Shown piece after piece: positions 1-56,348 of a stretch of DNA of 56,348 nucleotides; position 1 is the stretch's first letter, and every line of letters begins with the position of its first letter. Under the pieces are notes generated by a model. That model saw only the letters and a list, made by a program, of their open reading frames with translations, did no database searches and was not told where the DNA came from. The DNA comes from a virus. Taxonomy: Duplodnaviria; Caudoviricetes. A program made the position numbers and the translations under genes. Location of the stretch: positions 1 through 56,348 of the IMG/VR virus record IMGVR_UViG_3300025151_000042. One strand, 5' to 3'.

Positions 1-14
1 AGGCTGATTTGTAT

Positions 15-563
15 ATGCAGTACCCAAACTGGTTACTATACGAAGAAATACTAGATAAAGAAACCTGTGAAAGATGGATAGAAGCAGGTAAGTTAGTAGA
101 GCCACAAGAGGCATCTACTTTTAACAAAGATGACAGTCATAGAAAAACACAAATCCGATGGCTACAAAACGAAGGTGTCTATCAGGAAATGCATGATACT
201 TTTAAGAAAATTGCTTTAGATGCAAATCAATATTTCCAAACCACAATAACCTATTTGCCACCGTTGCAGTTTACAGAATATGCTGATGTCGGACATAAAT
301 ACGATATGCACCACGATGTCAACTATAATAGACAAGATGGATTCCATAGAAAACTTAGTATTGTCGTACAACTAACTGACCCTAGCGAATATGAAGGTGG
401 TATATTAACTTTCTCTCATACAGAAAATCCTGACCCCGAAGCATTAATCAAACAAGGCTCGATAATTGTTTTCTATTCTTACCTAGAACATGGCGTAAGT
501 CCGATAACAAAAGGTTCAAGAACTAGTCTTGTTGGGTGGTTTGAAGGACCACGTTGGAGATAA
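15..563 (+). CDS. 2OG-Fe(II) oxygenase (prolyl-4-hydroxylase/PKHD-like)
   Basis: HxD motif (MHHD), RKLSIVVQL, YEGG, distal His (EHGVSPIT) and RTSLVGW. ATG at 15 preferred over TTG at 9. Confidence 0.9.
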   Translation: MQYPNWLLYEEILDKETCERWIEAGKLVEPQEASTFNKDDSHRKTQIRWLQNEGVYQEMHDTFKKIALDANQYFQTTITYLPPLQFTEYADVGHKYDMHHDVNYNRQDGFHRKLSIVVQLTDPSEYEGGILTFSHTENPDPEALIKQGSIIVFYSYLEHGVSPITKGSRTSLVGWFEGPRWR

Positions 564-593
564 TTTAACTAACGTAAAAGACTAGTTAATATC

Positions 594-938
594 ATGAGCG
601 AAAGCACTAGCGTAGCATATATTATTTCCTTAATAATAATTCTTGGTATGATAGGTCCTTCGTTCAATTTAGAGTCTTTAGAAAGAGACGGTGTTGTTAC
701 TTGTAACAATGTTACTGGTAAAGTTATAGAAAAAGAAGCACCCGTTACTATTGTAGTACAAGTAAATGATAGTGTGGGTAATTACGTAAAAACTTATGAT
801 GTGTTTGTAAGTCCTAAAGCCTTCGCTAATTATAGTATTGGTGATACTCATATAGAACCTATTTGTACAGTAACCGATTATGAATACTACAAAGAAATCA
901 TAGATATGTTGCTAGAAAGTGGTATTCTAGGAGAGTAA
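594..938 (+). CDS. hypothetical membrane-anchored protein
   Basis: N-terminal hydrophobic helix followed by a small beta-rich domain. Confidence 0.6.
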   Translation: MSESTSVAYIISLIIILGMIGPSFNLESLERDGVVTCNNVTGKVIEKEAPVTIVVQVNDSVGNYVKTYDVFVSPKAFANYSIGDTHIEPICTVTDYEYYKEIIDMLLESGILGE

Positions 939-971
939 CCTTTTAAGTAGGTTTTATGTATTGGTTGTATT

Positions 972-1145
972 ATGGCTGCCGTGAGGAAGGGGAAGATTGT
1001 TTATAGTCCTCCTGAAAAATCATACACCAATGTAAACATTGAAGAAACACTTCATGGGTTCAAGTTGTATCGAGTAGGTGCGACTAGACCGTTTAGTGTC
1101 ATTCCTTTCTCAGCCGTAAAACAAATAATATATGAGCGTGAATAA
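972..1145 (+). CDS. small hypothetical protein (57 aa), not in ORF track
   Basis: MAAVRKGKIVYSPPEKSY...IIYERE*; fills the gap; TTTTAAG TATA-like box about 30 nt upstream. Confidence 0.65.
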   Translation: MAAVRKGKIVYSPPEKSYTNVNIEETLHGFKLYRVGATRPFSVIPFSAVKQIIYERE

Positions 1146-1146
1146 A

Positions 1147-1533
1147 ATGACTAACAATACAACAGCCGAGACTTGCTTAAATGCATTGAATGAAACAGTA
1201 GACTGCATACCCCTAGAATCATCATCTTTACTTGGTGATATAGAGATAATCTTACTAGCGTTAGTAGGATTAGCGGGAATAGGAGTATGGCTTTACAAAA
1301 AGTTCTTAGTACTAAATGCTGACGGTAAAATAACTCTTGATGAGATTATTGATAACGTAGATGAGGTAAAAGAAAAACTTGTAGAAGCAAAAGCAGAATT
1401 AAAAACTCTAGACGAAACTCTTGAGTCCCGTAATGTTACTGAATTAAAGGCTATGCTAAAAGAAAAGGGACTTGCTGTTAGCGGTAAGAAATCAGACCTA
1501 ATTGCTCGATTGAAGGCGAGTATGGATGAATGA
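1147..1533 (+). CDS. membrane protein with C-terminal SAP DNA-binding domain
   Basis: TM helix (IILLALVGLAGIGVWLY), EF-hand-like NADGKITLDE, coiled coil, SAP motif VTELKAMLKEKGLAVSGKKSDLIARL. Confidence 0.8.
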   Translation: MTNNTTAETCLNALNETVDCIPLESSSLLGDIEIILLALVGLAGIGVWLYKKFLVLNADGKITLDEIIDNVDEVKEKLVEAKAELKTLDETLESRNVTELKAMLKEKGLAVSGKKSDLIARLKASMDE

Positions 1534-1771
1534 AGATAGCGTTATTAGTATAAGATTAGATAATTTAGAAGAAACTGGAAAAAGACATGAAAGACTTATT
1601 GAACAACTAGTTCAGTCTAACATGGATATGAAAACAGGTCTTGCACAAGTGGCTACTGAATTAGAGGTTACTAATGGTCTTATTGCATCCTATATGTCAA
1701 ACACTCAAAAGATTACATTGGCATTAATAGCAATAGTGGCAGGGGCTATGGGTCTATCAACGCAGATGTGA
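1526..1771 (+). CDS. coiled-coil protein with C-terminal TM helix (holin/XhlA-like topology)
   Basis: Heptad-rich N-terminus and hydrophobic C-terminus ITLALIAIVAGAMGL. Confidence 0.55.
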   Translation: MNEDSVISIRLDNLEETGKRHERLIEQLVQSNMDMKTGLAQVATELEVTNGLIASYMSNTQKITLALIAIVAGAMGLSTQM

Positions 1772-1775
1772 TATT

Positions 1776-1937
1776 ATGAATCAACAAGAATGGCATATAT
1801 GGTGTAGAGACGTTACACAAAGATTAGCAAACCTTGAAAAGACACTAAAAGCGTATAACAAAATGCAGAAGCGTATGCTTTTTGTGATAATAACAGGAAC
1901 GGTGTTAAGTAATGGTCTATTATTGTACTTCAAGTGA
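1776..1937 (+). CDS. small coiled-coil + TM protein (53 aa), not in ORF track
   Basis: MNQQEWHIWCRDVTQRLANLEKTL...MLFVIITGTVLSNGLLLYFK*; co-oriented and gap-filling. Confidence 0.6.
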   Translation: MNQQEWHIWCRDVTQRLANLEKTLKAYNKMQKRMLFVIITGTVLSNGLLLYFK

Positions 1938-2445
1938 TGTTGGTATGAGGCTTGGGCTAAACTCAGCCCAACGCACACAAGCAGCATCTAAGTTAACTCT
2001 TGCTATACGCAGGGCTACAATAGATATAGACCAAGTTTTTAGAGACTACGGTAGAAATGTACCTAGCAAATCTATAGCAGACACTACACTTAACGGTGCG
2101 GTAAGTGCGGGTGCTACTACTATTACTTTGACTAGTTCTGCTTCTTTTACTACAACAGGTAATGGAAACGTAGATGGTGATTCTTTTGCGTGGACAGGTA
2201 AAGACTCTGATAATTCTAACATACTAACGGGTGTTAGTGGTATTAGTGCAGACCACGCTACAGGCGTTACTGTTCAAGCGGGAGAGTTTGCTCACGTTCT
2301 TAGAGAAATATGTGCCGATATTGCAGCAGCCTACTATATGGAAGATGAGGGTACATTTCAAGAAAACTCTATGAGAGGTGGAGTGTTGAGAGAAAGAGGT
2401 ACATTTAACCTAACTAGACTAGCCCACTTGGGTAGTGTAGATTAG
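1912..2445 (+). CDS. head-tail adaptor (Mu gp36/gp6-like) with inserted beta domain
   Basis: N-terminal YCTSSDV, helix AIRRATIDID and LREICADIAAAYY are typical of adaptor proteins; lies upstream of the tail genes. Confidence 0.7.
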   Translation: MVYYCTSSDVGMRLGLNSAQRTQAASKLTLAIRRATIDIDQVFRDYGRNVPSKSIADTTLNGAVSAGATTITLTSSASFTTTGNGNVDGDSFAWTGKDSDNSNILTGVSGISADHATGVTVQAGEFAHVLREICADIAAAYYMEDEGTFQENSMRGGVLRERGTFNLTRLAHLGSVD

Positions 2446-2453
2446 GTGAGAAC

Positions 2454-3119
2454 ATGAAGGGATTTACAAAAGTACCTTATATGCATGCAGGGTTTCCTAA
2501 AATAGATGCGGTAGGTAGATTTAGACAAAATGTAGTAGAACAACTAGATACCCAACAAGAAGTACTCGACAAAGAAGTAAAAGATATGAAAAAATATCTT
2601 GGAAAACATAGTATAAGAACACCAACTAATAAATTAAAAACTAGTCGCAACACTAAAAGTCCTTTAACCTTTGATGCTTATTTAGATAAAAGCGGTTATG
2701 ATAGTGCATTTCGTTTTATCAATAAAGAAATTAAAATGAAAATGGTCGAGGCTTTAGAGGCCGCATTAACTGATGCTAGTTTTAAGACTATTGACGAAGT
2801 TGTAAATATGCGTAGGGCATTCAAAGGTAAACATTCTTCCTCAGTAAGAGTAAAAAGAGATTTATATGATGTAATCGGTAATTCTTTATGGTGGGGTAGA
2901 CAGGAAGGTCAACAAAAAAACCAATTTATCTCTTTTAATGCGGGTTCTTATGACGATTCTCAATCGTATAATGAAGTACCTACGGGCGTTACTGGTAGTA
3001 GGGGTGCTAATCTAACTGAGTTGACGGCAGAAGGTACAGGTAGTTTTAGAATAGACTCACACCCTCTAGGTGGAACAAAAAGATTAGTTAATCACTTAAA
3101 GAATGCAAGAGGTGGTTAA
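2454..3119 (+). CDS. putative neck/tail-completion protein
   Basis: Basic protein between adaptor and tail terminator; positional inference only. Confidence 0.4.
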   Translation: MKGFTKVPYMHAGFPKIDAVGRFRQNVVEQLDTQQEVLDKEVKDMKKYLGKHSIRTPTNKLKTSRNTKSPLTFDAYLDKSGYDSAFRFINKEIKMKMVEALEAALTDASFKTIDEVVNMRRAFKGKHSSSVRVKRDLYDVIGNSLWWGRQEGQQKNQFISFNAGSYDDSQSYNEVPTGVTGSRGANLTELTAEGTGSFRIDSHPLGGTKRLVNHLKNARGG

Positions 3120-3120
3120 T

Positions 3121-4182
3121 ATGGGTATAGCAACAAAAACACAATATTGGAATAGTAGGATGACGGGTTCAGACCCTACTGCATTAACTGGTACATTTAA
3201 TGATAGTTGGACTGCTGCCGGTAGTGGTTCAGCATCCGGTGGTGATTGGATAATTACTAACGGAACATATAGTATTACACCGGAAGCAGGTGGCTCTTAC
3301 ACCTTAGTTGCTGCTTTTGAATATACTACCGCACCTAGTACTAATACTGTTCTTATGACCTTAGATAATGGTACTCATAAAGTAGAGGTAAAATCAACAG
3401 GTAATAATACATCATTAAGTTTAGTAGGTGCTAGTACTGTTACTGTTAGTGATTTAGACATTAAAAAAGAAGAAGAGAAACCAGTTACTTTAATCTTAAG
3501 ACTAACTTTAGAGGCAGGTGGGGCAGCAAAACTTTACACACACGAAATAGTTAACGACTTTACTGGCGCAGTTGCCTATTATAGCGTCACAGGAGCGTCT
3601 GGAAGCAGCGCATCGGTTAGTTGGGGTAATACTAGCGGCAGCGTAAAATGGTCGGCTGTATATTACTCTAAGTTCGGTGCATTTACACCCGAAGAATTAC
3701 TAATATCTGACTTCGCGCAAGATACTTTGGCTAGAATGGGTCTTGGTATAGTACAGCAATTAAAAGATAGTACTAGGATGTATCTAAAAACACAAGTACC
3801 GGACTCATCAATAATATATGGTTATGATATATCTTCGCAAATGCTTAACAGAATACCTGTACCGAGCATACACGTTTTAATATCTGAGTTAAACTCGCCT
3901 AATTTTGAGTCATTAGGTGGTGCAAAAATAACACAAGAGTACGATGTTAGGGTATTTATTACTGTTAGGGGTACTAATTATGAAGATGCTTACCGAGCAG
4001 GACTTAATATTATGGGAGAAGTATTCGATGAATTATACACAAATACTGGGGTACAAGCCACAACAGACAGTATTATTTCATACGATGCTAAACTAGATTC
4101 AAAAATGGATGATGACGAGACTGTTTGTGTTCATGTATTAACCCTTACTTATATGAGAAGAATAGATATGAGACACCGATAA
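3121..4182 (+). CDS. tail terminator-like protein with N-terminal beta-sandwich domain
   Basis: C-terminal PSIHV...EYDVRVFITVR...HVLTLTY pattern of tail terminators; directly upstream of the tail tube gene. Confidence 0.6.
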   Translation: MGIATKTQYWNSRMTGSDPTALTGTFNDSWTAAGSGSASGGDWIITNGTYSITPEAGGSYTLVAAFEYTTAPSTNTVLMTLDNGTHKVEVKSTGNNTSLSLVGASTVTVSDLDIKKEEEKPVTLILRLTLEAGGAAKLYTHEIVNDFTGAVAYYSVTGASGSSASVSWGNTSGSVKWSAVYYSKFGAFTPEELLISDFAQDTLARMGLGIVQQLKDSTRMYLKTQVPDSSIIYGYDISSQMLNRIPVPSIHVLISELNSPNFESLGGAKITQEYDVRVFITVRGTNYEDAYRAGLNIMGEVFDELYTNTGVQATTDSIISYDAKLDSKMDDDETVCVHVLTLTYMRRIDMRHR

Positions 4183-4234
4183 TAATATTGATAAGGCAGT
4201 CAATCCCTCGACACACTATACTAGGGGCATTTAT

Positions 4235-5446
4235 ATGGTAGAGTTCTTAAATAGATATGTTGGAATGAAGAAAGAAGCGACGTATGGTACAGTAGCAACA
4301 GGTGCTATAACTACGTTTGAACACGGAGAAGTTGATGATGAATCATTTGCTACAAGAATGGATTTGTTGACAAGACAAGACATGAGTAGAGCAATTGTTA
4401 GTAAATCTGTAACAGGTACAGAATATTCAGAAGGTGGTTTTAGTATGGCTCTGCAAATTGATGATTTTACAGGAAATGTTTTAGCGGCATTTTTCCCTAA
4501 TACAAGTTATTCAAGTCCAACACATACTTTTGAAGAACCAAGCACAAGTTCACACTCTTACAATTCATACACTTTTACAGTAGGTAGGGAAGATAGAGAG
4601 ATAACTTACAAAGGAATGGTAGCAAACACATTATCGGTAACAGCAAACGTAGGAGAATACGTTATGATGAGTGCTGATTTCGTAGGCCAAAGAGAAGTAG
4701 TTAGAACGGTGGCTTCTAATTATTCTAGTGGTGCTACATCTTTAGTATTATCAGCAGGGCAAGGAGCAGGGCTGCACACATCGGGTACAGGTTTTGCAGA
4801 CGGTAATGCTATTACTTGGTCTAACTTAAGCACAGACACATTAACAGTAGCAGACATAGGAACAGACGTAAGCGCAGGTTCAGTAGTGGAGATTAATCCA
4901 CAAACAGTTACTTTCGCAGGAGACGCAGTTGACGCTCTTTACTTTGCTAACGGTTCAGTAAACTTTGACGATGGAACAGGCACAGCACCGGCAGCATCAG
5001 CAAGTGTTAAATCAGTTGATTTCCAAATAAACCTAAATCCCGATACAGATAACGCATACGCAATAGGAGACAGTACATACGGTAGCCAACCAAAAATGCA
5101 GCGAAGAGAAATCACAGGAACAGTTGAGTTTAACAAAGTTGTGTACTTAGACCAAACACTAGATGAGCCGGATTATTCAGCATTAGTTTCATCAGATGGA
5201 TTAGATTATTCAGACGCAGCAGCAGACCCAACAATGGTACTAAAGTTTACCGATGAAGCGGGTACAAACCACATTACCTTTAACTTCTATCACATTAGAT
5301 GGGAAACACCTACTGCTAACGTAAGCGGAAGAGATACAAATACAATGAGTGTTGGTTTCGTAGCACTATATGATGCAACAGGAAGTGGCGCAGATAAGGC
5401 TATGAATGTAACAATGCGTGGCTCTGATAAAACGTCTGCATACTAA
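4235..5446 (+). CDS. major tail tube protein
   Basis: YVGMKKEATYGT N-terminus, YKGMVANTLSV and RREITGTVEF; precedes chaperone and tape measure genes; no sheath gene seen. Confidence 0.8.
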   Translation: MVEFLNRYVGMKKEATYGTVATGAITTFEHGEVDDESFATRMDLLTRQDMSRAIVSKSVTGTEYSEGGFSMALQIDDFTGNVLAAFFPNTSYSSPTHTFEEPSTSSHSYNSYTFTVGREDREITYKGMVANTLSVTANVGEYVMMSADFVGQREVVRTVASNYSSGATSLVLSAGQGAGLHTSGTGFADGNAITWSNLSTDTLTVADIGTDVSAGSVVEINPQTVTFAGDAVDALYFANGSVNFDDGTGTAPAASASVKSVDFQINLNPDTDNAYAIGDSTYGSQPKMQRREITGTVEFNKVVYLDQTLDEPDYSALVSSDGLDYSDAAADPTMVLKFTDEAGTNHITFNFYHIRWETPTANVSGRDTNTMSVGFVALYDATGSGADKAMNVTMRGSDKTSAY

Positions 5447-5455
5447 GGTGATTAA

Positions 5456-5659
5456 ATGAAAGATTTTATAGATTCATTAAATAGAGATATACCGGAACAC
5501 ATGATGGAAACACTTTTATCTATGACTGATAAAAGAAAGGTTATGAAGTATTGTAAACAATACCCAATGTTAAAAGTAAAACCTAAAGTTGTTAAAAAGG
5601 TAGAAGAAAAACCTAAACCTAAAGTTTCTTTACCCGTAAAAGAAAAGAAAGAAGAGTAA
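5456..5659 (+). CDS. small Lys-rich hypothetical protein
   Basis: GGTGA SD upstream; 67-aa ORF. Confidence 0.6.
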   Translation: MKDFIDSLNRDIPEHMMETLLSMTDKRKVMKYCKQYPMLKVKPKVVKKVEEKPKPKVSLPVKEKKEE

Positions 5660-5715
5660 TTCTTTATTAAAGGAATACGTCTTACAACAACTAGCGAGAG
5701 CGAGAGTGTGGTATT

Positions 5716-6057
5716 ATGCCAGTAATGAAAAAAGAAATAGAGTTAGAAGATGGAACAAAGATTTGGGTTAGACAAGCATCCGGTATGGAAAAGTTGGCAG
5801 TAACTACTGCACAAGGTAAAGCGTTTAGAAAAATGCGCCACGCAGGTGAACCGGAAAATTGGACAGACGAACAAAACCAAGAGTTTACGGATTTAGTTGA
5901 GGAATATGGTGGTAGCGTTACCACACAAATGAAAGAGTGGATTCCTAATTGTATATTAGATGAAGGTATTGACATCAACACATTAACCTCAGACGAATTA
6001 TTAACAATATTATACTTTGTAAGAGGGGATGAACAGGATGGCGCTATCCCTTTGTAG
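5716..6057 (+). CDS. tail assembly chaperone (gpG-like)
   Basis: Acidic 113-aa ORF between tail tube and tape measure genes, ending in a slippery heptamer. Confidence 0.75.
   Translation: MPVMKKEIELEDGTKIWVRQASGMEKLAVTTAQGKAFRKMRHAGEPENWTDEQNQEFTDLVEEYGGSVTTQMKEWIPNCILDEGIDINTLTSDELLTILYFVRGDEQDGAIPL
6048..6054 (+). promoter_or_regulatory. -1 programmed ribosomal frameshift site C CCT TTG
   Basis: X XXY YYZ heptamer immediately before the TAG. The -1 frame is open (PFVDFIRVAPSLC) and continuous with ORF 6087..6362. Confidence 0.75.
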
Positions 6058-6362
6058 ACTTTATTAGAGTAGCCCCCTCTCTATGTATGGCCTTTAAGGG
6101 GGTTTTACCCTCTGATTTATGGTTAAAATATAACGTAAAGGGCGGTAGGTATTTACTAGAATTAGATTTGTTAATAGCGGCAGAAATAAATGATAAAATA
6201 TCAGATGTGTCAACCGAAGCAAGCAAGAAAAATGCTATGGGTGCTGTCGCTAGACGTGACCAAAGAAGGGAAAAACGCAAACTATTATCAAACAACAACG
6301 ACCTACTTAATATATTGAGAGATAGCGGAGTGCCTGTTGAGGGCAAGAGTAGAGAGGATTAA
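6048..6362 (+). CDS. frameshift extension of tail assembly chaperone (gpT-like)
   Basis: -1 frame relative to 5716..6057, open from the slippery site to the stop at 6362. Confidence 0.7.
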   Translation, partial: PFVDFIRVAPSLCMAFKGVLPSDLWLKYNVKGGRYLLELDLLIAAEINDKISDVSTEASKKNAMGAVARRDQRREKRKLLSNNNDLLNILRDSGVPVEGKSRED

Positions 6363-6363
6363 A

Positions 6364-9300
6364 ATGATAGAAAGTACATTTTTGCCTTATCTAACTACTA
6401 TATTTCCAATAGTATGTGCTATTACTTTACTAGTTCTACGTGCCGGTGCGTCTAGGGTTTTCTTCGACATTGTGGGTACTTTCCAAGCAGATAGATTAAT
6501 TCAAGATGCTAAAGCGTCAAAGGCAGTTTTTGAGGCTTTATACTTAGATACTTTTACGGGTATTCAAGAAGCAGGGCAAGAAGTAGGTGATATGTTTACT
6601 GATATGTTAGACGTTGTTATTCCTATAACAGAAGAAATAGAAGAAGCAAGAATACAATTGGAAAAGTTTTTAGATGCGCCCGCAAGTCAAATGGGAGAAT
6701 TGGCCGATGATATTCAAGATATAGGTCTTGAGTTTGGTTTTGCTGCTGACGCTGCTATGGAAGCCGGCGCTAAAATGGCTCAATTGTCCGGTGTTTTAGG
6801 TACTGCTTCTTTACCTATTGGTACAGAAGTAGGTATGATGTTTGGTCTTATATCCGGTATGGAAACCGACGTAGCCATGCAAAGACTAATTAACTTACAA
6901 CAACAGACTAAGTTTATGACAGAAAATATTACAGAAGAGATGAGCGAAAGAGAAAAAGCAAATCAAATACGTAGAGATTCTATACGGGTGTTAGACCAAC
7001 TTAACACCGTCGAAAATAGGTCGGTTGCTACGATGGAGCAAATTACTTTCGTTATGAATCAATTCGCGTCACAGGCTGAGTTGACTAACGAAAGCATAGC
7101 AAGTATGGCTGCATTATCCGCTACACTTATTGAAGCAGGTGAAGAACAAGGTAAGGGTGGTCGTGCTTTGCGTATGATGTACGCTAGGCTTGGTGCTGAT
7201 ATTAACGGTTCAAGAAAAGCAGTTGAAGATTTAGGTATTGCTGTTGCTGATAACGAAGGAAACATGAGGGCGCTTTCAGATGTTCTTGTTGACCTAGCAG
7301 CCGCTTATCATACAATGTCCGGTGAAGAACAAACTGCTTTGGCTCAAACAGTAGCGGGTAACAGACATTATACTCGACTGATTAAATTATTAGAAAACGT
7401 AGATAGGGTAAAAGAACTAGAGTTTGAAGCAACAATCGCTATGTTCCCTGCTATGGATGAAATAGACAGAAGAAGGGACACAGAATTATTTAAGTTACAG
7501 AAAGCGCAATCAGAATACAAAAACTATACTGGGTTGATAGGTGAAGAGTTACTACCTGTTTTAACATCTGTAACTAAAAAACAAACTGAGTTTACAAAGT
7601 CTCTATTAAGTTTTATAGATACTCCTGTTATCGGAGATATGTTAAAAGGAACAATAGGACTTGTTAAAACAATGCAAGCGTTTGCCGGACCTGCTGCCAC
7701 AATGTTATTATCTTTAGCAAATATAAACGTGGCTTTACAGACACAAGCCGCAATTTCTAGGGCTTTGAACGGAGAGCAAATTGCTAGATTAGATGGTGAT
7801 GCCGCAACCGGCAAAGGTTTAATTAATGAAATTGCTTTACGAAAACAACTTAGTAGGCAACTACAAGTTGAGGAAATACTAAAAAAGAGAGCAAGACGTG
7901 ACGAATTAAACGCTGGAAAACTAATAAATAAAACAATGGTTAAACAAGCAGAAGCGGCTTTAGAGAAAAATATTGGTAAACTAAGAGAAGAAAAAATAGA
8001 ACACGATAAAATACGTGTTCTTCTTGGTATTAAAATTACTCAGTTTGACAGATTAAATGGTCAAAAGGAACGTACTGCCGCAGAAACAAGAAGGTTAAAA
8101 AAATTAGAAGGAGAGATAGTAACACTAAATAAACAAAACGTAACTTCCGAAAGAAGAAAACTTGAATTAAAAAGGGCGCAAGAACCTCTAGAAGCAAAAA
8201 TATTTGCGTTTAAGGAAAAAGAAGCAAGAAGAAGTGCGTATTTTGCTGAGTTGGAAGTATTAAAAATTAAAAATAAGTCAAAAGAAATGTTAAATATGGT
8301 GGCCGCAGTAGGTTCAATAGGTACTCTCTTTATGATGCTTCCTGATAAAATGATACCATTTATTGATAAACAAGAGCAAATGAAATATGGTATGATGTTA
8401 AATGCTGCCGCTTTTGGTATGCAAACTATTGCTATGGTTAAAAACTCAATCGCTGCTGCGGCAAATGCGGCAAGCACAGTAGTTTTAACAAAGGCACAAA
8501 TAGCCGAAGGAATTGCTTTAGGTTTTACTACTCAAGAAATTGCTGAACAGTCGGGGATGACTCTTGCTTTAGTAGAAGCACAAGTAGGCGCAACGGCCTC
8601 TACTACTGCTTTAACAGCAGCGCAAGCGAATTATGCTGCATCAATAGCCCCTACTGGCGTAATGGCAAGAATAGGTGCGTTTGCAGCAGCAATACCCAAA
8701 CCCGTACAAATTATGTTAGCAGTAGGGGCTATTGCACTTCTAGCAAAAGGTTTTAGCAAACTTAAAAAAAGTACAAAGGATGCAGAGAAATCATTATCAG
8801 ATTTTAATAAAGTTTCACTAGATACTGAAATGGTAATGGAGTTTGTAAAAGATAATGATTTAGATATAAATGAAGCATTAAAAGAAAGGACTAGGATTTA
8901 TGAAACAATAAAGGATTCAGAAGATGAGATTTTACAATCAAAGGCTGAGGGCTTATTAATAGAAATGAAAGCATTAGAAAATGCAAGAAGAATTAAAGCC
9001 TTTAGTGATGAAAGTTTTGATATGACTGTGGCGAAAGATTTGTTTGCGCTACAAAAACAAGAACAAGATTTGTTGAAGGGAGGAAGAGGATTGCCGACAA
9101 GTTTAGGCGACCTTAATGAACGAATTGCTATGTCTCTTGGTTTTAGTGGTAAAGGTTTAGGTGGACCAATTGAACAAACAAGAAAAGAAATAGAGAAGTT
9201 TAAGAATGAATATGTAGATTTGGCGGCATTTATAGATTTGCATAAAATTACCACTTTTGAAGAATTAGAAGTAACTGCTGAAACTTTTGGTACAACTATT

Positions 9301-9600
9301 AGAGAGTTAATGAATAAAGAAGAAGAAGCAGTTATGAATCTAACTACTTCATACTCACTATTAAGTAGTGAAGTTGAGGGCTTTGCTAATACTAGGGAAG
9401 AAATGTTCTATGGGTTTGATAGAAATAATTTGACAGGAGACTTGGTTAGACAGGTTACACAACAAGGGGTTGAAACATTAATTACTAATACGGAATTAAT
9501 AATGACAAATAATTTTAATGGTATAACCGACGTACAAAATATAGTAGATACTATAATTGATGAATTAGAGAGTAGAGGGATAGCGCAGGGTTCGGTGTGA
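6364..9600 (+). CDS. tail tape measure protein
   Basis: ~1080 aa, helical and Ala-rich; TP901-type core (GEEQGKGGRALRMMY, LGIAVADNEGNMRALSDVL); canonical position. Confidence 0.9.
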   Translation: MIESTFLPYLTTIFPIVCAITLLVLRAGASRVFFDIVGTFQADRLIQDAKASKAVFEALYLDTFTGIQEAGQEVGDMFTDMLDVVIPITEEIEEARIQLEKFLDAPASQMGELADDIQDIGLEFGFAADAAMEAGAKMAQLSGVLGTASLPIGTEVGMMFGLISGMETDVAMQRLINLQQQTKFMTENITEEMSEREKANQIRRDSIRVLDQLNTVENRSVATMEQITFVMNQFASQAELTNESIASMAALSATLIEAGEEQGKGGRALRMMYARLGADINGSRKAVEDLGIAVADNEGNMRALSDVLVDLAAAYHTMSGEEQTALAQTVAGNRHYTRLIKLLENVDRVKELEFEATIAMFPAMDEIDRRRDTELFKLQKAQSEYKNYTGLIGEELLPVLTSVTKKQTEFTKSLLSFIDTPVIGDMLKGTIGLVKTMQAFAGPAATMLLSLANINVALQTQAAISRALNGEQIARLDGDAATGKGLINEIALRKQLSRQLQVEEILKKRARRDELNAGKLINKTMVKQAEAALEKNIGKLREEKIEHDKIRVLLGIKITQFDRLNGQKERTAAETRRLKKLEGEIVTLNKQNVTSERRKLELKRAQEPLEAKIFAFKEKEARRSAYFAELEVLKIKNKSKEMLNMVAAVGSIGTLFMMLPDKMIPFIDKQEQMKYGMMLNAAAFGMQTIAMVKNSIAAAANAASTVVLTKAQIAEGIALGFTTQEIAEQSGMTLALVEAQVGATASTTALTAAQANYAASIAPTGVMARIGAFAAAIPKPVQIMLAVGAIALLAKGFSKLKKSTKDAEKSLSDFNKVSLDTEMVMEFVKDNDLDINEALKERTRIYETIKDSEDEILQSKAEGLLIEMKALENARRIKAFSDESFDMTVAKDLFALQKQEQDLLKGGRGLPTSLGDLNERIAMSLGFSGKGLGGPIEQTRKEIEKFKNEYVDLAAFIDLHKITTFEELEVTAETFGTTIRELMNKEEEAVMNLTTSYSLLSSEVEGFANTREEMFYGFDRNNLTGDLVRQVTQQGVETLITNTELIMTNNFNGITDVQNIVDTIIDELESRGIAQGSV

Positions 9601-9604
9601 GTGA

Positions 9605-12600
9605 ATGGTAAGAAGTGTAACAAAAAAATATCAGATATGGCTTGCGGGTTTTTATGATGATTTTAACGGTGCGAGAGCAATACCGGATTACTTACAACTA
9701 CCTTCTGATACATCATACTCAGTAACACTAAGTCATTTTGGAAATCCTATGAATGGCGAGGCTTCTCTTAATCCTCGCTATCGTTGGTCTATTGTAGAAA
9801 GGGAATTAAAGACTAACCACGACGATACACTTTTGGGTACAAACGATGTAAATAGATATTTACGTAACAACGGGGTGTTTGAGTGGTTAAGTAGAGATTC
9901 TAAAAGAAATAGTTATGACGAATGGGAAGGTAGGGTACAACTACAATACCCCGATGGACACGTTGCTAACAGATACAGATTTGGTGGTAGTACATCCGAA
10001 GGAGACGTAGGGTATCAGAGATTTGTTAATGGACACAATACTGCTGCTTCTTACATAGTACCTGTTGGTGCAAACGACGCAACATTTGGTAGAGCAGACA
10101 TGAAAAGATTTGACGCTACAAACTATGCAGCAGAAAACGCAGGGTTTATTTCTACCACAGGAGATTTTGTACAAAGAGCGCACCTTACAGGTTCTTGGAT
10201 GGGAGAAAAAATAACCCAAACCACATCCGAATACAATACTGTTGATGGAGATAATAACCACACAACTTCCCCGTCTAAAGTATTTGCCGAAGTCACTTCT
10301 CCCGCAAAAAAACCCTTTTTATGTGTTCAGACCGTAAGAAAGACCCACGATTCTTCTAGTATTATACCTGCAATTATTTACGATGGACACTTAAACTCAA
10401 GATTAGAAAGAGATACTTTTACCGCAAGAATAGCACTAAGAAGTTTTATCGCAAAAGGTTCAACTGATTGGACTAAAGTAGGAATACAATTTGAAATAGG
10501 TTTTGCTGCTACACAAGCGGGATTATTAAACGATACGGGTTACACAGGTACACCTGAAATAGATTACATCTTAAAATTAAATGATACTAACGAACCACAG
10601 TACGATACTTTGGGATTACTATATGATGGTAGTACGGCGCAAAGTTATACTAACGATAACACTTGGTTAGACATTGACTTTGTTATGAAATATGCAACAG
10701 GTAAATATGATGTTTACTTAAACGGTACTAGAATAGAAACCGACCTTGCTTTGGCTAGTGGTACTAGTGTAACACCTGCAAATCTATATGGCTTTCAAAT
10801 AACTACCAACACAAGACAAGGTTTAGCCGCTAATCAAGGTTATGTTTCTTATCTTATGCTAGATAGAGTAGGTATGGTTAGGTGTCTTACTGACGACATT
10901 ACTACTACTGACGAAGTGCAAATTAAATCTCTAAGAAATAATAGGGGTGTAAACTCAGTAAGTACTTGTAACGTAGTTATAACTGATGATGCGGATAGGA
11001 CAAACGGTAATACTGGGTTACTCGCAACAGATTATGTAGAAAACTTAAAAGATTTATTTGTTACTGATTCTCCTTTAGATTGGGAATTATTAGTGTTTAG
11101 TGATACGAATAGTAGGATAGATAGACCTGTATGGAGAGGTACAGTTAATAGTTTTAAGATAAATCAAAATAAAAGAACTAGGGAAATACAATTTAGTGCT
11201 AACGATGGATTGAGATTTTTAGACAATCAAGTGCCACTTTGGGAAATAGGGCAGGAAGGATTAAATGATAACTTAGGTAAAACACCTTATTGGTTGTATG
11301 ATGCACAGGGTTTTAAGGAAATAATGAACTTAGGTGCAACAAAATTAAAATTAACAGGTAGTGATGTTGGGTTTGAAAGAGATAGTAGTTATTTAGAAAC
11401 GTCAACACAAAGAATGCAAAGTAATTCCGGTTTACCTATACAAATGTATAACAATGAAAATCCTATATACGGACCAAATGACATAGAAAATTATTATGAG
11501 GGTGTGGGTATAATAGGTTTTCAAAAAGATACTTCGGGTAATACCTTGGTATATATGAATGATGATTCGCATACTATAACTACTTCTTCAACAGTAAGTA
11601 TATTAGGAACAAAACATAATGCTACTAATATAAGTCCTACCGCAGTCTCAGTAGACAAACTAACTTTAACTTTTGCTTCCGGTGATTTGCCTTTTTCTGC
11701 GGAAACAGCAAAAATAATATACATAGGAAAATATGAGCCACCTACTGAATTAGACCACACGAATTGGCAAATAAGTAATACTTTAACTGATGTTTATAGA
11801 AACTCCACGTATTTTCCCGCTTGGTATAAACACTTAACTCCTAAAAGTGGCCCTTGGTATATGAATGTGTTTTTCGATGCAGACCCTAGTTTAGAAGTTG
11901 GTGATTATTTTTACATTAATCAAGAGGCTATGGATAACTCAACAGCACTTAACTCAGCATATACAGGTAGGCTCAAAGTTAAAAGTGTTAGAAAAATACA
12001 AAGTATTTATACTAATTACTTTACACAACCCGAAAAAGGCGGTACTTACGGGGCTTACATTACCTCACCTACATATATATGGGCGGTACAAACATTTACT
12101 CCATACCCTTCATCTTTAACAGAACATGGTGTTTACACGCCCGAAACTACATTAGATGGCGCACTTTCTTCCGGTGCATCTAGTATCACATTAACTGATG
12201 CTTCTAATTTTGGCACTTCGGGAACAGGAATAATAATAATACCTACTTATTTTAATAACATACCTACTAACCTAGATACATGGGGAACTGTAGATGTAGA
12301 TTATGATGTATTTACTTGGACAGGAAAAAGCAGTAACACTTTAACTGGTGTTAGTGGGGTAGGTGTTTCTCATTTAGATAATGCAGTTGTTTTCCAACAT
12401 TTTCCTAAACCGGCAGATGATTTATTAGTTAATAATGAAAGATTTCAATGGTCTAAAGATACTTCCGCAACAGTAATTGGTACATTTACTGATACAACAG
12501 AACCCATAAAACACAGGGTTATACAGGCTAGGTGGATGAGAGATTTACCTTTATCCTTATGGTTTAAGTATCAATTTGGTATAGTAAAAAAAGACCCTGT

Positions 12601-15600
12601 TAACAATACTATTACAGGTACGGCAAATCAATATGGTTTAATACATCAAGGGGCAGACCAAACCCTAAACTCAAGTACGACTAGTATAAGAGTAACACAA
12701 ACTACATACGATTCAGCCCCAGTTAGCGGTGTTGCTGAATTATGGAAAGCACCAACTACACCTTTGATAACGGCATCTGATAATGTTTATCAAGAAAAGT
12801 TTATTTATACCGGAAAACAAACTACTGGGGGTATTTATTATTTGACAGGTGTTAAGTATATTACAGGTAGTTATACTACATCAGATGCAAGCAGTTCTCC
12901 ACCATATTACTACTTAAAGTTCCAAGACCATAAAGATGATTACAAACACATTTGGTTACTTTGGGCTGACATGAGAAATAACGGACAGGCAAACGCAGAC
13001 GGTGAGTTAAGAAAAGAAAGTTTTGGTTTGCAGTACCCACTAAGAGATAATTATGAATTACAAATGTATTTTGCAGACCAATTTGATGAAAATGGTAACG
13101 TAGATAAGTTTGGTAGCCTTAACATAGGAGAAGATATACATATATGGAATATGGATGCCACTAATGACCCTATTACAAATGGTCCATTTTCTAAACCCGC
13201 AGATTATTCTTCCGGTGTTGTAGTTACTAGTCTAGCAGATGCAAGCGGTAAATTAAAAATACTAACTTCTGACACAGGTACAGTAGCCGTAGGAGATTAC
13301 ATACACCTAACAGGTAGTCTTAATCACGATGGGATGCATAGGGTTGCTACAGGCGGATTGAGTAGTAATACTCATTTTATCACCGAAACTACATATGTTA
13401 GTACTACCTTAAATGCAGGTGGTGGGAAATATTATACCACAACAGGTAGCGATAAGGATTTATCGGTGTACCAAGATTGGGAGGACAAAGGCGGCTCTTT
13501 CTTAGTTATAGATGCTTCGCCTTTCTTTAACCTTAATACTAATGCTAACGGTAGTAAGACGGGGCAGACTTCCGGTGGAAGAACAGACCTAACTGATTAC
13601 GTACAAGAAAGAGAGGGTTTCCCTGCACTAATAGATAATTATTGGGCGGAAGCATTACCTTCTTATCAAACCACAGGTGATATAACATTAGAACATCCGG
13701 CACAGTATAGGCTACTTTCTGATGCTTCATTAGCAAGTGATAATTTACAAAATGGCTACAAAGGATTACCTATTGATGACCCTAGTAAGTTTGATGATAG
13801 CGGGGTAGGAAAAATAATAGAAAGACTAGAAAATACTGATACAGCCGACCCCGAATATTTATTTTTATGGCATAGCAAACTAGATACAAAATACACTTCT
13901 ACAGGTGGTTCACAAATCCAAACTGCGATAGATGGGGGGGCTAACACCCAAGTTCAATACGGTGTAGGTAATACGTTTGTATCTAGTGGATTAAAAGAAG
14001 GTATGTTAATTAATAATATAAGAAGCGGTACTGTTACCCCACAATACATAATTGAAGTTGTATCTGATTTAATCTTAAAGGTAAGTGGCGTTTGGCAAGG
14101 AGGCGATACTTTTGAAGTGCCACCACAATTAGGGAAAGTGTATATAGCACCGTCTGATGACATAACGGTTACTGCTGCTGATGATTTAACTTCTTTAGAG
14201 CAACAAGTTAGAGATTCATTTGCGGCAACAGCCCAAACTTGGGATGATTACGGCTTAACTGGTCTTAGTATAGAAGAGGGGAAGGAAATTGAAGTTCACT
14301 CCACAGTTCATTCAGCATTTATGCTTAGATTATTAATGCACCTAAAAGGTAATATTAAAAATAAAAATAGTGGTACTTTTTGGGAAAGCGATAAGTTTAG
14401 AACACTATGGAATGCTGCAATTATGGACACTTGGTTGCCACCAACAACAGTTAGAAACATTTACGATATTAATAATATACCTATTACTTCTAAGATGAGT
14501 ACCTATAACTCTACTACTAGTAGCGATAGTTACGGTTCGGTAGTTGACAGTAGAGGTAGTACATTTTTAAGTACAATTAAAAAAATACACAACAATAGTG
14601 GTATAGGTACAGAAAATAACCTTAATACTACTTTTTCTTATCTAGTAGGTAAAGATAATAGGTTTGAGTTTAGACCTAAATACAATAGTAATATATCTTT
14701 TACTAGAAATAATATAACTATGAATAATATGGCTGCAAACATTTCTTCACAAGTTACTAATGTTCGTGTGTATTATAACAACGGACAAAGTTTTGTGGAT
14801 TATCCGGCCACAAACCTTACAGACACTACTAGGTGGAAGATATTACAATTCCCTAAAGTAACACAAAGTTTTGAGGCAACAGTTTTGGCTAAAAAAGAAT
14901 ATGACAACTATAAAAAATCTCCCTTAAAAATAAATGTAAGTCCAATTTTAGATGGAAATTACAAAATGATAGAAACAGGTAGGCATGGTTACATAGCAGA
15001 TTCTTATGTTGCTTTAGAAGGTACAGATGATGATTACACTAAAGTGTGTAACTGGACTAGATTAGGTACAGGTGGTGCGTTGTTTAATGGTATGGTAAAC
15101 GCATTAGACGGAAACATGAAAACATCTACTAATTTGTATGCAAGGTATGGTGTAAGTAAAGACGCTACGACAAGTGGCGATATTTCTTGGAATGACAACT
15201 ATTATTGGTATGGTAGTGGTTCAGTATCTAATGCTGTACAAATAGTGCATATACCTAACAACACCCCACTTGTTAGCGATAATCATTCACATCCTATGCG
15301 TATATGGGTAGATTTGAAAAGCGGTCAATCAGGAACAGATATAGACAATGCTGAGTTTACTATACACGTAGCAGATTATTCCTTTTCCGGTGAAACTAGA
15401 ACAGCGACAAGTCAAAGTGCAGCAAGCGTAAATGTAAAACATAGTGGTTTTTATGAGTTGGCTTTACCTTCGACATATAGTGATACAAGCGTAGGTAACA
15501 TGGTAGTTAGTTTTAACGCAGAATATTGTAGGGCTTTATTACGTCATAGATGTGGCGACCCAACAGACGCTAATATCTTAGCACAAGTAGCAACAAACAC

Positions 15601-16726
15601 TAACACAATATTCCCTCTAGGTATGAGAGAATACAGCGAAATGGGTGGATTTAAGACTACTAGAGCAGAATGGTATGCACCTAAGATTCTAATAACAAAA
15701 GACTTGTCTTACACCCCCGCTACTTATGTAACAATGACTGATGCAGGATTAGGTATGGCTACGGCAGAAACTATGGTTATACAAAGAGTTGAGTGGTCTA
15801 TTAGTGCGGGAAGAACAGAAGATGTAAAATTAACATTAGAAAGAAATGAATCAATTGGCGCTCAAGGTATTATTGCTAGATTATACGCACAGAATAATGA
15901 TGATTTACAAGTAGGGCAAGATTTAGGACAACAATCGGGAACAGGAAGTGTATTAGACGGTAATAACGAAGATGTAACAATACCCAATAATCCTAGCAAC
16001 GAAGCATTAGACGATGACACTCAAAAGAAACAAAATGGTACGGAAGATGGTAATGCAGAAGCGACGGATAGTTTTTCTAGGGGTAAAAGAAGTCCTGCAT
16101 TAAGTAGGGGTAGTAGAATGAGTCTACAAAACGATTTCTTATCTGCTAATAGTAAGTTTTCTATATTAGGCCAAGAGAGAATACCAATTACACCTTCTAA
16201 CATGAGAAGTATAGAAGGTATGGATGTTGAAATAACCCCTATATCGGGTAGTGCTGTTGTAACATCAGAAGGATATATTTTTGCTAGTAAGGGATTACAA
16301 GATACTGATGATTCTTCTATAACTAATCAAGAAGTATCTATTGAAACGTCATTCGTAGTACCTAGTGATATAATGAATAATATCTTATCTATACAAGCGT
16401 CATTAAGCAACGGTGGTATCTATAATGATAATAGCGTTGTGGTGTTATACATAACAGCAACTTGTTTAGAGACAAACACTAGTGTTGAACACACAGTAAG
16501 GGTGGGTGGTGGTATAGAAAAGAAAACTATATCTCTAATGCCTACTACTATATTAAATGGTTTAGATACTGTTGGTAATAATATTAAGATAACAATAACT
16601 AGAAAACCAAATGTAGGTAATGATAAATCCACATCATCATTAGTACTACATAATTTAGAAGTAAATATGAGACGAGCCGCAGCCAATACCAAATCTAACT
16701 CTAGTCAATTTTCTACTATCACTTAA
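9605..16726 (+). CDS. giant tail tip/hub and receptor-binding protein (2373 aa)
   Basis: Follows the tape measure gene; Thr/Ser/Gly/Asn-rich beta structure; hub-like segments (VWRGTV...FSANDGLRFL; FEFRP...VTNVRVYY). Confidence 0.7.
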   Translation: MVRSVTKKYQIWLAGFYDDFNGARAIPDYLQLPSDTSYSVTLSHFGNPMNGEASLNPRYRWSIVERELKTNHDDTLLGTNDVNRYLRNNGVFEWLSRDSKRNSYDEWEGRVQLQYPDGHVANRYRFGGSTSEGDVGYQRFVNGHNTAASYIVPVGANDATFGRADMKRFDATNYAAENAGFISTTGDFVQRAHLTGSWMGEKITQTTSEYNTVDGDNNHTTSPSKVFAEVTSPAKKPFLCVQTVRKTHDSSSIIPAIIYDGHLNSRLERDTFTARIALRSFIAKGSTDWTKVGIQFEIGFAATQAGLLNDTGYTGTPEIDYILKLNDTNEPQYDTLGLLYDGSTAQSYTNDNTWLDIDFVMKYATGKYDVYLNGTRIETDLALASGTSVTPANLYGFQITTNTRQGLAANQGYVSYLMLDRVGMVRCLTDDITTTDEVQIKSLRNNRGVNSVSTCNVVITDDADRTNGNTGLLATDYVENLKDLFVTDSPLDWELLVFSDTNSRIDRPVWRGTVNSFKINQNKRTREIQFSANDGLRFLDNQVPLWEIGQEGLNDNLGKTPYWLYDAQGFKEIMNLGATKLKLTGSDVGFERDSSYLETSTQRMQSNSGLPIQMYNNENPIYGPNDIENYYEGVGIIGFQKDTSGNTLVYMNDDSHTITTSSTVSILGTKHNATNISPTAVSVDKLTLTFASGDLPFSAETAKIIYIGKYEPPTELDHTNWQISNTLTDVYRNSTYFPAWYKHLTPKSGPWYMNVFFDADPSLEVGDYFYINQEAMDNSTALNSAYTGRLKVKSVRKIQSIYTNYFTQPEKGGTYGAYITSPTYIWAVQTFTPYPSSLTEHGVYTPETTLDGALSSGASSITLTDASNFGTSGTGIIIIPTYFNNIPTNLDTWGTVDVDYDVFTWTGKSSNTLTGVSGVGVSHLDNAVVFQHFPKPADDLLVNNERFQWSKDTSATVIGTFTDTTEPIKHRVIQARWMRDLPLSLWFKYQFGIVKKDPVNNTITGTANQYGLIHQGADQTLNSSTTSIRVTQTTYDSAPVSGVAELWKAPTTPLITASDNVYQEKFIYTGKQTTGGIYYLTGVKYITGSYTTSDASSSPPYYYLKFQDHKDDYKHIWLLWADMRNNGQANADGELRKESFGLQYPLRDNYELQMYFADQFDENGNVDKFGSLNIGEDIHIWNMDATNDPITNGPFSKPADYSSGVVVTSLADASGKLKILTSDTGTVAVGDYIHLTGSLNHDGMHRVATGGLSSNTHFITETTYVSTTLNAGGGKYYTTTGSDKDLSVYQDWEDKGGSFLVIDASPFFNLNTNANGSKTGQTSGGRTDLTDYVQEREGFPALIDNYWAEALPSYQTTGDITLEHPAQYRLLSDASLASDNLQNGYKGLPIDDPSKFDDSGVGKIIERLENTDTADPEYLFLWHSKLDTKYTSTGGSQIQTAIDGGANTQVQYGVGNTFVSSGLKEGMLINNIRSGTVTPQYIIEVVSDLILKVSGVWQGGDTFEVPPQLGKVYIAPSDDITVTAADDLTSLEQQVRDSFAATAQTWDDYGLTGLSIEEGKEIEVHSTVHSAFMLRLLMHLKGNIKNKNSGTFWESDKFRTLWNAAIMDTWLPPTTVRNIYDINNIPITSKMSTYNSTTSSDSYGSVVDSRGSTFLSTIKKIHNNSGIGTENNLNTTFSYLVGKDNRFEFRPKYNSNISFTRNNITMNNMAANISSQVTNVRVYYNNGQSFVDYPATNLTDTTRWKILQFPKVTQSFEATVLAKKEYDNYKKSPLKINVSPILDGNYKMIETGRHGYIADSYVALEGTDDDYTKVCNWTRLGTGGALFNGMVNALDGNMKTSTNLYARYGVSKDATTSGDISWNDNYYWYGSGSVSNAVQIVHIPNNTPLVSDNHSHPMRIWVDLKSGQSGTDIDNAEFTIHVADYSFSGETRTATSQSAASVNVKHSGFYELALPSTYSDTSVGNMVVSFNAEYCRALLRHRCGDPTDANILAQVATNTNTIFPLGMREYSEMGGFKTTRAEWYAPKILITKDLSYTPATYVTMTDAGLGMATAETMVIQRVEWSISAGRTEDVKLTLERNESIGAQGIIARLYAQNNDDLQVGQDLGQQSGTGSVLDGNNEDVTIPNNPSNEALDDDTQKKQNGTEDGNAEATDSFSRGKRSPALSRGSRMSLQNDFLSANSKFSILGQERIPITPSNMRSIEGMDVEITPISGSAVVTSEGYIFASKGLQDTDDSSITNQEVSIETSFVVPSDIMNNILSIQASLSNGGIYNDNSVVVLYITATCLETNTSVEHTVRVGGGIEKKTISLMPTTILNGLDTVGNNIKITITRKPNVGNDKSTSSLVLHNLEVNMRRAAANTKSNSSQFSTIT

Positions 16727-17426
16727 GTGGTACATCGTCTAGATTATTTCTAAGGGCTAGTATATCTTGCGCTCTTTGTCTGCCTACACCTTTGACAGCC
16801 ATAACTGCTTTTTGTGTAGTCCTAAGTCTTAGTAGTTTAGGTATGCTACCAAACTCTTCTAACAAATCCTTAGCCATAGTAGGTGTTACTCCTTTTACAG
16901 AAGATAAGATTTGGATTCTTGGGTCTAAATCGCTCTTTTTTATGGCTTTTTGTGTATCAGAATCGTGTCTAGAAAAAGCCATTCCTAGTTGGGTATGATT
17001 TACTACTAACCATTCAATAAACTCTTCCATTGTAGCCAGTTCCATATACTTAATTTTAGGGAATCTTTGATGAAATGTCATCTTGAATTGCGTATTTACT
17101 TTTTTCATTCTAGCCATTTCCATAGCAGTTTGTTTTGCTGTCGGCCTACCCCCATGAACATAGGGTTTTAATTTTGTACCGTACACTACTAAGACTGGGT
17201 TTTCGTAGTTGTCTTGTAAATCTCTTAACTGAGATACGATAGTTCTATTCCTACCAATACCAAGAATAGAACGGTATAAATCATTAATCTCTTTGGCTTC
17301 AACGCCCCAATCTCCCATAGCATAATCAGCACTCACCATTCTACATACTTTTACGTTATTTTCACCCATACGCATTAACAACTTATTAACTACTTTAGGG
17401 TTTTCTCTATCATCTACTAGTAACAT
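16719..17426 (-). CDS. ERCC4/XPF-family nuclease with C-terminal HhH2
   Basis: VDDRE, ADY and VEAKEINDL catalytic motifs; two HhH motifs (VKGVTPTMA, VKGVGRQRA). Confidence 0.85.
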   Translation of the reverse strand: MLLVDDRENPKVVNKLLMRMGENNVKVCRMVSADYAMGDWGVEAKEINDLYRSILGIGRNRTIVSQLRDLQDNYENPVLVVYGTKLKPYVHGGRPTAKQTAMEMARMKKVNTQFKMTFHQRFPKIKYMELATMEEFIEWLVVNHTQLGMAFSRHDSDTQKAIKKSDLDPRIQILSSVKGVTPTMAKDLLEEFGSIPKLLRLRTTQKAVMAVKGVGRQRAQDILALRNNLDDVPLK

Positions 17427-17427
17427 C

Positions 17428-17586
17428 TTACCATCCTAATGTATGGTAGACTTCTCCCTCTAATATAATGATATGTGAATTACAACTTCTGCAATACTTT
17501 TCTCTTTCTGTTTTTAGTGTCCAATCGTGCTTACATAAGTTGCAGCATTCCATTTCTTTTTCCGTTAAATTAATTAAGTTCATCAT
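17428..17586 (-). CDS. small Zn-finger protein (52 aa), not in ORF track
   Basis: CNLC...CRSC; gap-filling and co-oriented. Confidence 0.6.
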   Translation of the reverse strand: MMNLINLTEKEMECCNLCKHDWTLKTEREKYCRSCNSHIIILEGEVYHTLGW

Positions 17587-17588
17587 TT

Positions 17589-18596
17589 TTATTCTCTCCT
17601 TGTACCGTCATCTCTCCAACAAGAACCTTTACATCCTACGTTAGTAGATAGCCAAGAACAAGACGGTGGTTGTTCGTGGTCTATGATAGAAAATAATTGC
17701 ATCCTAGACATACTAGGTTTGAAGTCTCTCCACTTTAGTTTTTCGATAAAAGCAACTGCTTCGTCTACTATCTTTCTTTTGTCAGTCATAGACAAAGTTT
17801 TTGGGTCAGCAAAGAGTCTAAGATTTTCTACTAAATGATACCCTAAAGCCAACCTAACAGGGTGTTTAGGGTTTTCGTGAGTCATAGCAGAAGCGATACA
17901 TGGTGGTACGGGTATTTGACCGGAAGAAGTGATTTCTCCGTGAAATACATTAGTGTTTAGTTCTTTAGGTATTGGGTTGTTAGCAATCCATTTTACTATA
18001 TCAAAATCACTATCTACAACTTTACCTCTAAATGGGTCATGTATATTGTAATCTTTGTTGGGTGTAGTAGGAATATCATAATTTAGTGGGTCTTTTACAA
18101 AATCTTCGGTAGGTATATTGACTGCCCATCTACCTCTCTTCGTGTTGTAGGTGTTTGGTATTCTAGTAAGTTTTTGTGGGTGTCCTACACCATCTAATGT
18201 AGGTAAATCCTTAGCCACACTTCTTTCGTACCTATCTATGTGTTTAGCGATACTAGTACCGATTACAGGCCGCTTAAACATTTGGTGTACATGAAAACCC
18301 CTACCTGTAAATACAGTTCTTATATCACCGTCTAGTCGAGATATGAGCGTAGCAACGTCATTCTTTACATCATCCATAGAGCCACCTTCTTCAATGTCAA
18401 AATCCCACCATGCTCTATCCATAATAACACTCTCTACATCGTATTTCCAAGGTCTTGTCGGGTCTTTTCTTTGGAACGCATAGAGGGAAGTGTAACAGGA
18501 TGCTTTTCCGTTTACCTTATCTATGTATTCATCAAAACTTTTACGGGAAAAACATTGTGAACGGCGAAGCCCAATCTCTCTAGGGAATAATAACAT
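17589..18596 (-). CDS. archaeo-eukaryotic primase, PriS catalytic domain fused to PriL-type Fe-S C-terminal domain
   Basis: WDFD, TGRGFHV and RIPNTYN catalytic motifs; C-terminal PPCI...HPVRLAL...PPSC...C...C. Confidence 0.85.
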   Translation of the reverse strand: MLLFPREIGLRRSQCFSRKSFDEYIDKVNGKASCYTSLYAFQRKDPTRPWKYDVESVIMDRAWWDFDIEEGGSMDDVKNDVATLISRLDGDIRTVFTGRGFHVHQMFKRPVIGTSIAKHIDRYERSVAKDLPTLDGVGHPQKLTRIPNTYNTKRGRWAVNIPTEDFVKDPLNYDIPTTPNKDYNIHDPFRGKVVDSDFDIVKWIANNPIPKELNTNVFHGEITSSGQIPVPPCIASAMTHENPKHPVRLALGYHLVENLRLFADPKTLSMTDKRKIVDEAVAFIEKLKWRDFKPSMSRMQLFSIIDHEQPPSCSWLSTNVGCKGSCWRDDGTRRE

Positions 18597-18599
18597 ATA

Positions 18600-18761
18600 T
18601 CATTCCACCGCAAAAGTATAAGTTGCGCCACACGAACAGGCTAATAACGTCATCAATTCCGGTTTGTGTCCTTCTTGTCCAGTTATTCTCCAAACTTCTT
18701 CTTCGCCTTCCCAAGCATCCATTTCTCCACAAGATTGACATATTATTTCCGGTTTATTCAT
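18600..18761 (-). CDS. small Zn-ribbon protein (53 aa), not in ORF track
   Basis: CQSCG...CSCG; overlaps the stop of the upstream gene. Confidence 0.6.
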   Translation of the reverse strand: MNKPEIICQSCGEMDAWEGEEEVWRITGQEGHKPELMTLLACSCGATYTFAVE

Positions 18762-19605
18762 CTGTATTCCACTCCTTAATGCCGTTCAATTCTGCCTCAC
18801 AATCTAGTGAAAAATCACACCACATTGGGCAGAAATAATCATTCCAATTCATAGGCCATTGTTGGGAAGTAAGAGACTCAATAGTGTCATATAATGATTC
18901 CTCAAATATTTTATACGACCTTTCTCTAAATGGCTCTAAAAGAGCGAAACCTTTCTCCGCACCAATCCACATAGTTTTACCTCTCTTATTACCTTCCAAT
19001 AATAATTTATCTTCTACGTCATATTCGTAATCGGGACTAATGTATAAGAAGTGAGAGACTTCATCATAATCTAATTTTCTAAGTAATCTTGTATAGTAAA
19101 CTAATTCTTTACGGGTTCTACTTAATTTAGACATAGACATATTACCCGTCTTTAATTCTACTAAAATCAACTGTTTTGTATCGGGATGTCTAAGCACTCC
19201 ATCTATCAAACCAACCCATACAACGGGCTGTCCGTTTAACTCTTCATAAACTTGATGCTTTACTTCTGCCTCTACAACCTCAAAGCCGCCCATATCATAG
19301 GCTATTTGATGCAATAGAAGGTTTAATGAATCAACTCCGTCATCGTCTGCTACGCCTTCTTCTGCTGCCGCTTCCATCAGCACGTCAGCACCGTCTAATA
19401 AACCTCTCTCCATAACATTATGTATGGCGACACCACGAATCATTTCTTCTGTACGCGGTGGGGTAGGTATATCAGCAACATAGCGCCAATAATATTGTCT
19501 AGGACACATATTGTAAGTCATAAAGGATGACTTACTTACTCTTAAGGAAGAATTATTACTTGGTATATATGATGATTCTTTTATTTGTTCTTCACTCGCT
19601 TTCAT
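18754..19605 (-). CDS. Cas4/AddB-like PD-(D/E)XK exonuclease with Fe-S cysteines
   Basis: CPRQY, G..IH, GLIDG, VELKTG and C-terminal CPMWCDFSLDC; start taken at MKASEE. Confidence 0.85.
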   Translation of the reverse strand: MKASEEQIKESSYIPSNNSSLRVSKSSFMTYNMCPRQYYWRYVADIPTPPRTEEMIRGVAIHNVMERGLLDGADVLMEAAAEEGVADDDGVDSLNLLLHQIAYDMGGFEVVEAEVKHQVYEELNGQPVVWVGLIDGVLRHPDTKQLILVELKTGNMSMSKLSRTRKELVYYTRLLRKLDYDEVSHFLYISPDYEYDVEDKLLLEGNKRGKTMWIGAEKGFALLEPFRERSYKIFEESLYDTIESLTSQQWPMNWNDYFCPMWCDFSLDCEAELNGIKEWNTDE

Positions 19606-19879
19606 CGGAAACAACTCCGTTATCCCAATCCTCAAAAGAAGTTTGGCTCTTACCGAACAAATCCGAACCACACATAGGACACATATCTTCTACTGGTATA
19701 TTAGGTAATAATGGCCTCATAATTTCTTCGCCACAAGAATGACAAGAAACTCTATCCATTTTATCTATATCAATCAACAAGTTATACATCATACTTTGTA
19801 ATTTTACTATATCTATACTCATATGTTGTATTATATTGACAGTCTCTCGCATAAACATCTGCACATCATCATCTTTCAT
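19592..19879 (-). CDS. Zn-finger protein with PIP-box-like C-terminal motif
   Basis: CHSC...CPMC and QTSFEDW. Confidence 0.6.
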   Translation of the reverse strand: MKDDDVQMFMRETVNIIQHMSIDIVKLQSMMYNLLIDIDKMDRVSCHSCGEEIMRPLLPNIPVEDMCPMCGSDLFGKSQTSFEDWDNGVVSDESE

Positions 19880-19913
19880 ATTTATCTCACCTTATTACTA
19901 CTATTATAAAGTT

Positions 19914-22151
19914 TTATACCCAACCCATGTTTGCCAAACCATTTCTAGCATTTTCTATCGGTTGCGTACTCCACCCTGCCAAATCAAAGTATGGCTTTAT
20001 TTTTTTTATGACAAATCTATCTACCATAACCTTACTACCTATGGTTTCTATTCCCTCTACATCCTTTGGATTGTCAAATGCTATATACTTACCATTTTCA
20101 TTTAAGGTAACTAAAAAGAATGAGCCTTTTCTATATCCTTTTCCTAGATACTCGTTAGCCCATGCCGCACCTGCTGATGAGCCGGACAGTACTTTATACT
20201 GGCTTATATCTCTCTCTAATTTACCCTTCATACATAGGTCTATTGGGTCTGTTTCTCCCTTGATTACTGAATCTACCATAGCAGACAGTCTATCGGTTAC
20301 AGCAGACTCTTGTTCATTAGTTAATATTCCGGTAATAGTATCTAACATAGCCGCCTTCATAACAGGTGGCATTCTACTTTGTTTCATCTCAATACCTTTA
20401 ACGTAAATATTCGGTTCGTGATACTCACCATCAGTCCAAGTAACCATACCTGTGTATCTATTCTTAGCCACCATTATTATGCGAGAACACCACTTCTCAA
20501 ACTCAGTAACAATAGGTTTCATTCTTTCATTAATTAACTCTAATTTTTGTAGACCCTCTTCCGGTGTAGGTATGACGCAGAATACAGAATCAGTATGTCC
20601 ATAAATAACGTCAAACCCTACCCTTTTAGCCTCATCCATAAGTTGTCCTAGAGTCTGCCTAGACGTGTATGTAATAGCAGCCGCTATTTCGGGGTGATAC
20701 ATACCAAACTTAGCATCTCCCGCTACACCATACATAGAAGCAACAAGAGTCTTGGCTGCAAACTGCATACAATCCCACTTCTTTTTCTCATCACCTTCGG
20801 TCATAATCATCTTCATCTTAAACTCACTCCTAAAGCCAGTCATCAATTCCATTTGTCTTACTAGTAATCCTTGTTCTCCCTGTGTGAACTTAGAGCCATT
20901 ACCACAATCTACACCGTTCTCATCTAGCGTGTCCCAACTGATGTTATATTTAGCAGCATTGGAATGATACATGGCTCTTATATCTAAGATACCTACGTTA
21001 TCATATACACCTGCCTCTACCTTTAGAATCTCAGCACCCTCATAATCTACTTTAGCGAATTGAGGTTGCGAAGGTATTTTTCTATCAAACTGTTTATCTC
21101 TTAAAACTAAGTTAGTAAACATCTTAGTGATAAAGGGCGTACTTTTTATCTCACATTGTACGATATGTTGTAGGGCTGTATAGTAATCCAATGCGTTTAC
21201 TGCATCGTCTAACTTAGGTAGTAACCTAACGTCTTGTCTACAATAATGTATGTACAAATCCCTATCTTCATACCAAGATTCGTCGTGTCCTTTTTCTAAC
21301 TCAACTTTCTTTTCCCCTAATATTTCTTCCGCTACGTCGTTTAGTTTGTAAGAAGGTAGTTTTCCATTCTTCATCTCCCATAGTTTAGAAACAGCAAGCA
21401 TCAAGTCTATACAGTTTCTACCCACTATTGGCTGTTCCCAGTCTCCATACTCATACCTTAATCTCCTAAGAGGGGAGAGAGCATAAGAAGGTAGACCACA
21501 GGCTCTAGTACGCTCGACTATCTGCTTTATGTCAGCACCTACTACATACCACCCCGTAATAATATCGGGGTCGCAGTTCTTTAGTATTCTCATAAAATGT
21601 ATAAGCATGGAACGCTCACTAGGGAATCCCATAGCGGGTGTTTCGTACTTGTATTCTCCCAACTCAGAATACGGTACTCCTTCACCATCTTTCAAGTCTC
21701 TATCAGAAAGTGTCTTTTCGACAAACCATACATATTCTTTTCCGGTAAAATTATCATAGGCTACAATTACTCTCATGTGTCCTGTCGTTGGCGACCATTC
21801 ACAATCAAGATACCATGTTCTATGTTTATAGTTAGGTATAGGTTCGTTACCATCGTTAATATAATCACACAGCACTTTATTTGTGTAGGGTATGTTTGCC
21901 TCCCATGTAGAACCTACATAAGACATTTGCCTTACATCGTGTGGTGTAGCACAGTATACTTTAGTCAGAGACTCGCCATACAATCCAGTATAACCTGCCT
22001 CAGTTCTTACTGCCTCTGCAACATATGGTACGTTAGCATCTTCTATGTAACAGTAAGGCCAGTAACCACTAATAGTTTTCTCGTATCTTTTACCATTACT
22101 ATCTCTAGCCCTTATGAGAACATTTCTACCATTGGTTTTTTCTACAATCAT
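19914..22151 (-). CDS. polB: family B DNA polymerase with divergent active-site motifs
   Basis: ExoI LDCEW, ExoIII YCRQD, region II DIRAMYHS, region III KTLVASMYG, region I YGHTDS, KNRY and KGIE. Confidence 0.95.
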   Translation of the reverse strand: MIVEKTNGRNVLIRARDSNGKRYEKTISGYWPYCYIEDANVPYVAEAVRTEAGYTGLYGESLTKVYCATPHDVRQMSYVGSTWEANIPYTNKVLCDYINDGNEPIPNYKHRTWYLDCEWSPTTGHMRVIVAYDNFTGKEYVWFVEKTLSDRDLKDGEGVPYSELGEYKYETPAMGFPSERSMLIHFMRILKNCDPDIITGWYVVGADIKQIVERTRACGLPSYALSPLRRLRYEYGDWEQPIVGRNCIDLMLAVSKLWEMKNGKLPSYKLNDVAEEILGEKKVELEKGHDESWYEDRDLYIHYCRQDVRLLPKLDDAVNALDYYTALQHIVQCEIKSTPFITKMFTNLVLRDKQFDRKIPSQPQFAKVDYEGAEILKVEAGVYDNVGILDIRAMYHSNAAKYNISWDTLDENGVDCGNGSKFTQGEQGLLVRQMELMTGFRSEFKMKMIMTEGDEKKKWDCMQFAAKTLVASMYGVAGDAKFGMYHPEIAAAITYTSRQTLGQLMDEAKRVGFDVIYGHTDSVFCVIPTPEEGLQKLELINERMKPIVTEFEKWCSRIIMVAKNRYTGMVTWTDGEYHEPNIYVKGIEMKQSRMPPVMKAAMLDTITGILTNEQESAVTDRLSAMVDSVIKGETDPIDLCMKGKLERDISQYKVLSGSSAGAAWANEYLGKGYRKGSFFLVTLNENGKYIAFDNPKDVEGIETIGSKVMVDRFVIKKIKPYFDLAGWSTQPIENARNGLANMGWV

Positions 22152-22294
22152 TCCACATCATGCCTAAACATTTTAAGGTCATTACAATGCTCGCATTCAT
22201 ATATTTCAGCATTTTCTATATGTTCTACAAAAACCCAAGAGAAAGTAGCCCCGCATCTTTCGCAGTTAGGCCAACGCTGTGTGTAATTAACCAT
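22148..22294 (-). CDS. small Zn-ribbon protein
   Basis: CERC...CEHC; start at MVNY after the upstream stop. Confidence 0.6.
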   Translation of the reverse strand: MVNYTQRWPNCERCGATFSWVFVEHIENAEIYECEHCNDLKMFRHDVE

Positions 22295-22295
22295 A

Positions 22296-22556
22296 TCAAT
22301 CCAACCTTCTAGCCCCTCTACTACGGGTATCAATGTTATGGCGACGTAGCCAGTTATTGATGCACATTGGTGTTACTCCACATTCAATAGCAATAGTTTG
22401 CATATTCTTATTGTGTTTTACATACTGTGCGTGTAGCCACTCATAATCTCTATACAGAGGTTGTGAGTCAGTAGGTATGATAGTAATAGTAACCTCGTAC
22501 CCGTCAATCATTCTTTTGTTTTTCCCTAATTCTAATCCTGTCATTTCTATGTCCAT
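22296..22556 (-). CDS. helix-turn-helix protein
   Basis: WLHAQY...MQTIAIECGVTPMCINNWLRRHNI HTH pattern. Confidence 0.7.
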   Translation of the reverse strand: MDIEMTGLELGKNKRMIDGYEVTITIIPTDSQPLYRDYEWLHAQYVKHNKNMQTIAIECGVTPMCINNWLRRHNIDTRSRGARRLD

Positions 22557-22560
22557 TCAA

Positions 22561-23367
22561 TCACCCCAAGTTACCTGCTTGGAAAATAAAGTCGCCATCA
22601 CCCAATGTAATTAGCATTCTAATACCCTGTCCTTCGGGTACAAAGTTAAAAAAGTGTATATCAGCCGTTCCTGTCAACTCTTTGAAAACATACTCTAAGC
22701 CGCCATTGTAGTCGGCTTCAAATATATCTTGTGGTTTTGGGTCAATCTGTGAGATAGTTTTACCTTTAAGTTGTTTTCCAACCTCTACACATAAACCATT
22801 TTCGTCAGAAATTATTCTGTATTTGTTATATCTTTGATTATTCATATTGTCGCATCTAAACGCTTCGTATAAGGTAGTGGTATCAATACCCTCCCAAGAT
22901 GCAAACGGCTTTCTTTTAGCACCACTATTGAGCATATATGTTGTATCAGTCAAGTCTATCTTCGTAGCCAACCTAACAGATTTCGCTTCCCACTCTGCTA
23001 CATTAGAAGATGTGTGAGGAAATGCTAGAGCCTTATCAGAAGAAGTCATAGTAGTTTGTTTGTTAGATGATTTTAAGATAATTTTATCTTCTCCAATATC
23101 CAACCTAATAACACCACCATGATATTTCAACGCACCTAAGAATGCCTCTATATCAGATATAGCAAAGTCTCCTTCACCGGAACAAGGTATAGACAACAAA
23201 GTCAATGAAGTAAGGCCATCTTTGACAAGAGAGCAAGCAGTAAGTCTACCACTTGCTGCTCTCATCATTAAAGAATGAACCTGTGGTGTTACTTTTCCCG
23301 AAACATTTTGTTTTCTTTGGGACAAGGTAAGTAACCACGTTAAAGACGTGCCATCAACGGTAATCAT
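22561..23367 (-). CDS. PCNA-like DNA sliding clamp
   Basis: 268 aa with a two-fold alpha/beta clamp pattern; lies between PolB and RFC; low sequence conservation. Confidence 0.6.
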   Translation of the reverse strand: MITVDGTSLTWLLTLSQRKQNVSGKVTPQVHSLMMRAASGRLTACSLVKDGLTSLTLLSIPCSGEGDFAISDIEAFLGALKYHGGVIRLDIGEDKIILKSSNKQTTMTSSDKALAFPHTSSNVAEWEAKSVRLATKIDLTDTTYMLNSGAKRKPFASWEGIDTTTLYEAFRCDNMNNQRYNKYRIISDENGLCVEVGKQLKGKTISQIDPKPQDIFEADYNGGLEYVFKELTGTADIHFFNFVPEGQGIRMLITLGDGDFIFQAGNLG

Positions 23368-23371
23368 ATAA

Positions 23372-24316
23372 TCACTCCATAAACGGTAGACCTAACCACT
23401 CTACGTTACCATTGGAAACTTTTAGAATGTCGTGCTTTGTACCCACCATTTCTATGTTGTTACCTTTCATTTCTTCTATGGTAGCACGTACAACCCATTC
23501 ACCTTCGTTGAGTGTTCTATCACCCTCAACACCGGAAGCAGGGTCAGCCTTCTTCATGTATCGGTTTAGGAAAACTTGTTGTGAGAACTTACGCATAGTA
23601 CCCTTTTCCCATTCCGGTCTAAAACCAACAGTCATTAGTACCTTTTTACCTGTACCGTCATCCATATATTGTTGTACTGCCTTGAGATGGAAAGTAAAGT
23701 AAACTTTAGCCACGTTAAGACTGTGTAATCTAGTCAGAACATTTCTGTAAAGCCTGTTTCTCTCTCGCCATTCTTTTTGGTTAAAAGTACCATCTTCTGT
23801 TTCAATGACACCACGACTTAGTAATGATGCTCTCATAGCGTGTTCACACCATTTCAAGAATGTAGAACCACCATCAAAGATGACACCACCTACTGAGTCG
23901 GGGTCATTCTTAACTTTCTCAGCAAGTATATTAACATACCAAGATGTCTTGTCAAGTAGAGCCTTGTAATCTACGTTGTTATCCGCATCAAAGATAGAAT
24001 CGTCAGTCTCGTCATGTAATGGTAACACAACTATATTAGTTGCGTTAGGAAATACATGGTCTACGGTAGACTTTGCAGAGTTATCTATGTCAAAAATATA
24101 GATTGTTTTACCTGCTGCTATTTCTTTAGTTAGGCAAGAGAGAGCCAAACCTGTTTTAGCCGTGTTTTCATGACCTACAAAGGCCGCACGATGTGTTATG
24201 GCCTGTATAGTATTGTTCTCAAACAGATTCTTGTAATAAGATTCATCGAATCTATTTACAGGTTCAGCAGTCTTTGGTGTAGTCGTAGGTTTTGCTTGTG
24301 TTCCCCATGCGCTCAT
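23372..24316 (-). CDS. RecA-superfamily ATPase (Sak4/RadB-like)
   Basis: Walker A variant GHENTAKT, IFDID, Walker B VIFDG and FTFH strand. Confidence 0.7.
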   Translation of the reverse strand: MSAWGTQAKPTTTPKTAEPVNRFDESYYKNLFENNTIQAITHRAAFVGHENTAKTGLALSCLTKEIAAGKTIYIFDIDNSAKSTVDHVFPNATNIVVLPLHDETDDSIFDADNNVDYKALLDKTSWYVNILAEKVKNDPDSVGGVIFDGGSTFLKWCEHAMRASLLSRGVIETEDGTFNQKEWRERNRLYRNVLTRLHSLNVAKVYFTFHLKAVQQYMDDGTGKKVLMTVGFRPEWEKGTMRKFSQQVFLNRYMKKADPASGVEGDRTLNEGEWVVRATIEEMKGNNIEMVGTKHDILKVSNGNVEWLGLPFME

Positions 24317-24330
24317 ATATATTCCTCTGA

Positions 24331-24348
24331 TGTATTAGGGTTATAAAC
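24331..24348 (-). promoter_or_regulatory. promoter GTTTATAACCCTAATACA (identical copy at 28279-28296)
   Basis: 18-bp exact repeat, each starting 32 nt upstream of an ATG (24316 and 28264). Confidence 0.75.
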
Positions 24349-25885
24349 TTTCAGTTAATATCGCTGCATCAGTCATAAGAAGTAATGCTGCCACGCTAAC
24401 CGCAGATTCTAAACTGTTAATTGTAACCTGTACAGGGTCAATAACTCCATCATTAAATGCGTTTCTAACCTCAGTAGTTTTACCACAAATATATTGTTTG
24501 TACGTATGTATAGGTATCTCGCCCGTATTATTACCTGCATTCTGTATTATTGCAGTTATAGGTGCTAATAATCCAAGATTAAATAACTTCTTAATATGGT
24601 AATCAACATCTTCGGGGTGTTGTGACAATTTCATTCTAGCAAAGTATAGTGCTGAACCACCACCTGCGACCACGCCACTATCCATAGCCAAACGACAGGC
24701 GTTTACTGCATCATCTACACGTTCCTTTCTTTCTAGTTGTTCGACTTCTGATTTACCACCGACATATATTTTAGATATGCCGTTAGTCAATCTTGATATA
24801 CGATTGTTATAGTATTGTTGCATCCAATCATTAGTTGCTTCATCTTCATAACAGGCCAAAGAATCTAAGTGTTCGTTTAATTCATCGGACGGCTCTCCAC
24901 TCGATGTTATAATAGTAGTCAAAGCAGAAGATTGTATTTTCTCACAAGAGCCAACATCAAATGACGTTAGTTTCGTGATAGATTCTCCTAGAGAAGTCTT
25001 AAACAAATTACTCTTAGTAACTAATGCTATATCTTCTAACCATGCTTGTTGTTCTTCCGGCATACCCGAAGGTTTGACTAACAACGCACTTATTTTACCT
25101 TGTGCTATGTTGACTAAAAGATTCTGTAACGCTTGATGATTAAAGTCAGCACAGAATATAGCAATAGGTTTGTTGTCTTTGACTGCTAACTCTAAAGCAG
25201 GTATCAAAGCATTGAATGTCTCTATCCTTTCAGTAGTAACTACAACCATAGGGTTATCTAAGATGCATCTAGCCTTCGGACTGTTAATCATAATGTTGTG
25301 TGCGTAACCCGCTAAAACTTCTAATCCTTGCACATCTTCCGTGTATGTTTCATAAGTAGGACTTTTTTCTATCGTAATAGTACCCTTACTGCCTGTCTTA
25401 TTGATAACTTCTGCTATCATTTTACCTAATTCGGGGTCATTGTTAGCAGCAATAGTAGCCACATCTTCGATAGAAAAGTCATCGGTCTTGATGTCATTAA
25501 GATAATCTATTGTCTCTTCTAAGTAATAACCCAAAGCATCTCTTATAACAATAGGACTAACGCCCTGTTCTATTAAGGAAAGAGAACCATTACACAAAGC
25601 CTGTGCTATCAATGTAGCAGTAGTAGTACCATCACCCGATTTTTCCTGTGCTTCTGATGCGACCTCTTTAAGAAGGTCTATACCCATTTGTACATAGGGG
25701 TCTTTATCATTGATAGCCCTAGCAACAGTAACACCGTCGTTGAGAATGACAGGCATACCCGCAGGGTTTTGTATGATAACTGTTCTAGCATTTACACCTA
25801 GAGTACCTTTGACTGCGTTAGCAACCTTGTTTACACCTTTGAGTAATTTGACCTTAGCATCCATTCCTGTTAATATTGTTTCCAT
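24341..25885 (-). CDS. groEL: group I chaperonin GroEL
   Basis: AVKGTLG, NDGVTVA, GDGTTTAT, ATIAANND, VDDAVNA, GVVAGGG and GVIDP; GroEL-type apical domain. Confidence 0.95.
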   Translation of the reverse strand: METILTGMDAKVKLLKGVNKVANAVKGTLGVNARTVIIQNPAGMPVILNDGVTVARAINDKDPYVQMGIDLLKEVASEAQEKSGDGTTTATLIAQALCNGSLSLIEQGVSPIVIRDALGYYLEETIDYLNDIKTDDFSIEDVATIAANNDPELGKMIAEVINKTGSKGTITIEKSPTYETYTEDVQGLEVLAGYAHNIMINSPKARCILDNPMVVVTTERIETFNALIPALELAVKDNKPIAIFCADFNHQALQNLLVNIAQGKISALLVKPSGMPEEQQAWLEDIALVTKSNLFKTSLGESITKLTSFDVGSCEKIQSSALTTIITSSGEPSDELNEHLDSLACYEDEATNDWMQQYYNNRISRLTNGISKIYVGGKSEVEQLERKERVDDAVNACRLAMDSGVVAGGGSALYFARMKLSQHPEDVDYHIKKLFNLGLLAPITAIIQNAGNNTGEIPIHTYKQYICGKTTEVRNAFNDGVIDPVQVTINSLESAVSVAALLLMTDAAILTESL

Positions 25886-25894
25886 AAAAATACC

Positions 25895-26188
25895 TCACAA
25901 AAAGTCCGGTTCTTCACCGTAGTATTCTTCTCCACCTATATAGTAAGGCACTTCTTCACCATCAAATGCTAATATAGCACTATGGTGTAGACACACTCTA
26001 CCATCATCTAGAGTCATTTCTATACTATCGCCATTGAATAGTACGGTGTCTCCGACCCCTATTGCTAGGGGTACTAGAGAACCAATACTATCTACGACAT
26101 ATTCTTTTGCGGTAATAAGACCTGTGGTACTTATTGTCTCAGCCATCTTTAGGATAACGTATTCTCCTACAGCCTTCATTGTTCCCAC
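25895..26188 (-). CDS. groES: co-chaperonin GroES
   Basis: MKAVGEYVILK...TGLI...VVDSIG...VGDTVLF...ILA; adjacent to groEL. Confidence 0.8.
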   Translation of the reverse strand: MGTMKAVGEYVILKMAETISTTGLITAKEYVVDSIGSLVPLAIGVGDTVLFNGDSIEMTLDDGRVCLHHSAILAFDGEEVPYYIGGEEYYGEEPDFL

Positions 26189-27345
26189 CCATCGTTTTCA
26201 ACGACAGGCTCTACCATTTGAGGAATAGCGTCGAAAGCATACCAACCATTGACTGATAGCCTATCTTCACCTTCTCTACTTCTCCAAGCCCCACCTAGTA
26301 GTAGCATCTTTGTTCCTACTGCAAAGTCAATTTCTTCATCACAATATACATCAACTGTACCTGCCATAGAAGTAATATCTGTATCAGCACATACTAGGAT
26401 GTAACCGCCATTGTCTCTTGGGTCTATGTGTATTACCTCAGTAATAACAGCACAGTTTCTATCCCACCAACCTTCTTGACCGTTGAAGGTATCGTAGTAA
26501 GTACCTAAACCTGCGAGGTTAGGTAGAAGATTTTCATTACCAATCAAATCACCAATAATATCAGTAGGTGAACCACTAAACAGATTAGCCAAAGAAGCAT
26601 CAGTAGTTGGTACTGAGACATCAGCATTTAGGTAACATCTATCATTATTACCACCCTTCATAGGAATAGTTAACGGAGTAAATGTAGGGAACTGCCTATC
26701 AGCAGCAGCACCATTACCACTTACTTTAAGTATTTTTAAGGAATCATTAGTTCCTTGTTTACGGCCATAGAACAATGATGTTCTTTCTCTCTCATCTTGA
26801 GGGCGAGCCGCACCGTATTTGAAGTTAGCATCACCGGATGGGAATGTCGGGTTGTTTTTATCCCACACTACATAGAAATGTGTGTTACCATCTAGTCTCA
26901 TTGTGTGTTTTGGTAGAGAAGATACGTCAGACTCAGTACCAATACCGAACATTTCTGCCGCAAGTCTTGTGTATGTACCGTCATTGTTATCTTCAAAGAC
27001 AACAACTGCCCCACTATCAATCAGTACTTGACGTACATCATCAGTAGCAGTCATAAGTTGATTCTTCATCTTATTGTATAGGATTTTACCCCATTCTTTA
27101 GGGCGTGGTACAGAGATAAACATACCTTCGTAGACATCCGAGCCTGTTCTTTTTAGTCTAGCAGTTTCAGAAGAGATTTGGCGACCTGCGACTCTTAGTG
27201 CAAGTACGGCACAATCTTCATCAGAGCGACCTGCATTTTTCCATGCAGCCCCCTGCTCTACAAGGACTGTATCAGCCCTCTCTTGCACCATCTCCGGTGC
27301 GACGTTCAATGTTTTAGCAATATTTTCAAGCATCTGATTTGACAT
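26176..27345 (-). CDS. OB-fold single-stranded DNA-binding protein (RPA-like)
   Basis: C-terminal OB-fold pattern (LVCADTD...FAVGTKMLLLG...LSVNGW), acidic tail, replication-module context. Confidence 0.55.
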   Translation of the reverse strand: MSNQMLENIAKTLNVAPEMVQERADTVLVEQGAAWKNAGRSDEDCAVLALRVAGRQISSETARLKRTGSDVYEGMFISVPRPKEWGKILYNKMKNQLMTATDDVRQVLIDSGAVVVFEDNNDGTYTRLAAEMFGIGTESDVSSLPKHTMRLDGNTHFYVVWDKNNPTFPSGDANFKYGAARPQDERERTSLFYGRKQGTNDSLKILKVSGNGAAADRQFPTFTPLTIPMKGGNNDRCYLNADVSVPTTDASLANLFSGSPTDIIGDLIGNENLLPNLAGLGTYYDTFNGQEGWWDRNCAVITEVIHIDPRDNGGYILVCADTDITSMAGTVDVYCDEEIDFAVGTKMLLLGGAWRSREGEDRLSVNGWYAFDAIPQMVEPVVENDGWEQ

Positions 27346-27385
27346 CTTTAATACCTCAGTTATTTTATCGTGTCCATTAATACGG

Positions 27386-28264
27386 TTATAAAGAATGCGG
27401 TTGCATTAGCATTCTTAAGAAATTACCCTTAACAATATCTTCGTCAACACCGCTAATTAAATCTCTTTCGGCTGTTATAGCCGCATCAATGACTGTCATT
27501 TTGCCTTCGCTACTAGCGTCGGACTCTATTGCGTAATCAAATACGCTTCTTATGGTCTGCCTTACATCGTTCTTACCAAAGAACTTGACGGCATTCTTGA
27601 AATCTTTCTCTCTGAAACATAGAGTCAATAGAAACTTACTATCAAACTCTTTTACCGTTAAACTATGTACGAATGCTTTTCCTTTCTCTTCACCTAAAGA
27701 ATCGTAAGCCTGTAAAGCATTGATAGCATTTCTCAAATCACCACTATGTGCTTCACAAATCATACGAAGATGTGCCTCTGTTATAATCACATTTTCGGCT
27801 ACAACAATCTGTTGTAGTCTCTTGTACATTTCATTTATCTCTATCGGCCTAAACTCTAATGTCCTACATCTTGAACGTAAGTAAGGACTTACTTTTTCGA
27901 TATTATTACAAGTAAGAATAAAGTAACCCTGTGCATTCTCTATCACACCTTTCAAAGCCCCCTGTGCTTCCGGTGTCAATTGGTCTGCTTCGTCTAACAA
28001 GATGTATTGATTATAGTTACCGGAACGTGTCAAGGGTAACAACTCTTCTTCTACAAATGCTATACCTCTAGTATTCTTGGAAGAAGCATTGAATATATGT
28101 AAGGGGAAGCCCCTTTCGTTGGCGATAACGTGAGCATAAGTAGTTTTACCGACACCTGCTTCCTTACTGTGCAATAGAAGGTGTTGGTCTAAATTAGAGA
28201 AATTGTTGTTAGCGACCATTTCATCGAATGTAGTAGGTCTGTATTTAGTAGCCCATGTTACCAT
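27386..28264 (-). CDS. rfcS: replication factor C small subunit (clamp loader)
   Basis: WATKYRP, GVGKTT, NASS, LDEAD, SRC and GDLRNAIN. Confidence 0.95.
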   Translation of the reverse strand: MVTWATKYRPTTFDEMVANNNFSNLDQHLLLHSKEAGVGKTTYAHVIANERGFPLHIFNASSKNTRGIAFVEEELLPLTRSGNYNQYILLDEADQLTPEAQGALKGVIENAQGYFILTCNNIEKVSPYLRSRCRTLEFRPIEINEMYKRLQQIVVAENVIITEAHLRMICEAHSGDLRNAINALQAYDSLGEEKGKAFVHSLTVKEFDSKFLLTLCFREKDFKNAVKFFGKNDVRQTIRSVFDYAIESDASSEGKMTVIDAAITAERDLISGVDEDIVKGNFLRMLMQPHSL

Positions 28265-28278
28265 GAGAAAAACTGTGT

Positions 28279-28296
28279 TGTATTAGGGTTATAAAC
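28279..28296 (-). promoter_or_regulatory. promoter GTTTATAACCCTAATACA
   Basis: Identical to 24331-24348. Confidence 0.75.
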
Positions 28297-28297
28297 A

Positions 28298-28645
28298 TTA
28301 TCTGTTTAATGACTCTAACAGGAATGCGTTGGCTGCATCGAACAAATGTAGAATCTCACCATGACTACTTCTACCCATCATCTCACCGTGAAACTTCTCA
28401 GTATCTAGTGCTATAACCATACCCATCATTATACCCTTTAGATATTCGGGTGTCAATCTTTCTGCAATCACGTCATCCATTTCCTCATCTTCATCGGGGT
28501 CTGTAAAGTAATCTAATACTGTTCTGATAAAATTACTTTCGGAAATGTGGGCGGGAGAGAGTAAATACGATAGGTCGTAATTATGGTGGGTATGATACAT
28601 GGCTGACAGAATGCTACTAATATCCTCTCGCATCATCTCCCCCAT
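28298..28645 (-). CDS. acidic hypothetical protein
   Basis: Co-oriented ORF with GAGGT SD. Confidence 0.6.
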   Translation of the reverse strand: MGEMMREDISSILSAMYHTHHNYDLSYLLSPAHISESNFIRTVLDYFTDPDEDEEMDDVIAERLTPEYLKGIMMGMVIALDTEKFHGEMMGRSSHGEILHLFDAANAFLLESLNR

Positions 28646-28667
28646 GTATATCTACCTCATTAGTGTG

Positions 28668-29069
28668 TTATGAATTATTCCTAACACAATGTAGACAAAC
28701 CTTTGAATCCGGTGGAAAAACCCTTATCCTTCCACACGTACATTGTTCGGCTTGTCTCCTTTGTGTTGGTGTCATCACGGTAGGAGTACGGCTATAAACT
28801 ATATCCTCTTCTGCCTTAATTAAGTCTCTATTTATGTCATAAATAAGATGGCTAGCCTTTAGACCGACAGCATTCTCTACTTTCTCAGAGCCGACAGCAA
28901 CAATCTGAGGATTCTTAGATAAAAGAGCCGATAAACTATGGGGTGAAGGTACTGCCCTAACATTCTTATCACTAGACAGCCTTTGTGCAACTGCTTCTTT
29001 AGTCATAGCCCCATGTTTCCATAGGATGTCTACGATAAGCCGACGAACCCGTCGGTTGTTTGCACTCAT
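28668..29069 (-). CDS. winged-helix protein with C-terminal Zn finger
   Basis: IVDILWKHGAMTKEAV...SLSALLSKNP; CTC...CLHC. Confidence 0.6.
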   Translation of the reverse strand: MSANNRRVRRLIVDILWKHGAMTKEAVAQRLSSDKNVRAVPSPHSLSALLSKNPQIVAVGSEKVENAVGLKASHLIYDINRDLIKAEEDIVYSRTPTVMTPTQRRQAEQCTCGRIRVFPPDSKVCLHCVRNNS

Positions 29070-29096
29070 GTATAAATGTTATCACTATGGTTCTTA

Positions 29097-29297
29097 TTAA
29101 TGGTTTCCCATATCCGACCAAAAAACACTATTTGCTAGGTAATTGGTTGCGTCAACCTCAGAATCTTCCGTTTTGTAATTTGATTTATTTTTATCTTCAA
29201 AACATTCGATACCTGTTACATCTAGACCTATTACATCTTTAATAAAAAGATGAAAAAAATAAAAAAGAATGAAAAATACTACTATCTCTAAACCCAT
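29097..29297 (-). CDS. small membrane protein
   Basis: N-terminal hydrophobic helix. Confidence 0.5.
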   Translation of the reverse strand: MGLEIVVFFILFYFFHLFIKDVIGLDVTGIECFEDKNKSNYKTEDSEVDATNYLANSVFWSDMGNH

Positions 29298-29917
29298 TCC
29301 TCACTCACCTTCTTACGTTTACGTAAGTGGTTGGCTACGGTTATAGAGTTGTCCTTTATATACTCCCAATGTTCATCATCATGTTCAAAAATGTCCGGTC
29401 TTTCTTTTTCCTTAGTTTTCTTTTTAGGCCAATTGACTCTCATATTTTTAGGTTTAATCTTGTAAGTCAGTAAAGCCCTAGAATACTTTTCCGGTAATAC
29501 TTTGTATGTTTTCGCTAGACTACGCCACACTTCTATGTCTACATCGTTTTGTTTTAAGAAAGCAATAACTAATGGTAAAGGTGTGTCTTGCATAACCTTG
29601 CTCACTCTTTTTCTATCGCTCCATGTGAGTAAAGATTTGATAGAGCCGAAGTAATTATCCTTAGATTTTATGAGCAACTTATCGTCAACTACTACTAAAT
29701 CTTCTATCTTCTTAGTTACTCTAGGTGCTTTTTCGGTAACAATAACTAATCTGTTTTGTATGACAGGACTCCATTGTTCAACTTCTTTTACCCCAAACTT
29801 ATCCGTATGCAATATGTAAGTGATATTAGCATTCGTGGGAGCAGTATCTAGTTTACCATACATAACAAGATAATCTCCTGTCATAAATGGCGTAGCGTCT
29901 TTTGTAAAAATTATCAT
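29288..29917 (-). CDS. hypothetical protein, possibly an ATPase-less clamp-loader large subunit
   Basis: Weak resemblance to the RFC-L collar (DNYFGSIKSLL...PLPLVIAFLKQN). Confidence 0.35.
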   Translation of the reverse strand: MIIFTKDATPFMTGDYLVMYGKLDTAPTNANITYILHTDKFGVKEVEQWSPVIQNRLVIVTEKAPRVTKKIEDLVVVDDKLLIKSKDNYFGSIKSLLTWSDRKRVSKVMQDTPLPLVIAFLKQNDVDIEVWRSLAKTYKVLPEKYSRALLTYKIKPKNMRVNWPKKKTKEKERPDIFEHDDEHWEYIKDNSITVANHLRKRKKVSEEWV

Positions 29918-29940
29918 TGTTGTACCCCGTTTCAATTTTT

Positions 29941-30225
29941 TTAGTCAATTTTTCTGTATTCGTCTTTATAAAGATTAACAAATGGGTCATTACCATATAT
30001 GTAATTGTTTACTCTATCCATTTGTGTTGGAGATAGCCCCCATACATCACCTATCACATTCTTGGCTACTTTGTATTCGGCATGATACCACACTATACCA
30101 TGACTAGTTATGTAGGCACTAATACCATCTTCGGCCATAGCCTCGATAAGATTAGGTATTTCTTTTTTCTCTAAAGTACGATTAATCATCATGCGTGTAG
30201 GTTTGTTACGCCACTTCTTACTCAT
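29941..30225 (-). CDS. hypothetical protein
   Basis: Coupled ORF in the operon. Confidence 0.6.
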   Translation of the reverse strand: MSKKWRNKPTRMMINRTLEKKEIPNLIEAMAEDGISAYITSHGIVWYHAEYKVAKNVIGDVWGLSPTQMDRVNNYIYGNDPFVNLYKDEYRKID

Positions 30226-30407
30226 GTCATCAACGCTCCAAACATTACTAGATTTACTATTGTACTAACAATAAACCCTATCATATACTTTTGTCTTAAG
30301 TTTACTTCTTTCTGCCACGCATTGTAAAACCAACTTGTAGTAGTTACAACATCTTTATCTTGTATTACTCTTTCTCCGTAAACTAACTTACCCCATATAT
30401 CTTTCAT
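30222..30407 (-). CDS. small protein with C-terminal TM helix
   Basis: ATGA overlaps at both ends; hydrophobic C-terminus. Confidence 0.6.
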   Translation of the reverse strand: MKDIWGKLVYGERVIQDKDVVTTTSWFYNAWQKEVNLRQKYMIGFIVSTIVNLVMFGALMT

Positions 30408-31030
30408 TCTTTAATCACCTCCTTATATTCTACATCTATAACAGGTGCGGATAAAGCATTAAGTTTCTTTTCCACACTATCTAACAATAAGTGGTCGTGT
30501 CCTAGAACATCCACTAATATTCTACTAACATCGGACATTTGCATTTGGGCTAAAAGTAACTGAGAATCTACACCAATTTCTTTCTTCAACTGTCCAACTA
30601 GTTTTAAGGAAGTATTAGCCTGTCCTATCAATCTTGCCGCATCTGCTACGAACTCACTAGTAATGCCACCTTCTGCTTCTTTTCTTATCTCTAATTCATC
30701 TAGATAAGATTGAATCCTCTTCACTATATCTTCTGCCGCATCTAGGGTGTTGATAGACTGAGAACGTGCCTCTTCTACGTGTTTAGCCTCTGATGGGTCA
30801 TATTCCATATGGTAGTCCATATGATGCATGACTGTACCATCCGGCCAATTATATTTACCTTCAAGATACGCAGGTGAAGAATCTCCTGTATGTACATCTA
30901 ATTCCATTTCCTTTCTGTTTTTATGTTGACAGAAATCACAATCGCCTTCTAGTACCCAACGTAATACTTCTATCGCAAAAGCATCTTGTTCGTTATGTAA
31001 TCTCATTTCTATTTCTCTTTTACTTTTCAT
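30404..31030 (-). CDS. Zn-finger/HTH plus coiled-coil protein (terminase small subunit-like architecture)
   Basis: CDFCQH...HHMDYH followed by long helices and an IDVEY tail. Confidence 0.45.
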   Translation of the reverse strand: MKSKREIEMRLHNEQDAFAIEVLRWVLEGDCDFCQHKNRKEMELDVHTGDSSPAYLEGKYNWPDGTVMHHMDYHMEYDPSEAKHVEEARSQSINTLDAAEDIVKRIQSYLDELEIRKEAEGGITSEFVADAARLIGQANTSLKLVGQLKKEIGVDSQLLLAQMQMSDVSRILVDVLGHDHLLLDSVEKKLNALSAPVIDVEYKEVIKE

Positions 31031-31418
31031 CTTTATCCCTCTGTGACGGTCTTGTCGGTCTTGATTTATTTTCTACTGATTGGTCTGTATAGTCATAAGA
31101 CGGGTCGCAATCAAAATACTCTTCATAGTCTTGTAACTGACAAGAGTATGTTCTAGGTTTAGTATCGTATTTTTTTATGATAGGGTGTCTATTCATCCTA
31201 CTTTCTAATGCTCTTAGAGATATTGACCTAGCACTTAATCTATACAATTTACCGCTTTTGTATGTCATATGTTCGTAACATTCAGCAGCAGTACGTGGAG
31301 TACTTTTACCTAAAAGATACCTAGCAGCACATTTCATAGAATCGTTTTGTTTACTCATTGTTCTTTTACTTAATCTTCCCTTCAATTCTCTATGCATTTT
31401 TACGTACCCCCCAATCAA
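31020..31418 (-). CDS. winged-helix-like protein
   Basis: YLLGKSTPRTAAECYE...SLRALESRMNRHP. Confidence 0.45.
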   Translation of the reverse strand: MIGGYVKMHRELKGRLSKRTMSKQNDSMKCAARYLLGKSTPRTAAECYEHMTYKSGKLYRLSARSISLRALESRMNRHPIIKKYDTKPRTYSCQLQDYEEYFDCDPSYDYTDQSVENKSRPTRPSQRDKDEK

Positions 31419-32745
31419 TATTTTCTACACTTTCACTAACATTACCGAACCGACAAATAACACCCTTTCGACCACGCCTTTTTACAGCAGGTTCATGTTC
31501 GGTGTACCATGTCTGAGACTCAAGATTTTCTATCAACCATCTCTTTGCCGACTGATAATCTCCGTTAGTAATCATTCTAGAAATCTCCTTCAACAATTGA
31601 CTCTTAGGTATATCCTTCATCCAAAATGCCGACCTTATCAAGTCTAGGTCTGCATCCATTACTGTCCTTCTCATGTTTAGTGATTGATTTAGTATTTCCC
31701 TTAAAGTATCATCAAGCCTAATAATCAATGGTTCTCCACCACGATATTCCGGCTGCATCATAGCATATCCAATACACATTCTACGGAATAAATCTGCCTC
31801 AAAAGAACGTACATCGGGTCTATCTATCCACTCCATAATATCATCCTCGAATAATATTCCTGTCGGTGGATTAGCGACTGCCGTTTCTATCCTGTGCCTA
31901 ATCCATGCACGAATCTCCATGTTAAGATTAGCCAATTCTGCCCTCTCTTCTGTCTGCATATTTGCTTGACGATGCTGTGCTATTTTATAGGCTCTTTCTT
32001 TCTCCGGTGTCATCTCTATATCTATGATAAAGAAACGTCTATCAAGACCACTATCTAACTCAAATCTAGCAGGTTGTGTACCTGCCCATATAGAGTATCT
32101 AGTTGTGTAATTGACCCAACCATTTCTCATAGCCTTTTGTACTCTACCATTATCTAGTGAGGTAAGCAACTGATTCTTCATGTCTAGGCTGTGGTCTTTT
32201 TTAGATGCATCAGACATAGAAGAAAACTCTTCAAAGCCTAAGAAGCCGCCACACATTTCTCTAGCGATTGGTCGCCCTGCTATGTTACCTTCTTCATCTA
32301 CCGAGCCAAACATACCCGCCTCAGTAATAGAGTTAGCACCCATCATTGTCCTAACACCTTGCCCTAAATCTTGATTACTATTGTATAGTAGTCCTGTACC
32401 CTCGGCTAAGAACATAAGAATCAATACAGATTTACCCGAACCTTTTTGTCCTCTCATCAATATGTGAATACGTGTATCGGGCAACTGAGACATAGGGGTA
32501 TAGAATGGCATATTGTCATGTCTAAGAGGACAGTTTTCTATAACGAAATCACCATCCTCTTCATTTACTAATGGACTATCGGGGTCAAAATCACAACGGC
32601 TACATTTATTTAAGGTATTAAAAAGATGACCACCTACACTACATAGAAAGATAGGTATTTTATCTTCTACATCTACGAAGTAATTTCTACGTGCAAACTC
32701 TATTGTCTTTTCAAAGACATTAAACCTCCTTATTTGTGTACTCAT
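31390..32745 (-). CDS. MCM-like AAA+ helicase (N-terminally reduced)
   Basis: HILMRGQKGSGKS, ITEAGMFG, GFLGFEEF, LDNGRV, AGTQP and Arg finger LDRRF. Confidence 0.8.
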   Translation of the reverse strand: MSTQIRRFNVFEKTIEFARRNYFVDVEDKIPIFLCSVGGHLFNTLNKCSRCDFDPDSPLVNEEDGDFVIENCPLRHDNMPFYTPMSQLPDTRIHILMRGQKGSGKSVLILMFLAEGTGLLYNSNQDLGQGVRTMMGANSITEAGMFGSVDEEGNIAGRPIAREMCGGFLGFEEFSSMSDASKKDHSLDMKNQLLTSLDNGRVQKAMRNGWVNYTTRYSIWAGTQPARFELDSGLDRRFFIIDIEMTPEKERAYKIAQHRQANMQTEERAELANLNMEIRAWIRHRIETAVANPPTGILFEDDIMEWIDRPDVRSFEADLFRRMCIGYAMMQPEYRGGEPLIIRLDDTLREILNQSLNMRRTVMDADLDLIRSAFWMKDIPKSQLLKEISRMITNGDYQSAKRWLIENLESQTWYTEHEPAVKRRGRKGVICRFGNVSESVENIDWGVRKNA

Positions 32746-33525
32746 TTACTCACCTGCTGTATGTCCTTCTATATCTAATAGTGCCTCTTCAACCTGTAAC
32801 ATATAGTTAGGGTCAATATTGAGGAAGTGTGTCTCGGATAAAAACTTTACTAATGCATCTACGGATTTAGTATTGACAAAAGTACTTTTTGTATTACTAC
32901 AAACTATTAGGTAATTACCTTTATTTTTATCGGAAAAGTTTTCAAAGACTTCAGAAAACATCCACGATGGCGGAGGCATTATCAATTGCCTGTTAGTAGA
33001 TTCTCCACTATTCACGAAAAATGCTTTTTCTGTTTTTCTACCGTAATCATAAACTAACACATCATCATCGGGTATTTGTAACATATCTTCATACAGATAT
33101 TCTTGCATGATATTTGTAGTAAGGTATGACATCTCATCTACTCCTAGTTTATTTAACGCTAAAACTATATCTCTCATCACAGGATAGTTATACAACCACG
33201 CCTTAGTTTTATCTTGGCTGACAACATAAGTATGAGACATACGAAGAATGAAATATCTTCTACCTACATTGTTGTATAATTCATACATTCTCCATTCGGG
33301 AAAACTTGGGTTAGGTACACTATTCATTGGCTCTACATTATGTAGTTTGGAAAATATCTTACATACAGGTTTTTCTTCACCTACTAATCCACTACACGCC
33401 ACGAAAGACGCAAAGCCTTGTTCTCCTTGAAAATACACTAATAGAGACGTAGGCTCTACTGTTACATTTTTTAACCATACTAAATCTGTATCGCCCATTT
33501 GTTGTACTATTTTTTCACTCATCAT
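32746..33525 (-). CDS. divergent PAC2-family (proteasome assembly chaperone-like) protein
   Basis: LLVYFQGEQGFASFVACSGL, WRMYE, FILRM and IVLALNKLGVDEMSYL parallel the PAC2 pattern (LIxGFPGxGxVGxIA ... LY ... LGVxxIIxL). Confidence 0.5.
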   Translation of the reverse strand: MMSEKIVQQMGDTDLVWLKNVTVEPTSLLVYFQGEQGFASFVACSGLVGEEKPVCKIFSKLHNVEPMNSVPNPSFPEWRMYELYNNVGRRYFILRMSHTYVVSQDKTKAWLYNYPVMRDIVLALNKLGVDEMSYLTTNIMQEYLYEDMLQIPDDDVLVYDYGRKTEKAFFVNSGESTNRQLIMPPPSWMFSEVFENFSDKNKGNYLIVCSNTKSTFVNTKSVDALVKFLSETHFLNIDPNYMLQVEEALLDIEGHTAGE

Positions 33526-33898
33526 TGTTCATCCTCTCCTGTACTACATCTCTCAAGAACTTGGGAAATCTATGTAGTTGTTTTTTCGATAAAATTACTT
33601 TATCTACTACTGTCTCGATAGGTCTTACATCCCATACTGATATAATATTATTAGCCGAAGTATATTGGTGTGGTATGTCACCCATCTTTTCAAAAAGTAT
33701 GCTTCTACTCAATACTGCTGCCGCCCTTATACAAGAAATGGTATCTTTAGCCTTCATACCTCTCTTATTCATTCTATCATTATACCAATCAGTTATTTCT
33801 CTTGTATTTTTTTGTCCGTGTTCGCTGACATACTTGTAGACCTCAGTTTGAAATCTCTTGTTCAACGCCCCACTTCTCTTACTAGTCCTGTTACTCAT
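33515..33898 (-). CDS. winged-helix protein (paralog of 36966..37379)
   Basis: YKYVSEHGQKNTREI...VLSRSILF...FPKFLRD. Confidence 0.6.
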   Translation of the reverse strand: MSNRTSKRSGALNKRFQTEVYKYVSEHGQKNTREITDWYNDRMNKRGMKAKDTISCIRAAAVLSRSILFEKMGDIPHQYTSANNIISVWDVRPIETVVDKVILSKKQLHRFPKFLRDVVQERMNNDE

Positions 33899-33951
33899 AT
33901 TTTTTCCACTCCTGTATTACGGTTTTAATTATTTTCTTTTGTTATGTTGTC

Positions 33952-34106
33952 TACAAAAATAATAAAACGCTGTACTGAAAGCCTATTATTTATTTTTTTT
34001 ATTTCTTCTATAATGTTTTAGAGACTAACCTAATACCATACATACTATTGAAGAAATTAAAAAATTAAAAAATAATAGAGCAGTAACACGTTTTATTTTT
34101 TTTGTA
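33952..34106. repeat. long imperfect AT-rich inverted repeat, copy 1
   Basis: Outer arms TACAAAAATAATAAAACGCTGTACTG / CAGTAACACGTTTTATTTTTTTTGTA; inner arms TATTTCTTC / GAAGAAATT. Confidence 0.8.
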
Positions 34107-34116
34107 CACCTCCTAA

Positions 34117-34920
34117 TTATTGAAAAATTAATAAATAATTCTCATATTCTAGTCTATTTCTATCTGCAAAATCTATACTATTTGCTCTTGCTTTTGTAAA
34201 TGGTTGTTCGGGTAGTTCTTTTACGTTAATATTATCCATAGCATCTAAATGTTTTTCTACCTCATCATGGAATATCTCTAGTGGTACTAGATGTGTCCAA
34301 AATGATAGCATAGAAGTACGTAGAGGCTGAATAAACCCATCACCTAACTCATATCTACCGACAATGTAAGTACGCTGTGTAGCACACACTATTTCTATCG
34401 TTTTTTTACCGTTAATATAAACAAGTGTGGGGTACATTTTACCATCTATCTTACTCATTCTCATGTATGAATCCCAATCGGGAGGTTTGTGCATGATATA
34501 AGCAGGTAATTGCTCGTATAATTCCACAAGATATTTACTTTTACTATCCCATGCTCCATCATCAATGCCATGTATAACACCGGAAGTAACCCACACACCA
34601 AAAAATGTATCGGGATAATCTTGTATGAATGATGATACTAAATCGTAGAAATCTATTTCGCCATCTATGGATAAAGAGAGCCAATGATTACAATCTAAAA
34701 ATGATACTTCATTATCCATAGACATAATAAATCTTGAGAAAATACTTGTATCAAGTATAGCAAAATCTTTATCAAGATATTTATCCCTTAAAAGTATTGT
34801 AGGTTTTTTGTAGAATGATTTACCCTTTCTACTTCCCTCACTTACTCTAGTATAGGGCATTGCCTCTACTAATTCTAAGTGTTTTACTTTTATGATAAAA
34901 TAATCATTCTTCTGACTCAT
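34117..34920 (-). CDS. hypothetical protein
   Basis: Long ORF; start taken at MSQKND. Confidence 0.7.
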   Translation of the reverse strand: MSQKNDYFIIKVKHLELVEAMPYTRVSEGSRKGKSFYKKPTILLRDKYLDKDFAILDTSIFSRFIMSMDNEVSFLDCNHWLSLSIDGEIDFYDLVSSFIQDYPDTFFGVWVTSGVIHGIDDGAWDSKSKYLVELYEQLPAYIMHKPPDWDSYMRMSKIDGKMYPTLVYINGKKTIEIVCATQRTYIVGRYELGDGFIQPLRTSMLSFWTHLVPLEIFHDEVEKHLDAMDNINVKELPEQPFTKARANSIDFADRNRLEYENYLLIFQ

Positions 34921-35155
34921 ACTGCATCCTCTCAACATGAACAGCATTTGCCTTACTCATAAGACTTCTAAACTCATCAGTTACTTTCTTTGGTGTCTTT
35001 TTACCCCACGAACCTATACTCATGTACTTACGCATATCACTAATCAAAATACGATACTCTTGAATCCTATCATCATCAGTCATATTTTCTCTTCTAAGTT
35101 TTTCAGCCTCTTCTGCTGCTTTCTTTTCCGCTAAAACTTCGCTGTACTTTCTCAT
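34904..35155 (-). CDS. hypothetical protein
   Basis: Coupled small ORF. Confidence 0.6.
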   Translation of the reverse strand: MRKYSEVLAEKKAAEEAEKLRRENMTDDDRIQEYRILISDMRKYMSIGSWGKKTPKKVTDEFRSLMSKANAVHVERMQYESEE

Positions 35156-35355
35156 CTATTACGCCTCTCTTTTAATGTGTATCTCTCTTCCAAAATGCGT
35201 TCTATCTCCCATATCGCTCTATTACTTTTAGACCATTCTCCATCATCGAATACATCCGTTTCTCTATACAGTTTGTATAGTGCATCCTTAGCATTTTCTA
35301 ATTCAGTCAATGCCTCTTCTATCCACCATCTAATATCATTCTCTTCTTCACTCAT
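35152..35355 (-). CDS. hypothetical protein
   Basis: Coupled small ORF. Confidence 0.6.
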   Translation of the reverse strand: MSEEENDIRWWIEEALTELENAKDALYKLYRETDVFDDGEWSKSNRAIWEIERILEERYTLKERRNR

Positions 35356-35618
35356 ATTTCTGCCCCCTCATCATCGTAAATATATGTGTTCACTCTGTAT
35401 GATGTACAACCTGCTGTGTGTCTACTACCCATGAATACCGTGTGTCCATTTTTGATAACTTTAACATTCTTCATTCCTTTTAAGATATTACTAACTGCTT
35501 TAGCATTACTTACTTTTCTCATATTAATACTATGATATATTTCTTCTGCTGTCATTGGCTCGCCTTTTTCTCGCAAAGTATCGCTAATCGCCTGTCTAGT
35601 TCTCGCGTGTCTCTTCAT
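35352..35618 (-). CDS. winged-helix protein
   Basis: ISDTLREKGEPMTAEEIY...AVSNILKG. Confidence 0.65.
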   Translation of the reverse strand: MKRHARTRQAISDTLREKGEPMTAEEIYHSINMRKVSNAKAVSNILKGMKNVKVIKNGHTVFMGSRHTAGCTSYRVNTYIYDDEGAEI

Positions 35619-35619
35619 A

Positions 35620-35883
35620 TTACTCCGACTCCGTTTCATCACTTAAAGGGTTCGCTTCATCGAGATAAAGATATAATTCACCACCAATGTTGACACTATG
35701 GAAATGTAATACGTCAATAATTTTTTGTGTGTATATTACACCATCCATCAATTCTTCTTTGAGATGTTGTAGCCATTGAAGTAAAGATAGGTCATCCCTA
35801 TCCATTGTAGTACCGTATTTGGCCTCGCCTTTTTTAGCACGTTCTCTAATCTCAGCAATTACTTTTTCCTCAATACTACTCAT
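35620..35883 (-). CDS. small MazG/NTP-pyrophosphohydrolase-like helical protein
   Basis: RAKKGEAKYGTTMDR...WLQHLKEELMDGVIY (EExxD motif); a common phage family. Confidence 0.55.
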   Translation of the reverse strand: MSSIEEKVIAEIRERAKKGEAKYGTTMDRDDLSLLQWLQHLKEELMDGVIYTQKIIDVLHFHSVNIGGELYLYLDEANPLSDETESE

Positions 35884-36102
35884 CAGAACCAACCTCCACA
35901 TTTACCACAAATACTTGGGTACATAGGTTTTTTACCATTACTTTTACCGCAAATACATTCATTCTCAACATTCATTATTCTTCACCATTCCATTCTTTTA
36001 AAGCATTCATTATATCTATAATGTCATCACCATTAAGCGGCTCTTGATAATTTACATACCATATATACTTGCATATATCTGCTAATTCATCGTCTGCAAA
36101 TC

Positions 36103-36399
36103 TCATTGTTCATCACCTTCCGTTGGTAGTATCATATTGATTATGTCTCGACCATTAGGTACTGTATGCACCTCTTCATGTGGCGACTCTATTAGATAGA
36201 GATTTGCTATTGTATTTACATCCCAATCTAGTATGTTAAAAATAGTACCGGACTTTAGATGTACATCTAAAGAACCATAAGTCTCTCTTTCGACTATTGC
36301 CGCAATCTCTCTTCTGTCAATTTTTACTTTTCCGGTAGTACAAACTAATGTATCTGACCAATATTCTCTTTTTAATTCACTCATGGTACATCTCTCCAA
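36103..36399 (-). CDS. hypothetical protein
   Basis: Coupled ORF. Confidence 0.55.
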   Translation of the reverse strand: MERCTMSELKREYWSDTLVCTTGKVKIDRREIAAIVERETYGSLDVHLKSGTIFNILDWDVNTIANLYLIESPHEEVHTVPNGRDIINMILPTEGDEQ

Positions 36400-36719
36400 A
36401 GCGTTTCGCGACCTACAAGGTTATGCCAATTACCTTTTTTATCTTGTACCATAATACCACTAGGCCACTTTGTATCTAAGTTATCGTAGGCATCAGATAC
36501 ACACGATGTTACATCTTTTTCTATCATACTACCATCATCTAATTCTACATATAATCTTCCGTATTTAACCCACCATTGTTTTACTTTACTTTCGGCAAAT
36601 GGGTTTGTATCATCATCTTCAAATACCTCTTCCAAATCTATACAACAATGTCCTTCATATGTTAATTCTATCTGTCTTATATCTTGATTATAAATTGCTT
36701 TTTCCTCAATACTACTCAT
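36381..36719 (-). CDS. hypothetical protein
   Basis: Acidic ORF starting MSSIEEK. Confidence 0.6.
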   Translation of the reverse strand: MSSIEEKAIYNQDIRQIELTYEGHCCIDLEEVFEDDDTNPFAESKVKQWWVKYGRLYVELDDGSMIEKDVTSCVSDAYDNLDTKWPSGIMVQDKKGNWHNLVGRETLWRDVP

Positions 36720-36965
36720 CTAAACCAACTCCCATTCAAAACCACAATCTATGTCCACATAATCATGTGGGTTTTCTCTTACATAATCCATGTAATCTTC
36801 AATACTTTGGTGCATCAAATCATCAATCTCAATCTCTATTTCTTCTTCAATTTCTACTTTTACTTTTACCTTTATTGTTTCAACCATTCTTCTTCAACTC
36901 CTCTGTTTGCCTTACGGACTTTGTATTTCATATTGTATCTATATTGTCTTGCTTTATTCTGTGCT

Positions 36966-37379
36966 TTACTCGGCATTCTTATTCACCTCTAATCTATCCG
37001 ACGTGTCCTCGGTATATATACTTTCTGCTTTACACTTCTCGTATGCTTCTCTAAGAACTCTTGGAAAATGTTTTGGGTCGGTCTGCATATGAGTTAATGA
37101 CGCTAATTTTCTTGCTACCTCATCAACATCTCTAATATTATATTTGTAAATCTTACTCTTGTTAGGGTATCTACCGAAACTTTCTTTTTCCCTAAAGAAA
37201 AGTCTGTTTTTAGATAACTTTTGAGCCAATTCTTTGTTGCTACAAAGACCTGTTTTTTTTACGCTTAAATCATGTTTCATATATGCCTCAATCAAATCTT
37301 TGGTAGACTGCATTCCATTTTTCTGTATGTAATCATAACAGAAATCTAGCATTTTTACTCTTGCTCTCCTACTACCCAT
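36966..37379 (-). CDS. winged-helix protein (paralog of 33515..33898)
   Basis: YDYIQKNGMQSTKDL...KLSKNRLF...FPRVLRE. Confidence 0.6.
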   Translation of the reverse strand: MGSRRARVKMLDFCYDYIQKNGMQSTKDLIEAYMKHDLSVKKTGLCSNKELAQKLSKNRLFFREKESFGRYPNKSKIYKYNIRDVDEVARKLASLTHMQTDPKHFPRVLREAYEKCKAESIYTEDTSDRLEVNKNAE

Positions 37380-37568
37380 TTATTCTTCCCACCCTAAATG
37401 TAAATCGTCTAGCATATTCTCAAGACATATGGTATGTTGTTGTGTTTGGCTACATGTGTAGCATCGTATGGTAACAAGTACATCTTCACTATCATTGATA
37501 ACCTCAAAGTCATCAATGTAGACATTATCGTGTAAACATACTTTATTGTATATCCATCTTCTATTCAT
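37380..37568 (-). CDS. small Cys/His protein
   Basis: CLH...CYTC; starts MNRRW. Confidence 0.6.
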   Translation of the reverse strand: MNRRWIYNKVCLHDNVYIDDFEVINDSEDVLVTIRCYTCSQTQQHTICLENMLDDLHLGWEE

Positions 37569-37723
37569 TCTTCATCATCCTCACTTACTTTTACGGGTAA
37601 TGTACCTTCATACAGAATACCATTTACCTTTATCTTAACATACAATTTATATCCACTAATTCCCGCACCTTGAAGATGATAATCTAATATCTTAGTTTCT
37701 GTATCTCTCCATCTTCTATTCAT
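37565..37723 (-). CDS. small protein (52 aa) flanked by 35-bp direct repeats, not in ORF track
   Basis: MNRRWRDTETKILDY...VSEDDEE*; ATGA overlaps at both ends. Confidence 0.65.
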   Translation of the reverse strand: MNRRWRDTETKILDYHLQGAGISGYKLYVKIKVNGILYEGTLPVKVSEDDEE

Positions 37724-38010
37724 TCTTCCTCATCCTCACTTAATATACCTCTAGATTCACTTCGCCAATCAATATTTTTACCGCGTACTCTCTTATCTCC
37801 ACATACCGTTAATGTAGGTAAATGATTTACTCTGAAAGCCCTGCTATCATCTATACCTAAGTTAATTTTATCCTTAAAGAATAAATTAATACAACTTATA
37901 TTACCGTCAGAATCCATTACATGAATCTTCAATAAATGCGGTAATTTTTCATTGGCTGCTGCTATTCTTATTTCCTTAATGCCGTGTGCATTCAAGTCCA
38001 CTCCGTTCAT
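37720..38010 (-). CDS. hypothetical protein
   Basis: AGGAG SD; TATA-like box upstream. Confidence 0.6.
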   Translation of the reverse strand: MNGVDLNAHGIKEIRIAAANEKLPHLLKIHVMDSDGNISCINLFFKDKINLGIDDSRAFRVNHLPTLTVCGDKRVRGKNIDWRSESRGILSEDEEE

Positions 38011-38226
38011 GTTTGTCGCTCCTGTTCTTTACTTATAGTCTTATGGGTGTAGCATTCTCCTTTTTTTGTGGGGGAGGTACGGCTTTTTGTGAAAAAGGAG
38101 GAAAAAACAGCCGCCCTCCCGCCTTGAGTTTTATTTAAGAAAAAACTACTCATAGGAATACCCCTACAAATATACATATTATTGATAATACTATTAAGGT
38201 AATAGTTTGTGTGAAATCTTCGTCCA

Positions 38227-38490
38227 TCATTCCTCTTCATCTCCTAATTGTGTTGTTGTATACCAATCAACCCATTCTAAATGTTCTGTAACTGTATCAT
38301 CATCTATACAGGCTATACAACAACAATCATAATCATGACTTGTTACATTTAACATTACAATAACATTACCATTTTGGTCTACTCCTTCTGACCAAACATT
38401 TTTATTTTTTAGGTCAAAGATTTCTTCATATGGATTATTACTTTTACCATAAATAAAACCTTGATTGTAAAACATATCCGGCATCTTCAT
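38227..38490 (-). CDS. hypothetical protein
   Basis: Coupled ORF containing CCCIAC. Confidence 0.55.
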   Translation of the reverse strand: MKMPDMFYNQGFIYGKSNNPYEEIFDLKNKNVWSEGVDQNGNVIVMLNVTSHDYDCCCIACIDDDTVTEHLEWVDWYTTTQLGDEEE

Positions 38491-38723
38491 TCTTCATCAT
38501 CTCCTATTGGTGGGTCGAGAATTAACTCTATTGAGTTTTCTCCATCATAAACAATACCAACTACTTTACTATCGGAAATGTTTTCGACTCTTTCTATTGC
38601 TTGTTTTAATTGTGGACATCTAACATAATATCCGCTACTTCTTGCGGCATTTACTTTTACGTCAATAAAAACTCTCTCTTCAACTATACCATTACAATTC
38701 CACTCTTCTTCTTCTCCAATCAT
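38487..38723 (-). CDS. hypothetical protein
   Basis: Coupled ORF. Confidence 0.55.
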   Translation of the reverse strand: MIGEEEEWNCNGIVEERVFIDVKVNAARSSGYYVRCPQLKQAIERVENISDSKVVGIVYDGENSIELILDPPIGDDEE

Positions 38724-38724
38724 A

Positions 38725-39276
38725 TTATTCTAACCCCACATATTTGTAACTTTGCCACCAATGAGGTACACTACGGCCATCCCATCGAGCAAACTCTTTA
38801 CTATGATAATAACGCCTGTAAGCGGCTACTGCTGCCTCGGCATCAGCATGATAAATAATCTCTTCACCGTCTACATTTTCCGGTCTATACTCATCGGGCA
38901 TAGCAAGAGCGAAATATGTAAGGTCGCCTTCGGGAATTAGTTTTCCCATAAAATAAAGATGGCGAATACCTGCTTCACAAAAATGTATTTTGTTATACTT
39001 GTTTGTATATTCTTTACATATCTCTAGGGCATGTCTTACAGTCCAAATATAGTTGGCTCTACTATCACCTACCCATCGAGTACAAGGATGATTATGGTAG
39101 CCACCTTTGAGGGGTGTACCTTTTTTAGTAAGTGGCATCATGTCGGGCGTTGCACCGTGTCTAATGACACTACTACCTAGCATTTGTAACATCTCTACAC
39201 ACATCTTAGGTAGATGTTTATTGCAGTAATCTCTTGCTGCTAATTCGGGGTTTTCGTTTAGTACAAATATGTTCAT
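38725..39276 (-). CDS. pyrimidine-dimer DNA glycosylase (T4 endonuclease V family)
   Basis: MNIFVL...KHLPKMCVE, HNHPCTRW, EYT.KY.KIH, AMPDEY and AYRRYY. Confidence 0.85.
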   Translation of the reverse strand: MNIFVLNENPELAARDYCNKHLPKMCVEMLQMLGSSVIRHGATPDMMPLTKKGTPLKGGYHNHPCTRWVGDSRANYIWTVRHALEICKEYTNKYNKIHFCEAGIRHLYFMGKLIPEGDLTYFALAMPDEYRPENVDGEEIIYHADAEAAVAAYRRYYHSKEFARWDGRSVPHWWQSYKYVGLE

Positions 39277-39277
39277 G

Positions 39278-39502
39278 TTACTCCGACCCCGCCTTTACTA
39301 TTAACCTTTTCTCTTGTCGAATCTCTTCTAATTCTTCTAACATTTTTCTAGTATGTAGTAAAAATGTATTCCACGTATTTTCATCATGAATACTACTTTT
39401 ACCTAAAACATAACTATAATAATTATCAGAAATTATTTTATCTTTTAATTGTCCCCAAAATAATATATCATCTATAGTTTCTTTTTCCTTAATAATACTC
39501 AT
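39278..39502 (-). CDS. hypothetical protein
   Basis: GAGGTGA SD. Confidence 0.55.
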   Translation of the reverse strand: MSIIKEKETIDDILFWGQLKDKIISDNYYSYVLGKSSIHDENTWNTFLLHTRKMLEELEEIRQEKRLIVKAGSE

Positions 39503-39827
39503 TCAATCACCTCTACAAAATCATTCAATATTGTCACTATTGCTTTTTGTTGTTTATCTGTTGTTTGTCGTTCATAACGATAATGTTGTAATATACCCCA
39601 CATCATATGATAATCTACTTCGCTAATTACTTGCCCTGTTGATTTACTTCTATAACTCATACAATCACCTCGACACATCCTTCCTCTTTAAAACTTCCTA
39701 CTCCACATTCTCTATTGTGTTTCTCGACCCACCACTTTATATCTTTAAGATAAAAGAAACTACTTAGTTCTCCACATTCGGGACAGGTCAAAAATCTTTT
39801 TTTGTACCTCAATAGTTCAATCTTCAT

Positions 39828-40151
39828 CTAAAAATCCCTCACTAGTATTGAATCATCATCTAAAACGATGTGGTAAGTGTTATCTTCTAGGTACTCGATT
39901 GTTTCCTCTTGAGTAATACTACTCTCGCCTAAGTAAGCATCTCTTACTTCATATATACCACCCATGTATTGAGTCCACTCGCAGCAAATACCTACAACAT
40001 CTAATTCATAATTTTCTAATTCATCATAATAATCGAATAAAGCCACTATTGCTTTTTCGGTAAAATTACCATGCGTCTCACTAGTTTTCAATCGCCCGTA
40101 TTTTCTAAATGCGTCTATCATTCCGTATTTTCCTATTCTTGTGTATATCAT
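39828..40151 (-). CDS. acidic phage hypothetical protein
   Basis: DAFRKYGR...NFT...ALFDYY...ELDVVGICCEWTQY; start at the ATGA overlap. Confidence 0.6.
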   Translation of the reverse strand: MIYTRIGKYGMIDAFRKYGRLKTSETHGNFTEKAIVALFDYYDELENYELDVVGICCEWTQYMGGIYEVRDAYLGESSITQEETIEYLEDNTYHIVLDDDSILVRDF

Positions 40152-40255
40152 TCTTCTTCTCCCCCTGTAAATCTTTTTCCGCATAACCTACAATTGTGTT
40201 CACCTAAAACTCTAGGGCAGCCGGATTCTTTGCATGACATTTTATTGTATCTCAT
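40148..40255 (-). CDS. Zn-finger micro-protein (35 aa), not in ORF track
   Basis: MRYNKMSCKESGC...CRLCGKRFTGGEEE*; preceded by a TATA/GGAGTCGGAGT element. Confidence 0.55.
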   Translation of the reverse strand: MRYNKMSCKESGCPRVLGEHNCRLCGKRFTGGEEE

Positions 40256-40295
40256 GGTACTCCGACTCCGACTTTACTATTAAGGTTATTGTATT

Positions 40296-40516
40296 GTAAC
40301 TCTCATTTTGTTGGCTTATCCGACTTGTTAATGCTTTATGATTTATACGAGAGCCGTCTACCATGTATTACCATGTCGGTTCGTTGCATATCGGTTACGG
40401 TTTTGGGCTACCACCGTTTATGTAGCCTCGCCAACTTATTCCTGTTGGTCGGCATGGGTGCGAATTACCCAACATTAGGATGTCCTACGCTGACATCACC
40501 GACAGGAATGAGTTAC
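40296..40516. ncRNA. candidate structured non-coding RNA (~220 nt)
   Basis: Nested complementary segments closing the whole intergenic region, plus an H-type pseudoknot; no credible ORF. Confidence 0.45.
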
Positions 40517-40527
40517 TTTTACCGTAT

Positions 40528-41505
40528 TTATAGGTACTCTCCTACTAAGGACTCCCATGCCTTAGATTTCATTCTTGAGCCTGTACCAATGATTGCCGAT
40601 TCGACTCTCTTGTCGTTTTGTTTCTCACCTTTGCGGTCATATGTCCACTCATGGTCTAGGTAGTAAGTTACTGTATTGAAAGCAGCGAAAGCACTAGAAC
40701 CGTTACCGTTGTGGTTGTTGGTAGGATGTGCCTCTACTTCTAGTAATCTCTCTAATGTGTTATTACCTCTTGTAGTCAATCCTAGAGGGTTAGTTGCATC
40801 AACTAACTCTTCATTTTGTTTTATCCCAAAAGTATCTAGGTAGAAAGAAACTCTATCTTCTTGAGTCATCTCAATGTTGACTAATTCTTGTGCATCTAAT
40901 ACGAATTGTTGGTTGAGCATATCTACAACTTTCAATGCCTCTACTAATTCAGCAACTCTTTCTTCTTGCTTTGCTGAGTGGCGTATTACTAATTTCTTAG
41001 GGTCGATACCTGCTCTCTTGATACCCGCCATTAGATGGCTGAATTGGTTAGAGCATCCAATAATTACGTTGCTAGGAATTACTCTAATTCCACCGCTACC
41101 GTCATGTGTATTTGTAAGGTAAATGTATTGGTCTACATCATCCCATCCACTAATTGTAAATCCTTCCGGCAATTTGAAAGAAGCGAATAATTTCTCTCCT
41201 TCACCAATCATACCTATCTTATCCCAGTCAATTTCTCCACGTTCTACTAATTCGTTAGCAATGCCTAATAGCCTATCATTCTGCATTGGTACATACGTTT
41301 TACCGACAACACCTAGTGTTGTGTCGTTATCTGTTCTAAAGACTCGATTAAACTTAGACCTAATCGGTTTACCTTTAGAGGTATATAGTGGCTCAATAGC
41401 CACATCGAAGTTAAGTCCGGCGTTAGCCAAGACTTCTTCGGCAGTCGTTCCTTGTGCGTCATTTCCAAATCGGGCAATTGCCCCTAATGTGTTTTTCATA
41501 CTCAT
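40528..41505 (-). CDS. DUF932 (TIGR03299-like) phage/plasmid protein
   Basis: AGLNFDV, LGVVGKTYVPMQN, TNTHDGSG, GCSNQ, IRHS and AFNTVT. Confidence 0.85.
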   Translation of the reverse strand: MSMKNTLGAIARFGNDAQGTTAEEVLANAGLNFDVAIEPLYTSKGKPIRSKFNRVFRTDNDTTLGVVGKTYVPMQNDRLLGIANELVERGEIDWDKIGMIGEGEKLFASFKLPEGFTISGWDDVDQYIYLTNTHDGSGGIRVIPSNVIIGCSNQFSHLMAGIKRAGIDPKKLVIRHSAKQEERVAELVEALKVVDMLNQQFVLDAQELVNIEMTQEDRVSFYLDTFGIKQNEELVDATNPLGLTTRGNNTLERLLEVEAHPTNNHNGNGSSAFAAFNTVTYYLDHEWTYDRKGEKQNDKRVESAIIGTGSRMKSKAWESLVGEYL

Positions 41506-41636
41506 TTTATTGTCCTCCCTTCTTGTTGGGTGAATTGTGGGACAGGGCTTCTACTATTAAACCTGTCGTTGTATATTTCTCCTTAGCATAGTTAGTTTTA
41601 GCCTTAATTAAAGGTGCATTTGGGTCGTACATCTAT

Positions 41637-41888
41637 TCACTCCCCATTCCTTGCATATGATACATATGTAAACCATCGACCATCAGTCATCTTTACAGCC
41701 CTTGCTCTCCTATTCTCAAGAGTTCTCTGAAAGTATGCTTCATTCATAGCCATAGCCTTCCCTTTAGGGCTTGCTTCATATCCATTCACAGCATAGTAAA
41801 CTATGTCGTTAAAATCTAAATCCTTAGCGTGTTGAGTCCAAGAACCATCTCGGCTCTGTTCGTAGTAATAGGTGCGGTCATCGTTCAT
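41637..41888 (-). CDS. hypothetical protein
   Basis: Start taken at MNDDRT. Confidence 0.5.
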   Translation of the reverse strand: MNDDRTYYYEQSRDGSWTQHAKDLDFNDIVYYAVNGYEASPKGKAMAMNEAYFQRTLENRRARAVKMTDGRWFTYVSYARNGE

Positions 41889-42342
41889 TCTAAAACCACT
41901 TCCATAAAACATAACTAAAACAGTTGTCATATTCTTTACTAGATATGACTCCTTGTCCCATCAAACGATGGTACTTCTTCGTGTCGTTTACAAATCCTGT
42001 TACTGAGGGGTGTTCGCTGCTCATTAAACTGTGAGACGAGGGTACAGTACTTATACTTATGGGAAAACCAACCTCAATTGATGGGGTTATTATTATGATT
42101 AAAATAAGTCGCCTATGTGAATACCGCATAAGACCTCAATTGAAGCCTCTGAGGGAATATATACATAAAAAGATTACTATCTAAGCATCAGAGTCGCCAA
42201 AAGGTAAAATCGCTGATTGACTTGGGCGTATAATAGAGATGGAATCGCATTTACTTTAATCATAAAACAAAACTACCTTTACGATTATTCAATAAAATAC
42301 CACAATTAAATACCACAATTAGAAAGAGAGATGACCTGTTCG

Positions 42343-42622
42343 CAAAGATTATAAACCCCCATCCCGTCTTAGACACATATTATAATCGGGATAGCGGATG
42401 TTTAAGAGTCCACCCCGTGTCTGAGATGAGATGTCGGTATATATACTTTGTTATATTACAATCACAAATTAAGTGAGACTGCTACACCCATAAGTATATA
42501 AGCGGTTTTGGATTTGGATTTTAGGCACGTTTTTTGTTTTTGTATGTGTACACTTGTGTGTGTGATTCGGATTTTAGAAGTCCAGCCCGCTTTTGAGATG
42601 AGATGGGGGCTTATAATCTTTT
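42343..42622. promoter_or_regulatory. cluster of archaeal BRE/TATA-like motifs in both orientations
   Basis: CAAAGATTATAAACCCCCATCCCGTCTTAGACAC (+, 42343-42376), an inverted near-copy at 42417-42450 and a third copy on - at 42595-42622. Confidence 0.6.
42510..42559 (+). repeat. cassette boundary element, copy 1
   Basis: GGATTTGGATT at 42510; ACACTTGTGT at 42550. Confidence 0.8.
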
Positions 42623-42730
42623 GGATTTTGGATTCTCGGATTTTTTTGGATTTTCTTTTTTTTATGATTTTTTGATGGATTTCCGAAGTAATTTCAAGGT
42701 ATTATATAAAATAGAAAACTTCTTAAGGGG

Positions 42731-43249
42731 ATGCTTCTTAGAGGGGTCGTGGAGATAGACGGCACATATTTAATGCATAATAACAAACGCGTCTCGTTTA
42801 CCGAGGGGTTTCAAGTGGGGGTCTACTTAGAACGACCTACATTCTTCTTATTTCAAGAAGTTCAGGCATATGTCATCAGATTGATGGACATTGACGACCA
42901 AATTGAAGTCATTGGAAATATATTCAGCATGGCAGAATATGAAATCATGAACTCGATTCAATCCGGCCACCCAATATATGAGGATTTGAAAATGACAGCA
43001 TCACAATTTGACGATATGTGGGCAGTAAGTAGAAATGCAATTGACCTTAATAATTTCCTTCCTACCGTGTTCGGATGGTCAGACAGAATAAATATATTCG
43101 GTGGAATATGGGAAGATGATGAAGGACAGATTCACGTTGATGCTTCAACATGGGTTCAAGATTTAGACGAGGCTCTAGCACTAGCAAAGAAATATAATCA
43201 ACTATCAATATTTGATTGGTCAACGGGGGTATGCATAGACGTAAATTAA
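42731..43249 (+). CDS. hypothetical protein (cassette gene)
   Basis: C-terminal GIWED...HVDAS...EALALAKKYNQLSIFDW resembles a common phage family; start uncertain. Confidence 0.65.
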   Translation: MLLRGVVEIDGTYLMHNNKRVSFTEGFQVGVYLERPTFFLFQEVQAYVIRLMDIDDQIEVIGNIFSMAEYEIMNSIQSGHPIYEDLKMTASQFDDMWAVSRNAIDLNNFLPTVFGWSDRINIFGGIWEDDEGQIHVDASTWVQDLDEALALAKKYNQLSIFDWSTGVCIDVN

Positions 43250-43263
43250 AGAAAAAAATAAAC

Positions 43264-43347
43264 GGGGGGGCTTCGGCCTCCCCAAAAAATAATTTTGGAT
43301 TTGGATTCAGAGCGTACGCTTTGTCTTTTGTATATATACACATGTGT
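43264..43347 (+). repeat. cassette boundary element, copy 2
   Basis: C(TTCG)G hairpin at 43264-43283; GGATTTGGATT at 43297; ACACATGTGT at 43338. Confidence 0.85.
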
Positions 43348-43517
43348 GTGATTTTGGATTTCGGATTTTAGATTCTTTTTGCATTTTTTGATTTTGAACT
43401 TTTTTGGATTTTTGGATTTTTAACTTTTTTGCTTTTTTTGCCCTGACTTTAGCCGGAAAAATAAATGTGAGATGAGGTGAACAATAAGTATATATACCGG
43501 CATGCAGTCCGAGGTAT

Positions 43518-43679
43518 ATGAGCGAAGAAATAACCGGCTTAGAAAACCTACGTGAATTATACGTAGATGAATATAGAGGCATGACAAGAGATGAGTTGAT
43601 TGATGAAATCCAAAGACTGAAAAATAAATTGGGAAGGATTTGTAATAAACATGAATTATGGGAAGAGTGGCCTTTATGA
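43518..43679 (+). CDS. small protein (53 aa), not in ORF track
   Basis: GAGGT SD, AAGTATATATAC TATA upstream; MSEEITGLENLREL... Confidence 0.65.
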   Translation: MSEEITGLENLRELYVDEYRGMTRDELIDEIQRLKNKLGRICNKHELWEEWPL

Positions 43680-43779
43680 AAACAAGAGTTATGAAAATTA
43701 ATGGACAAGATGTATTTATGGATAGGATAGATATGGATATTGAGATAAGAAGGATTAAAAAATTATTAGAGGTGATTGA

Positions 43780-44076
43780 ATGAGTATGTCAAGAAGTGAT
43801 TACGAAATGATAGTTGAATGCCTAACATCAGTACCTAAAGATAGTATATTAGATAAAAATACCCAACATTTTTATTATCATATTGTTAGTAATTTTATAC
43901 AACATTTATCAGCCGATAATAATAGATTTGATAGAAATAAGTTTTTAGATGCTTTAGATGATAATGGATGGAATAGAATAGATAGATGGAACTTACCTAT
44001 CTATCAGAGAGAAAGATTAAACAGAACTGTTGATAGTTGTTTTAGAGCATTACAGAGGAGAGAGGAAGAGGAATAA
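43780..44076 (+). CDS. hypothetical protein
   Basis: MSRSDYEMI...DNNRFDRNKF, a common small phage family; GAGGTGA SD. Confidence 0.7.
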   Translation: MSMSRSDYEMIVECLTSVPKDSILDKNTQHFYYHIVSNFIQHLSADNNRFDRNKFLDALDDNGWNRIDRWNLPIYQRERLNRTVDSCFRALQRREEEE

Positions 44077-44313
44077 GTATATATACTAAAACCTATACGT
44101 ATGTGTGTCCGCACCCGGCGGGCAGCCGAACGGCAACACAAAATTAAGGAGACAAAAATATGATAAAAATACTGAATGACAATAAAATAAATACAGAATG
44201 TACTTGTAAAAAACCTACAAAAGAACATTTTATTTGTAAGGAATAGAACTAGAGAGGCGGAGGAATAAGTATATATACTGAACCCTGCTAGCATTAATCG
44301 GAGGTACAAAGAA

Positions 44314-44505
44314 ATGAGTGATACAAAAAAAATAATTACGCTTGATATAGAGCCAAGATGGATTGATTTAGCACCATACTTTATTGACTTGTTAGAGGAC
44401 AATAGAGCAGATGAAAAAGCAAAAGAATTGGCAAGAAGTAATATCATGCAAATGGCAAAAGCATTGACACATTTTAGAAGAATACAAAAACAAGAAGAAG
44501 AATAA
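44314..44505 (+). CDS. hypothetical protein (cassette gene)
   Basis: TATA box and GGAGGT SD. Confidence 0.7.
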   Translation: MSDTKKIITLDIEPRWIDLAPYFIDLLEDNRADEKAKELARSNIMQMAKALTHFRRIQKQEEE

Positions 44506-44528
44506 TTAAGTTGCCACCATATTATGTT

Positions 44529-44613
44529 GAGGTGGGGTTGCTGCAACAGCCCCCCTCTTCATATTTGGGTTTTTCATTATTCTTTTTTCTTTCTTAATAC
44601 TACACACTAGTGT
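44529..44613 (+). repeat. cassette boundary element, copy 3 (degenerate)
   Basis: Hairpin; ATATTTGGGTT at 44561; ACACTAGTGT at 44604. Confidence 0.75.
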
Positions 44614-44761
44614 TCCCCCTTCGGCTTATCCTAATCATACTCAACGTACCACAGTAAGCCTATAAAGGTTGCGTTCTACGAACCTCTTCATCATATCAAG
44701 ATTGCTTAACCGAAGGGTATATATACTGACCCCTAGTAGCATCAAATGGAGGTACAAAGAC

Positions 44762-44950
44762 ATGGAATATGGTAAGGTAATTGAAGTCCTAAAATACAGA
44801 CATGATAATGGGTTGTTAGAAAGCGACCTAGATTTCATAGTTGGGGCTATGGCTGTTCTTGATGAACTAGATATAGAAGTCCCTGTATTATGGCAAGTAA
44901 ATGCTATGTGTGGTCGTTTAGACCGATTGTATATAGAAGAAGAAGAATGA
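44762..44950 (+). CDS. hypothetical protein (cassette gene)
   Basis: TATA box and GGAGGT SD before ATG 44762 (MEYGKV). Confidence 0.7.
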   Translation: MEYGKVIEVLKYRHDNGLLESDLDFIVGAMAVLDELDIEVPVLWQVNAMCGRLDRLYIEEEE

Positions 44951-44974
44951 ACTCAAAATAAATGAGACGCAAAA

Positions 44975-45058
44975 ACTAGGGGGGTATATACCCCCTAGTA
45001 TAAAAAATTGGATTTGGATTTTGGAATTACTTTTTGTTTTCTTTTTTTTACACACTAG
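44975..45058 (+). repeat. cassette boundary element, copy 4
   Basis: ACTAGGGGG/CCCCCTAGT hairpin; GGATTTGGATT at 45010; ACACTAG at 45052. Confidence 0.85.
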
Positions 45059-45231
45059 GGAGAATGTTACTAGTCCCCCTAAATAGGCCATCGGGGGGCT
45101 ATGATATGAGATGTACGCTTATAGTCTTTTCGTTCTACGAACCTCTTCATATTATCAAGATTGTACTATCAAAAGCCTTAAGTACTATCATCATGTCCGT
45201 CAAATTGTAGAGATACGGGAGGTTAAAAAAC

Positions 45232-45483
45232 ATGGTTGATTACGTAGATAATTGTCAAATGTACTGGGGAATCATCACTTACAAAAGTGGTATTACCGAG
45301 GCCATTATAGCAACATCGGAAGAAGCATATTATGGATATGAGTTGTTCTACGAAGGAAGTAGAGTATCTATGCCTAATTATGGCTATCTAGACAGTCTAA
45401 TTGACTTCGATACTGAAATGCTATCAGAGATAAATTATGCAAGAGAAGAAGAAGATAGACAGAAAAAAGAAATGCAAGAGTAA
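45232..45483 (+). CDS. hypothetical protein (cassette gene)
   Basis: GGAGGT SD. Confidence 0.7.
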   Translation: MVDYVDNCQMYWGIITYKSGITEAIIATSEEAYYGYELFYEGSRVSMPNYGYLDSLIDFDTEMLSEINYAREEEDRQKKEMQE

Positions 45484-45508
45484 AATATTCTTGACAGAAT
45501 GACATAAA

Positions 45509-45621
45509 ACCCCTGCCTCTATATGGGGCAGGGGTCAAAAAATAATTGGATTTGGATTTCGACTGACTTTTCTTTTTTTGTAAAATACACACTAGTGTTT
45601 AATAATAATTGGATTTGGATT
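45509..45621 (+). repeat. cassette boundary element, copy 5
   Basis: CCCCTGCC/GGCAGGGG hairpin; GGATTTGGATT at 45548 and 45611; ACACTAGTGT at 45589. Confidence 0.85.
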
Positions 45622-45772
45622 CTAATAGGCTTTTTCTTTTTCTTTTTTTCTTGAACTTCTTGATTAGATATATGATAATATTAAGAGAAAAATAAGAGAA
45701 TGTCACTTCTATACCTTTAAGTAGTATGAAAAATTGGCATCAATTGTGAAAAAAACACGGAAGGGGGGTGAA

Positions 45773-46117
45773 ATGAAATTGACAAGTGAAAAAACTGATT
45801 TGGAAATTGATGTTAGTATTCAAAAGCAAATTAAGTATATCAAAGAAAATAGGCAAGATGGTTTGCCTACTTTCGATGACATCTTTGTTGTTACTAGATA
45901 CCTAGACCATAGATACAGAAACAGGTTGGCTCTCAACTTTATGTGGTTGATAGAAGATGCCGGCTATGGAGACTCTGTTGAAAGAGAACTATGTAATCTA
46001 GTGGTTAACTATGGTAGGGATGAAACAGACCTCAAAGCAAGGCTTTGGGAGATGAACTTTGGTACATATGCCAAAATGCATTCCTATAATGGTTGGCCTT
46101 TGATGAAACATCGGTAA
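45773..46117 (+). CDS. hypothetical protein (cassette gene)
   Basis: GGGGTGA SD before MKLTSEK. Confidence 0.7.
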   Translation: MKLTSEKTDLEIDVSIQKQIKYIKENRQDGLPTFDDIFVVTRYLDHRYRNRLALNFMWLIEDAGYGDSVERELCNLVVNYGRDETDLKARLWEMNFGTYAKMHSYNGWPLMKHR

Positions 46118-46161
46118 TCATCAGAGATGGTCTTACACATCTCAACGTCGGATGACAAAAA

Positions 46162-46249
46162 AGTCGGGGGGGAAATCTCCCCCGACTAAAAAAAATTGGA
46201 TTTGGATTTTGGGATTGCTTTTCTTTTTTATTTTTTTACACACTAGTGT
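46162..46249 (+). repeat. cassette boundary element, copy 6
   Basis: AGTCGGGGG/CCCCCGACT hairpin; GGATTTGGATT at 46198; ACACTAGTGT at 46240. Confidence 0.85.
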
Positions 46250-46347
46250 TAATTATGATAGACAAAATGATGGAAATCTCACAAACAAAAGGGTTATATA
46301 CTGACACTAGTTCCGATAAATTGTAGAGATACGGGAGGTAAAAACAT

Positions 46348-46635
46348 ATGGACATTGAAACAAAACTGAAAAACTTGTTAATATCAAAAAGAAATCTTGA
46401 TAATATGACTAAAACACAAAATGAAGATTTAGAAGAAGATGCATTCAGATTATATCATGATATTGGCAATGAACTAAATGATTTAGTAATGGAAGCACTA
46501 GCAACAATATTCAATAATTATTATGATGTTTTAGTAAGTGATACATTCAGACCACATTATGATTCACATGCATTTTATGGTAATCATGTTGACGTAGATG
46601 AAATGATTGAAATATTAATTAATTATTGGAAATAA
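46348..46635 (+). CDS. hypothetical protein (cassette gene)
   Basis: TTATATA box and GGAGGT SD. Confidence 0.7.
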   Translation: MDIETKLKNLLISKRNLDNMTKTQNEDLEEDAFRLYHDIGNELNDLVMEALATIFNNYYDVLVSDTFRPHYDSHAFYGNHVDVDEMIEILINYWK

Positions 46636-46663
46636 ATCATTAATTCAAGGAATTACATAAAAT

Positions 46664-46725
46664 CCTTTGGGAATCCGATTTGGATTCTCAAAGGGCATCT
46701 TTTTTTGTCAAAAACACACTAGTGT
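46664..46725 (+). repeat. cassette boundary element, copy 7
   Basis: Hairpin overlapping CGATTTGGATT at 46676; ACACTAGTGT at 46716. Confidence 0.8.
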
Positions 46726-46857
46726 TTAATAATTGGATTTTTGGATTTTGGATTTTGCATCCTTTTCTTTTTTTCTTTTTTTCTTCTTAGGGGCGCAGGA
46801 TTGATGCTAGATTTGCTAGGCAGCAGGTTTATATTCTGATATGGTGTCTCAAGCATC

Positions 46858-47868
46858 ATGGAGATGCTATTCATAGTAATGGTCTTAGCGAGTATGATGC
46901 TCGTTAGACTTCCAAAAGATGATGCCGAACAGAAAAATGAAATGATACCAACAAACTTTGAGAGTAATTTCAAAGTTGGTATCGCAAATGCAATAGATGA
47001 AGATATTGAACGAGTGCAAAAACAACTTCAAGAGTTAGTTGAGTTATGTGCTGCTGAGACATGGCGAAGAAATGCCATAAAATACGCAGAACATAACAAA
47101 CTCTTCCTTGAGACTCACTCAAAGTTAATTGGGTTGATGAAGAAGGCTTATGAGTTATACCATGAGATATTTACCTGTATTACTGATGAAGGTTGGACTA
47201 TCGACAACGGTTACGATACATGGCTTAACTCATACATTGAGTGGATTAATGAAAGGAATGCCTCGGTCATGGATGGTACTTGTTACGCAAATAATACTGT
47301 AAGTAGGAAGGACTTTCGTAAGTTGGTTGGTGCAAGACATGACCCCGATGAATTGGTCGAATCCTTTTGGGGAACACATGAGTTGATGCAACATCTCTTT
47401 GATAACATAGCGTTAACTGCGAGACAATCAAGAAGGTATCTAAACTCTTGTTATACTAATTATGAAAATATTGGCAATTGGATATGTGAAGAATCTCATA
47501 AGATAATAACTCATCCTTTACTTATCTCAGATAAGAGTAAGATACAGCCTTATAATTTACCTCATGCGGGTTCTTGCACTAATTGTAGTGATTATGACGG
47601 CGTACCTTCACCCACCTTGAAAGAGACTCACTATGAACCATCATGGCAGGAATATAGGGGGGCTATAGTACATCCTTCATATCATGTCTTGACTTGTGTT
47701 AGGTGTGGTAATGAAAGTGATGGAGATAAAGCAGGTCATTTTATTGATGGTGTAGACTTCAATGGTCAATCAATGTATGCAGGTATGACAACTCATGAAG
47801 TTGCTATGATGTGTACGTGCCATGATGACCCGCACGATTGTTATCCGTGCAATTCAGAATATTATTGA
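46858..47868 (+). CDS. hypothetical protein, coiled coil plus Cys/His-rich C-terminus (cassette gene)
   Basis: 336-aa ORF with TTTATA about 30 nt upstream; CTNC, CVRC and CTCH...CYPC. Confidence 0.75.
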   Translation: MEMLFIVMVLASMMLVRLPKDDAEQKNEMIPTNFESNFKVGIANAIDEDIERVQKQLQELVELCAAETWRRNAIKYAEHNKLFLETHSKLIGLMKKAYELYHEIFTCITDEGWTIDNGYDTWLNSYIEWINERNASVMDGTCYANNTVSRKDFRKLVGARHDPDELVESFWGTHELMQHLFDNIALTARQSRRYLNSCYTNYENIGNWICEESHKIITHPLLISDKSKIQPYNLPHAGSCTNCSDYDGVPSPTLKETHYEPSWQEYRGAIVHPSYHVLTCVRCGNESDGDKAGHFIDGVDFNGQSMYAGMTTHEVAMMCTCHDDPHDCYPCNSEYY

Positions 47869-47882
47869 GACGTAAAAACGGC

Positions 47883-47986
47883 GAGGGGTCGCCCGCCTTG
47901 CGGGTGGCCTCTCCCTTATATACCTATCGAATATTTGGATTTGGATTTTAACCGTCTTTCTTTTTTTTGGATTTACACACTAGTGT
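47883..47986 (+). repeat. cassette boundary element, copy 8
   Basis: GC hairpin; GGATTTGGATT at 47937; ACACTAGTGT at 47977; further GGATTT tracts to about 48040. Confidence 0.85.
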
Positions 47987-48266
47987 TTTATTATTAGGAT
48001 TTGCATTTTAGATTCTTTTTGGATTTTTGGATTTTGGATTCTTTTCTCTTTTTCTTTTTTCTAGGATAGGATTAACCAGTAAAATAAACAAATAAAAAAA
48101 AATGTTACGGCTACGCTTAAAATTAAGTTTAGTATATAAAGTTAATGCTCAACCACCCCACAACTATATAAGGGAAACACCCTATGTACCGGGTAACAGT
48201 AAGTGGTTACGATGGTAACCCGTGTAATAAGAGAAACGTAAAGAAAAAAAAAGGAGACATGAAAAA

Positions 48267-48404
48267 ATGAAAAAGTTGATTGAAAGCCTAATAAGAGAGA
48301 TTGAAGAAAAAAAGAAAAAGCCCAGAGAGACAGTTGAATTAAAATGCGACTGTCCAGACGATTATCATAGCGGTTGTATAACTGTTATAGACGGTAATTA
48401 TTAA
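48267..48404 (+). CDS. small protein (45 aa), not in ORF track
   Basis: AGGAG SD; MKKLIESL...CDCPDDYHSGC; followed by a GC hairpin. Confidence 0.5.
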   Translation: MKKLIESLIREIEEKKKKPRETVELKCDCPDDYHSGCITVIDGNY

Positions 48405-48508
48405 GAAGGTTGGGGGGAAAAATCCCCCCTTCCATCTTATTCAGGGCCGCCCCATGAGATGTCTGCCGACATCCCATGAGGGGTTTACGTTTGTTCTAAC
48501 TTATACAT

Positions 48509-48871
48509 TTATCTGTGACCATTTACGATTACATCATGTATAAGTGTTATCTGTCTGAATAATTCATCCCTATTTCCTTTGATACCGAAGTATTTCTTTA
48601 CCTCAGAAACCTTCCAATGTCTATGAGGTTTCATACCTATGGTCCAAAGGGATAAATCTCTTTTAGAACATATAAGATTGAATACCGCATGTCCGGTAGG
48701 ATTACCGTTAACAGTAAATATATCTTCACCACTCTCAAACCTTTGTCCTTCTTCACCGTATGTTTGCATGAAGGGGGATTCCCACATTTTATCAGTAAAT
48801 TGACTTACTGTAGGAAAGTATGAAGGGTTCTCTCTTACAAGTTCTCTCATATCAGAAATTATCTCATTCAT
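48509..48871 (-). CDS. hypothetical protein
   Basis: AAGGAGA SD; LSLWTIGMKPHRHW..VKKYFGIKG. Confidence 0.7.
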   Translation of the reverse strand: MNEIISDMRELVRENPSYFPTVSQFTDKMWESPFMQTYGEEGQRFESGEDIFTVNGNPTGHAVFNLICSKRDLSLWTIGMKPHRHWKVSEVKKYFGIKGNRDELFRQITLIHDVIVNGHR

Positions 48872-49023
48872 TAATTATCATCTCCTTTATTATAATTATA
48901 TATCTTATTTATTAAGAGTGAGGCGGTAGTGTTGCAGCACTACCCCCCCACAATTTTATGTTATTCCGTCTGATTATAAACGAAGGGGTAAGACGGTTAC
49001 TAAGTAACCCCCTAAACCGTCAT

Positions 49024-49281
49024 TTAATCACAGTAAACTAGTGAATCTTGATTACACTCATCACAATCAGCATCATACAATGTTGGTTCAATTTCTTCAC
49101 CAAAATTGTAAGGTGCATCAGTAAGGGCAAGACATACTGAACAAACATTGAGTTTGTCTAGTATTGTATCTTCATCATCATACTGCGTACATACATACAT
49201 AGCAGTTATATCAGATGGTGTAATCTTATACACATCGTTTAATACTTTGTTTCCTTTAATTAATTCATTTCTTCTACTCAT
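49024..49281 (-). CDS. Zn-finger protein
   Basis: CSVC...CDEC; AAGGAGA SD. Confidence 0.65.
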   Translation of the reverse strand: MSRRNELIKGNKVLNDVYKITPSDITAMYVCTQYDDEDTILDKLNVCSVCLALTDAPYNFGEEIEPTLYDADCDECNQDSLVYCD

Positions 49282-49417
49282 AATTATAAGTCTCCTTTTA
49301 ATTTAGTGTTAGGTTAAAACTAGGGAGGCGTTGCCGCCCCCCTAGAGTTTTATGTATTTCCGTCAGACTATGATTTATTCTAGAGTCCAAAACTCTAAAA
49401 CAGTTCCGTTTTCATCA

Positions 49418-49597
49418 TCAATTATTTGCATGATTAGAACGTCGTTCATTTATCATAGCCTCCAATCTATCATAGTAAATGTGAGTGCATTCATCAGAAC
49501 AGAATGGAACAAAACCACAACCTCTCACGACTTTGCAGGTTTTCCAATCAGCCCTTTCCGGCTCTCTACATACTACGCATTTGTATGTCCTTGTCAT
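49418..49597 (-). CDS. MYND/TRASH-like Zn-finger protein (59 aa), not in ORF track
   Basis: GGTGAT SD; CVVC...C...C...FCSDEC. Confidence 0.6.
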   Translation of the reverse strand: MTRTYKCVVCREPERADWKTCKVVRGCGFVPFCSDECTHIYYDRLEAMINERRSNHANN

Positions 49598-49686
49598 ATT
49601 ATCACCATATTAAAAAGTGCAGCCATTTGTAGCATTACTCTCACCGGCTGCTAGTGAGTGCTTCCGTCATAGATACTTAGTTTATC

Positions 49687-49818
49687 TTAATCTGTATCTA
49701 TTCTATCAACTTGAGATGTTTCATAATCAATTAAATATTTGAGAGGCGTGTCCCAAAGTCTACCAATTACTTCATCTAAGTCTATATCCACATAAAAATG
49801 TACTCTTATTTCTGTCAT
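49687..49818 (-). CDS. small acidic protein (43 aa), not in ORF track
   Basis: AGGTGG SD; MTEIRVHFYVDIDLDEVI... Confidence 0.5.
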   Translation of the reverse strand: MTEIRVHFYVDIDLDEVIGRLWDTPLKYLIDYETSQVDRIDTD

Positions 49819-50180
49819 AAAATTACCACCTTTTATCAGTCTTGTTTATAGATGCGTTCCGAGACGGTCAATCCACATCTCACCTAGTTCTAGGGTTTGT
49901 ACTTCTGAAAGTGTCATAAGTGATTTTTAATCACCTCCGTTTCATTTTCTATTTTTCGACTTGGGTTTTTTCAACCAGCGTCTAATTTATGGCTATCACC
50001 ACAAATCTTGCTGTCTATTGACAGCCCGCCTTCACTAATCCGGCTCCCCTCGCACCGAGGGATATATATGCGTCACTATACTAGTACTTAAGGCTTTTCA
50101 TCCAAAAATCTCACGATATACGTACCTATACCCGCCTAGCACCTCGAACAATTTTTTACAATTTTTTTCAAAAAAAATAT

Positions 50181-50504
50181 TTATAATTTTTTTCGCCAAA
50201 ACCTTGTTCTTCTGCCCATGACGGTTTTATACTTATCTTCCATGTCGTGTGTGATTTTACGCATATATTTGTGAACTCCACAAGAATGTAATTGTGTCCA
50301 ACGGGCCGGAACGACCTCGTTAACTTTCCAAAGTACCTCTTCTTGGCTACGCCATTCATCGAAGAAATCCCCGTTTGCTAAATCTTGTAATCTATCCAAA
50401 TAAATTGTTTTCTTTTTCTTTGGTCCGAATACTGTTCTATCCGTTTCGCTTTTGTCGCTTATAATGCATCCTCTCTTAGTATAACTACCTGATAACTTTC
50501 TCAT
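50181..50504 (-). CDS. basic hypothetical protein
   Basis: ATGA-coupled to the terminase stop. Confidence 0.55.
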   Translation of the reverse strand: MRKLSGSYTKRGCIISDKSETDRTVFGPKKKKTIYLDRLQDLANGDFFDEWRSQEEVLWKVNEVVPARWTQLHSCGVHKYMRKITHDMEDKYKTVMGRRTRFWRKKL

Positions 50505-52009
50505 AATCTTCTTCTCTCCATTACTCTACCACCTATGCCTGTATTAGAGGACCTATTAATCTTGGGTTTACCACCCATCCATTCTCCACCACTCATAGTT
50601 TTCATAACTACTGGCATATCGGGAATCTTATATGTGAATTGGTCTATTGCATGTGCAAAGGCCATTACTGCGTCATTGTGAATACCTAAGTCCACTATGA
50701 CTCCATCACGCCATGCGTGAAGTTTCAGTTCTTCTAGGATAATCTCTACCATCCTTCTAGTCTCATCATTTCCATATGGGAATACTATCATCTCCCTCTC
50801 AAACCAAACCCTAAGTCTGTTTAGCAATCCTTGTTTGAGTGTTCTGTTACCCACCTTACTAGGTCTATAATCTACTACCGCACCTTTTTGTGCAAGCAAA
50901 CTTTCATACATTTGTTGGAAACCTACATCTTCTACTGCTACCGCGCAATTGCCATATCTCTTAGACCATTCAATCAACATATCCGCTTGCTTATCCGGTG
51001 GGAAATCATTACGTCTCCACATATTTACAAAGTGAATAAATCCTTGTTCATCTTGTCTCAATACAACCATAACGCTGTAATCTTTACCAAGACCGTGTGC
51101 AGGGTCAAAACCTATCACATATCTGTTGTTCTGTAACTTATCAGTCTGTATAATGTGTTCCATGTTAAGGTTTTTACGAATCAGATTGTTAGGATATACT
51201 GCTGCGTCGTCATCAACAACCCTACATAGGTATTCCTGTGAAAACTCTAAATCACCAATAGCATCTTTTTGTTCTAACAAGAACTTTACGCTACGATATT
51301 CCGGCCAAAGTGCTTTAGGTTCAATTTCACCATCACTACTTTTCCATTCATCATAGTTTACTATACTACTCCAAACGCCACTTTTCCAAGCATTTTTGTT
51401 TAGCATTTCTGTGTGGTACAAATCTGTCATAGACATAGGCGTACCAACCACATAAAAAGATGACCCCGGACTCAACATCGGTGTGATAGCCTTTCTAAAC
51501 CATTGTTGTAAAGTGTGTGGGTTCATCTCATCAGAATCTACTAACACATCATCGAATGCAACACAGGCCGGATGTTCACCACGAATAGCAGAACCTACTG
51601 ATGTAGCCATAATCCATGCACCATTGGTAAAATGTATTTCTGTTTTGTTCCCTTTCTTGGGGTCTAGATACCTAGACAACTGAGGGTGTTGTTTCATATC
51701 CTCTCTAATCTCTTGTAATCTTCTAATAGCAGTATCTTTACTAGCAGAAATCAACCAACAAGTAAACGGTTTGCCATTCCCTTTCTTCTCAAACAAACAT
51801 TGATGTAATAGTTTTACCCTAAGAGTAGTTGATTTACTATGGTCGCGAGGTGCAATAACACAAACACGATGTACTTCCGAGCCTTTTCTATCTCCGTACA
51901 TATCCATCCATTCCCCTATGTGTTCGCCCCAAGTATATCCTAACCATTGGTAGAAATACTTGATGTCTTTACGACTACGCTCCATAGAAAAATCTTGCAT
52001 AAAACTCAT
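50501..52009 (-). CDS. terL: terminase large subunit
   Basis: Walker A APRDHSKST, Walker B VAFDD, VVGTP, FSQEY, nuclease IGFDPA and HNDAVMA. Confidence 0.92.
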   Translation of the reverse strand: MSFMQDFSMERSRKDIKYFYQWLGYTWGEHIGEWMDMYGDRKGSEVHRVCVIAPRDHSKSTTLRVKLLHQCLFEKKGNGKPFTCWLISASKDTAIRRLQEIREDMKQHPQLSRYLDPKKGNKTEIHFTNGAWIMATSVGSAIRGEHPACVAFDDVLVDSDEMNPHTLQQWFRKAITPMLSPGSSFYVVGTPMSMTDLYHTEMLNKNAWKSGVWSSIVNYDEWKSSDGEIEPKALWPEYRSVKFLLEQKDAIGDLEFSQEYLCRVVDDDAAVYPNNLIRKNLNMEHIIQTDKLQNNRYVIGFDPAHGLGKDYSVMVVLRQDEQGFIHFVNMWRRNDFPPDKQADMLIEWSKRYGNCAVAVEDVGFQQMYESLLAQKGAVVDYRPSKVGNRTLKQGLLNRLRVWFEREMIVFPYGNDETRRMVEIILEELKLHAWRDGVIVDLGIHNDAVMAFAHAIDQFTYKIPDMPVVMKTMSGGEWMGGKPKINRSSNTGIGGRVMERRRL

Positions 52010-52013
52010 AGTA

Positions 52014-52136
52014 TCACCTTGGATGTAAATCTTTTTTACCACAATAAGGACAAATGCCTTCTACCGCTTTTTCCATTTGTATGCGTGGTGCTTCCCAACC
52101 ACAGGACCAACACTTAGCACTAGTCCATCTATTCAT
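52014..52136 (-). CDS. Zn-ribbon micro-protein (40 aa), not in ORF track
   Basis: MNRWTSAKCWSCG...CPYCGKKDLHPR*; its stop codon carries the GGTGA SD for terL. Confidence 0.65.
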   Translation of the reverse strand: MNRWTSAKCWSCGWEAPRIQMEKAVEGICPYCGKKDLHPR

Positions 52137-53565
52137 TATGTACCACCGGAGCAAACAAACTACCTATCAAACCATCTTCTTTGTGAATAATATATGCAGA
52201 CAAACCTGCTTTAGCCATGACATATCCGTTACGGCTGTGGTATCTATCTTCGCCCGCCAAACTAGGAAGTTGAATAACTAGACAACCGCCCGCTTCGCGC
52301 ATTTGTTGATGATGTAAATGTCCATGAAACCAAAGTTTATGTTCAGTTACACCCCAAGCCTTTCTTTGTTCGTGAGCCATCAAAGCATTTAGTTTGTTCA
52401 TAACTTTACCGTCGCCATGAGTAAACCCAATTAGGTTATTACCATAGGTAACGTATTGCCTAATTTCGGGAGAAACTACTACATTCACATCATCAGAATC
52501 TTTGTAGTAAGCATCAAGATACATCATCAACATAATACTTGTGTGTCTATCGTGATTTCCACCCATAAATATCAATTCTACCTCAGAAACAGTACGTAAT
52601 AAATCAATGTGCTGTCTAGCAAGGTCGCAACCTTCCATCAAAATCTGTGCAGGTGTAGCAGCCATGTCTTGCGCTGTACCTTTAGTAGTTGTACCCACAT
52701 CATTATCTACATGAAACCAATCACTACCCACACCGACATAAAACTTTTCGGGCGCACTAGGTAGTCTGTTTAACAACTCTTCTGTTTTTGTAAGAACCCT
52801 GTGTCTTGCTTCTTCTAAGTCATATTGTTGTCCGACTTCATCAACCCAACCATATTTACCAAAATGTAGGTCGGTAGGCGAAAGAACAACAGCAAAATCT
52901 CCTTTAGTTTTACTTTTAGTACGTTTTACGGAAGCCGGTTTCCAGTTTTCTGCAATCTCAAGAAAATCTTTCTTAACTGTCTCGTTAAAGTAGTTATATT
53001 TCATGGCATCTTTCTCAAGTTGTCGCCATTTTTTATGTTCTGCCTTTTTCATAATCTCTATTTTACGCATGGCGAGTATTTCATCAACCAAATCGTCAAC
53101 AGTATTGTTTTCTACTTCTCTATCTGTAAAAGGCTGCATACCATGAGTCCATTTGTTAACCCTAACATATTCGCTAACCCAAGTAGGGGGCATTTCAAAC
53201 TCTCTAGCCATTTCTTCTACTGTTAAGTTGCCACCCGTGTGAGAATAAGCCTTTTTCATAGCCCTATGTTTTTCTCCCTCTACTACATAGAAACCATCTA
53301 ACGCTTCCATAACTACAAGGTACTTATCTGCTGCCTCATCATAATATACTTTAGTATGATTGGTTTCGACATTGTGATATTCTTCTGTTTTCTTGAAAGG
53401 GTCATTACCTTCCTTCATCCATCTCTGAATACTACATCTCCACGCATTTTTTGTACGCTTTGGTTCTATTTCGTGTAGAAACTCAGCAAACTCACTAATA
53501 TTAGTGAAACTTCTATCTTTGGCAAACTTTTCAATTAGGTCTTTACCCCCATGCACCCTTCGCAT
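52129..53565 (-). CDS. calcineurin-like metallophosphoesterase with N-terminal HTH
   Basis: DLHFG, GSDWFH, GNHD, THGD and GHLHH; HTH segment LTVEEMAREFEMPPTWV. Confidence 0.85.
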   Translation of the reverse strand: MRRVHGGKDLIEKFAKDRSFTNISEFAEFLHEIEPKRTKNAWRCSIQRWMKEGNDPFKKTEEYHNVETNHTKVYYDEAADKYLVVMEALDGFYVVEGEKHRAMKKAYSHTGGNLTVEEMAREFEMPPTWVSEYVRVNKWTHGMQPFTDREVENNTVDDLVDEILAMRKIEIMKKAEHKKWRQLEKDAMKYNYFNETVKKDFLEIAENWKPASVKRTKSKTKGDFAVVLSPTDLHFGKYGWVDEVGQQYDLEEARHRVLTKTEELLNRLPSAPEKFYVGVGSDWFHVDNDVGTTTKGTAQDMAATPAQILMEGCDLARQHIDLLRTVSEVELIFMGGNHDRHTSIMLMMYLDAYYKDSDDVNVVVSPEIRQYVTYGNNLIGFTHGDGKVMNKLNALMAHEQRKAWGVTEHKLWFHGHLHHQQMREAGGCLVIQLPSLAGEDRYHSRNGYVMAKAGLSAYIIHKEDGLIGSLFAPVVHNE

Positions 53566-53620
53566 AAACAAGGATAATTTGAAGGGATATATAAGTATTA
53601 GCATAATAATTTCTATTAAG

Positions 53621-53855
53621 TTGACGTTTTACAAAATAAATAAACCGCTAGACTGCTAGGCTATGTGTAATTATTTTTATTTCTTCTATAATATGTTTGG
53701 TAAACCCCCACCCACTATAATAGTTAACGTAGTTAACTTCTCTACATTAAAGAAAAAAATAAAAAAAAAGAAAAAAATGTCGCAGTAAAGCGTTTTATTC
53801 TTTCAGTAAATCACAAAAACATTAAAAAAAATAAAAACGAACTATTAAACGTCAA
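53621..53855. repeat. long imperfect AT-rich inverted repeat, copy 2
   Basis: TTTACAAAATAAATAAACCGCTAGACTGC / GCAGTAAAGCGTTTTATTCTTTCAGTAAA; outer TTGACGTTT/AAACGTCAA; shares TATTTCTTCTATAAT with copy 1. Confidence 0.75.
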
Positions 53856-53873
53856 TTATACTCTCGATATGTT

Positions 53874-55271
53874 ATGGCAGAGCGTAGCAGGTGGAATATA
53901 TTTCGTGGAAACACAAAAAAAGAGAATCCTAACCCAATTATACAAAGAGCAGGTATGATGATAGAACCCTTCAATCAAGTAGCGGGCGTACCCGATATTG
54001 TACGTGATACTGAAAGATTGAGAAAAGACAGTAACCATGACAATGAGTTTGACCTCTATGATAGTATGCTAAAGTTAGACCCCGAACTAAATGGTGCTGT
54101 TCGTGCTGTTTCACTTACGGCTAACAACTATGAGATAAATTATGCCAACGGTAGAAACGCTCAGATAAGAGATGCAATACGTGAGTTAGTAGAAGAGACA
54201 CTTGACTTTGATGATATTATGATTAACGCTATGCGAAGTCTTATGGTTTACGGAAATGACATAAACAAAATAGTCGGTAAACAAGGTGTAGGTATTACTG
54301 ACATACAAAGTTTACCCGTAAAACAAATTACCATAGTTGATGAGAGAGGTGGCTTAGGTTCTTACTTCGTTGCTGACGAAGATAACCCAATCATCAATGC
54401 TAACATATATATGTTAAGAGAAGGTACATCCTACGAACGTGCTATACCAAAAAAAGAAATACTACACGTTAGAATAGATTATCGTTCTAATTGGTTTACT
54501 GATAATAAACTACGTCGTACCTATGGTATATGGGGTGCTAGTAGATTCACATCATTAAAACAACCAATACGCATGAAATATAACAGTATGAACAACAGAG
54601 TTTCTTTAGAGGACTCTATGACAAAACAATTTATTACTATTGACAAATCTGCTATCGAACACATACAAGACCCCGCAGAACAAAACCAAAGACTACAACA
54701 CATTATGGATGAGGTTATATCTCTATTCGAGGGACTGCGAGGCGACCAAATACCTGTCCTTCCTCATTATGTAGAATTACATCACGTAGATGTAGGCAAC
54801 AGTTTACCAAACAACACAGGATTCTTAGACACAATCAATGCTGATATTGCGGCTGTACTACAAGTACCTAGAGTCGCAGCAGGTCAAGAAAAAGGCTCTA
54901 CTTTTGCTGCAACATTCAATGCTAACCTGTGGGCTGTCCAAGCAATTAGCCGTATGCATAGAATACTAAGTGAAGCAGCAAATAAAATATTTATGATGCA
55001 CTTAGACTTATTAGGTATAAAATACCGCAAACAAGATTTACCAACTATTAAGTTCGAGGCTATGGATAGTGAAACACCACTAAACATAATGCAAAGAACA
55101 GTAATGGGTTACAACGCAGGTTTACTTACACTAAATCAATCTTTAGATAATCTTAACTTACCAAGTGCGGGTAGAGAAGGCGACCAAAGAAAAAACATAG
55201 AAACACCAAAAAATGTAGGCGAAGTACCTAGAGAAAATACACAGGATGGTGCGAGCGATAGTATGGAATGA
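53874..55271 (+). CDS. portal protein
   Basis: YDSMLKLDPELNGAV, LMVYGND, EILHVR, WGASRF, IAAVLQVP and GLLTLNQ portal-like pattern; next to the terminase. Confidence 0.85.
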   Translation: MAERSRWNIFRGNTKKENPNPIIQRAGMMIEPFNQVAGVPDIVRDTERLRKDSNHDNEFDLYDSMLKLDPELNGAVRAVSLTANNYEINYANGRNAQIRDAIRELVEETLDFDDIMINAMRSLMVYGNDINKIVGKQGVGITDIQSLPVKQITIVDERGGLGSYFVADEDNPIINANIYMLREGTSYERAIPKKEILHVRIDYRSNWFTDNKLRRTYGIWGASRFTSLKQPIRMKYNSMNNRVSLEDSMTKQFITIDKSAIEHIQDPAEQNQRLQHIMDEVISLFEGLRGDQIPVLPHYVELHHVDVGNSLPNNTGFLDTINADIAAVLQVPRVAAGQEKGSTFAATFNANLWAVQAISRMHRILSEAANKIFMMHLDLLGIKYRKQDLPTIKFEAMDSETPLNIMQRTVMGYNAGLLTLNQSLDNLNLPSAGREGDQRKNIETPKNVGEVPRENTQDGASDSME

Positions 55272-55329
55272 TTATTACTTAGTAATATTCTATGCTTTTT
55301 TATTCTTTTTAGGCTCTTTCATAGGAGTA

Positions 55330-55341
55330 TTAATAAGACAT
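55330..55341 (+). promoter_or_regulatory. putative late promoter TTAATAAGACAT (copy at 55858-55869)
   Basis: 12-bp exact repeat, each starting 30 nt before an ATG. Confidence 0.65.
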
Positions 55342-55359
55342 AGGACTGGTGCGAATAAC

Positions 55360-55785
55360 ATGGCAAGAATGAAAATGAGTAATCCTAACGAGTATTTGAT
55401 GCTTACTTTTGGACTAGGTGTTGTACTTGCTTGGGTTGTTATTGCCGCTACTGCTTCATACTATAGTATAGTCGAAGAAAGAGACATTACAGACAGTCAA
55501 TTGACAGTTATTGGTTTGCTCGGTGGTCCGGCACTTCTTATCATAACTAGCGTACTTGATTTATTCAAGGGTAAAGAAGGCGCAAAAATTAACATTCTAC
55601 CCGACCAACTAGCAAGCGACGTTACAGCATCGGAAGCAATAGATAATCACACAAGAATGCTCGAAGAACTTAAATTAAAACACGACCTAGATTTAGAAAA
55701 GATGCAAAAACAGCATAATTTAGACATGGAAGCATACCAAATTACAAACAATAAAGTTACCGCAAAGAAAAAAAGTGATGCTTAA
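55360..55785 (+). CDS. two-TM membrane protein with coiled-coil tail
   Basis: Start at 55360 supported by TTAATAAGACAT 30 nt upstream. Confidence 0.65.
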   Translation: MARMKMSNPNEYLMLTFGLGVVLAWVVIAATASYYSIVEERDITDSQLTVIGLLGGPALLIITSVLDLFKGKEGAKINILPDQLASDVTASEAIDNHTRMLEELKLKHDLDLEKMQKQHNLDMEAYQITNNKVTAKKKSDA

Positions 55786-55887
55786 TGAATTATAGTATCT
55801 TTTGTGGGTTTTGTGTTATGGGCGATTGCTCAGAATGTCCTGTATCTAAAGATTAGGTTAATAAGACATTCCTAATCTGCAAGAGTT

Positions 55888-56348
55888 ATGTCATGTGGCT
55901 GTGGATGCGGTGGCGAAAAAGTTGCTTATGAAGAATGGGGAGAAGAAGATGTTACTGCGGCAGAATATCAAGGCCGTAAAGTTACTCTTAACAAACCGTT
56001 CCGTACATCAGGTGCTAACAAAAAGTTCGGAGTATATACTAAAAATGATAGTGGGAATGTAGTCTTAGTAAGATTTGGCGACCCCAACATGGAAATCAAA
56101 AGAGATGACCCTGCTAGAAGAAAAGCATTCCGTTCACGACACAACTGTGATAGTCCCGGCCCAAAATGGAAGGCACGTTATTGGTCTTGTAGGCAATGGC
56201 GTGGTGGCAAAAAAGTGGAAGCAGAAGAAGGTTGTGGATGCGGTAACGTAGAAGCAGCAGAGCCTACACCTAGAGATGATGAAACACATGATGAATATAT
56301 GTCTAGATGTCAAGAAGCAGGTTATTCTAAAGATGAATGTATGAAAGC
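55888..56348 (+). CDS. partial head-module protein, runs off the window; possibly the N-terminus of the prohead protease/scaffold
   Basis: Open to the window end; AEYQGRKVTLNKP...FGDPNM...FRSRHNC...ARYWSC domain, then PTPRDDETHDEYMSRC. Confidence 0.7.
   Translation, partial: MSCGCGCGGEKVAYEEWGEEDVTAAEYQGRKVTLNKPFRTSGANKKFGVYTKNDSGNVVLVRFGDPNMEIKRDDPARRKAFRSRHNCDSPGPKWKARYWSCRQWRGGKKVEAEEGCGCGNVEAAEPTPRDDETHDEYMSRCQEAGYSKDECMK

What the first reader, a model, noticed from the sequence alone, without database searches (positions are those of the whole stretch)
20586..20984. PolB with substitutions in all three polymerase motifs
Seen: region II DIRAMYHS (20961-20984; consensus DFxSLYPS), region III KTLVASMYG (20727-20753; consensus KxxxNSxYG) and region I YGHTDS (20586-20603; consensus YGDTDS). 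ExoII also reads GWYVVGAD instead of GxNxxxFD. The two principal catalytic Asp residues, the steric-gate Tyr and the Lys are retained, and the ORF is intact, so it does not look dead. Inference: a remodelled dNTP pocket, implying altered fidelity, lesion bypass or modified-nucleotide use.
Basis: partly seen in the sequence, partly recalled or inferred. Interest (0 to 1): 0.7.

Follow-up and report, generated by a model that had tools for sequence, protein, structure and literature searches.

The report
Magrovirus DNA polymerase with rewired active site
The odd motifs are real and fixed across a large group of marine archaeal virus DNA polymerases, and one of them (Asp to His) goes together with loss of a lysine that other enzymes of this family need.

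Summary
ORF 19914-22151 (-) encodes a 745-aa family B polymerase reading DIRAMYHS, KTLVASMYG, YGHTDS and GWYVVGAD.

It is neither private nor decaying. All 121 clade members down to 52% identity have YGHTDS and VASMYG, and 120 of 121 have AMYHS. dN/dS is 0.02-0.06, the odd residues persist through synonymous codon turnover, and the metal ligands and exonuclease carboxylates are invariant.

The contig looks like a group A magrovirus.

The three changes are nested:
- Motif C Asp to His defines a 22-row superclade of magrovirus-like polymerases.
- Motif B Asn to Ala is patchy within that superclade.
- Motif A Pro to His is confined to this clade.

The minor-groove lysine of the KKRY/KxY motif is Asn564. 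No row with His at motif C keeps that lysine: 0 of 26 in the 166-row tree set, 0 of 34 sister viral loci. By contrast, 137 of 140 Asp rows keep it.

I read this as a compensated swap of an Asp/Lys pair at the primer terminus in an active replicase. Modified-nucleotide use has no support from gene content.

The parts
19914..22151 (-). Family B DNA polymerase gene, 745 aa (P0001), intact
   Evidence: ORF list and translation. Pfam PF00136 and PF03104. AlphaFold2 model pLDDT 94.2, pTM 0.87. Foldseek TM about 0.8 to KOD, 9N, Tgo and E. coli Pol II.
21795..21812 (-). ExoI YLDCEW (res. 114-119); catalytic D116 and E118 kept; an extra Trp typical of the superclade
   Evidence: D116 and E118 invariant in 99 sequences.
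21531..21554 (-). ExoII GWYVVGAD (res. 200-207); catalytic D207 kept; canonical Asn is Tyr202 and canonical Phe is Ala206
   Evidence: Ala206 in 121 of 121. Phe in 106 of 120 outgroup representatives.
21231..21245 (-). ExoIII YCRQD (res. 303-307); Y303 and D307 kept
20961..20984 (-). Motif A DIRAMYHS (res. 390-397); metal ligand D390 and steric-gate Y395 kept; L to M394, P to H396
   Evidence: H396 in 121 of 121 clade proteins and in none of the 120 outgroup or 10 sister representatives.
20727..20753 (-). Motif B KTLVASMYG (res. 467-475); K467, S472, Y474 and G475 kept; Asn to Ala471
   Evidence: Ala encoded by 4 different codons in 35 sequences.
20661..20663 (-). Ser497 where 111 of 120 outgroup representatives have Gly (KOD G517 of the T..GR segment)
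   Evidence: Five different Ser codons in 35 sequences.
20586..20603 (-). Motif C YGHTDS (res. 517-522); metal ligand D521 kept; first Asp replaced by His519
   Evidence: 121 of 121; CAT 32, CAC 3.
20454..20465 (-). KKRY/KxY motif reads KNRY (res. 563-566); K563, R565 and Y566 kept; the minor-groove Lys (KOD K592, RB69 K706) is Asn564
   Evidence: Alignment to KOD. Asn in 121 of 121 against Lys in 115 of 120 outgroup. Covariation with His519.
20373..20381 (-). Gln591-Ser-Arg593 where canonical PolBs have Arg-x-Asp (KOD R612, D614), in the duplex-binding segment after G586 (KOD G607)
   Evidence: (R,D) in 99 of 134 representatives; (Q,R) only in the 4 representatives of this clade.
16719..28264 (-). 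Replication module around the polymerase: ERCC4-HhH nuclease, putative archaeo-eukaryotic primase, PD-(D/E)XK nuclease, PolB, two unassigned ORFs (268 and 314 aa), thermosome subunit, 389-aa ORF, RFC-like AAA+ clamp loader
   Evidence: Pfam. The order RFC, 314-aa ORF, PolB, PD-(D/E)XK, primase-like, ERCC4 recurs in sister-clade viral contigs. 'Primase' is inferred only from tblastn conservation next to PolB in 33 of 34 loci and from the published magrovirus gene set.

Best explanation
This is the active, proofreading replicative polymerase of a magrovirus-like archaeal tailed virus. It belongs to a large natural lineage in which the second shell of the PolB active site has been rewired while the metal-binding core is untouched.

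Shown:
- The metal ligands (D390, D521, E550, E552), steric-gate Tyr, motif B Lys and all exonuclease carboxylates are kept.
- The gene is under strong purifying selection.
- The odd residues are fixed clade-wide.

Shown as a pattern:
- The first Asp of motif C (KOD D540, RB69 D621) is His.
- Wherever it is His, the minor-groove-reading Lys of the KKRY motif (KOD K592, RB69 K706) is gone, usually replaced by Asn.

Inferred:
- In ordinary PolBs this Asp and Lys form a charged pair that holds the primer 3' end and metal A in register.
- Here the pair was replaced, charge for charge (-1/+1 to 0/0), by a His/Asn pair that does the same job. That would explain why the double change is tolerated in nature although each single change cripples model enzymes.

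On top of this older change, the window's own clade added several more:
- Pro to His next to the steric gate.
- Asn to Ala in motif B, which loses a contact to the beta-phosphate and 3'-OH of the dNTP.
- Ser497, and Gln591/Arg593 on the duplex-binding surface.
- Loss of two single-strand-DNA ligands in ExoII.

Inferred consequence: altered nucleotide grip and altered partition between synthesis and proofreading, not loss of function.
For: Identity and intactness.

Clade-wide fixation:
- 121 of 121 have YGHTDS, 121 of 121 have VASMYG, 120 of 121 have AMYHS, and 121 of 121 have Ala206.

Selection:
- dN/dS is 0.023-0.062 for the 7 comparisons with unsaturated dS. Four more distant pairs were saturated.
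- In 35 coding sequences the residues persist through codon turnover: His396 CAT 14 / CAC 21; Ala471 four codons; His519 CAT 32 / CAC 3; Asn564 AAT 25 / AAC 9; Ser497 five codons including AGC; Arg593 four codons.

Core kept:
- D116, E118, D207, D307, D390, Y395, K467, G475, T520, D521 and G586 are invariant in 99 sequences.
- E550 and E552 align with KOD E578 and E580.

Covariation:
- 134 representatives: D+K 115; H+N 14; H+R, H+G and H+A 1 each; 0 of 17 His rows keep Lys.
- 166-row set: D+K 137, H+N 23, H+other 3.
- 34 of 34 sister-clade viral loci have H+N.
- His arose 3 times on the tree, and each time the Lys was lost: P0206/P0272 have H+A, and P0245/P0262 have H+N.

Literature (passages or named sections read):
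- In KOD and Tgo ternary complexes, metals A and B are bound by D404 and D542, not D540 (PMC5718519, PMC7763228).
- Saturation mutagenesis of KOD found D540, T541, K591, K592 and G607 'crucial', with almost all substitutions PCR-inactive (PMC5568139, section 14).
- The KKRY Lys hydrogen-bonds the base at primer position n-2. K706A nearly abolishes RB69 activity, and K967A in yeast Pol epsilon is inviable and shifts the enzyme to exonucleolysis (PMC4333401).
- piPolB lacks the first Asp (SxTTDG), also lacks canonical KxY (KTRG), and is a proficient polymerase (PMC5695915).
- crAss-like and HelPrimPolB groups differ 'profoundly' in both MotifC and KxY (PMC7544198).
Against: - Only 3 independent Asp-to-His events are in my sample. 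The phylogenetically corrected test (3 of 3 pairs in the same direction) gives p = 0.25 and cannot reach significance.
- The trees are FastTree only, with SH-like support.
- The coupling is not two-way. One lineage keeps Asp but has Cys at the Lys position with a neighbouring His (P0289, P0293, P0323; 'CHY').
- Three His rows have Arg, Gly or Ala instead of Asn, so no single partner residue is required.
- The statement that the Asp and Lys side chains are functionally linked in RB69 is recalled (Xia et al., Biochemistry 2012). I could not read it.
- No biochemical data exist for any member of this clade.
Confidence: 0.6

Rival explanations
1. One reading: the substitutions remodel the dNTP pocket so that the polymerase uses modified or non-canonical nucleotides, or bypasses lesions.
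For: - H396 follows the steric-gate Tyr.
- A471 replaces the Asn that in KOD contacts the beta-phosphate, can hydrogen-bond the 3'-OH of the dNTP, and stacks on the nascent base pair (PMC5718519, passages).
- From recall only: engineered archaeal PolBs that accept 3'-blocked or sugar-modified nucleotides carry changes at 408-410.
- B2-type PolBs with a single motif C Asp and a conserved His have been linked to translesion synthesis (PMC7544198, passages).
Against: - No thymidylate-synthase-like, hydroxymethylase, dUTPase, PurZ, DpdA or queuosine-pathway family was found. Pfam covered 55 ORFs, and PHROGs re-scanned 10 of them.
- The only candidate is a truncated 2OG-Fe(II) oxygenase at the contig edge.
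- The record is about 84% complete and many ORFs have no family, so absence is weak evidence.
- It is the sole PolB of the record, sits in the replication module, and keeps all proofreading carboxylates. That is not what a specialised bypass enzyme looks like.
- The virus carries its own UV-repair genes: a pyrimidine dimer glycosylase, an ERCC4 nuclease and an Mre11-like exonuclease.
- The motif C His is older than the pocket changes and is shared by clades that keep Pro and Asn.
Confidence: 0.15
2. Changed metal use: the imidazole of His519 near metal site A shifts the enzyme towards a softer or different divalent cation (Mn, Fe, Co, Zn), or acts as a general base for the primer 3'-OH.
For: [quoted passage not shown]
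- A paper I saw only as a reference-list title reports rescue of RB69 active-site mutants by manganese and alternative metal ligands (Zakharova 2004, listed in PMC4333401).
- His is a common ligand for transition metals (general knowledge).
Against:
- The idea does not by itself explain why the KKRY lysine is always lost together with the Asp.
- It is compatible with the best explanation and is not exclusive of it.
Confidence: 0.15
3. Degenerating or non-catalytic polymerase-like protein (like inactivated PolB2 or the C-terminal half of Pol epsilon), or an assembly error.
For: - Two residues that are almost intolerant to substitution in KOD (D540, K592; PMC5568139) are both replaced.
- The ExoII Asn and Phe are lost.
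Against: - dN/dS is 0.02-0.06.
- The same residues occur in 121 of 121 clade proteins from many independent assemblies, and in 34 independent viral contigs of the same clade.
- All metal ligands and exonuclease carboxylates are invariant.
- The predicted fold is full-length and confident.
- No second PolB exists in the record.
Confidence: 0.03

Closest known systems
Archaeal and halovirus-type RNA/DNA-primed family B polymerases (KOD, 9N, Tgo; the 'B5'/B3-like viral group of Kazlauskas et al. 2020)
   Same: - Same domain order and fold: Foldseek TM about 0.8 over the full length; best PDB sequence hits 1e-23 to 1e-25.
- Same ExoI/II/III carboxylates, same metal ligands, steric-gate Tyr, motif B Lys and YxGA motif.
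- Published trees place magrovirus PolBs with halovirus PolBs (PMC5434244, PMC7544198, passages).
   Different: - About 20-25% identity.
- His for the first motif C Asp, Asn for the KKRY Lys, Ala for the motif B Asn, His for the motif A Pro, Ala for the ExoII Phe.
- At least six further clade-fixed replacements of residues conserved in 90% or more of outgroup representatives.
- None of the 3 cultured halovirus PolBs, nor the 1 unclassified marine virus PolB examined with them, has any of these.
Magrovirus (Magrovirales) PolB, especially group A / Apasviridae
   Same: - Gene content matches the published description of group A: thermosome subunit in the replication block, PD-(D/E)XK nuclease, RFC, primase, and a very large ORF of about 6-7 kb in the structural block (against PMC5434244 and PMC11706807, passages).
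- Close PolB relatives lie on marine viral contigs of 45-78 kb.
- Sister clades with the same gene order include split PolB genes, as reported for group B1.
   Different: - No named magrovirus reference sequence was available to me, so the group assignment is by description and not by a tree.
- The papers I read use this PolB as a marker but do not comment on its motifs ('motif' occurs 0 times in PMC5434244).
- Their supplements and figures could not be seen.
Primer-independent PolB (piPolB) of pipolins
   Same: It also lacks the first motif C Asp (SxTTDG), also lacks the canonical KxY motif (KTRG), and is a proficient, proofreading polymerase (PMC5695915, passages). This shows that the first carboxylate is dispensable.
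   Different: - piPolB belongs to the protein-primed branch, with TPR1/TPR2 insertions.
- It has Thr, not His.
- It keeps a Lys in KTRG and primes de novo.
- The present enzyme has the RNA/DNA-primed architecture and a separate primase-like gene next to it.
Archaeal PolB2 / bacterial G2 group
   Same: Only one conserved Asp in motif C, and a conserved His in that motif (PMC7544198, passages).
   Different: In B2/G2, ExoI is not conserved, ExoIII is missing, and the group is linked to translesion synthesis. Here ExoI, ExoII and ExoIII carboxylates are all invariant.

Membership tests
Family B DNA polymerase (Pfam PF00136 / PF03104) | Significant match to the polymerase and exonuclease domain profiles | tested here: met
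   PF00136 scores 93.8 bits (cut-off 23). PF03104 scores 30.7 bits (cut-off 23).
Family B DNA polymerase (Pfam PF00136 / PF03104) | Overall fold: N-terminal, exonuclease, palm, fingers, thumb | tested here: met
   Model pLDDT 94.2. Foldseek TM 0.75-0.82 to KOD, 9N, Tgo, E. coli Pol II and RB69.
Family B DNA polymerase (Pfam PF00136 / PF03104) | Exonuclease carboxylates: ExoI DxE, ExoII D, ExoIII YxxxD | tested here: met
   D116, E118, D207 and D307 are invariant; Y303 is present in 90% or more of rows. The non-catalytic ExoII Asn and Phe are not kept.
Family B DNA polymerase (Pfam PF00136 / PF03104) | Motif A DxxSLYPS with metal-binding Asp and steric-gate Tyr | tested here: met
   D390 and Y395 are invariant. 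Ser, Leu and Pro are replaced by Ala, Met and His.
Family B DNA polymerase (Pfam PF00136 / PF03104) | Motif B KxxxNSxYG | tested here: inconclusive
   K467, S472, Y474 and G475 are kept. The Asn is Ala in 121 of 121.
Family B DNA polymerase (Pfam PF00136 / PF03104) | Motif C YGDTDS with two Asp | tested here: not met
   The second Asp (D521) is invariant. The first is His in 121 of 121. [quoted passage not shown]
Family B DNA polymerase (Pfam PF00136 / PF03104) | KKRY / KxY motif with minor-groove Lys | tested here: not met
   The motif reads KNRY: K563, R565 and Y566 are kept, and the Lys equivalent to KOD K592 is Asn564.
Magrovirus group A (Apasviridae) | Tailed-virus structural module plus near-complete archaeal-type replication module (PolB, clamp loader, primase, nucleases) | tested here: met
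   Terminase, portal, tail tube and tape-measure-like protein. PolB, RFC-like, PD-(D/E)XK, ERCC4 and Mre11-like exonuclease. Sliding clamp, MCM and RadA-like genes were not recognised by Pfam or PHROGs.
Magrovirus group A (Apasviridae) | Thermosome subunit (not GroEL) inside the replication block | tested here: met
   ORF 24341-25885 matches Cpn60_TCP1 at 2.8e-44. Thermosome is stated for groups A and D in PMC5434244 (passage).
Magrovirus group A (Apasviridae) | PolB and capsid protein branch with named group A references | not tested
   No named magrovirus reference sequence was reachable. The phage collection returned haloviruses as best hits.
Archaeal PolB2 / G2 (formerly 'inactivated' PolB) | ExoI not conserved, ExoIII missing, D(K/R) motif | tested here: not met
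   ExoI and ExoIII are intact and invariant. Definition taken from PMC7544198 (passage). The D(K/R) motif was not looked for.
piPolB | TPR1/TPR2 insertions, SxTTDG, KH-X8-KTRG | tested here: not met
   Motif C is YGHTDS and the KxY site is KNRY. The best structural matches are RNA/DNA-primed PolBs.

The most novel reading that the evidence does not exclude
Magrovirus-type polymerases are a natural, abundant second solution to the PolB active site. The near-universal Asp/Lys pair that reads the primer-terminal minor groove and positions metal A is replaced by a His/Asn pair. In group A this is combined with a loosened grip on the dNTP 3'-OH and beta-phosphate (Asn to Ala, Pro to His). If so, these enzymes would have unusual primer-terminus checking, metal dependence or tolerance of sugar- or 3'-modified nucleotides. 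They would then give polymerase engineers a ready-made epistatic route (D540H plus K592N) through two positions that single-site mutagenesis scores as forbidden.
Probability: 0.35. Interest if true: 0.7.

Novelty: new variant of a known kind. Interest (0 to 1): 0.55.

Why it matters
Family B polymerases replicate eukaryotic, archaeal and many viral genomes, and they are the workhorses of PCR and sequencing chemistry. Their motif C 'DTD' and 'KKRY' residues are treated as fixed.

Here, polymerases of viruses reported to be among the most abundant in the surface ocean (PMC5434244) carry His and Asn at two of those positions, under strong selection. The two changes travel together.

- This gives a concrete, testable case of compensated evolution inside a polymerase active site.
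- It warns against calling PolBs 'inactive' from motif C alone.
- It points to specific double mutants worth making in KOD or RB69.
- It supplies a simple sequence signature (GHTDS plus KN[RL]Y) for recognising magrovirus-like polymerases in metagenomes.

Tried and rejected
- Private error or decay: rejected.
- Shared with haloviruses: rejected. HRTV-27, HCTV-5, HRTV-2 and marine virus AG-345-O18 are all canonical.
- One co-inherited 'H/A/H set': rejected. The tree shows three nested steps.
- Measuring the His519-Asn564 distance: not possible, because no coordinate file is exposed.
- Statistical proof of coupling: the independent-pairs test gave 3 of 3 but p = 0.25. Adding 53 relatives of P0206 produced no new independent His origin and revealed one Asp-without-Lys lineage.
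- The same test for motif C His against Ala471, His396, Ala206, Arg593, Gln591 and Ser497 showed no consistent association.
- Literature: 'YGHTDS' found 0 papers. 'HTDS' with 'DNA polymerase' and 'motif C' found 0 papers. 'K706' with 'D621' and 'RB69' found 0 papers. The 'Lys706'/'Asp621' search returned only unrelated papers. Two RB69 structural papers are not held.
- Supplementary figures of Kazlauskas 2020 and Philosof 2017, which may show these motifs as logos or alignments, could not be seen.
- PHROGs on 10 unassigned replication-block ORFs: only the Mre11-like exonuclease matched.
Full report
**1. The observation**

The region lies inside one long minus-strand ORF, 19914..22151, with an ATG start, 745 codons and no internal stop.

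- DIRAMYHS, residues 390-397, 20961-20984.
- KTLVASMYG, residues 467-475, 20727-20753.
- YGHTDS, residues 517-522, 20586-20603.
- GWYVVGAD, residues 200-207, 21531-21554.

Pfam recognises DNA_pol_B (1.4e-26) and the PolB exonuclease domain (2.7e-7).

The best solved relatives by sequence are Pyrobaculum, KOD, Tgo and 9N archaeal PolBs, at about 1e-23 to 1e-25. The printed alignment to KOD fixes the register:
- D390 = D404
- M394 = L408
- Y395 = Y409
- H396 = P410
- K467 = K487
- A471 = N491
- H519 = D540
- D521 = D542
- E550/E552 = E578/E580

**2. Not private, not decaying**

A word-indexed search of 5.8 billion proteins returned 323 relatives at E <= 1e-10. The 120 listed range from 95% down to 52% identity and come from many independent assemblies.

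Aligned with the query (121 rows), the motifs are as follows:
- All 121 read YGHTDS.
- All 121 have K..VASMYG.
- 120 of 121 have xAMYHS; one has QMYHS.
- All 121 have Ala before the ExoII Asp.

Thirty-four viral contigs encode the same clade. In the 35 coding sequences (window plus 34), the unusual residues are kept while their codons turn over:

| Residue | Codons |
|---|---|
| His396 | CAT 14, CAC 21 |
| Ala471 | GCT 13, GCA 14, GCC 5, GCG 3 |
| His519 | CAT 32, CAC 3 |
| Asn564 | AAT 25, AAC 9 |
| Ser497 | five codons |
| Arg593 | four codons |

Nei-Gojobori dN/dS against seven relatives with unsaturated dS is 0.023-0.062. Four more distant pairs were saturated.

In a 99-sequence alignment spanning the clade and its outgroups, D116, E118, D207, D307, D390, Y395, K467, G475, T520, D521 and G586 are invariant.

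An AlphaFold2 model built on that alignment is confident (pLDDT 94.2, pTM 0.87). It superposes on KOD, 9N, Tgo, E. coli Pol II and RB69 polymerases at TM 0.75-0.82 over the whole chain.

The record (56,348 bases, estimated 84% complete) has no second PolB. This is a working replicase.

**3. What the element is**

The window is a whole IMG/VR viral record.

Structural genes found:
- Large terminase, portal, tail tube and a tape-measure-like protein.
- A 2373-aa ORF without Pfam match.

The polymerase sits in a minus-strand block with these genes:
- an ERCC4-HhH nuclease
- a primase-like ORF
- a PD-(D/E)XK nuclease
- a thermosome subunit (Cpn60_TCP1, 2.8e-44)
- an RFC-like AAA+ protein

This matches the published description of magroviruses. 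They are tailed viruses assigned to marine group II archaea with an archaeal-type replication module. Group A carries a thermosome subunit, and the Apasviridae genomes carry a roughly 6-kb jelly-roll ORF and PD-(D/E)XK nuclease (PMC5434244 and PMC11706807, passages).

I could not place it on a tree with named references, so 'group A' is an assignment by description.

**4. The three changes are nested, and haloviruses lack them**

An exhaustive HMMER search of 1.84 billion representatives found 6869 hits. There is a sharp drop after four full-length representatives of the query's clade (44-50% identity, 586-813 bits) to about 30% identity (252 bits and below).

Among the 134 full-length representatives of the 150 listed:

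| Site | Counts |
|---|---|
| Motif C first position | Asp 117, His 17 |
| Motif B Asn position | Asn 113, Ala 14, other 7 |
| Motif A Pro position | Pro 125, His 4 (only the query's clade), other 5 |
| ExoII Phe position | Phe 109, Tyr 17, Ala 8 |

Three cultured halovirus polymerases and one unclassified marine virus polymerase are fully canonical.

A FastTree of 146 rows (762 columns, SH-like support only) shows the following:
- The query's superclade is a single 22-row clade (support 98), and every row in it has His. Three His rows lie outside it.
- Its basal members have only the His, with or without Ala in motif B.
- An inner 19-row clade (support 100) contains two sister groups and the 12-row query clade (support 100).
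- Only the query clade has His in motif A.

Thirty-four viral contigs of the two sister groups gave these counts:
- All 34 have His at motif C.
- 33 of 33 that cover motif A keep Pro.
- 32 of 33 have Ala in motif B.

These contigs share the window's gene order: RFC, a 314-aa ORF, PolB, PD-(D/E)XK, primase-like, ERCC4. Five of them carry the polymerase as two ORFs, and a sixth holds only the C-terminal piece. This recalls the split polymerase reported for magrovirus group B1 (PMC5434244, passage).

The motif C His is thus an old trait of magrovirus-like polymerases. The motif A His is the newest, clade-specific addition.

**5.

I compared the 121 clade members with 120 outgroup representatives, column by column. 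This gives 25 positions where the clade is at least 95% fixed for a residue different from the outgroup majority.

Those where the outgroup is about 90% conserved or more are:

| Change | Location |
|---|---|
| D86N | N-terminal region |
| F206A | ExoII |
| P396H | Motif A |
| N471A | Motif B |
| G497S | KOD G517 |
| D519H | Motif C |
| K564N | KKRY/KxY |
| R591Q, D593R | KOD R612, D614 |

At P642K and D705G the outgroup majority is lower, 99 and 101 of 120.

The most striking is K564N. The KKRY/KxY motif reads KNRY, and by the KOD alignment Asn564 is KOD K592, the second Lys, equivalent to RB69 K706.

The flanking K563, R565 and Y566 are kept. In RB69 these bind the phosphate backbone and the primer 3' end (PMC3564110, passage).

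The missing Lys is the one that hydrogen-bonds the base at primer position n-2 in the minor groove:
- K706A almost abolishes RB69 polymerase activity.
- K498T cripples phi29 polymerase.
- K967A in yeast Pol epsilon is inviable and turns the enzyme into a processive exonuclease (PMC4333401, passages).

In a saturation mutagenesis of KOD, D540, T541, K591, K592 and G607 were the positions where almost every substitution gave a PCR-inactive enzyme (PMC5568139, section 14).

This clade therefore carries non-canonical residues at two of the least tolerant positions known in the family.

**6. The two changes travel together**

Across the 134 representatives the pair (motif C first residue, KKRY second Lys) is:
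- D+K 115
- H+N 14
- H+R, H+G and H+A, 1 each
- D+S 1 (a degenerate sequence)
- D+gap 1 (an intein)

After adding 53 relatives of one outlying His sequence, the 166-row set gives:
- D+K 137
- H+N 23
- H+R, H+G and H+A, 1 each
- D+C 2
- D+E 1

No His row keeps the Lys: 0 of 26 here, and 0 of 34 in the sister viral loci.

On the tree, His arose three times: the magrovirus-like superclade, P0245/P0262, and P0206 with its 98%-identical relative P0272. The Lys was lost each time.

The phylogenetically independent comparison is therefore 3 of 3 in the same direction. With three events the sign test gives only p = 0.25.

There is also a counter-example to a strict two-way rule. One lineage (P0289, P0293, P0323) keeps Asp but has Cys-His-Tyr in place of Lys-Arg-Tyr.

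Published surveys add cases of the same kind, although the passages I read do not state a coupling:
- piPolBs have SxTTDG together with KTRG instead of KxY, and they are proficient polymerases (PMC5695915).
- crAss-like and HelPrimPolB groups differ 'profoundly' in both MotifC and KxY (PMC7544198).

**7. Mechanism proposed**

Shown in solved structures: metals A and B of KOD and Tgo are bound by D404 and D542, and a third metal by E580 and D404. D540 is not listed among the ligands (PMC5718519, PMC7763228, passages). All of these ligands are present here.

Motif C and KKRY together are described as aligning the primer 3'-OH (PMC3564110, passage).

From recall only (Xia et al., Biochemistry 2012; not held): in RB69 the minor-groove contact at n-2 fixes the rotamers of K706 and D621 and thereby the position of metal A.

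My inference is that Asp and Lys form a coupled, oppositely charged pair at the primer terminus. A His/Asn pair replaces it without changing net charge. The polymerase keeps sensing the primer end but with different chemistry.

The later, clade-specific changes affect the nucleotide grip. In KOD, N491 binds the beta-phosphate, can hydrogen-bond the dNTP 3'-OH, and stacks on the nascent pair (PMC5718519). That residue is Ala here. The residue after the steric gate is His.

Gln591/Arg593 and Ser497 lie on the segment that contacts the duplex next to KOD G607 and R606.

In ExoII the Asn and Phe are replaced by Tyr and Ala. From recall of phi29 work, these act as single-strand DNA ligands.

Taken together, I expect an active enzyme with a shifted balance between extension and proofreading and a somewhat looser dNTP pocket. 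None of this has been measured.

**8.

Modified-nucleotide use or lesion bypass remains possible for the two pocket residues, but nothing else supports it.

Pfam scans covered 55 ORFs, and PHROGs re-scanned 10 of them. They found no nucleotide-modifying enzyme family. The only oxygenase is a 5'-truncated 2OG-Fe(II) domain at the contig edge.

The virus encodes its own damage-repair set: a T4 endonuclease V-like pyrimidine dimer glycosylase, an ERCC4 nuclease and an Mre11-like exonuclease.

The record is incomplete and many ORFs are unassigned, so this is weak negative evidence.

**9. Novelty**

The sequences are public, and magrovirus PolB is a standard marker. It is also known that the first motif C Asp is dispensable in some divergent PolBs (PMC7544198, PMC5695915).

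I could not find the following in print:
- The HTDS signature of magrovirus-like polymerases.
- The loss of the KKRY lysine.
- The association of the two.

Searches for 'YGHTDS' and for 'HTDS' with 'DNA polymerase' and 'motif C' gave 0 papers. 'motif' does not occur in the original magrovirus paper. Figures and supplements of the PolB survey, which included magrovirus sequences, were not visible to me and may show the motif logos.

I rate this a new variant of a known kind. It is of moderate interest to polymerase enzymologists and engineers, and it is ordinary as far as the virus's biology is concerned.

Noticed in passing
window 24341-25885 (-): A group II chaperonin (thermosome subunit, Cpn60_TCP1 2.8e-44) is encoded inside the replication block, three genes from the polymerase. 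This is a published hallmark of magrovirus groups A and D.
   Followed up: partly
window 9605-16726 (+): A 2373-aa ORF in the tail/structural block has no Pfam match at E <= 0.01. It probably corresponds to the roughly 6-kb jelly-roll protein described for Apasviridae.
   Followed up: no
L066, L069, L070, L071, L072 (two ORFs) and L073 (C-terminal piece only): Sister-clade viral contigs carry the polymerase split into two ORFs (for example 471+349 aa and 569+311 aa). The break lies between motif B and motif C in the P0178-like group (matches to residues 12-511 and 514-780). This resembles the split DNAP reported for magrovirus group B1.
   Followed up: partly
proteins P0289, P0293, P0323: A PolB lineage keeps the motif C Asp but has Cys-His-Tyr where others have Lys-Arg-Tyr in the KxY motif. 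It is a third arrangement of this site and a counter-example to a strict Asp-Lys rule.
   Followed up: partly
window 38725-39276 (-), 16719-17426 (-), 52129-53604 (-): The virus carries a DNA-damage set of its own: a T4 endonuclease V-like pyrimidine dimer glycosylase (8.6e-9), an ERCC4-HhH nuclease, and an Mre11/SbcD-like exonuclease (PHROG 704, 4e-62). This fits a surface-ocean, UV-exposed life style.
   Followed up: no
window 3-563 (+), open at the contig's 5' end: A 2OG-Fe(II) oxygenase domain (PF13640, 1.4e-16), truncated by the contig edge. It is the only candidate in the record for a modifying enzyme, and its substrate is unknown.
   Followed up: no
window 22561-23367 (-) and 23372-24316 (-): Two ORFs (268 and 314 aa) lie directly upstream of the polymerase without any Pfam or PHROG match. 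By position and size they are candidates for the sliding clamp and the RadA-like ATPase listed for all magroviruses. The 314-aa ORF is conserved next to PolB in 3 sister loci.
   Followed up: partly
window, about 16.7 kb and about 42 kb: Cumulative GC skew peaks near 16 kb and bottoms near 42 kb. This coincides with switches of gene orientation between the plus-strand structural block and the minus-strand replication block.
   Followed up: no
window 40528-41505 (-) and 1132-1533 (+): A DUF932 protein (2.6e-27) and a small protein with a C-terminal SAP DNA-binding domain (2.2e-9). Their functions in this virus are unknown.
   Followed up: no
protein P0010: A 72%-identical polymerase on a 69-kb contig is deposited under a bacterial MAG name (Legionellales). 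This is most likely a viral contig mis-binned into a bacterial genome.
   Followed up: no

What the first reader, a model, noticed from the sequence alone, without database searches (positions are those of the whole stretch)
40296..40516. Candidate novel ~220-nt structured RNA with a pseudoknot, downstream of DUF932
Seen (read on -): terminal stem GUAACUCAUU/AAUGAGAGUUAC. Domain 1 is closed by CCUGUCGG/CCGAC..ACAGG and holds hairpins GAUGUC/GACAUC and GGGU/ACCC. Domain 2 is closed by GUUGGC/GCCAAC and holds an H-type pseudoknot (GGCUAC-ACGGU-GUAGCC-ACCGU, 40397-40427) plus a nested arm (CCGAU/GUCGG, AUGC/GCAU, ACGA/UCGU). On + an alternative 17-bp stem forms (40433-40449 with 40498-40514), so the strand is unresolved. 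It is a GC-richer gap in an otherwise tightly coupled operon. I do not recognise it as tRNA, RNase P, tmRNA or a known ribozyme.
Basis: partly seen in the sequence, partly recalled or inferred. Interest (0 to 1): 0.7.

Follow-up and report, generated by a model that had tools for sequence, protein, structure and literature searches.

The report
Modular structured RNA of marine phages
Between two genes of an uncultured marine phage lies a compact folded RNA that matches no catalogued RNA family, is preserved by compensating mutations, and is shared by distantly related phages in many gene neighbourhoods; its function is unknown.

Summary
The 221-nt unit is composite. A window-specific outer stem encloses two separable modules. 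One is a ~72-nt three-way junction ("domain 1", 40438-40509), found in 3 distinct versions, once on its own. The other is a ~126-nt core (40310-40435) belonging to a family of at least 38 distinct sequences from uncultured marine phages.

On 34 distinct core sequences, 96.6% of cells pair, 13 of 25 pairs change on both sides, and 0 of 500 shuffles reach this. The pseudoknot is always formable but rests only on one-sided changes plus one divergent member.

There is no Rfam 15 match, no tRNA or tmRNA, no conserved ORF and no copy in bacterial genomes. The core occurs at one locus in each of 5 complete genomes, behind at least a dozen different upstream genes. It is 86-91% identical between phages whose terminase and polymerase are about 30% identical. 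DUF932 is not a defining neighbour (1 of 5 complete genomes).

Best reading: a horizontally exchanged, self-contained accessory RNA. Its function is unknown. I favour a host-directed binder, with a self-cleaving ribozyme second.

The parts
40296..40516 (-). It lies in the 272-nt spacer between DUF932 and a 35-aa Cys-rich ORF.
40510..40516 (-). Outer stem P1, 5' strand (GUAACUC). It is specific to this window; other loci have their own P1 or none.
   Evidence: Flank duplexes beat shuffles (z below -2) in 13 of 33 loci.
40296..40302 (-). Outer stem P1, 3' strand (GAGUUAC).
40438..40509 (-). Domain 1: a separate three-way-junction module with a closing stem, hairpin GAUGUC-AGCGUAG-GACAUC and hairpin GGGU-AAUUCGC-ACCC.
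   Evidence: Three distinct versions: window, L018, L069=L070. Compensatory changes in hairpin 1 (GAUGUC/GACAUC, GGCAUC/GAUGUC, GAUGCC/GGCAUC) and in the closing stem (GUCGG/CCGAC versus CAAGG/CCUUG). It stands alone in L069/L070 (no core there).
40310..40435 (-). Core module (long form): P2 encloses the P3 hairpin (with pseudoknot) and the P4-P5-P6 arm. This is the family member.
   Evidence: Model R1 gives 132 bits, E 3e-30. Covariation.
40430..40435 (-). P2 5' strand GUUGGC. It pairs with 40310-40315 (GCCAAC).
   Evidence: 3 of 6 pairs change on both sides; types include GAUGGC/GCCAUC, GGGGGC/GCCCCC, GUAGGC/GCCUAC.
40406..40427 (-). P3 hairpin GGCUAC-AUAAACGGUG-GUAGCC. The loop carries the 5' strand of the pseudoknot (ACGGU, 40413-40417).
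   Evidence: 3 of 6 pairs change on both sides and 100% of cells pair.
40397..40401 (-). ACCGU in junction J3/4, the proposed 3' strand of the pseudoknot.
   Evidence: Pairing is possible in 30 of 30 sequences. Changes are one-sided and wobble-preserving: C to U in 6-7 sequences, A to G in 1. In L086, ACCUA faces a loop ending AAGGU.
40320..40394 (-). Arm P4 (CCGAU/GUCGG), P5 (AUGC/GCAU) and P6 (ACGA/UCGU), with the variable tip 40351-40380 and the conserved bulges AUAAAUCAUAAA (40335-40346) and UAACAA (40325-40330).
   Evidence: P5 changes on both sides in 3 of 4 pairs and P6 in 4 of 4. P4 has none, and 7 A.C cells at one pair. The tip ranges from a GCAA tetraloop (L021) to about 160 nt (L011).
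40528..41505 (-). Upstream gene, DUF932 family (325 aa). Its stop is 92 nt before P2.
   Evidence: Pfam PF06067, E 2.6e-27.
40148..40255 (-). Downstream 35-aa Cys-rich ORF. Its start is 54 nt after P2.
   Evidence: Conserved in L004, L006, L032, L033. No Pfam match.

Best explanation
Shown: the element is RNA read from the gene strand, as part of the long leftward early/replication transcription unit, with no promoter or terminator signal of its own. It consists of two independent folded modules. The larger one, the core, is a three-way junction. P2 closes it. P3 is a hairpin whose loop can pair with the following junction to form an H-type pseudoknot with A-rich connecting loops. P4-P5-P6 is an arm whose tip accepts insertions of 4 to about 160 nt. 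37 of 106 core positions are invariant, many of them unpaired.

Inferred from distribution: the core is a self-contained accessory RNA gene that phages exchange horizontally. Its function lies in the fold itself, not in control of a particular neighbouring gene. Because it works in phages that share only about 30% protein identity, its partner is probably supplied by the host or is a small molecule.

Mechanism I commit to, not shown: after transcription the folded module persists as a stable RNA that binds and sequesters or mimics a conserved host factor, in the manner of an accessory or counter-defence gene. The optional arms and neighbouring modules are additional, separable RNA cassettes.

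My odds: real structured RNA family 0.95; context-independent, horizontally exchanged module 0.7; trans-acting binder or decoy as the actual mechanism about 0.35.
For: Structure. On 34 distinct sequences 96.6% of cells pair, 13 of 25 pairs change on both sides (53 cells), and 0 of 500 shuffles reach this. Slid partners pair at 18-38% (the earlier 30-sequence set is).

Strand. There are 51 G.U against 12 A.C cells in variable pairs, and 8 against 0 in the pseudoknot. The long flanking ORFs lie on the element's strand in 10 of 11 loci.

Not coding. Lengths are 80-266 nt and fall 10/12/12 over the three classes mod 3. 27 of 34 sequences have no open sense frame. There are 1-nt indels in the P3 loop.

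Not a known family. Rfam 15 gathering search of the window found 0 matches. Searches at E up to 10 around the window element, the L021 minimal form and the L016 tandem pair gave only chance snoRNA or lncRNA rows. ARAGORN found nothing.

Context independence. There are at least a dozen different upstream genes. Neighbours include DUF932, clamp loader and C5 methylase genes. The window's own clamp-loader upstream site is empty. Close relatives at the DUF932 site carry the long form, the short form or neither.

One locus per genome. All 5 records that are 98-100% complete have one locus; one of these is a tandem pair. The window also has one.

Horizontal exchange. The window core is 0.91 identical to L021 and 0.86 to L024. 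The corresponding genomes G008 and G009 share only 28-30% terminase and 28-32% polymerase identity with the window. Flanking orthologues are 49-54% identical.

Phage only. The genome-contig scan gave 3 hits, none matching the model.

Present in RNA libraries. Metatranscriptome contigs carry relatives of the core in two contexts. This shows presence only.
Against: - No experiment or read-end data show a stable processed RNA. The RNA-library evidence is assembled contigs, which cannot show ends, strand or even transcription.
- The element has no promoter or terminator of its own and lies tightly between ORFs. The upstream stop is within 25 nt of P2 in 20 of 31 loci, and the next start within 55 nt in 19 of 29. 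This suits a cis-acting mRNA element equally well.
- In several clamp-loader contexts the flank helix touches the Shine-Dalgarno sequence, as in a translational switch.
- Single-sequence folding energy is unremarkable on the sense strand (core z -1.0) and better on the antisense strand.
- P4 shows no covariation and has 7 A.C cells. The pseudoknot has no two-sided change.
- No partner has been identified.
- High core identity could reflect strong constraint rather than recent transfer.
- The alignments were fitted to the model, which inflates the percentage paired.
Confidence: 0.4

Rival explanations
1. A new class of small self-cleaving ribozyme, or another RNA-processing site, that cuts the polycistronic early/replication transcript between cistrons.
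For: The minimal core is about 100 nt, with a junction, a likely pseudoknot and invariant unpaired nucleotides. It has no fixed gene association, lies inside operons in phages, has optional peripheral stems and occurs once as a tandem pair. From recall, these are the contexts in which twister-sister, pistol and hatchet were found. The search listing and abstract of PMC10879173 show that HDV-like ribozymes occur in phages.
Against: There is no match to any ribozyme family of Rfam 15. There are 37 invariant positions of 106, more than I recall for typical small ribozymes, although the sample is narrow. There is one locus per genome, whereas phage ribozymes are often multiple. There is no evidence on cleavage, because read ends were not available.
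Confidence: 0.2
2. A cis-acting translational regulator of the gene immediately downstream: either a riboswitch aptamer sensing a ligand or an operator for a protein. The closing helix P1/P2 would control access to the ribosome binding site.
For: The element always lies in the 5' region of the next ORF. In 19 of 29 loci the next start is within 55 nt of P2, and in the clamp-loader contexts within 22-26 nt. In L009, L011, L014, L056 and L059 the flank helix pairs with part of the Shine-Dalgarno sequence. The clamp-loader association holds across clamp loaders only 52-54% identical. Many invariant unpaired nucleotides suggest a binding pocket. From recall, T4-type phages regulate replication genes through RNA operators. 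PMC10690425 (sections found) reports candidate RNAs upstream of GP32.
Against: The downstream genes are unrelated: clamp loader, C5 methylase, 35-aa Cys-rich ORF and several unknowns. In the window and the other DUF932 contexts the ribosome binding site lies about 40 nt beyond P1 and is not sequestered. P1 is absent or not better than shuffles in 20 of 33 loci. There is no terminator or anti-terminator. Transfer between phages with about 30% protein identity argues against a phage-specific protein partner.
Confidence: 0.15
3. A passive RNA roadblock or stabiliser: a compact fold that stops exonucleases or RNase E scanning and so sets the half-life of the flanking cistrons. It would work like REP hairpins or viral exonuclease-resistant RNAs (both recalled).
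For: It is intergenic, sense-oriented and directly follows stop codons. It is a three-way junction with a pseudoknot, and it is context independent. The other structured cassettes occupying the same spacers in relatives are simple GNRA hairpins or long G-rich hairpins.
Against: One locus per genome is odd for a general stabiliser. Sequence conservation of unpaired positions exceeds what a mere roadblock needs. A simple hairpin serves at the same site in L004 and L006.
Confidence: 0.1
4. A replication element: either a structured primer or R-loop RNA, or a single-strand DNA initiation signal. It would be single-copy and sit in the replication module.
For: There is one locus per complete genome. 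It lies among replication genes: clamp loader, polymerase and nucleases. It has a strict orientation and high sequence conservation.
Against: It is exchanged between phages with very different replication proteins. Insertions of up to about 160 nt in the arm are tolerated. G.U pairs and an A-rich pseudoknot are typical of RNA rather than DNA folding. There are no adjacent repeats or iterons.
Confidence: 0.07
5. Not a functional RNA at all: chance inverted repeats, a hidden ORF, or a miniature transposable element with terminal inverted repeats.
For: Single-sequence z-scores are weak. The window copy is flanked by an inverted repeat and by a loose 23-nt direct repeat, 74% identical (D8).
Against: 13 of 25 pairs covary. 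There is no conserved frame. There is one locus per genome, and the outer inverted repeat is locus-specific and absent elsewhere.
Confidence: 0.02

Closest known systems
Small self-cleaving ribozymes of phage and metagenome intergenic regions (twister-sister, pistol, hatchet, HDV-like 'theta')
   Same: Size of about 80-130 nt; a multi-helix junction with a hairpin-loop pseudoknot; optional peripheral stems; phage operon context without a fixed neighbour; an occasional tandem arrangement.
   Different: No covariance-model match to any of them. The hammerhead core and the defining HDV features are absent. Cleavage is untested.
Pseudoknotted junction-type riboswitch aptamers (recalled as a class, for example three-way-junction aptamers with a loop-junction pseudoknot)
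   Same: A closing helix next to a ribosome binding site in some loci; many invariant unpaired nucleotides; one variable peripheral arm.
   Different: The downstream genes share no functional theme. There is no expression platform in the DUF932 contexts, no Rfam match and no known ligand.
Candidate structured RNAs of viruses predicted from IMG/VR (Fremin, Bhatt and Kyrpides 2023, PMC10690425; outline, abstract and two passages read)
   Same: Same data source and same kind of object: a covarying intergenic phage RNA of unknown function.
   Different: The main text mentions neither DUF932 nor clamp loader. Whether this motif is among the 10,006 listed in the supplements could not be checked, because supplements are closed. 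No function is given there either way.
Translational operators of T4-type replication genes (gene 32 pseudoknot, gene 43 hairpin; recalled)
   Same: A structured RNA, sometimes pseudoknotted, immediately upstream of a replication gene in a phage operon.
   Different: Those operators are tied to one gene and one phage protein. This RNA moves between unrelated genes and between distantly related phages.
Large ornate phage-associated RNAs (GOLLD, ROOL, HEARO; listing and abstract of 10.1101/2024.12.08.627333 seen, the rest recalled)
   Same: Phage-borne, modular RNAs of unknown function with variable context.
   Different: Those are several hundred nucleotides long and are in Rfam. This core is about 100 nt and does not match them.

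Membership tests
Any Rfam 15 family (4227 models) | Covariance-model score at or above the family's gathering threshold | tested here: not met
   0 matches in the whole window. At E up to 10 only chance rows appeared: CLRN1-AS1 at 11.8 bits, Afu_199 at 12.8 bits, snoR138 at 12.2 bits.
tRNA / tmRNA | Cloverleaf or tmRNA architecture detected by ARAGORN | tested here: not met
   0 genes in the window.
Hammerhead ribozyme | Invariant core CUGANGA ... GAAA ... UH around a three-way junction (recalled) | tested here: not met
   The only similar word, CUGAUAA, is the covarying 3' strand of P6 plus its bulge. It reads UCGUAUAA in the window and ACCUAUAA in L030, and no GAAA follows a second stem.
HDV-like ribozyme | P1 formed by the 5' end with the segment after P3, and a catalytic C in J4/2 (recalled) | tested here: not met
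   J4/2 is AUAA in 26, GUAA in 6 and AAA in 2 of 34 sequences, never with a C. The 5' flanks are unrelated to each other and not complementary to CAAAACCGUAA (read by eye).
Self-cleaving ribozyme (any class) | Site-specific self-scission | not testable with these tools
   Only assembled contigs of RNA libraries were available, so there is no read-end information.
Riboswitch | Consistent association with genes of one pathway | tested here: not met
   The downstream genes are clamp loader, C5 DNA methylase, a 35-aa Cys-rich ORF and several unknowns.
Riboswitch | Expression platform (sequestered ribosome binding site or terminator) | tested here: inconclusive
   The flank helix touches the Shine-Dalgarno sequence in some clamp-loader loci but not in the DUF932 loci. 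Flank duplexes reach z below -2 in 13 of 33 loci. There is no terminator.
Riboswitch | Specific ligand binding | not testable with these tools
   This needs in-line probing or ITC.
H-type pseudoknot | Both stems supported: the hairpin stem, and the pairing of its loop with downstream sequence | tested here: inconclusive
   Stem 1 (P3) covaries in 3 of 6 pairs. Stem 2 pairs in 30 of 30 sequences, but only one-sided changes occur: C to U in 6-7 sequences, A to G in 1. L086 has ACCUA opposite a loop ending AAGGU.
Miniature inverted-repeat transposable element | Many copies per genome, shared terminal inverted repeats, target-site duplication | tested here: not met
   There is one locus in the window and in each of 5 complete genomes. 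The outer inverted repeat differs from locus to locus.
Protein-coding gene | A conserved open frame | tested here: not met
   27 of 34 sequences have no open sense frame. Lengths fall 10/12/12 over the classes mod 3. There are no Pfam hits for the overlapping ORFs.

The most novel reading that the evidence does not exclude
The core is a new functional RNA class: either a previously unknown self-cleaving ribozyme or a host-directed decoy or sponge RNA acting against a bacterial defence or RNA-processing factor. It would be carried as a transferable cassette in 'structured-RNA islands', single intergenic loci where marine phages stack and swap several unrelated folded RNA modules. Those modules are the core in long, compact and short forms, domain 1, and the GGUCGGAGAGAGAU-type arm module.
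Probability: 0.3. Interest if true: 0.85.

Novelty: new variant of a known kind. Interest (0 to 1): 0.62.

Why it matters
New structured RNA folds with strong covariation, a likely pseudoknot and dozens of invariant unpaired nucleotides are the raw material from which new ribozyme and riboswitch classes have been found. This one is small enough to test directly: the minimal natural form is about 100 nt. Natural variants already mark what is dispensable, namely the arm tip, the 12-nt bulge and P1.

Its distribution is unusual for an RNA. It occupies one locus per genome, sits in many gene contexts, is nearly identical between phages that share only about 30% protein identity, and co-locates with other swappable RNA modules. 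This pattern resembles protein accessory or counter-defence genes. If the resemblance holds, phages trade non-coding RNA cassettes as they trade small accessory genes. That would open a class of phage-host interaction that protein-centred annotation cannot see.

Tried and rejected
- Known families: three Rfam searches at E up to 10 and one gathering search gave nothing relevant. ARAGORN found nothing.
- Cultured phages: blastn of the region against 50,697 phage records gave no match. tblastn with DUF932 and TerL gave only hits below 60% identity, so there is no cultured relative and no host.
- Bacterial genomes: the pattern scan gave 3 chance hits with no model match.
- Metagenome scan: 5 of 40 pattern hits were unrelated sequence.
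- Repeats within the window: only a 26-nt ribosome-binding-site-like repeat and chance-level short repeats. The 23-nt direct repeat flanking the spacer (D8, 74% identical) was not pursued as a target-site duplication, because it coincides with the DUF932 stop and the next gene's start.
- Promoter and terminator scan: nothing on the minus strand next to the element.
- RNA-seq: only small-share holders kept as contigs. They give no ends, no strand and no proof of transcription. Stretches without cover mean nothing.
- DUF932 as partner: rejected.
- Small Cys-rich neighbours as partner: three were read and show no evident homology. Not pursued further.
- Stop-codon readthrough: rejected, because a second in-frame stop follows two codons after the DUF932 stop.
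- Shine-Dalgarno sequestration as a general rule: not supported.
- Records 50-57% complete without the RNA say nothing about absence.
- Literature: the core 12-mer gave 0 papers. 'DUF932' with 'noncoding RNA' gave 0. 'DUF932' alone gave 13 papers, none on function or RNA, judged from listing and abstracts. Three wider searches found no description of this motif, judged from listings and abstracts.

Full report
SETTING. The window is a 56,348-bp IMG/VR virus record, estimated 84% complete. It encodes a terminase, a DNA polymerase, a GroEL-like chaperonin, a clamp loader and nucleases. It has no close cultured relative. The genes around the finding lie on the minus strand: DUF932 (40528-41505; Pfam E 2.6e-27), then a 272-nt spacer, then a 35-aa Cys-rich ORF (40148-40255).

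OBSERVATION. The plus-strand 17-bp stem (I4) is the complement of the minus-strand helix that closes domain 1. Single-sequence thermodynamics do not decide anything:
- whole element: z -2.1 on minus, -3.7 on plus;
- core alone: z -1.0 on minus, -2.5 on plus;
- domain 1: z -2.2 on minus, -3.6 on plus.

HOMOLOGUES.
In the other 3 (L004, L006, L008) a short unrelated hairpin takes its place. Domain 1 was in none of them.
- Pattern scans with conserved words gave 11, 18 and 3 viral loci and 40 metagenome loci.
- A covariance model was built from 12 sequences (R1). It matched 35 of the 40 metagenome loci. The other 5 are unrelated sequence.
- A looser pattern added four variants, L081-L084. A scan for an arm module added a divergent member, L086.
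- In all I count 34 distinct full-length sequences of the long or compact type, 3 distinct short forms (L003=L027, L016a, L028; 28-39 bits) and L086.
- For the alignments I supplied 36 sources and then 34 sources. I left out loci that searches showed to be duplicates of the same contig or sequence, the truncated copies (L017/L037, L063), and the short forms.

STRUCTURE.
- Overall: 25 pairs, 96.6% of 834 cells paired, 13 pairs with changes on both sides (53 cells), 0 of 500 shuffles as high, and 18-38% paired when partners are slid.
- By helix, pairs changing on both sides: P2 3 of 6; P3 3 of 6 (100% paired); P5 3 of 4, owing to L081 (GCCGC/GCGGU) and L084 (AUUAC/GUAAU); P6 4 of 4; P4 none, with 7 A.C cells at one pair.
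- The alignment was fitted to the model, which favours the structure. However, MAFFT alignment A1 already gave 7 covarying pairs.
- The pseudoknot (P3 loop ACNGGU with ACCGU) can form in 30 of 30 sequences. Its only changes are C to U and A to G, both of which keep a wobble pair. In L086 the junction reads ACCUA and the loop ends AAGGU, again giving 4 pairs. I regard the pseudoknot as likely but not proven.
- The connecting loops (AUAA, G, CAAA) have the lengths and the A-richness that I recall for H-type pseudoknots.
- 37 of 106 core columns are invariant. J2/3 is GA in 34 of 34 sequences. The P4 3' strand is GUCGG in 34 of 34. J4/2 is AUAA, GUAA or AAA.
- Natural variants show what is dispensable. 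The P6 tip is a GCAA tetraloop in L021 and about 160 nt in L011. The 12-nt J6/5 bulge is only AUA in L084. The whole P5-P6 is a single 5-bp hairpin in L082 and L083. P1 beats shuffles in only 13 of 33 loci.

STRAND AND CODING. Wobble counts favour the sense strand: 51 G.U against 12 A.C cells in variable helix pairs, and 8 against 0 in the pseudoknot. Thirty of the 51 come from one nearly invariant U.G pair. The long flanking ORFs lie on the element's strand in 10 of 11 loci listed on both strands. No frame is conserved. There is no promoter or terminator signal of its own.

DOMAIN 1. This module has 3 distinct versions: the window, L018 and L069=L070. Compensatory changes occur in hairpin 1 and in the closing stem. 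In L069/L070 it stands without any core. It is therefore a separate module. In the window and in L018 it happens to be inserted between P1 and P2.

DISTRIBUTION.
- The core follows at least a dozen different upstream genes. Identified neighbours include DUF932, a clamp loader and a C5 DNA methylase.
- The window's own clamp-loader upstream site is empty.
- At one and the same site, relatives carry different forms. At the DUF932 site there are long, short or no core. At the L028/L086 site there are short and divergent forms. L016 carries a short and a long copy in tandem, with duplicated flanks.
- Each of the 5 records that are 98-100% complete has exactly one locus. DUF932 is present in only 1 of those 5.
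- TerL and DNA polymerase identity to the window falls from 79% and 71% (G010) to 28-30% and 28-32% (G008, G009). The core of G008 (L021) is nevertheless 91% identical to the window's, and that of G009 (L024) 86%.
- No copy occurs in 185,579 species-representative bacterial and archaeal genomes at the pattern level.
- Marine metatranscriptome assemblies contain relatives in the DUF932 and clamp-loader contexts, as contigs only.

INTERPRETATION.
- Shown: a real, sense-strand, modular structured RNA family that is unknown to Rfam 15.
- Inferred from distribution: a self-contained cassette exchanged horizontally among marine phages, whose function does not depend on a particular neighbouring gene or phage lineage.
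- Guess: it acts as a stable RNA binding a host-supplied partner (about 0.35). The rivals are a self-cleaving ribozyme (0.2), a cis translational regulator or riboswitch (0.15), an RNA-decay roadblock (0.1), a replication element (0.07) and an artefact (0.02).
- Against my preferred reading: there is no evidence of a discrete stable species. The tight placement between ORFs fits cis roles equally well. No partner is known.

PRIOR KNOWLEDGE. Searches found no description of this motif. Fremin et al. 2023 (PMC10690425; outline, abstract and two passages read) predicted 10,006 candidate RNAs from IMG/VR. The motif may be listed in their supplements, which I could not open. Statements about ribozyme cores, H-type pseudoknots, T4 operators, REP elements and exonuclease-resistant RNAs are recalled, not tested.

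Noticed in passing
L016:1540-1714(-), L024:4284-4459, L011:6196-6477(-), L084:12693-12858(-) (inside the P6 arm); L028:7601-7628, L086:944-971(-), and by eye L081 (just 3' of the core); L085:6412-6439(-) (no core): A second recurrent RNA module, GGGUCGGAGAGAGAUUAGAUUGCAACGCCC (stem GGG.CG/CGCCC). It occurs either inserted in the core's arm, directly after the core, or without any core (L085). In L085 it sits beside a CUGAUAAAC..GGC-type element that is also seen in arms. This suggests nested, swappable RNA cassettes.
   Followed up: partly
L004 and L006 about 3959-4007; L008 about 3998-4110; L007 about 4100-4165: At the DUF932 site, relatives without the core carry other structured spacers. 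L004 and L006 have a GGGGGG-GCAA-CCUCCC hairpin. L008 has an 11-bp stem GUUGGGGGGAU/AUCCCCCCAAC with a 45-nt loop. L007 has a GGGGGAGAGAAC/GUUCUCUCCCCC hairpin after its core.
   Followed up: no
L016:1500-1900(-): The tandem short and long copies share about 30-nt flanks that include the end of the upstream ORF and the ribosome binding site and ATG of the downstream methylase gene. This creates a 5-codon mini-ORF (ATG GAG GTC AAA GAA TAA) between the copies. It looks like unequal recombination between two alleles.
   Followed up: partly
window 39279-39304 and 40258-40283: A 26-nt repeat, 92% identical, of the ribosome-binding region (TAATAGTAAAGTCGGAGTCGGAGTAC on the minus strand) lies upstream of two different small genes. 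The same word precedes the Cys-rich ORF in L003-L006.
   Followed up: no
L021, L023, L024, L029, L038, L066, L068 (upstream ORF ends); window 40148-40255: Many ORFs that end just before the core, and the window's 35-aa ORF, terminate in a run of glutamates (..EEE*). The purine-rich GAGGAAGA-type sequence may double as a ribosome binding site or be part of the transferred cassette. Several of these loci also share the 5' flank GAUUACAA before P2.
   Followed up: no
window 40240-40262 and 40517-40539: A loose 23-nt direct repeat (74% identical) brackets the whole spacer. One copy covers the DUF932 stop and the other the start of the 35-aa ORF. It could be a recombination junction or chance.
   Followed up: no
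L069:5000-5320(-) and L070 (same sequence): The lone domain 1 copy is followed by about 300 nt without an obvious ORF and is preceded by two small hairpins. This may be a further non-coding RNA region.
   Followed up: no
window 24341-25885(-), 9605-16726(+): The phage encodes a GroEL-like chaperonin (PHROG 5725, E 5e-101) and a 2,373-aa ORF in the tail region.
   Followed up: no
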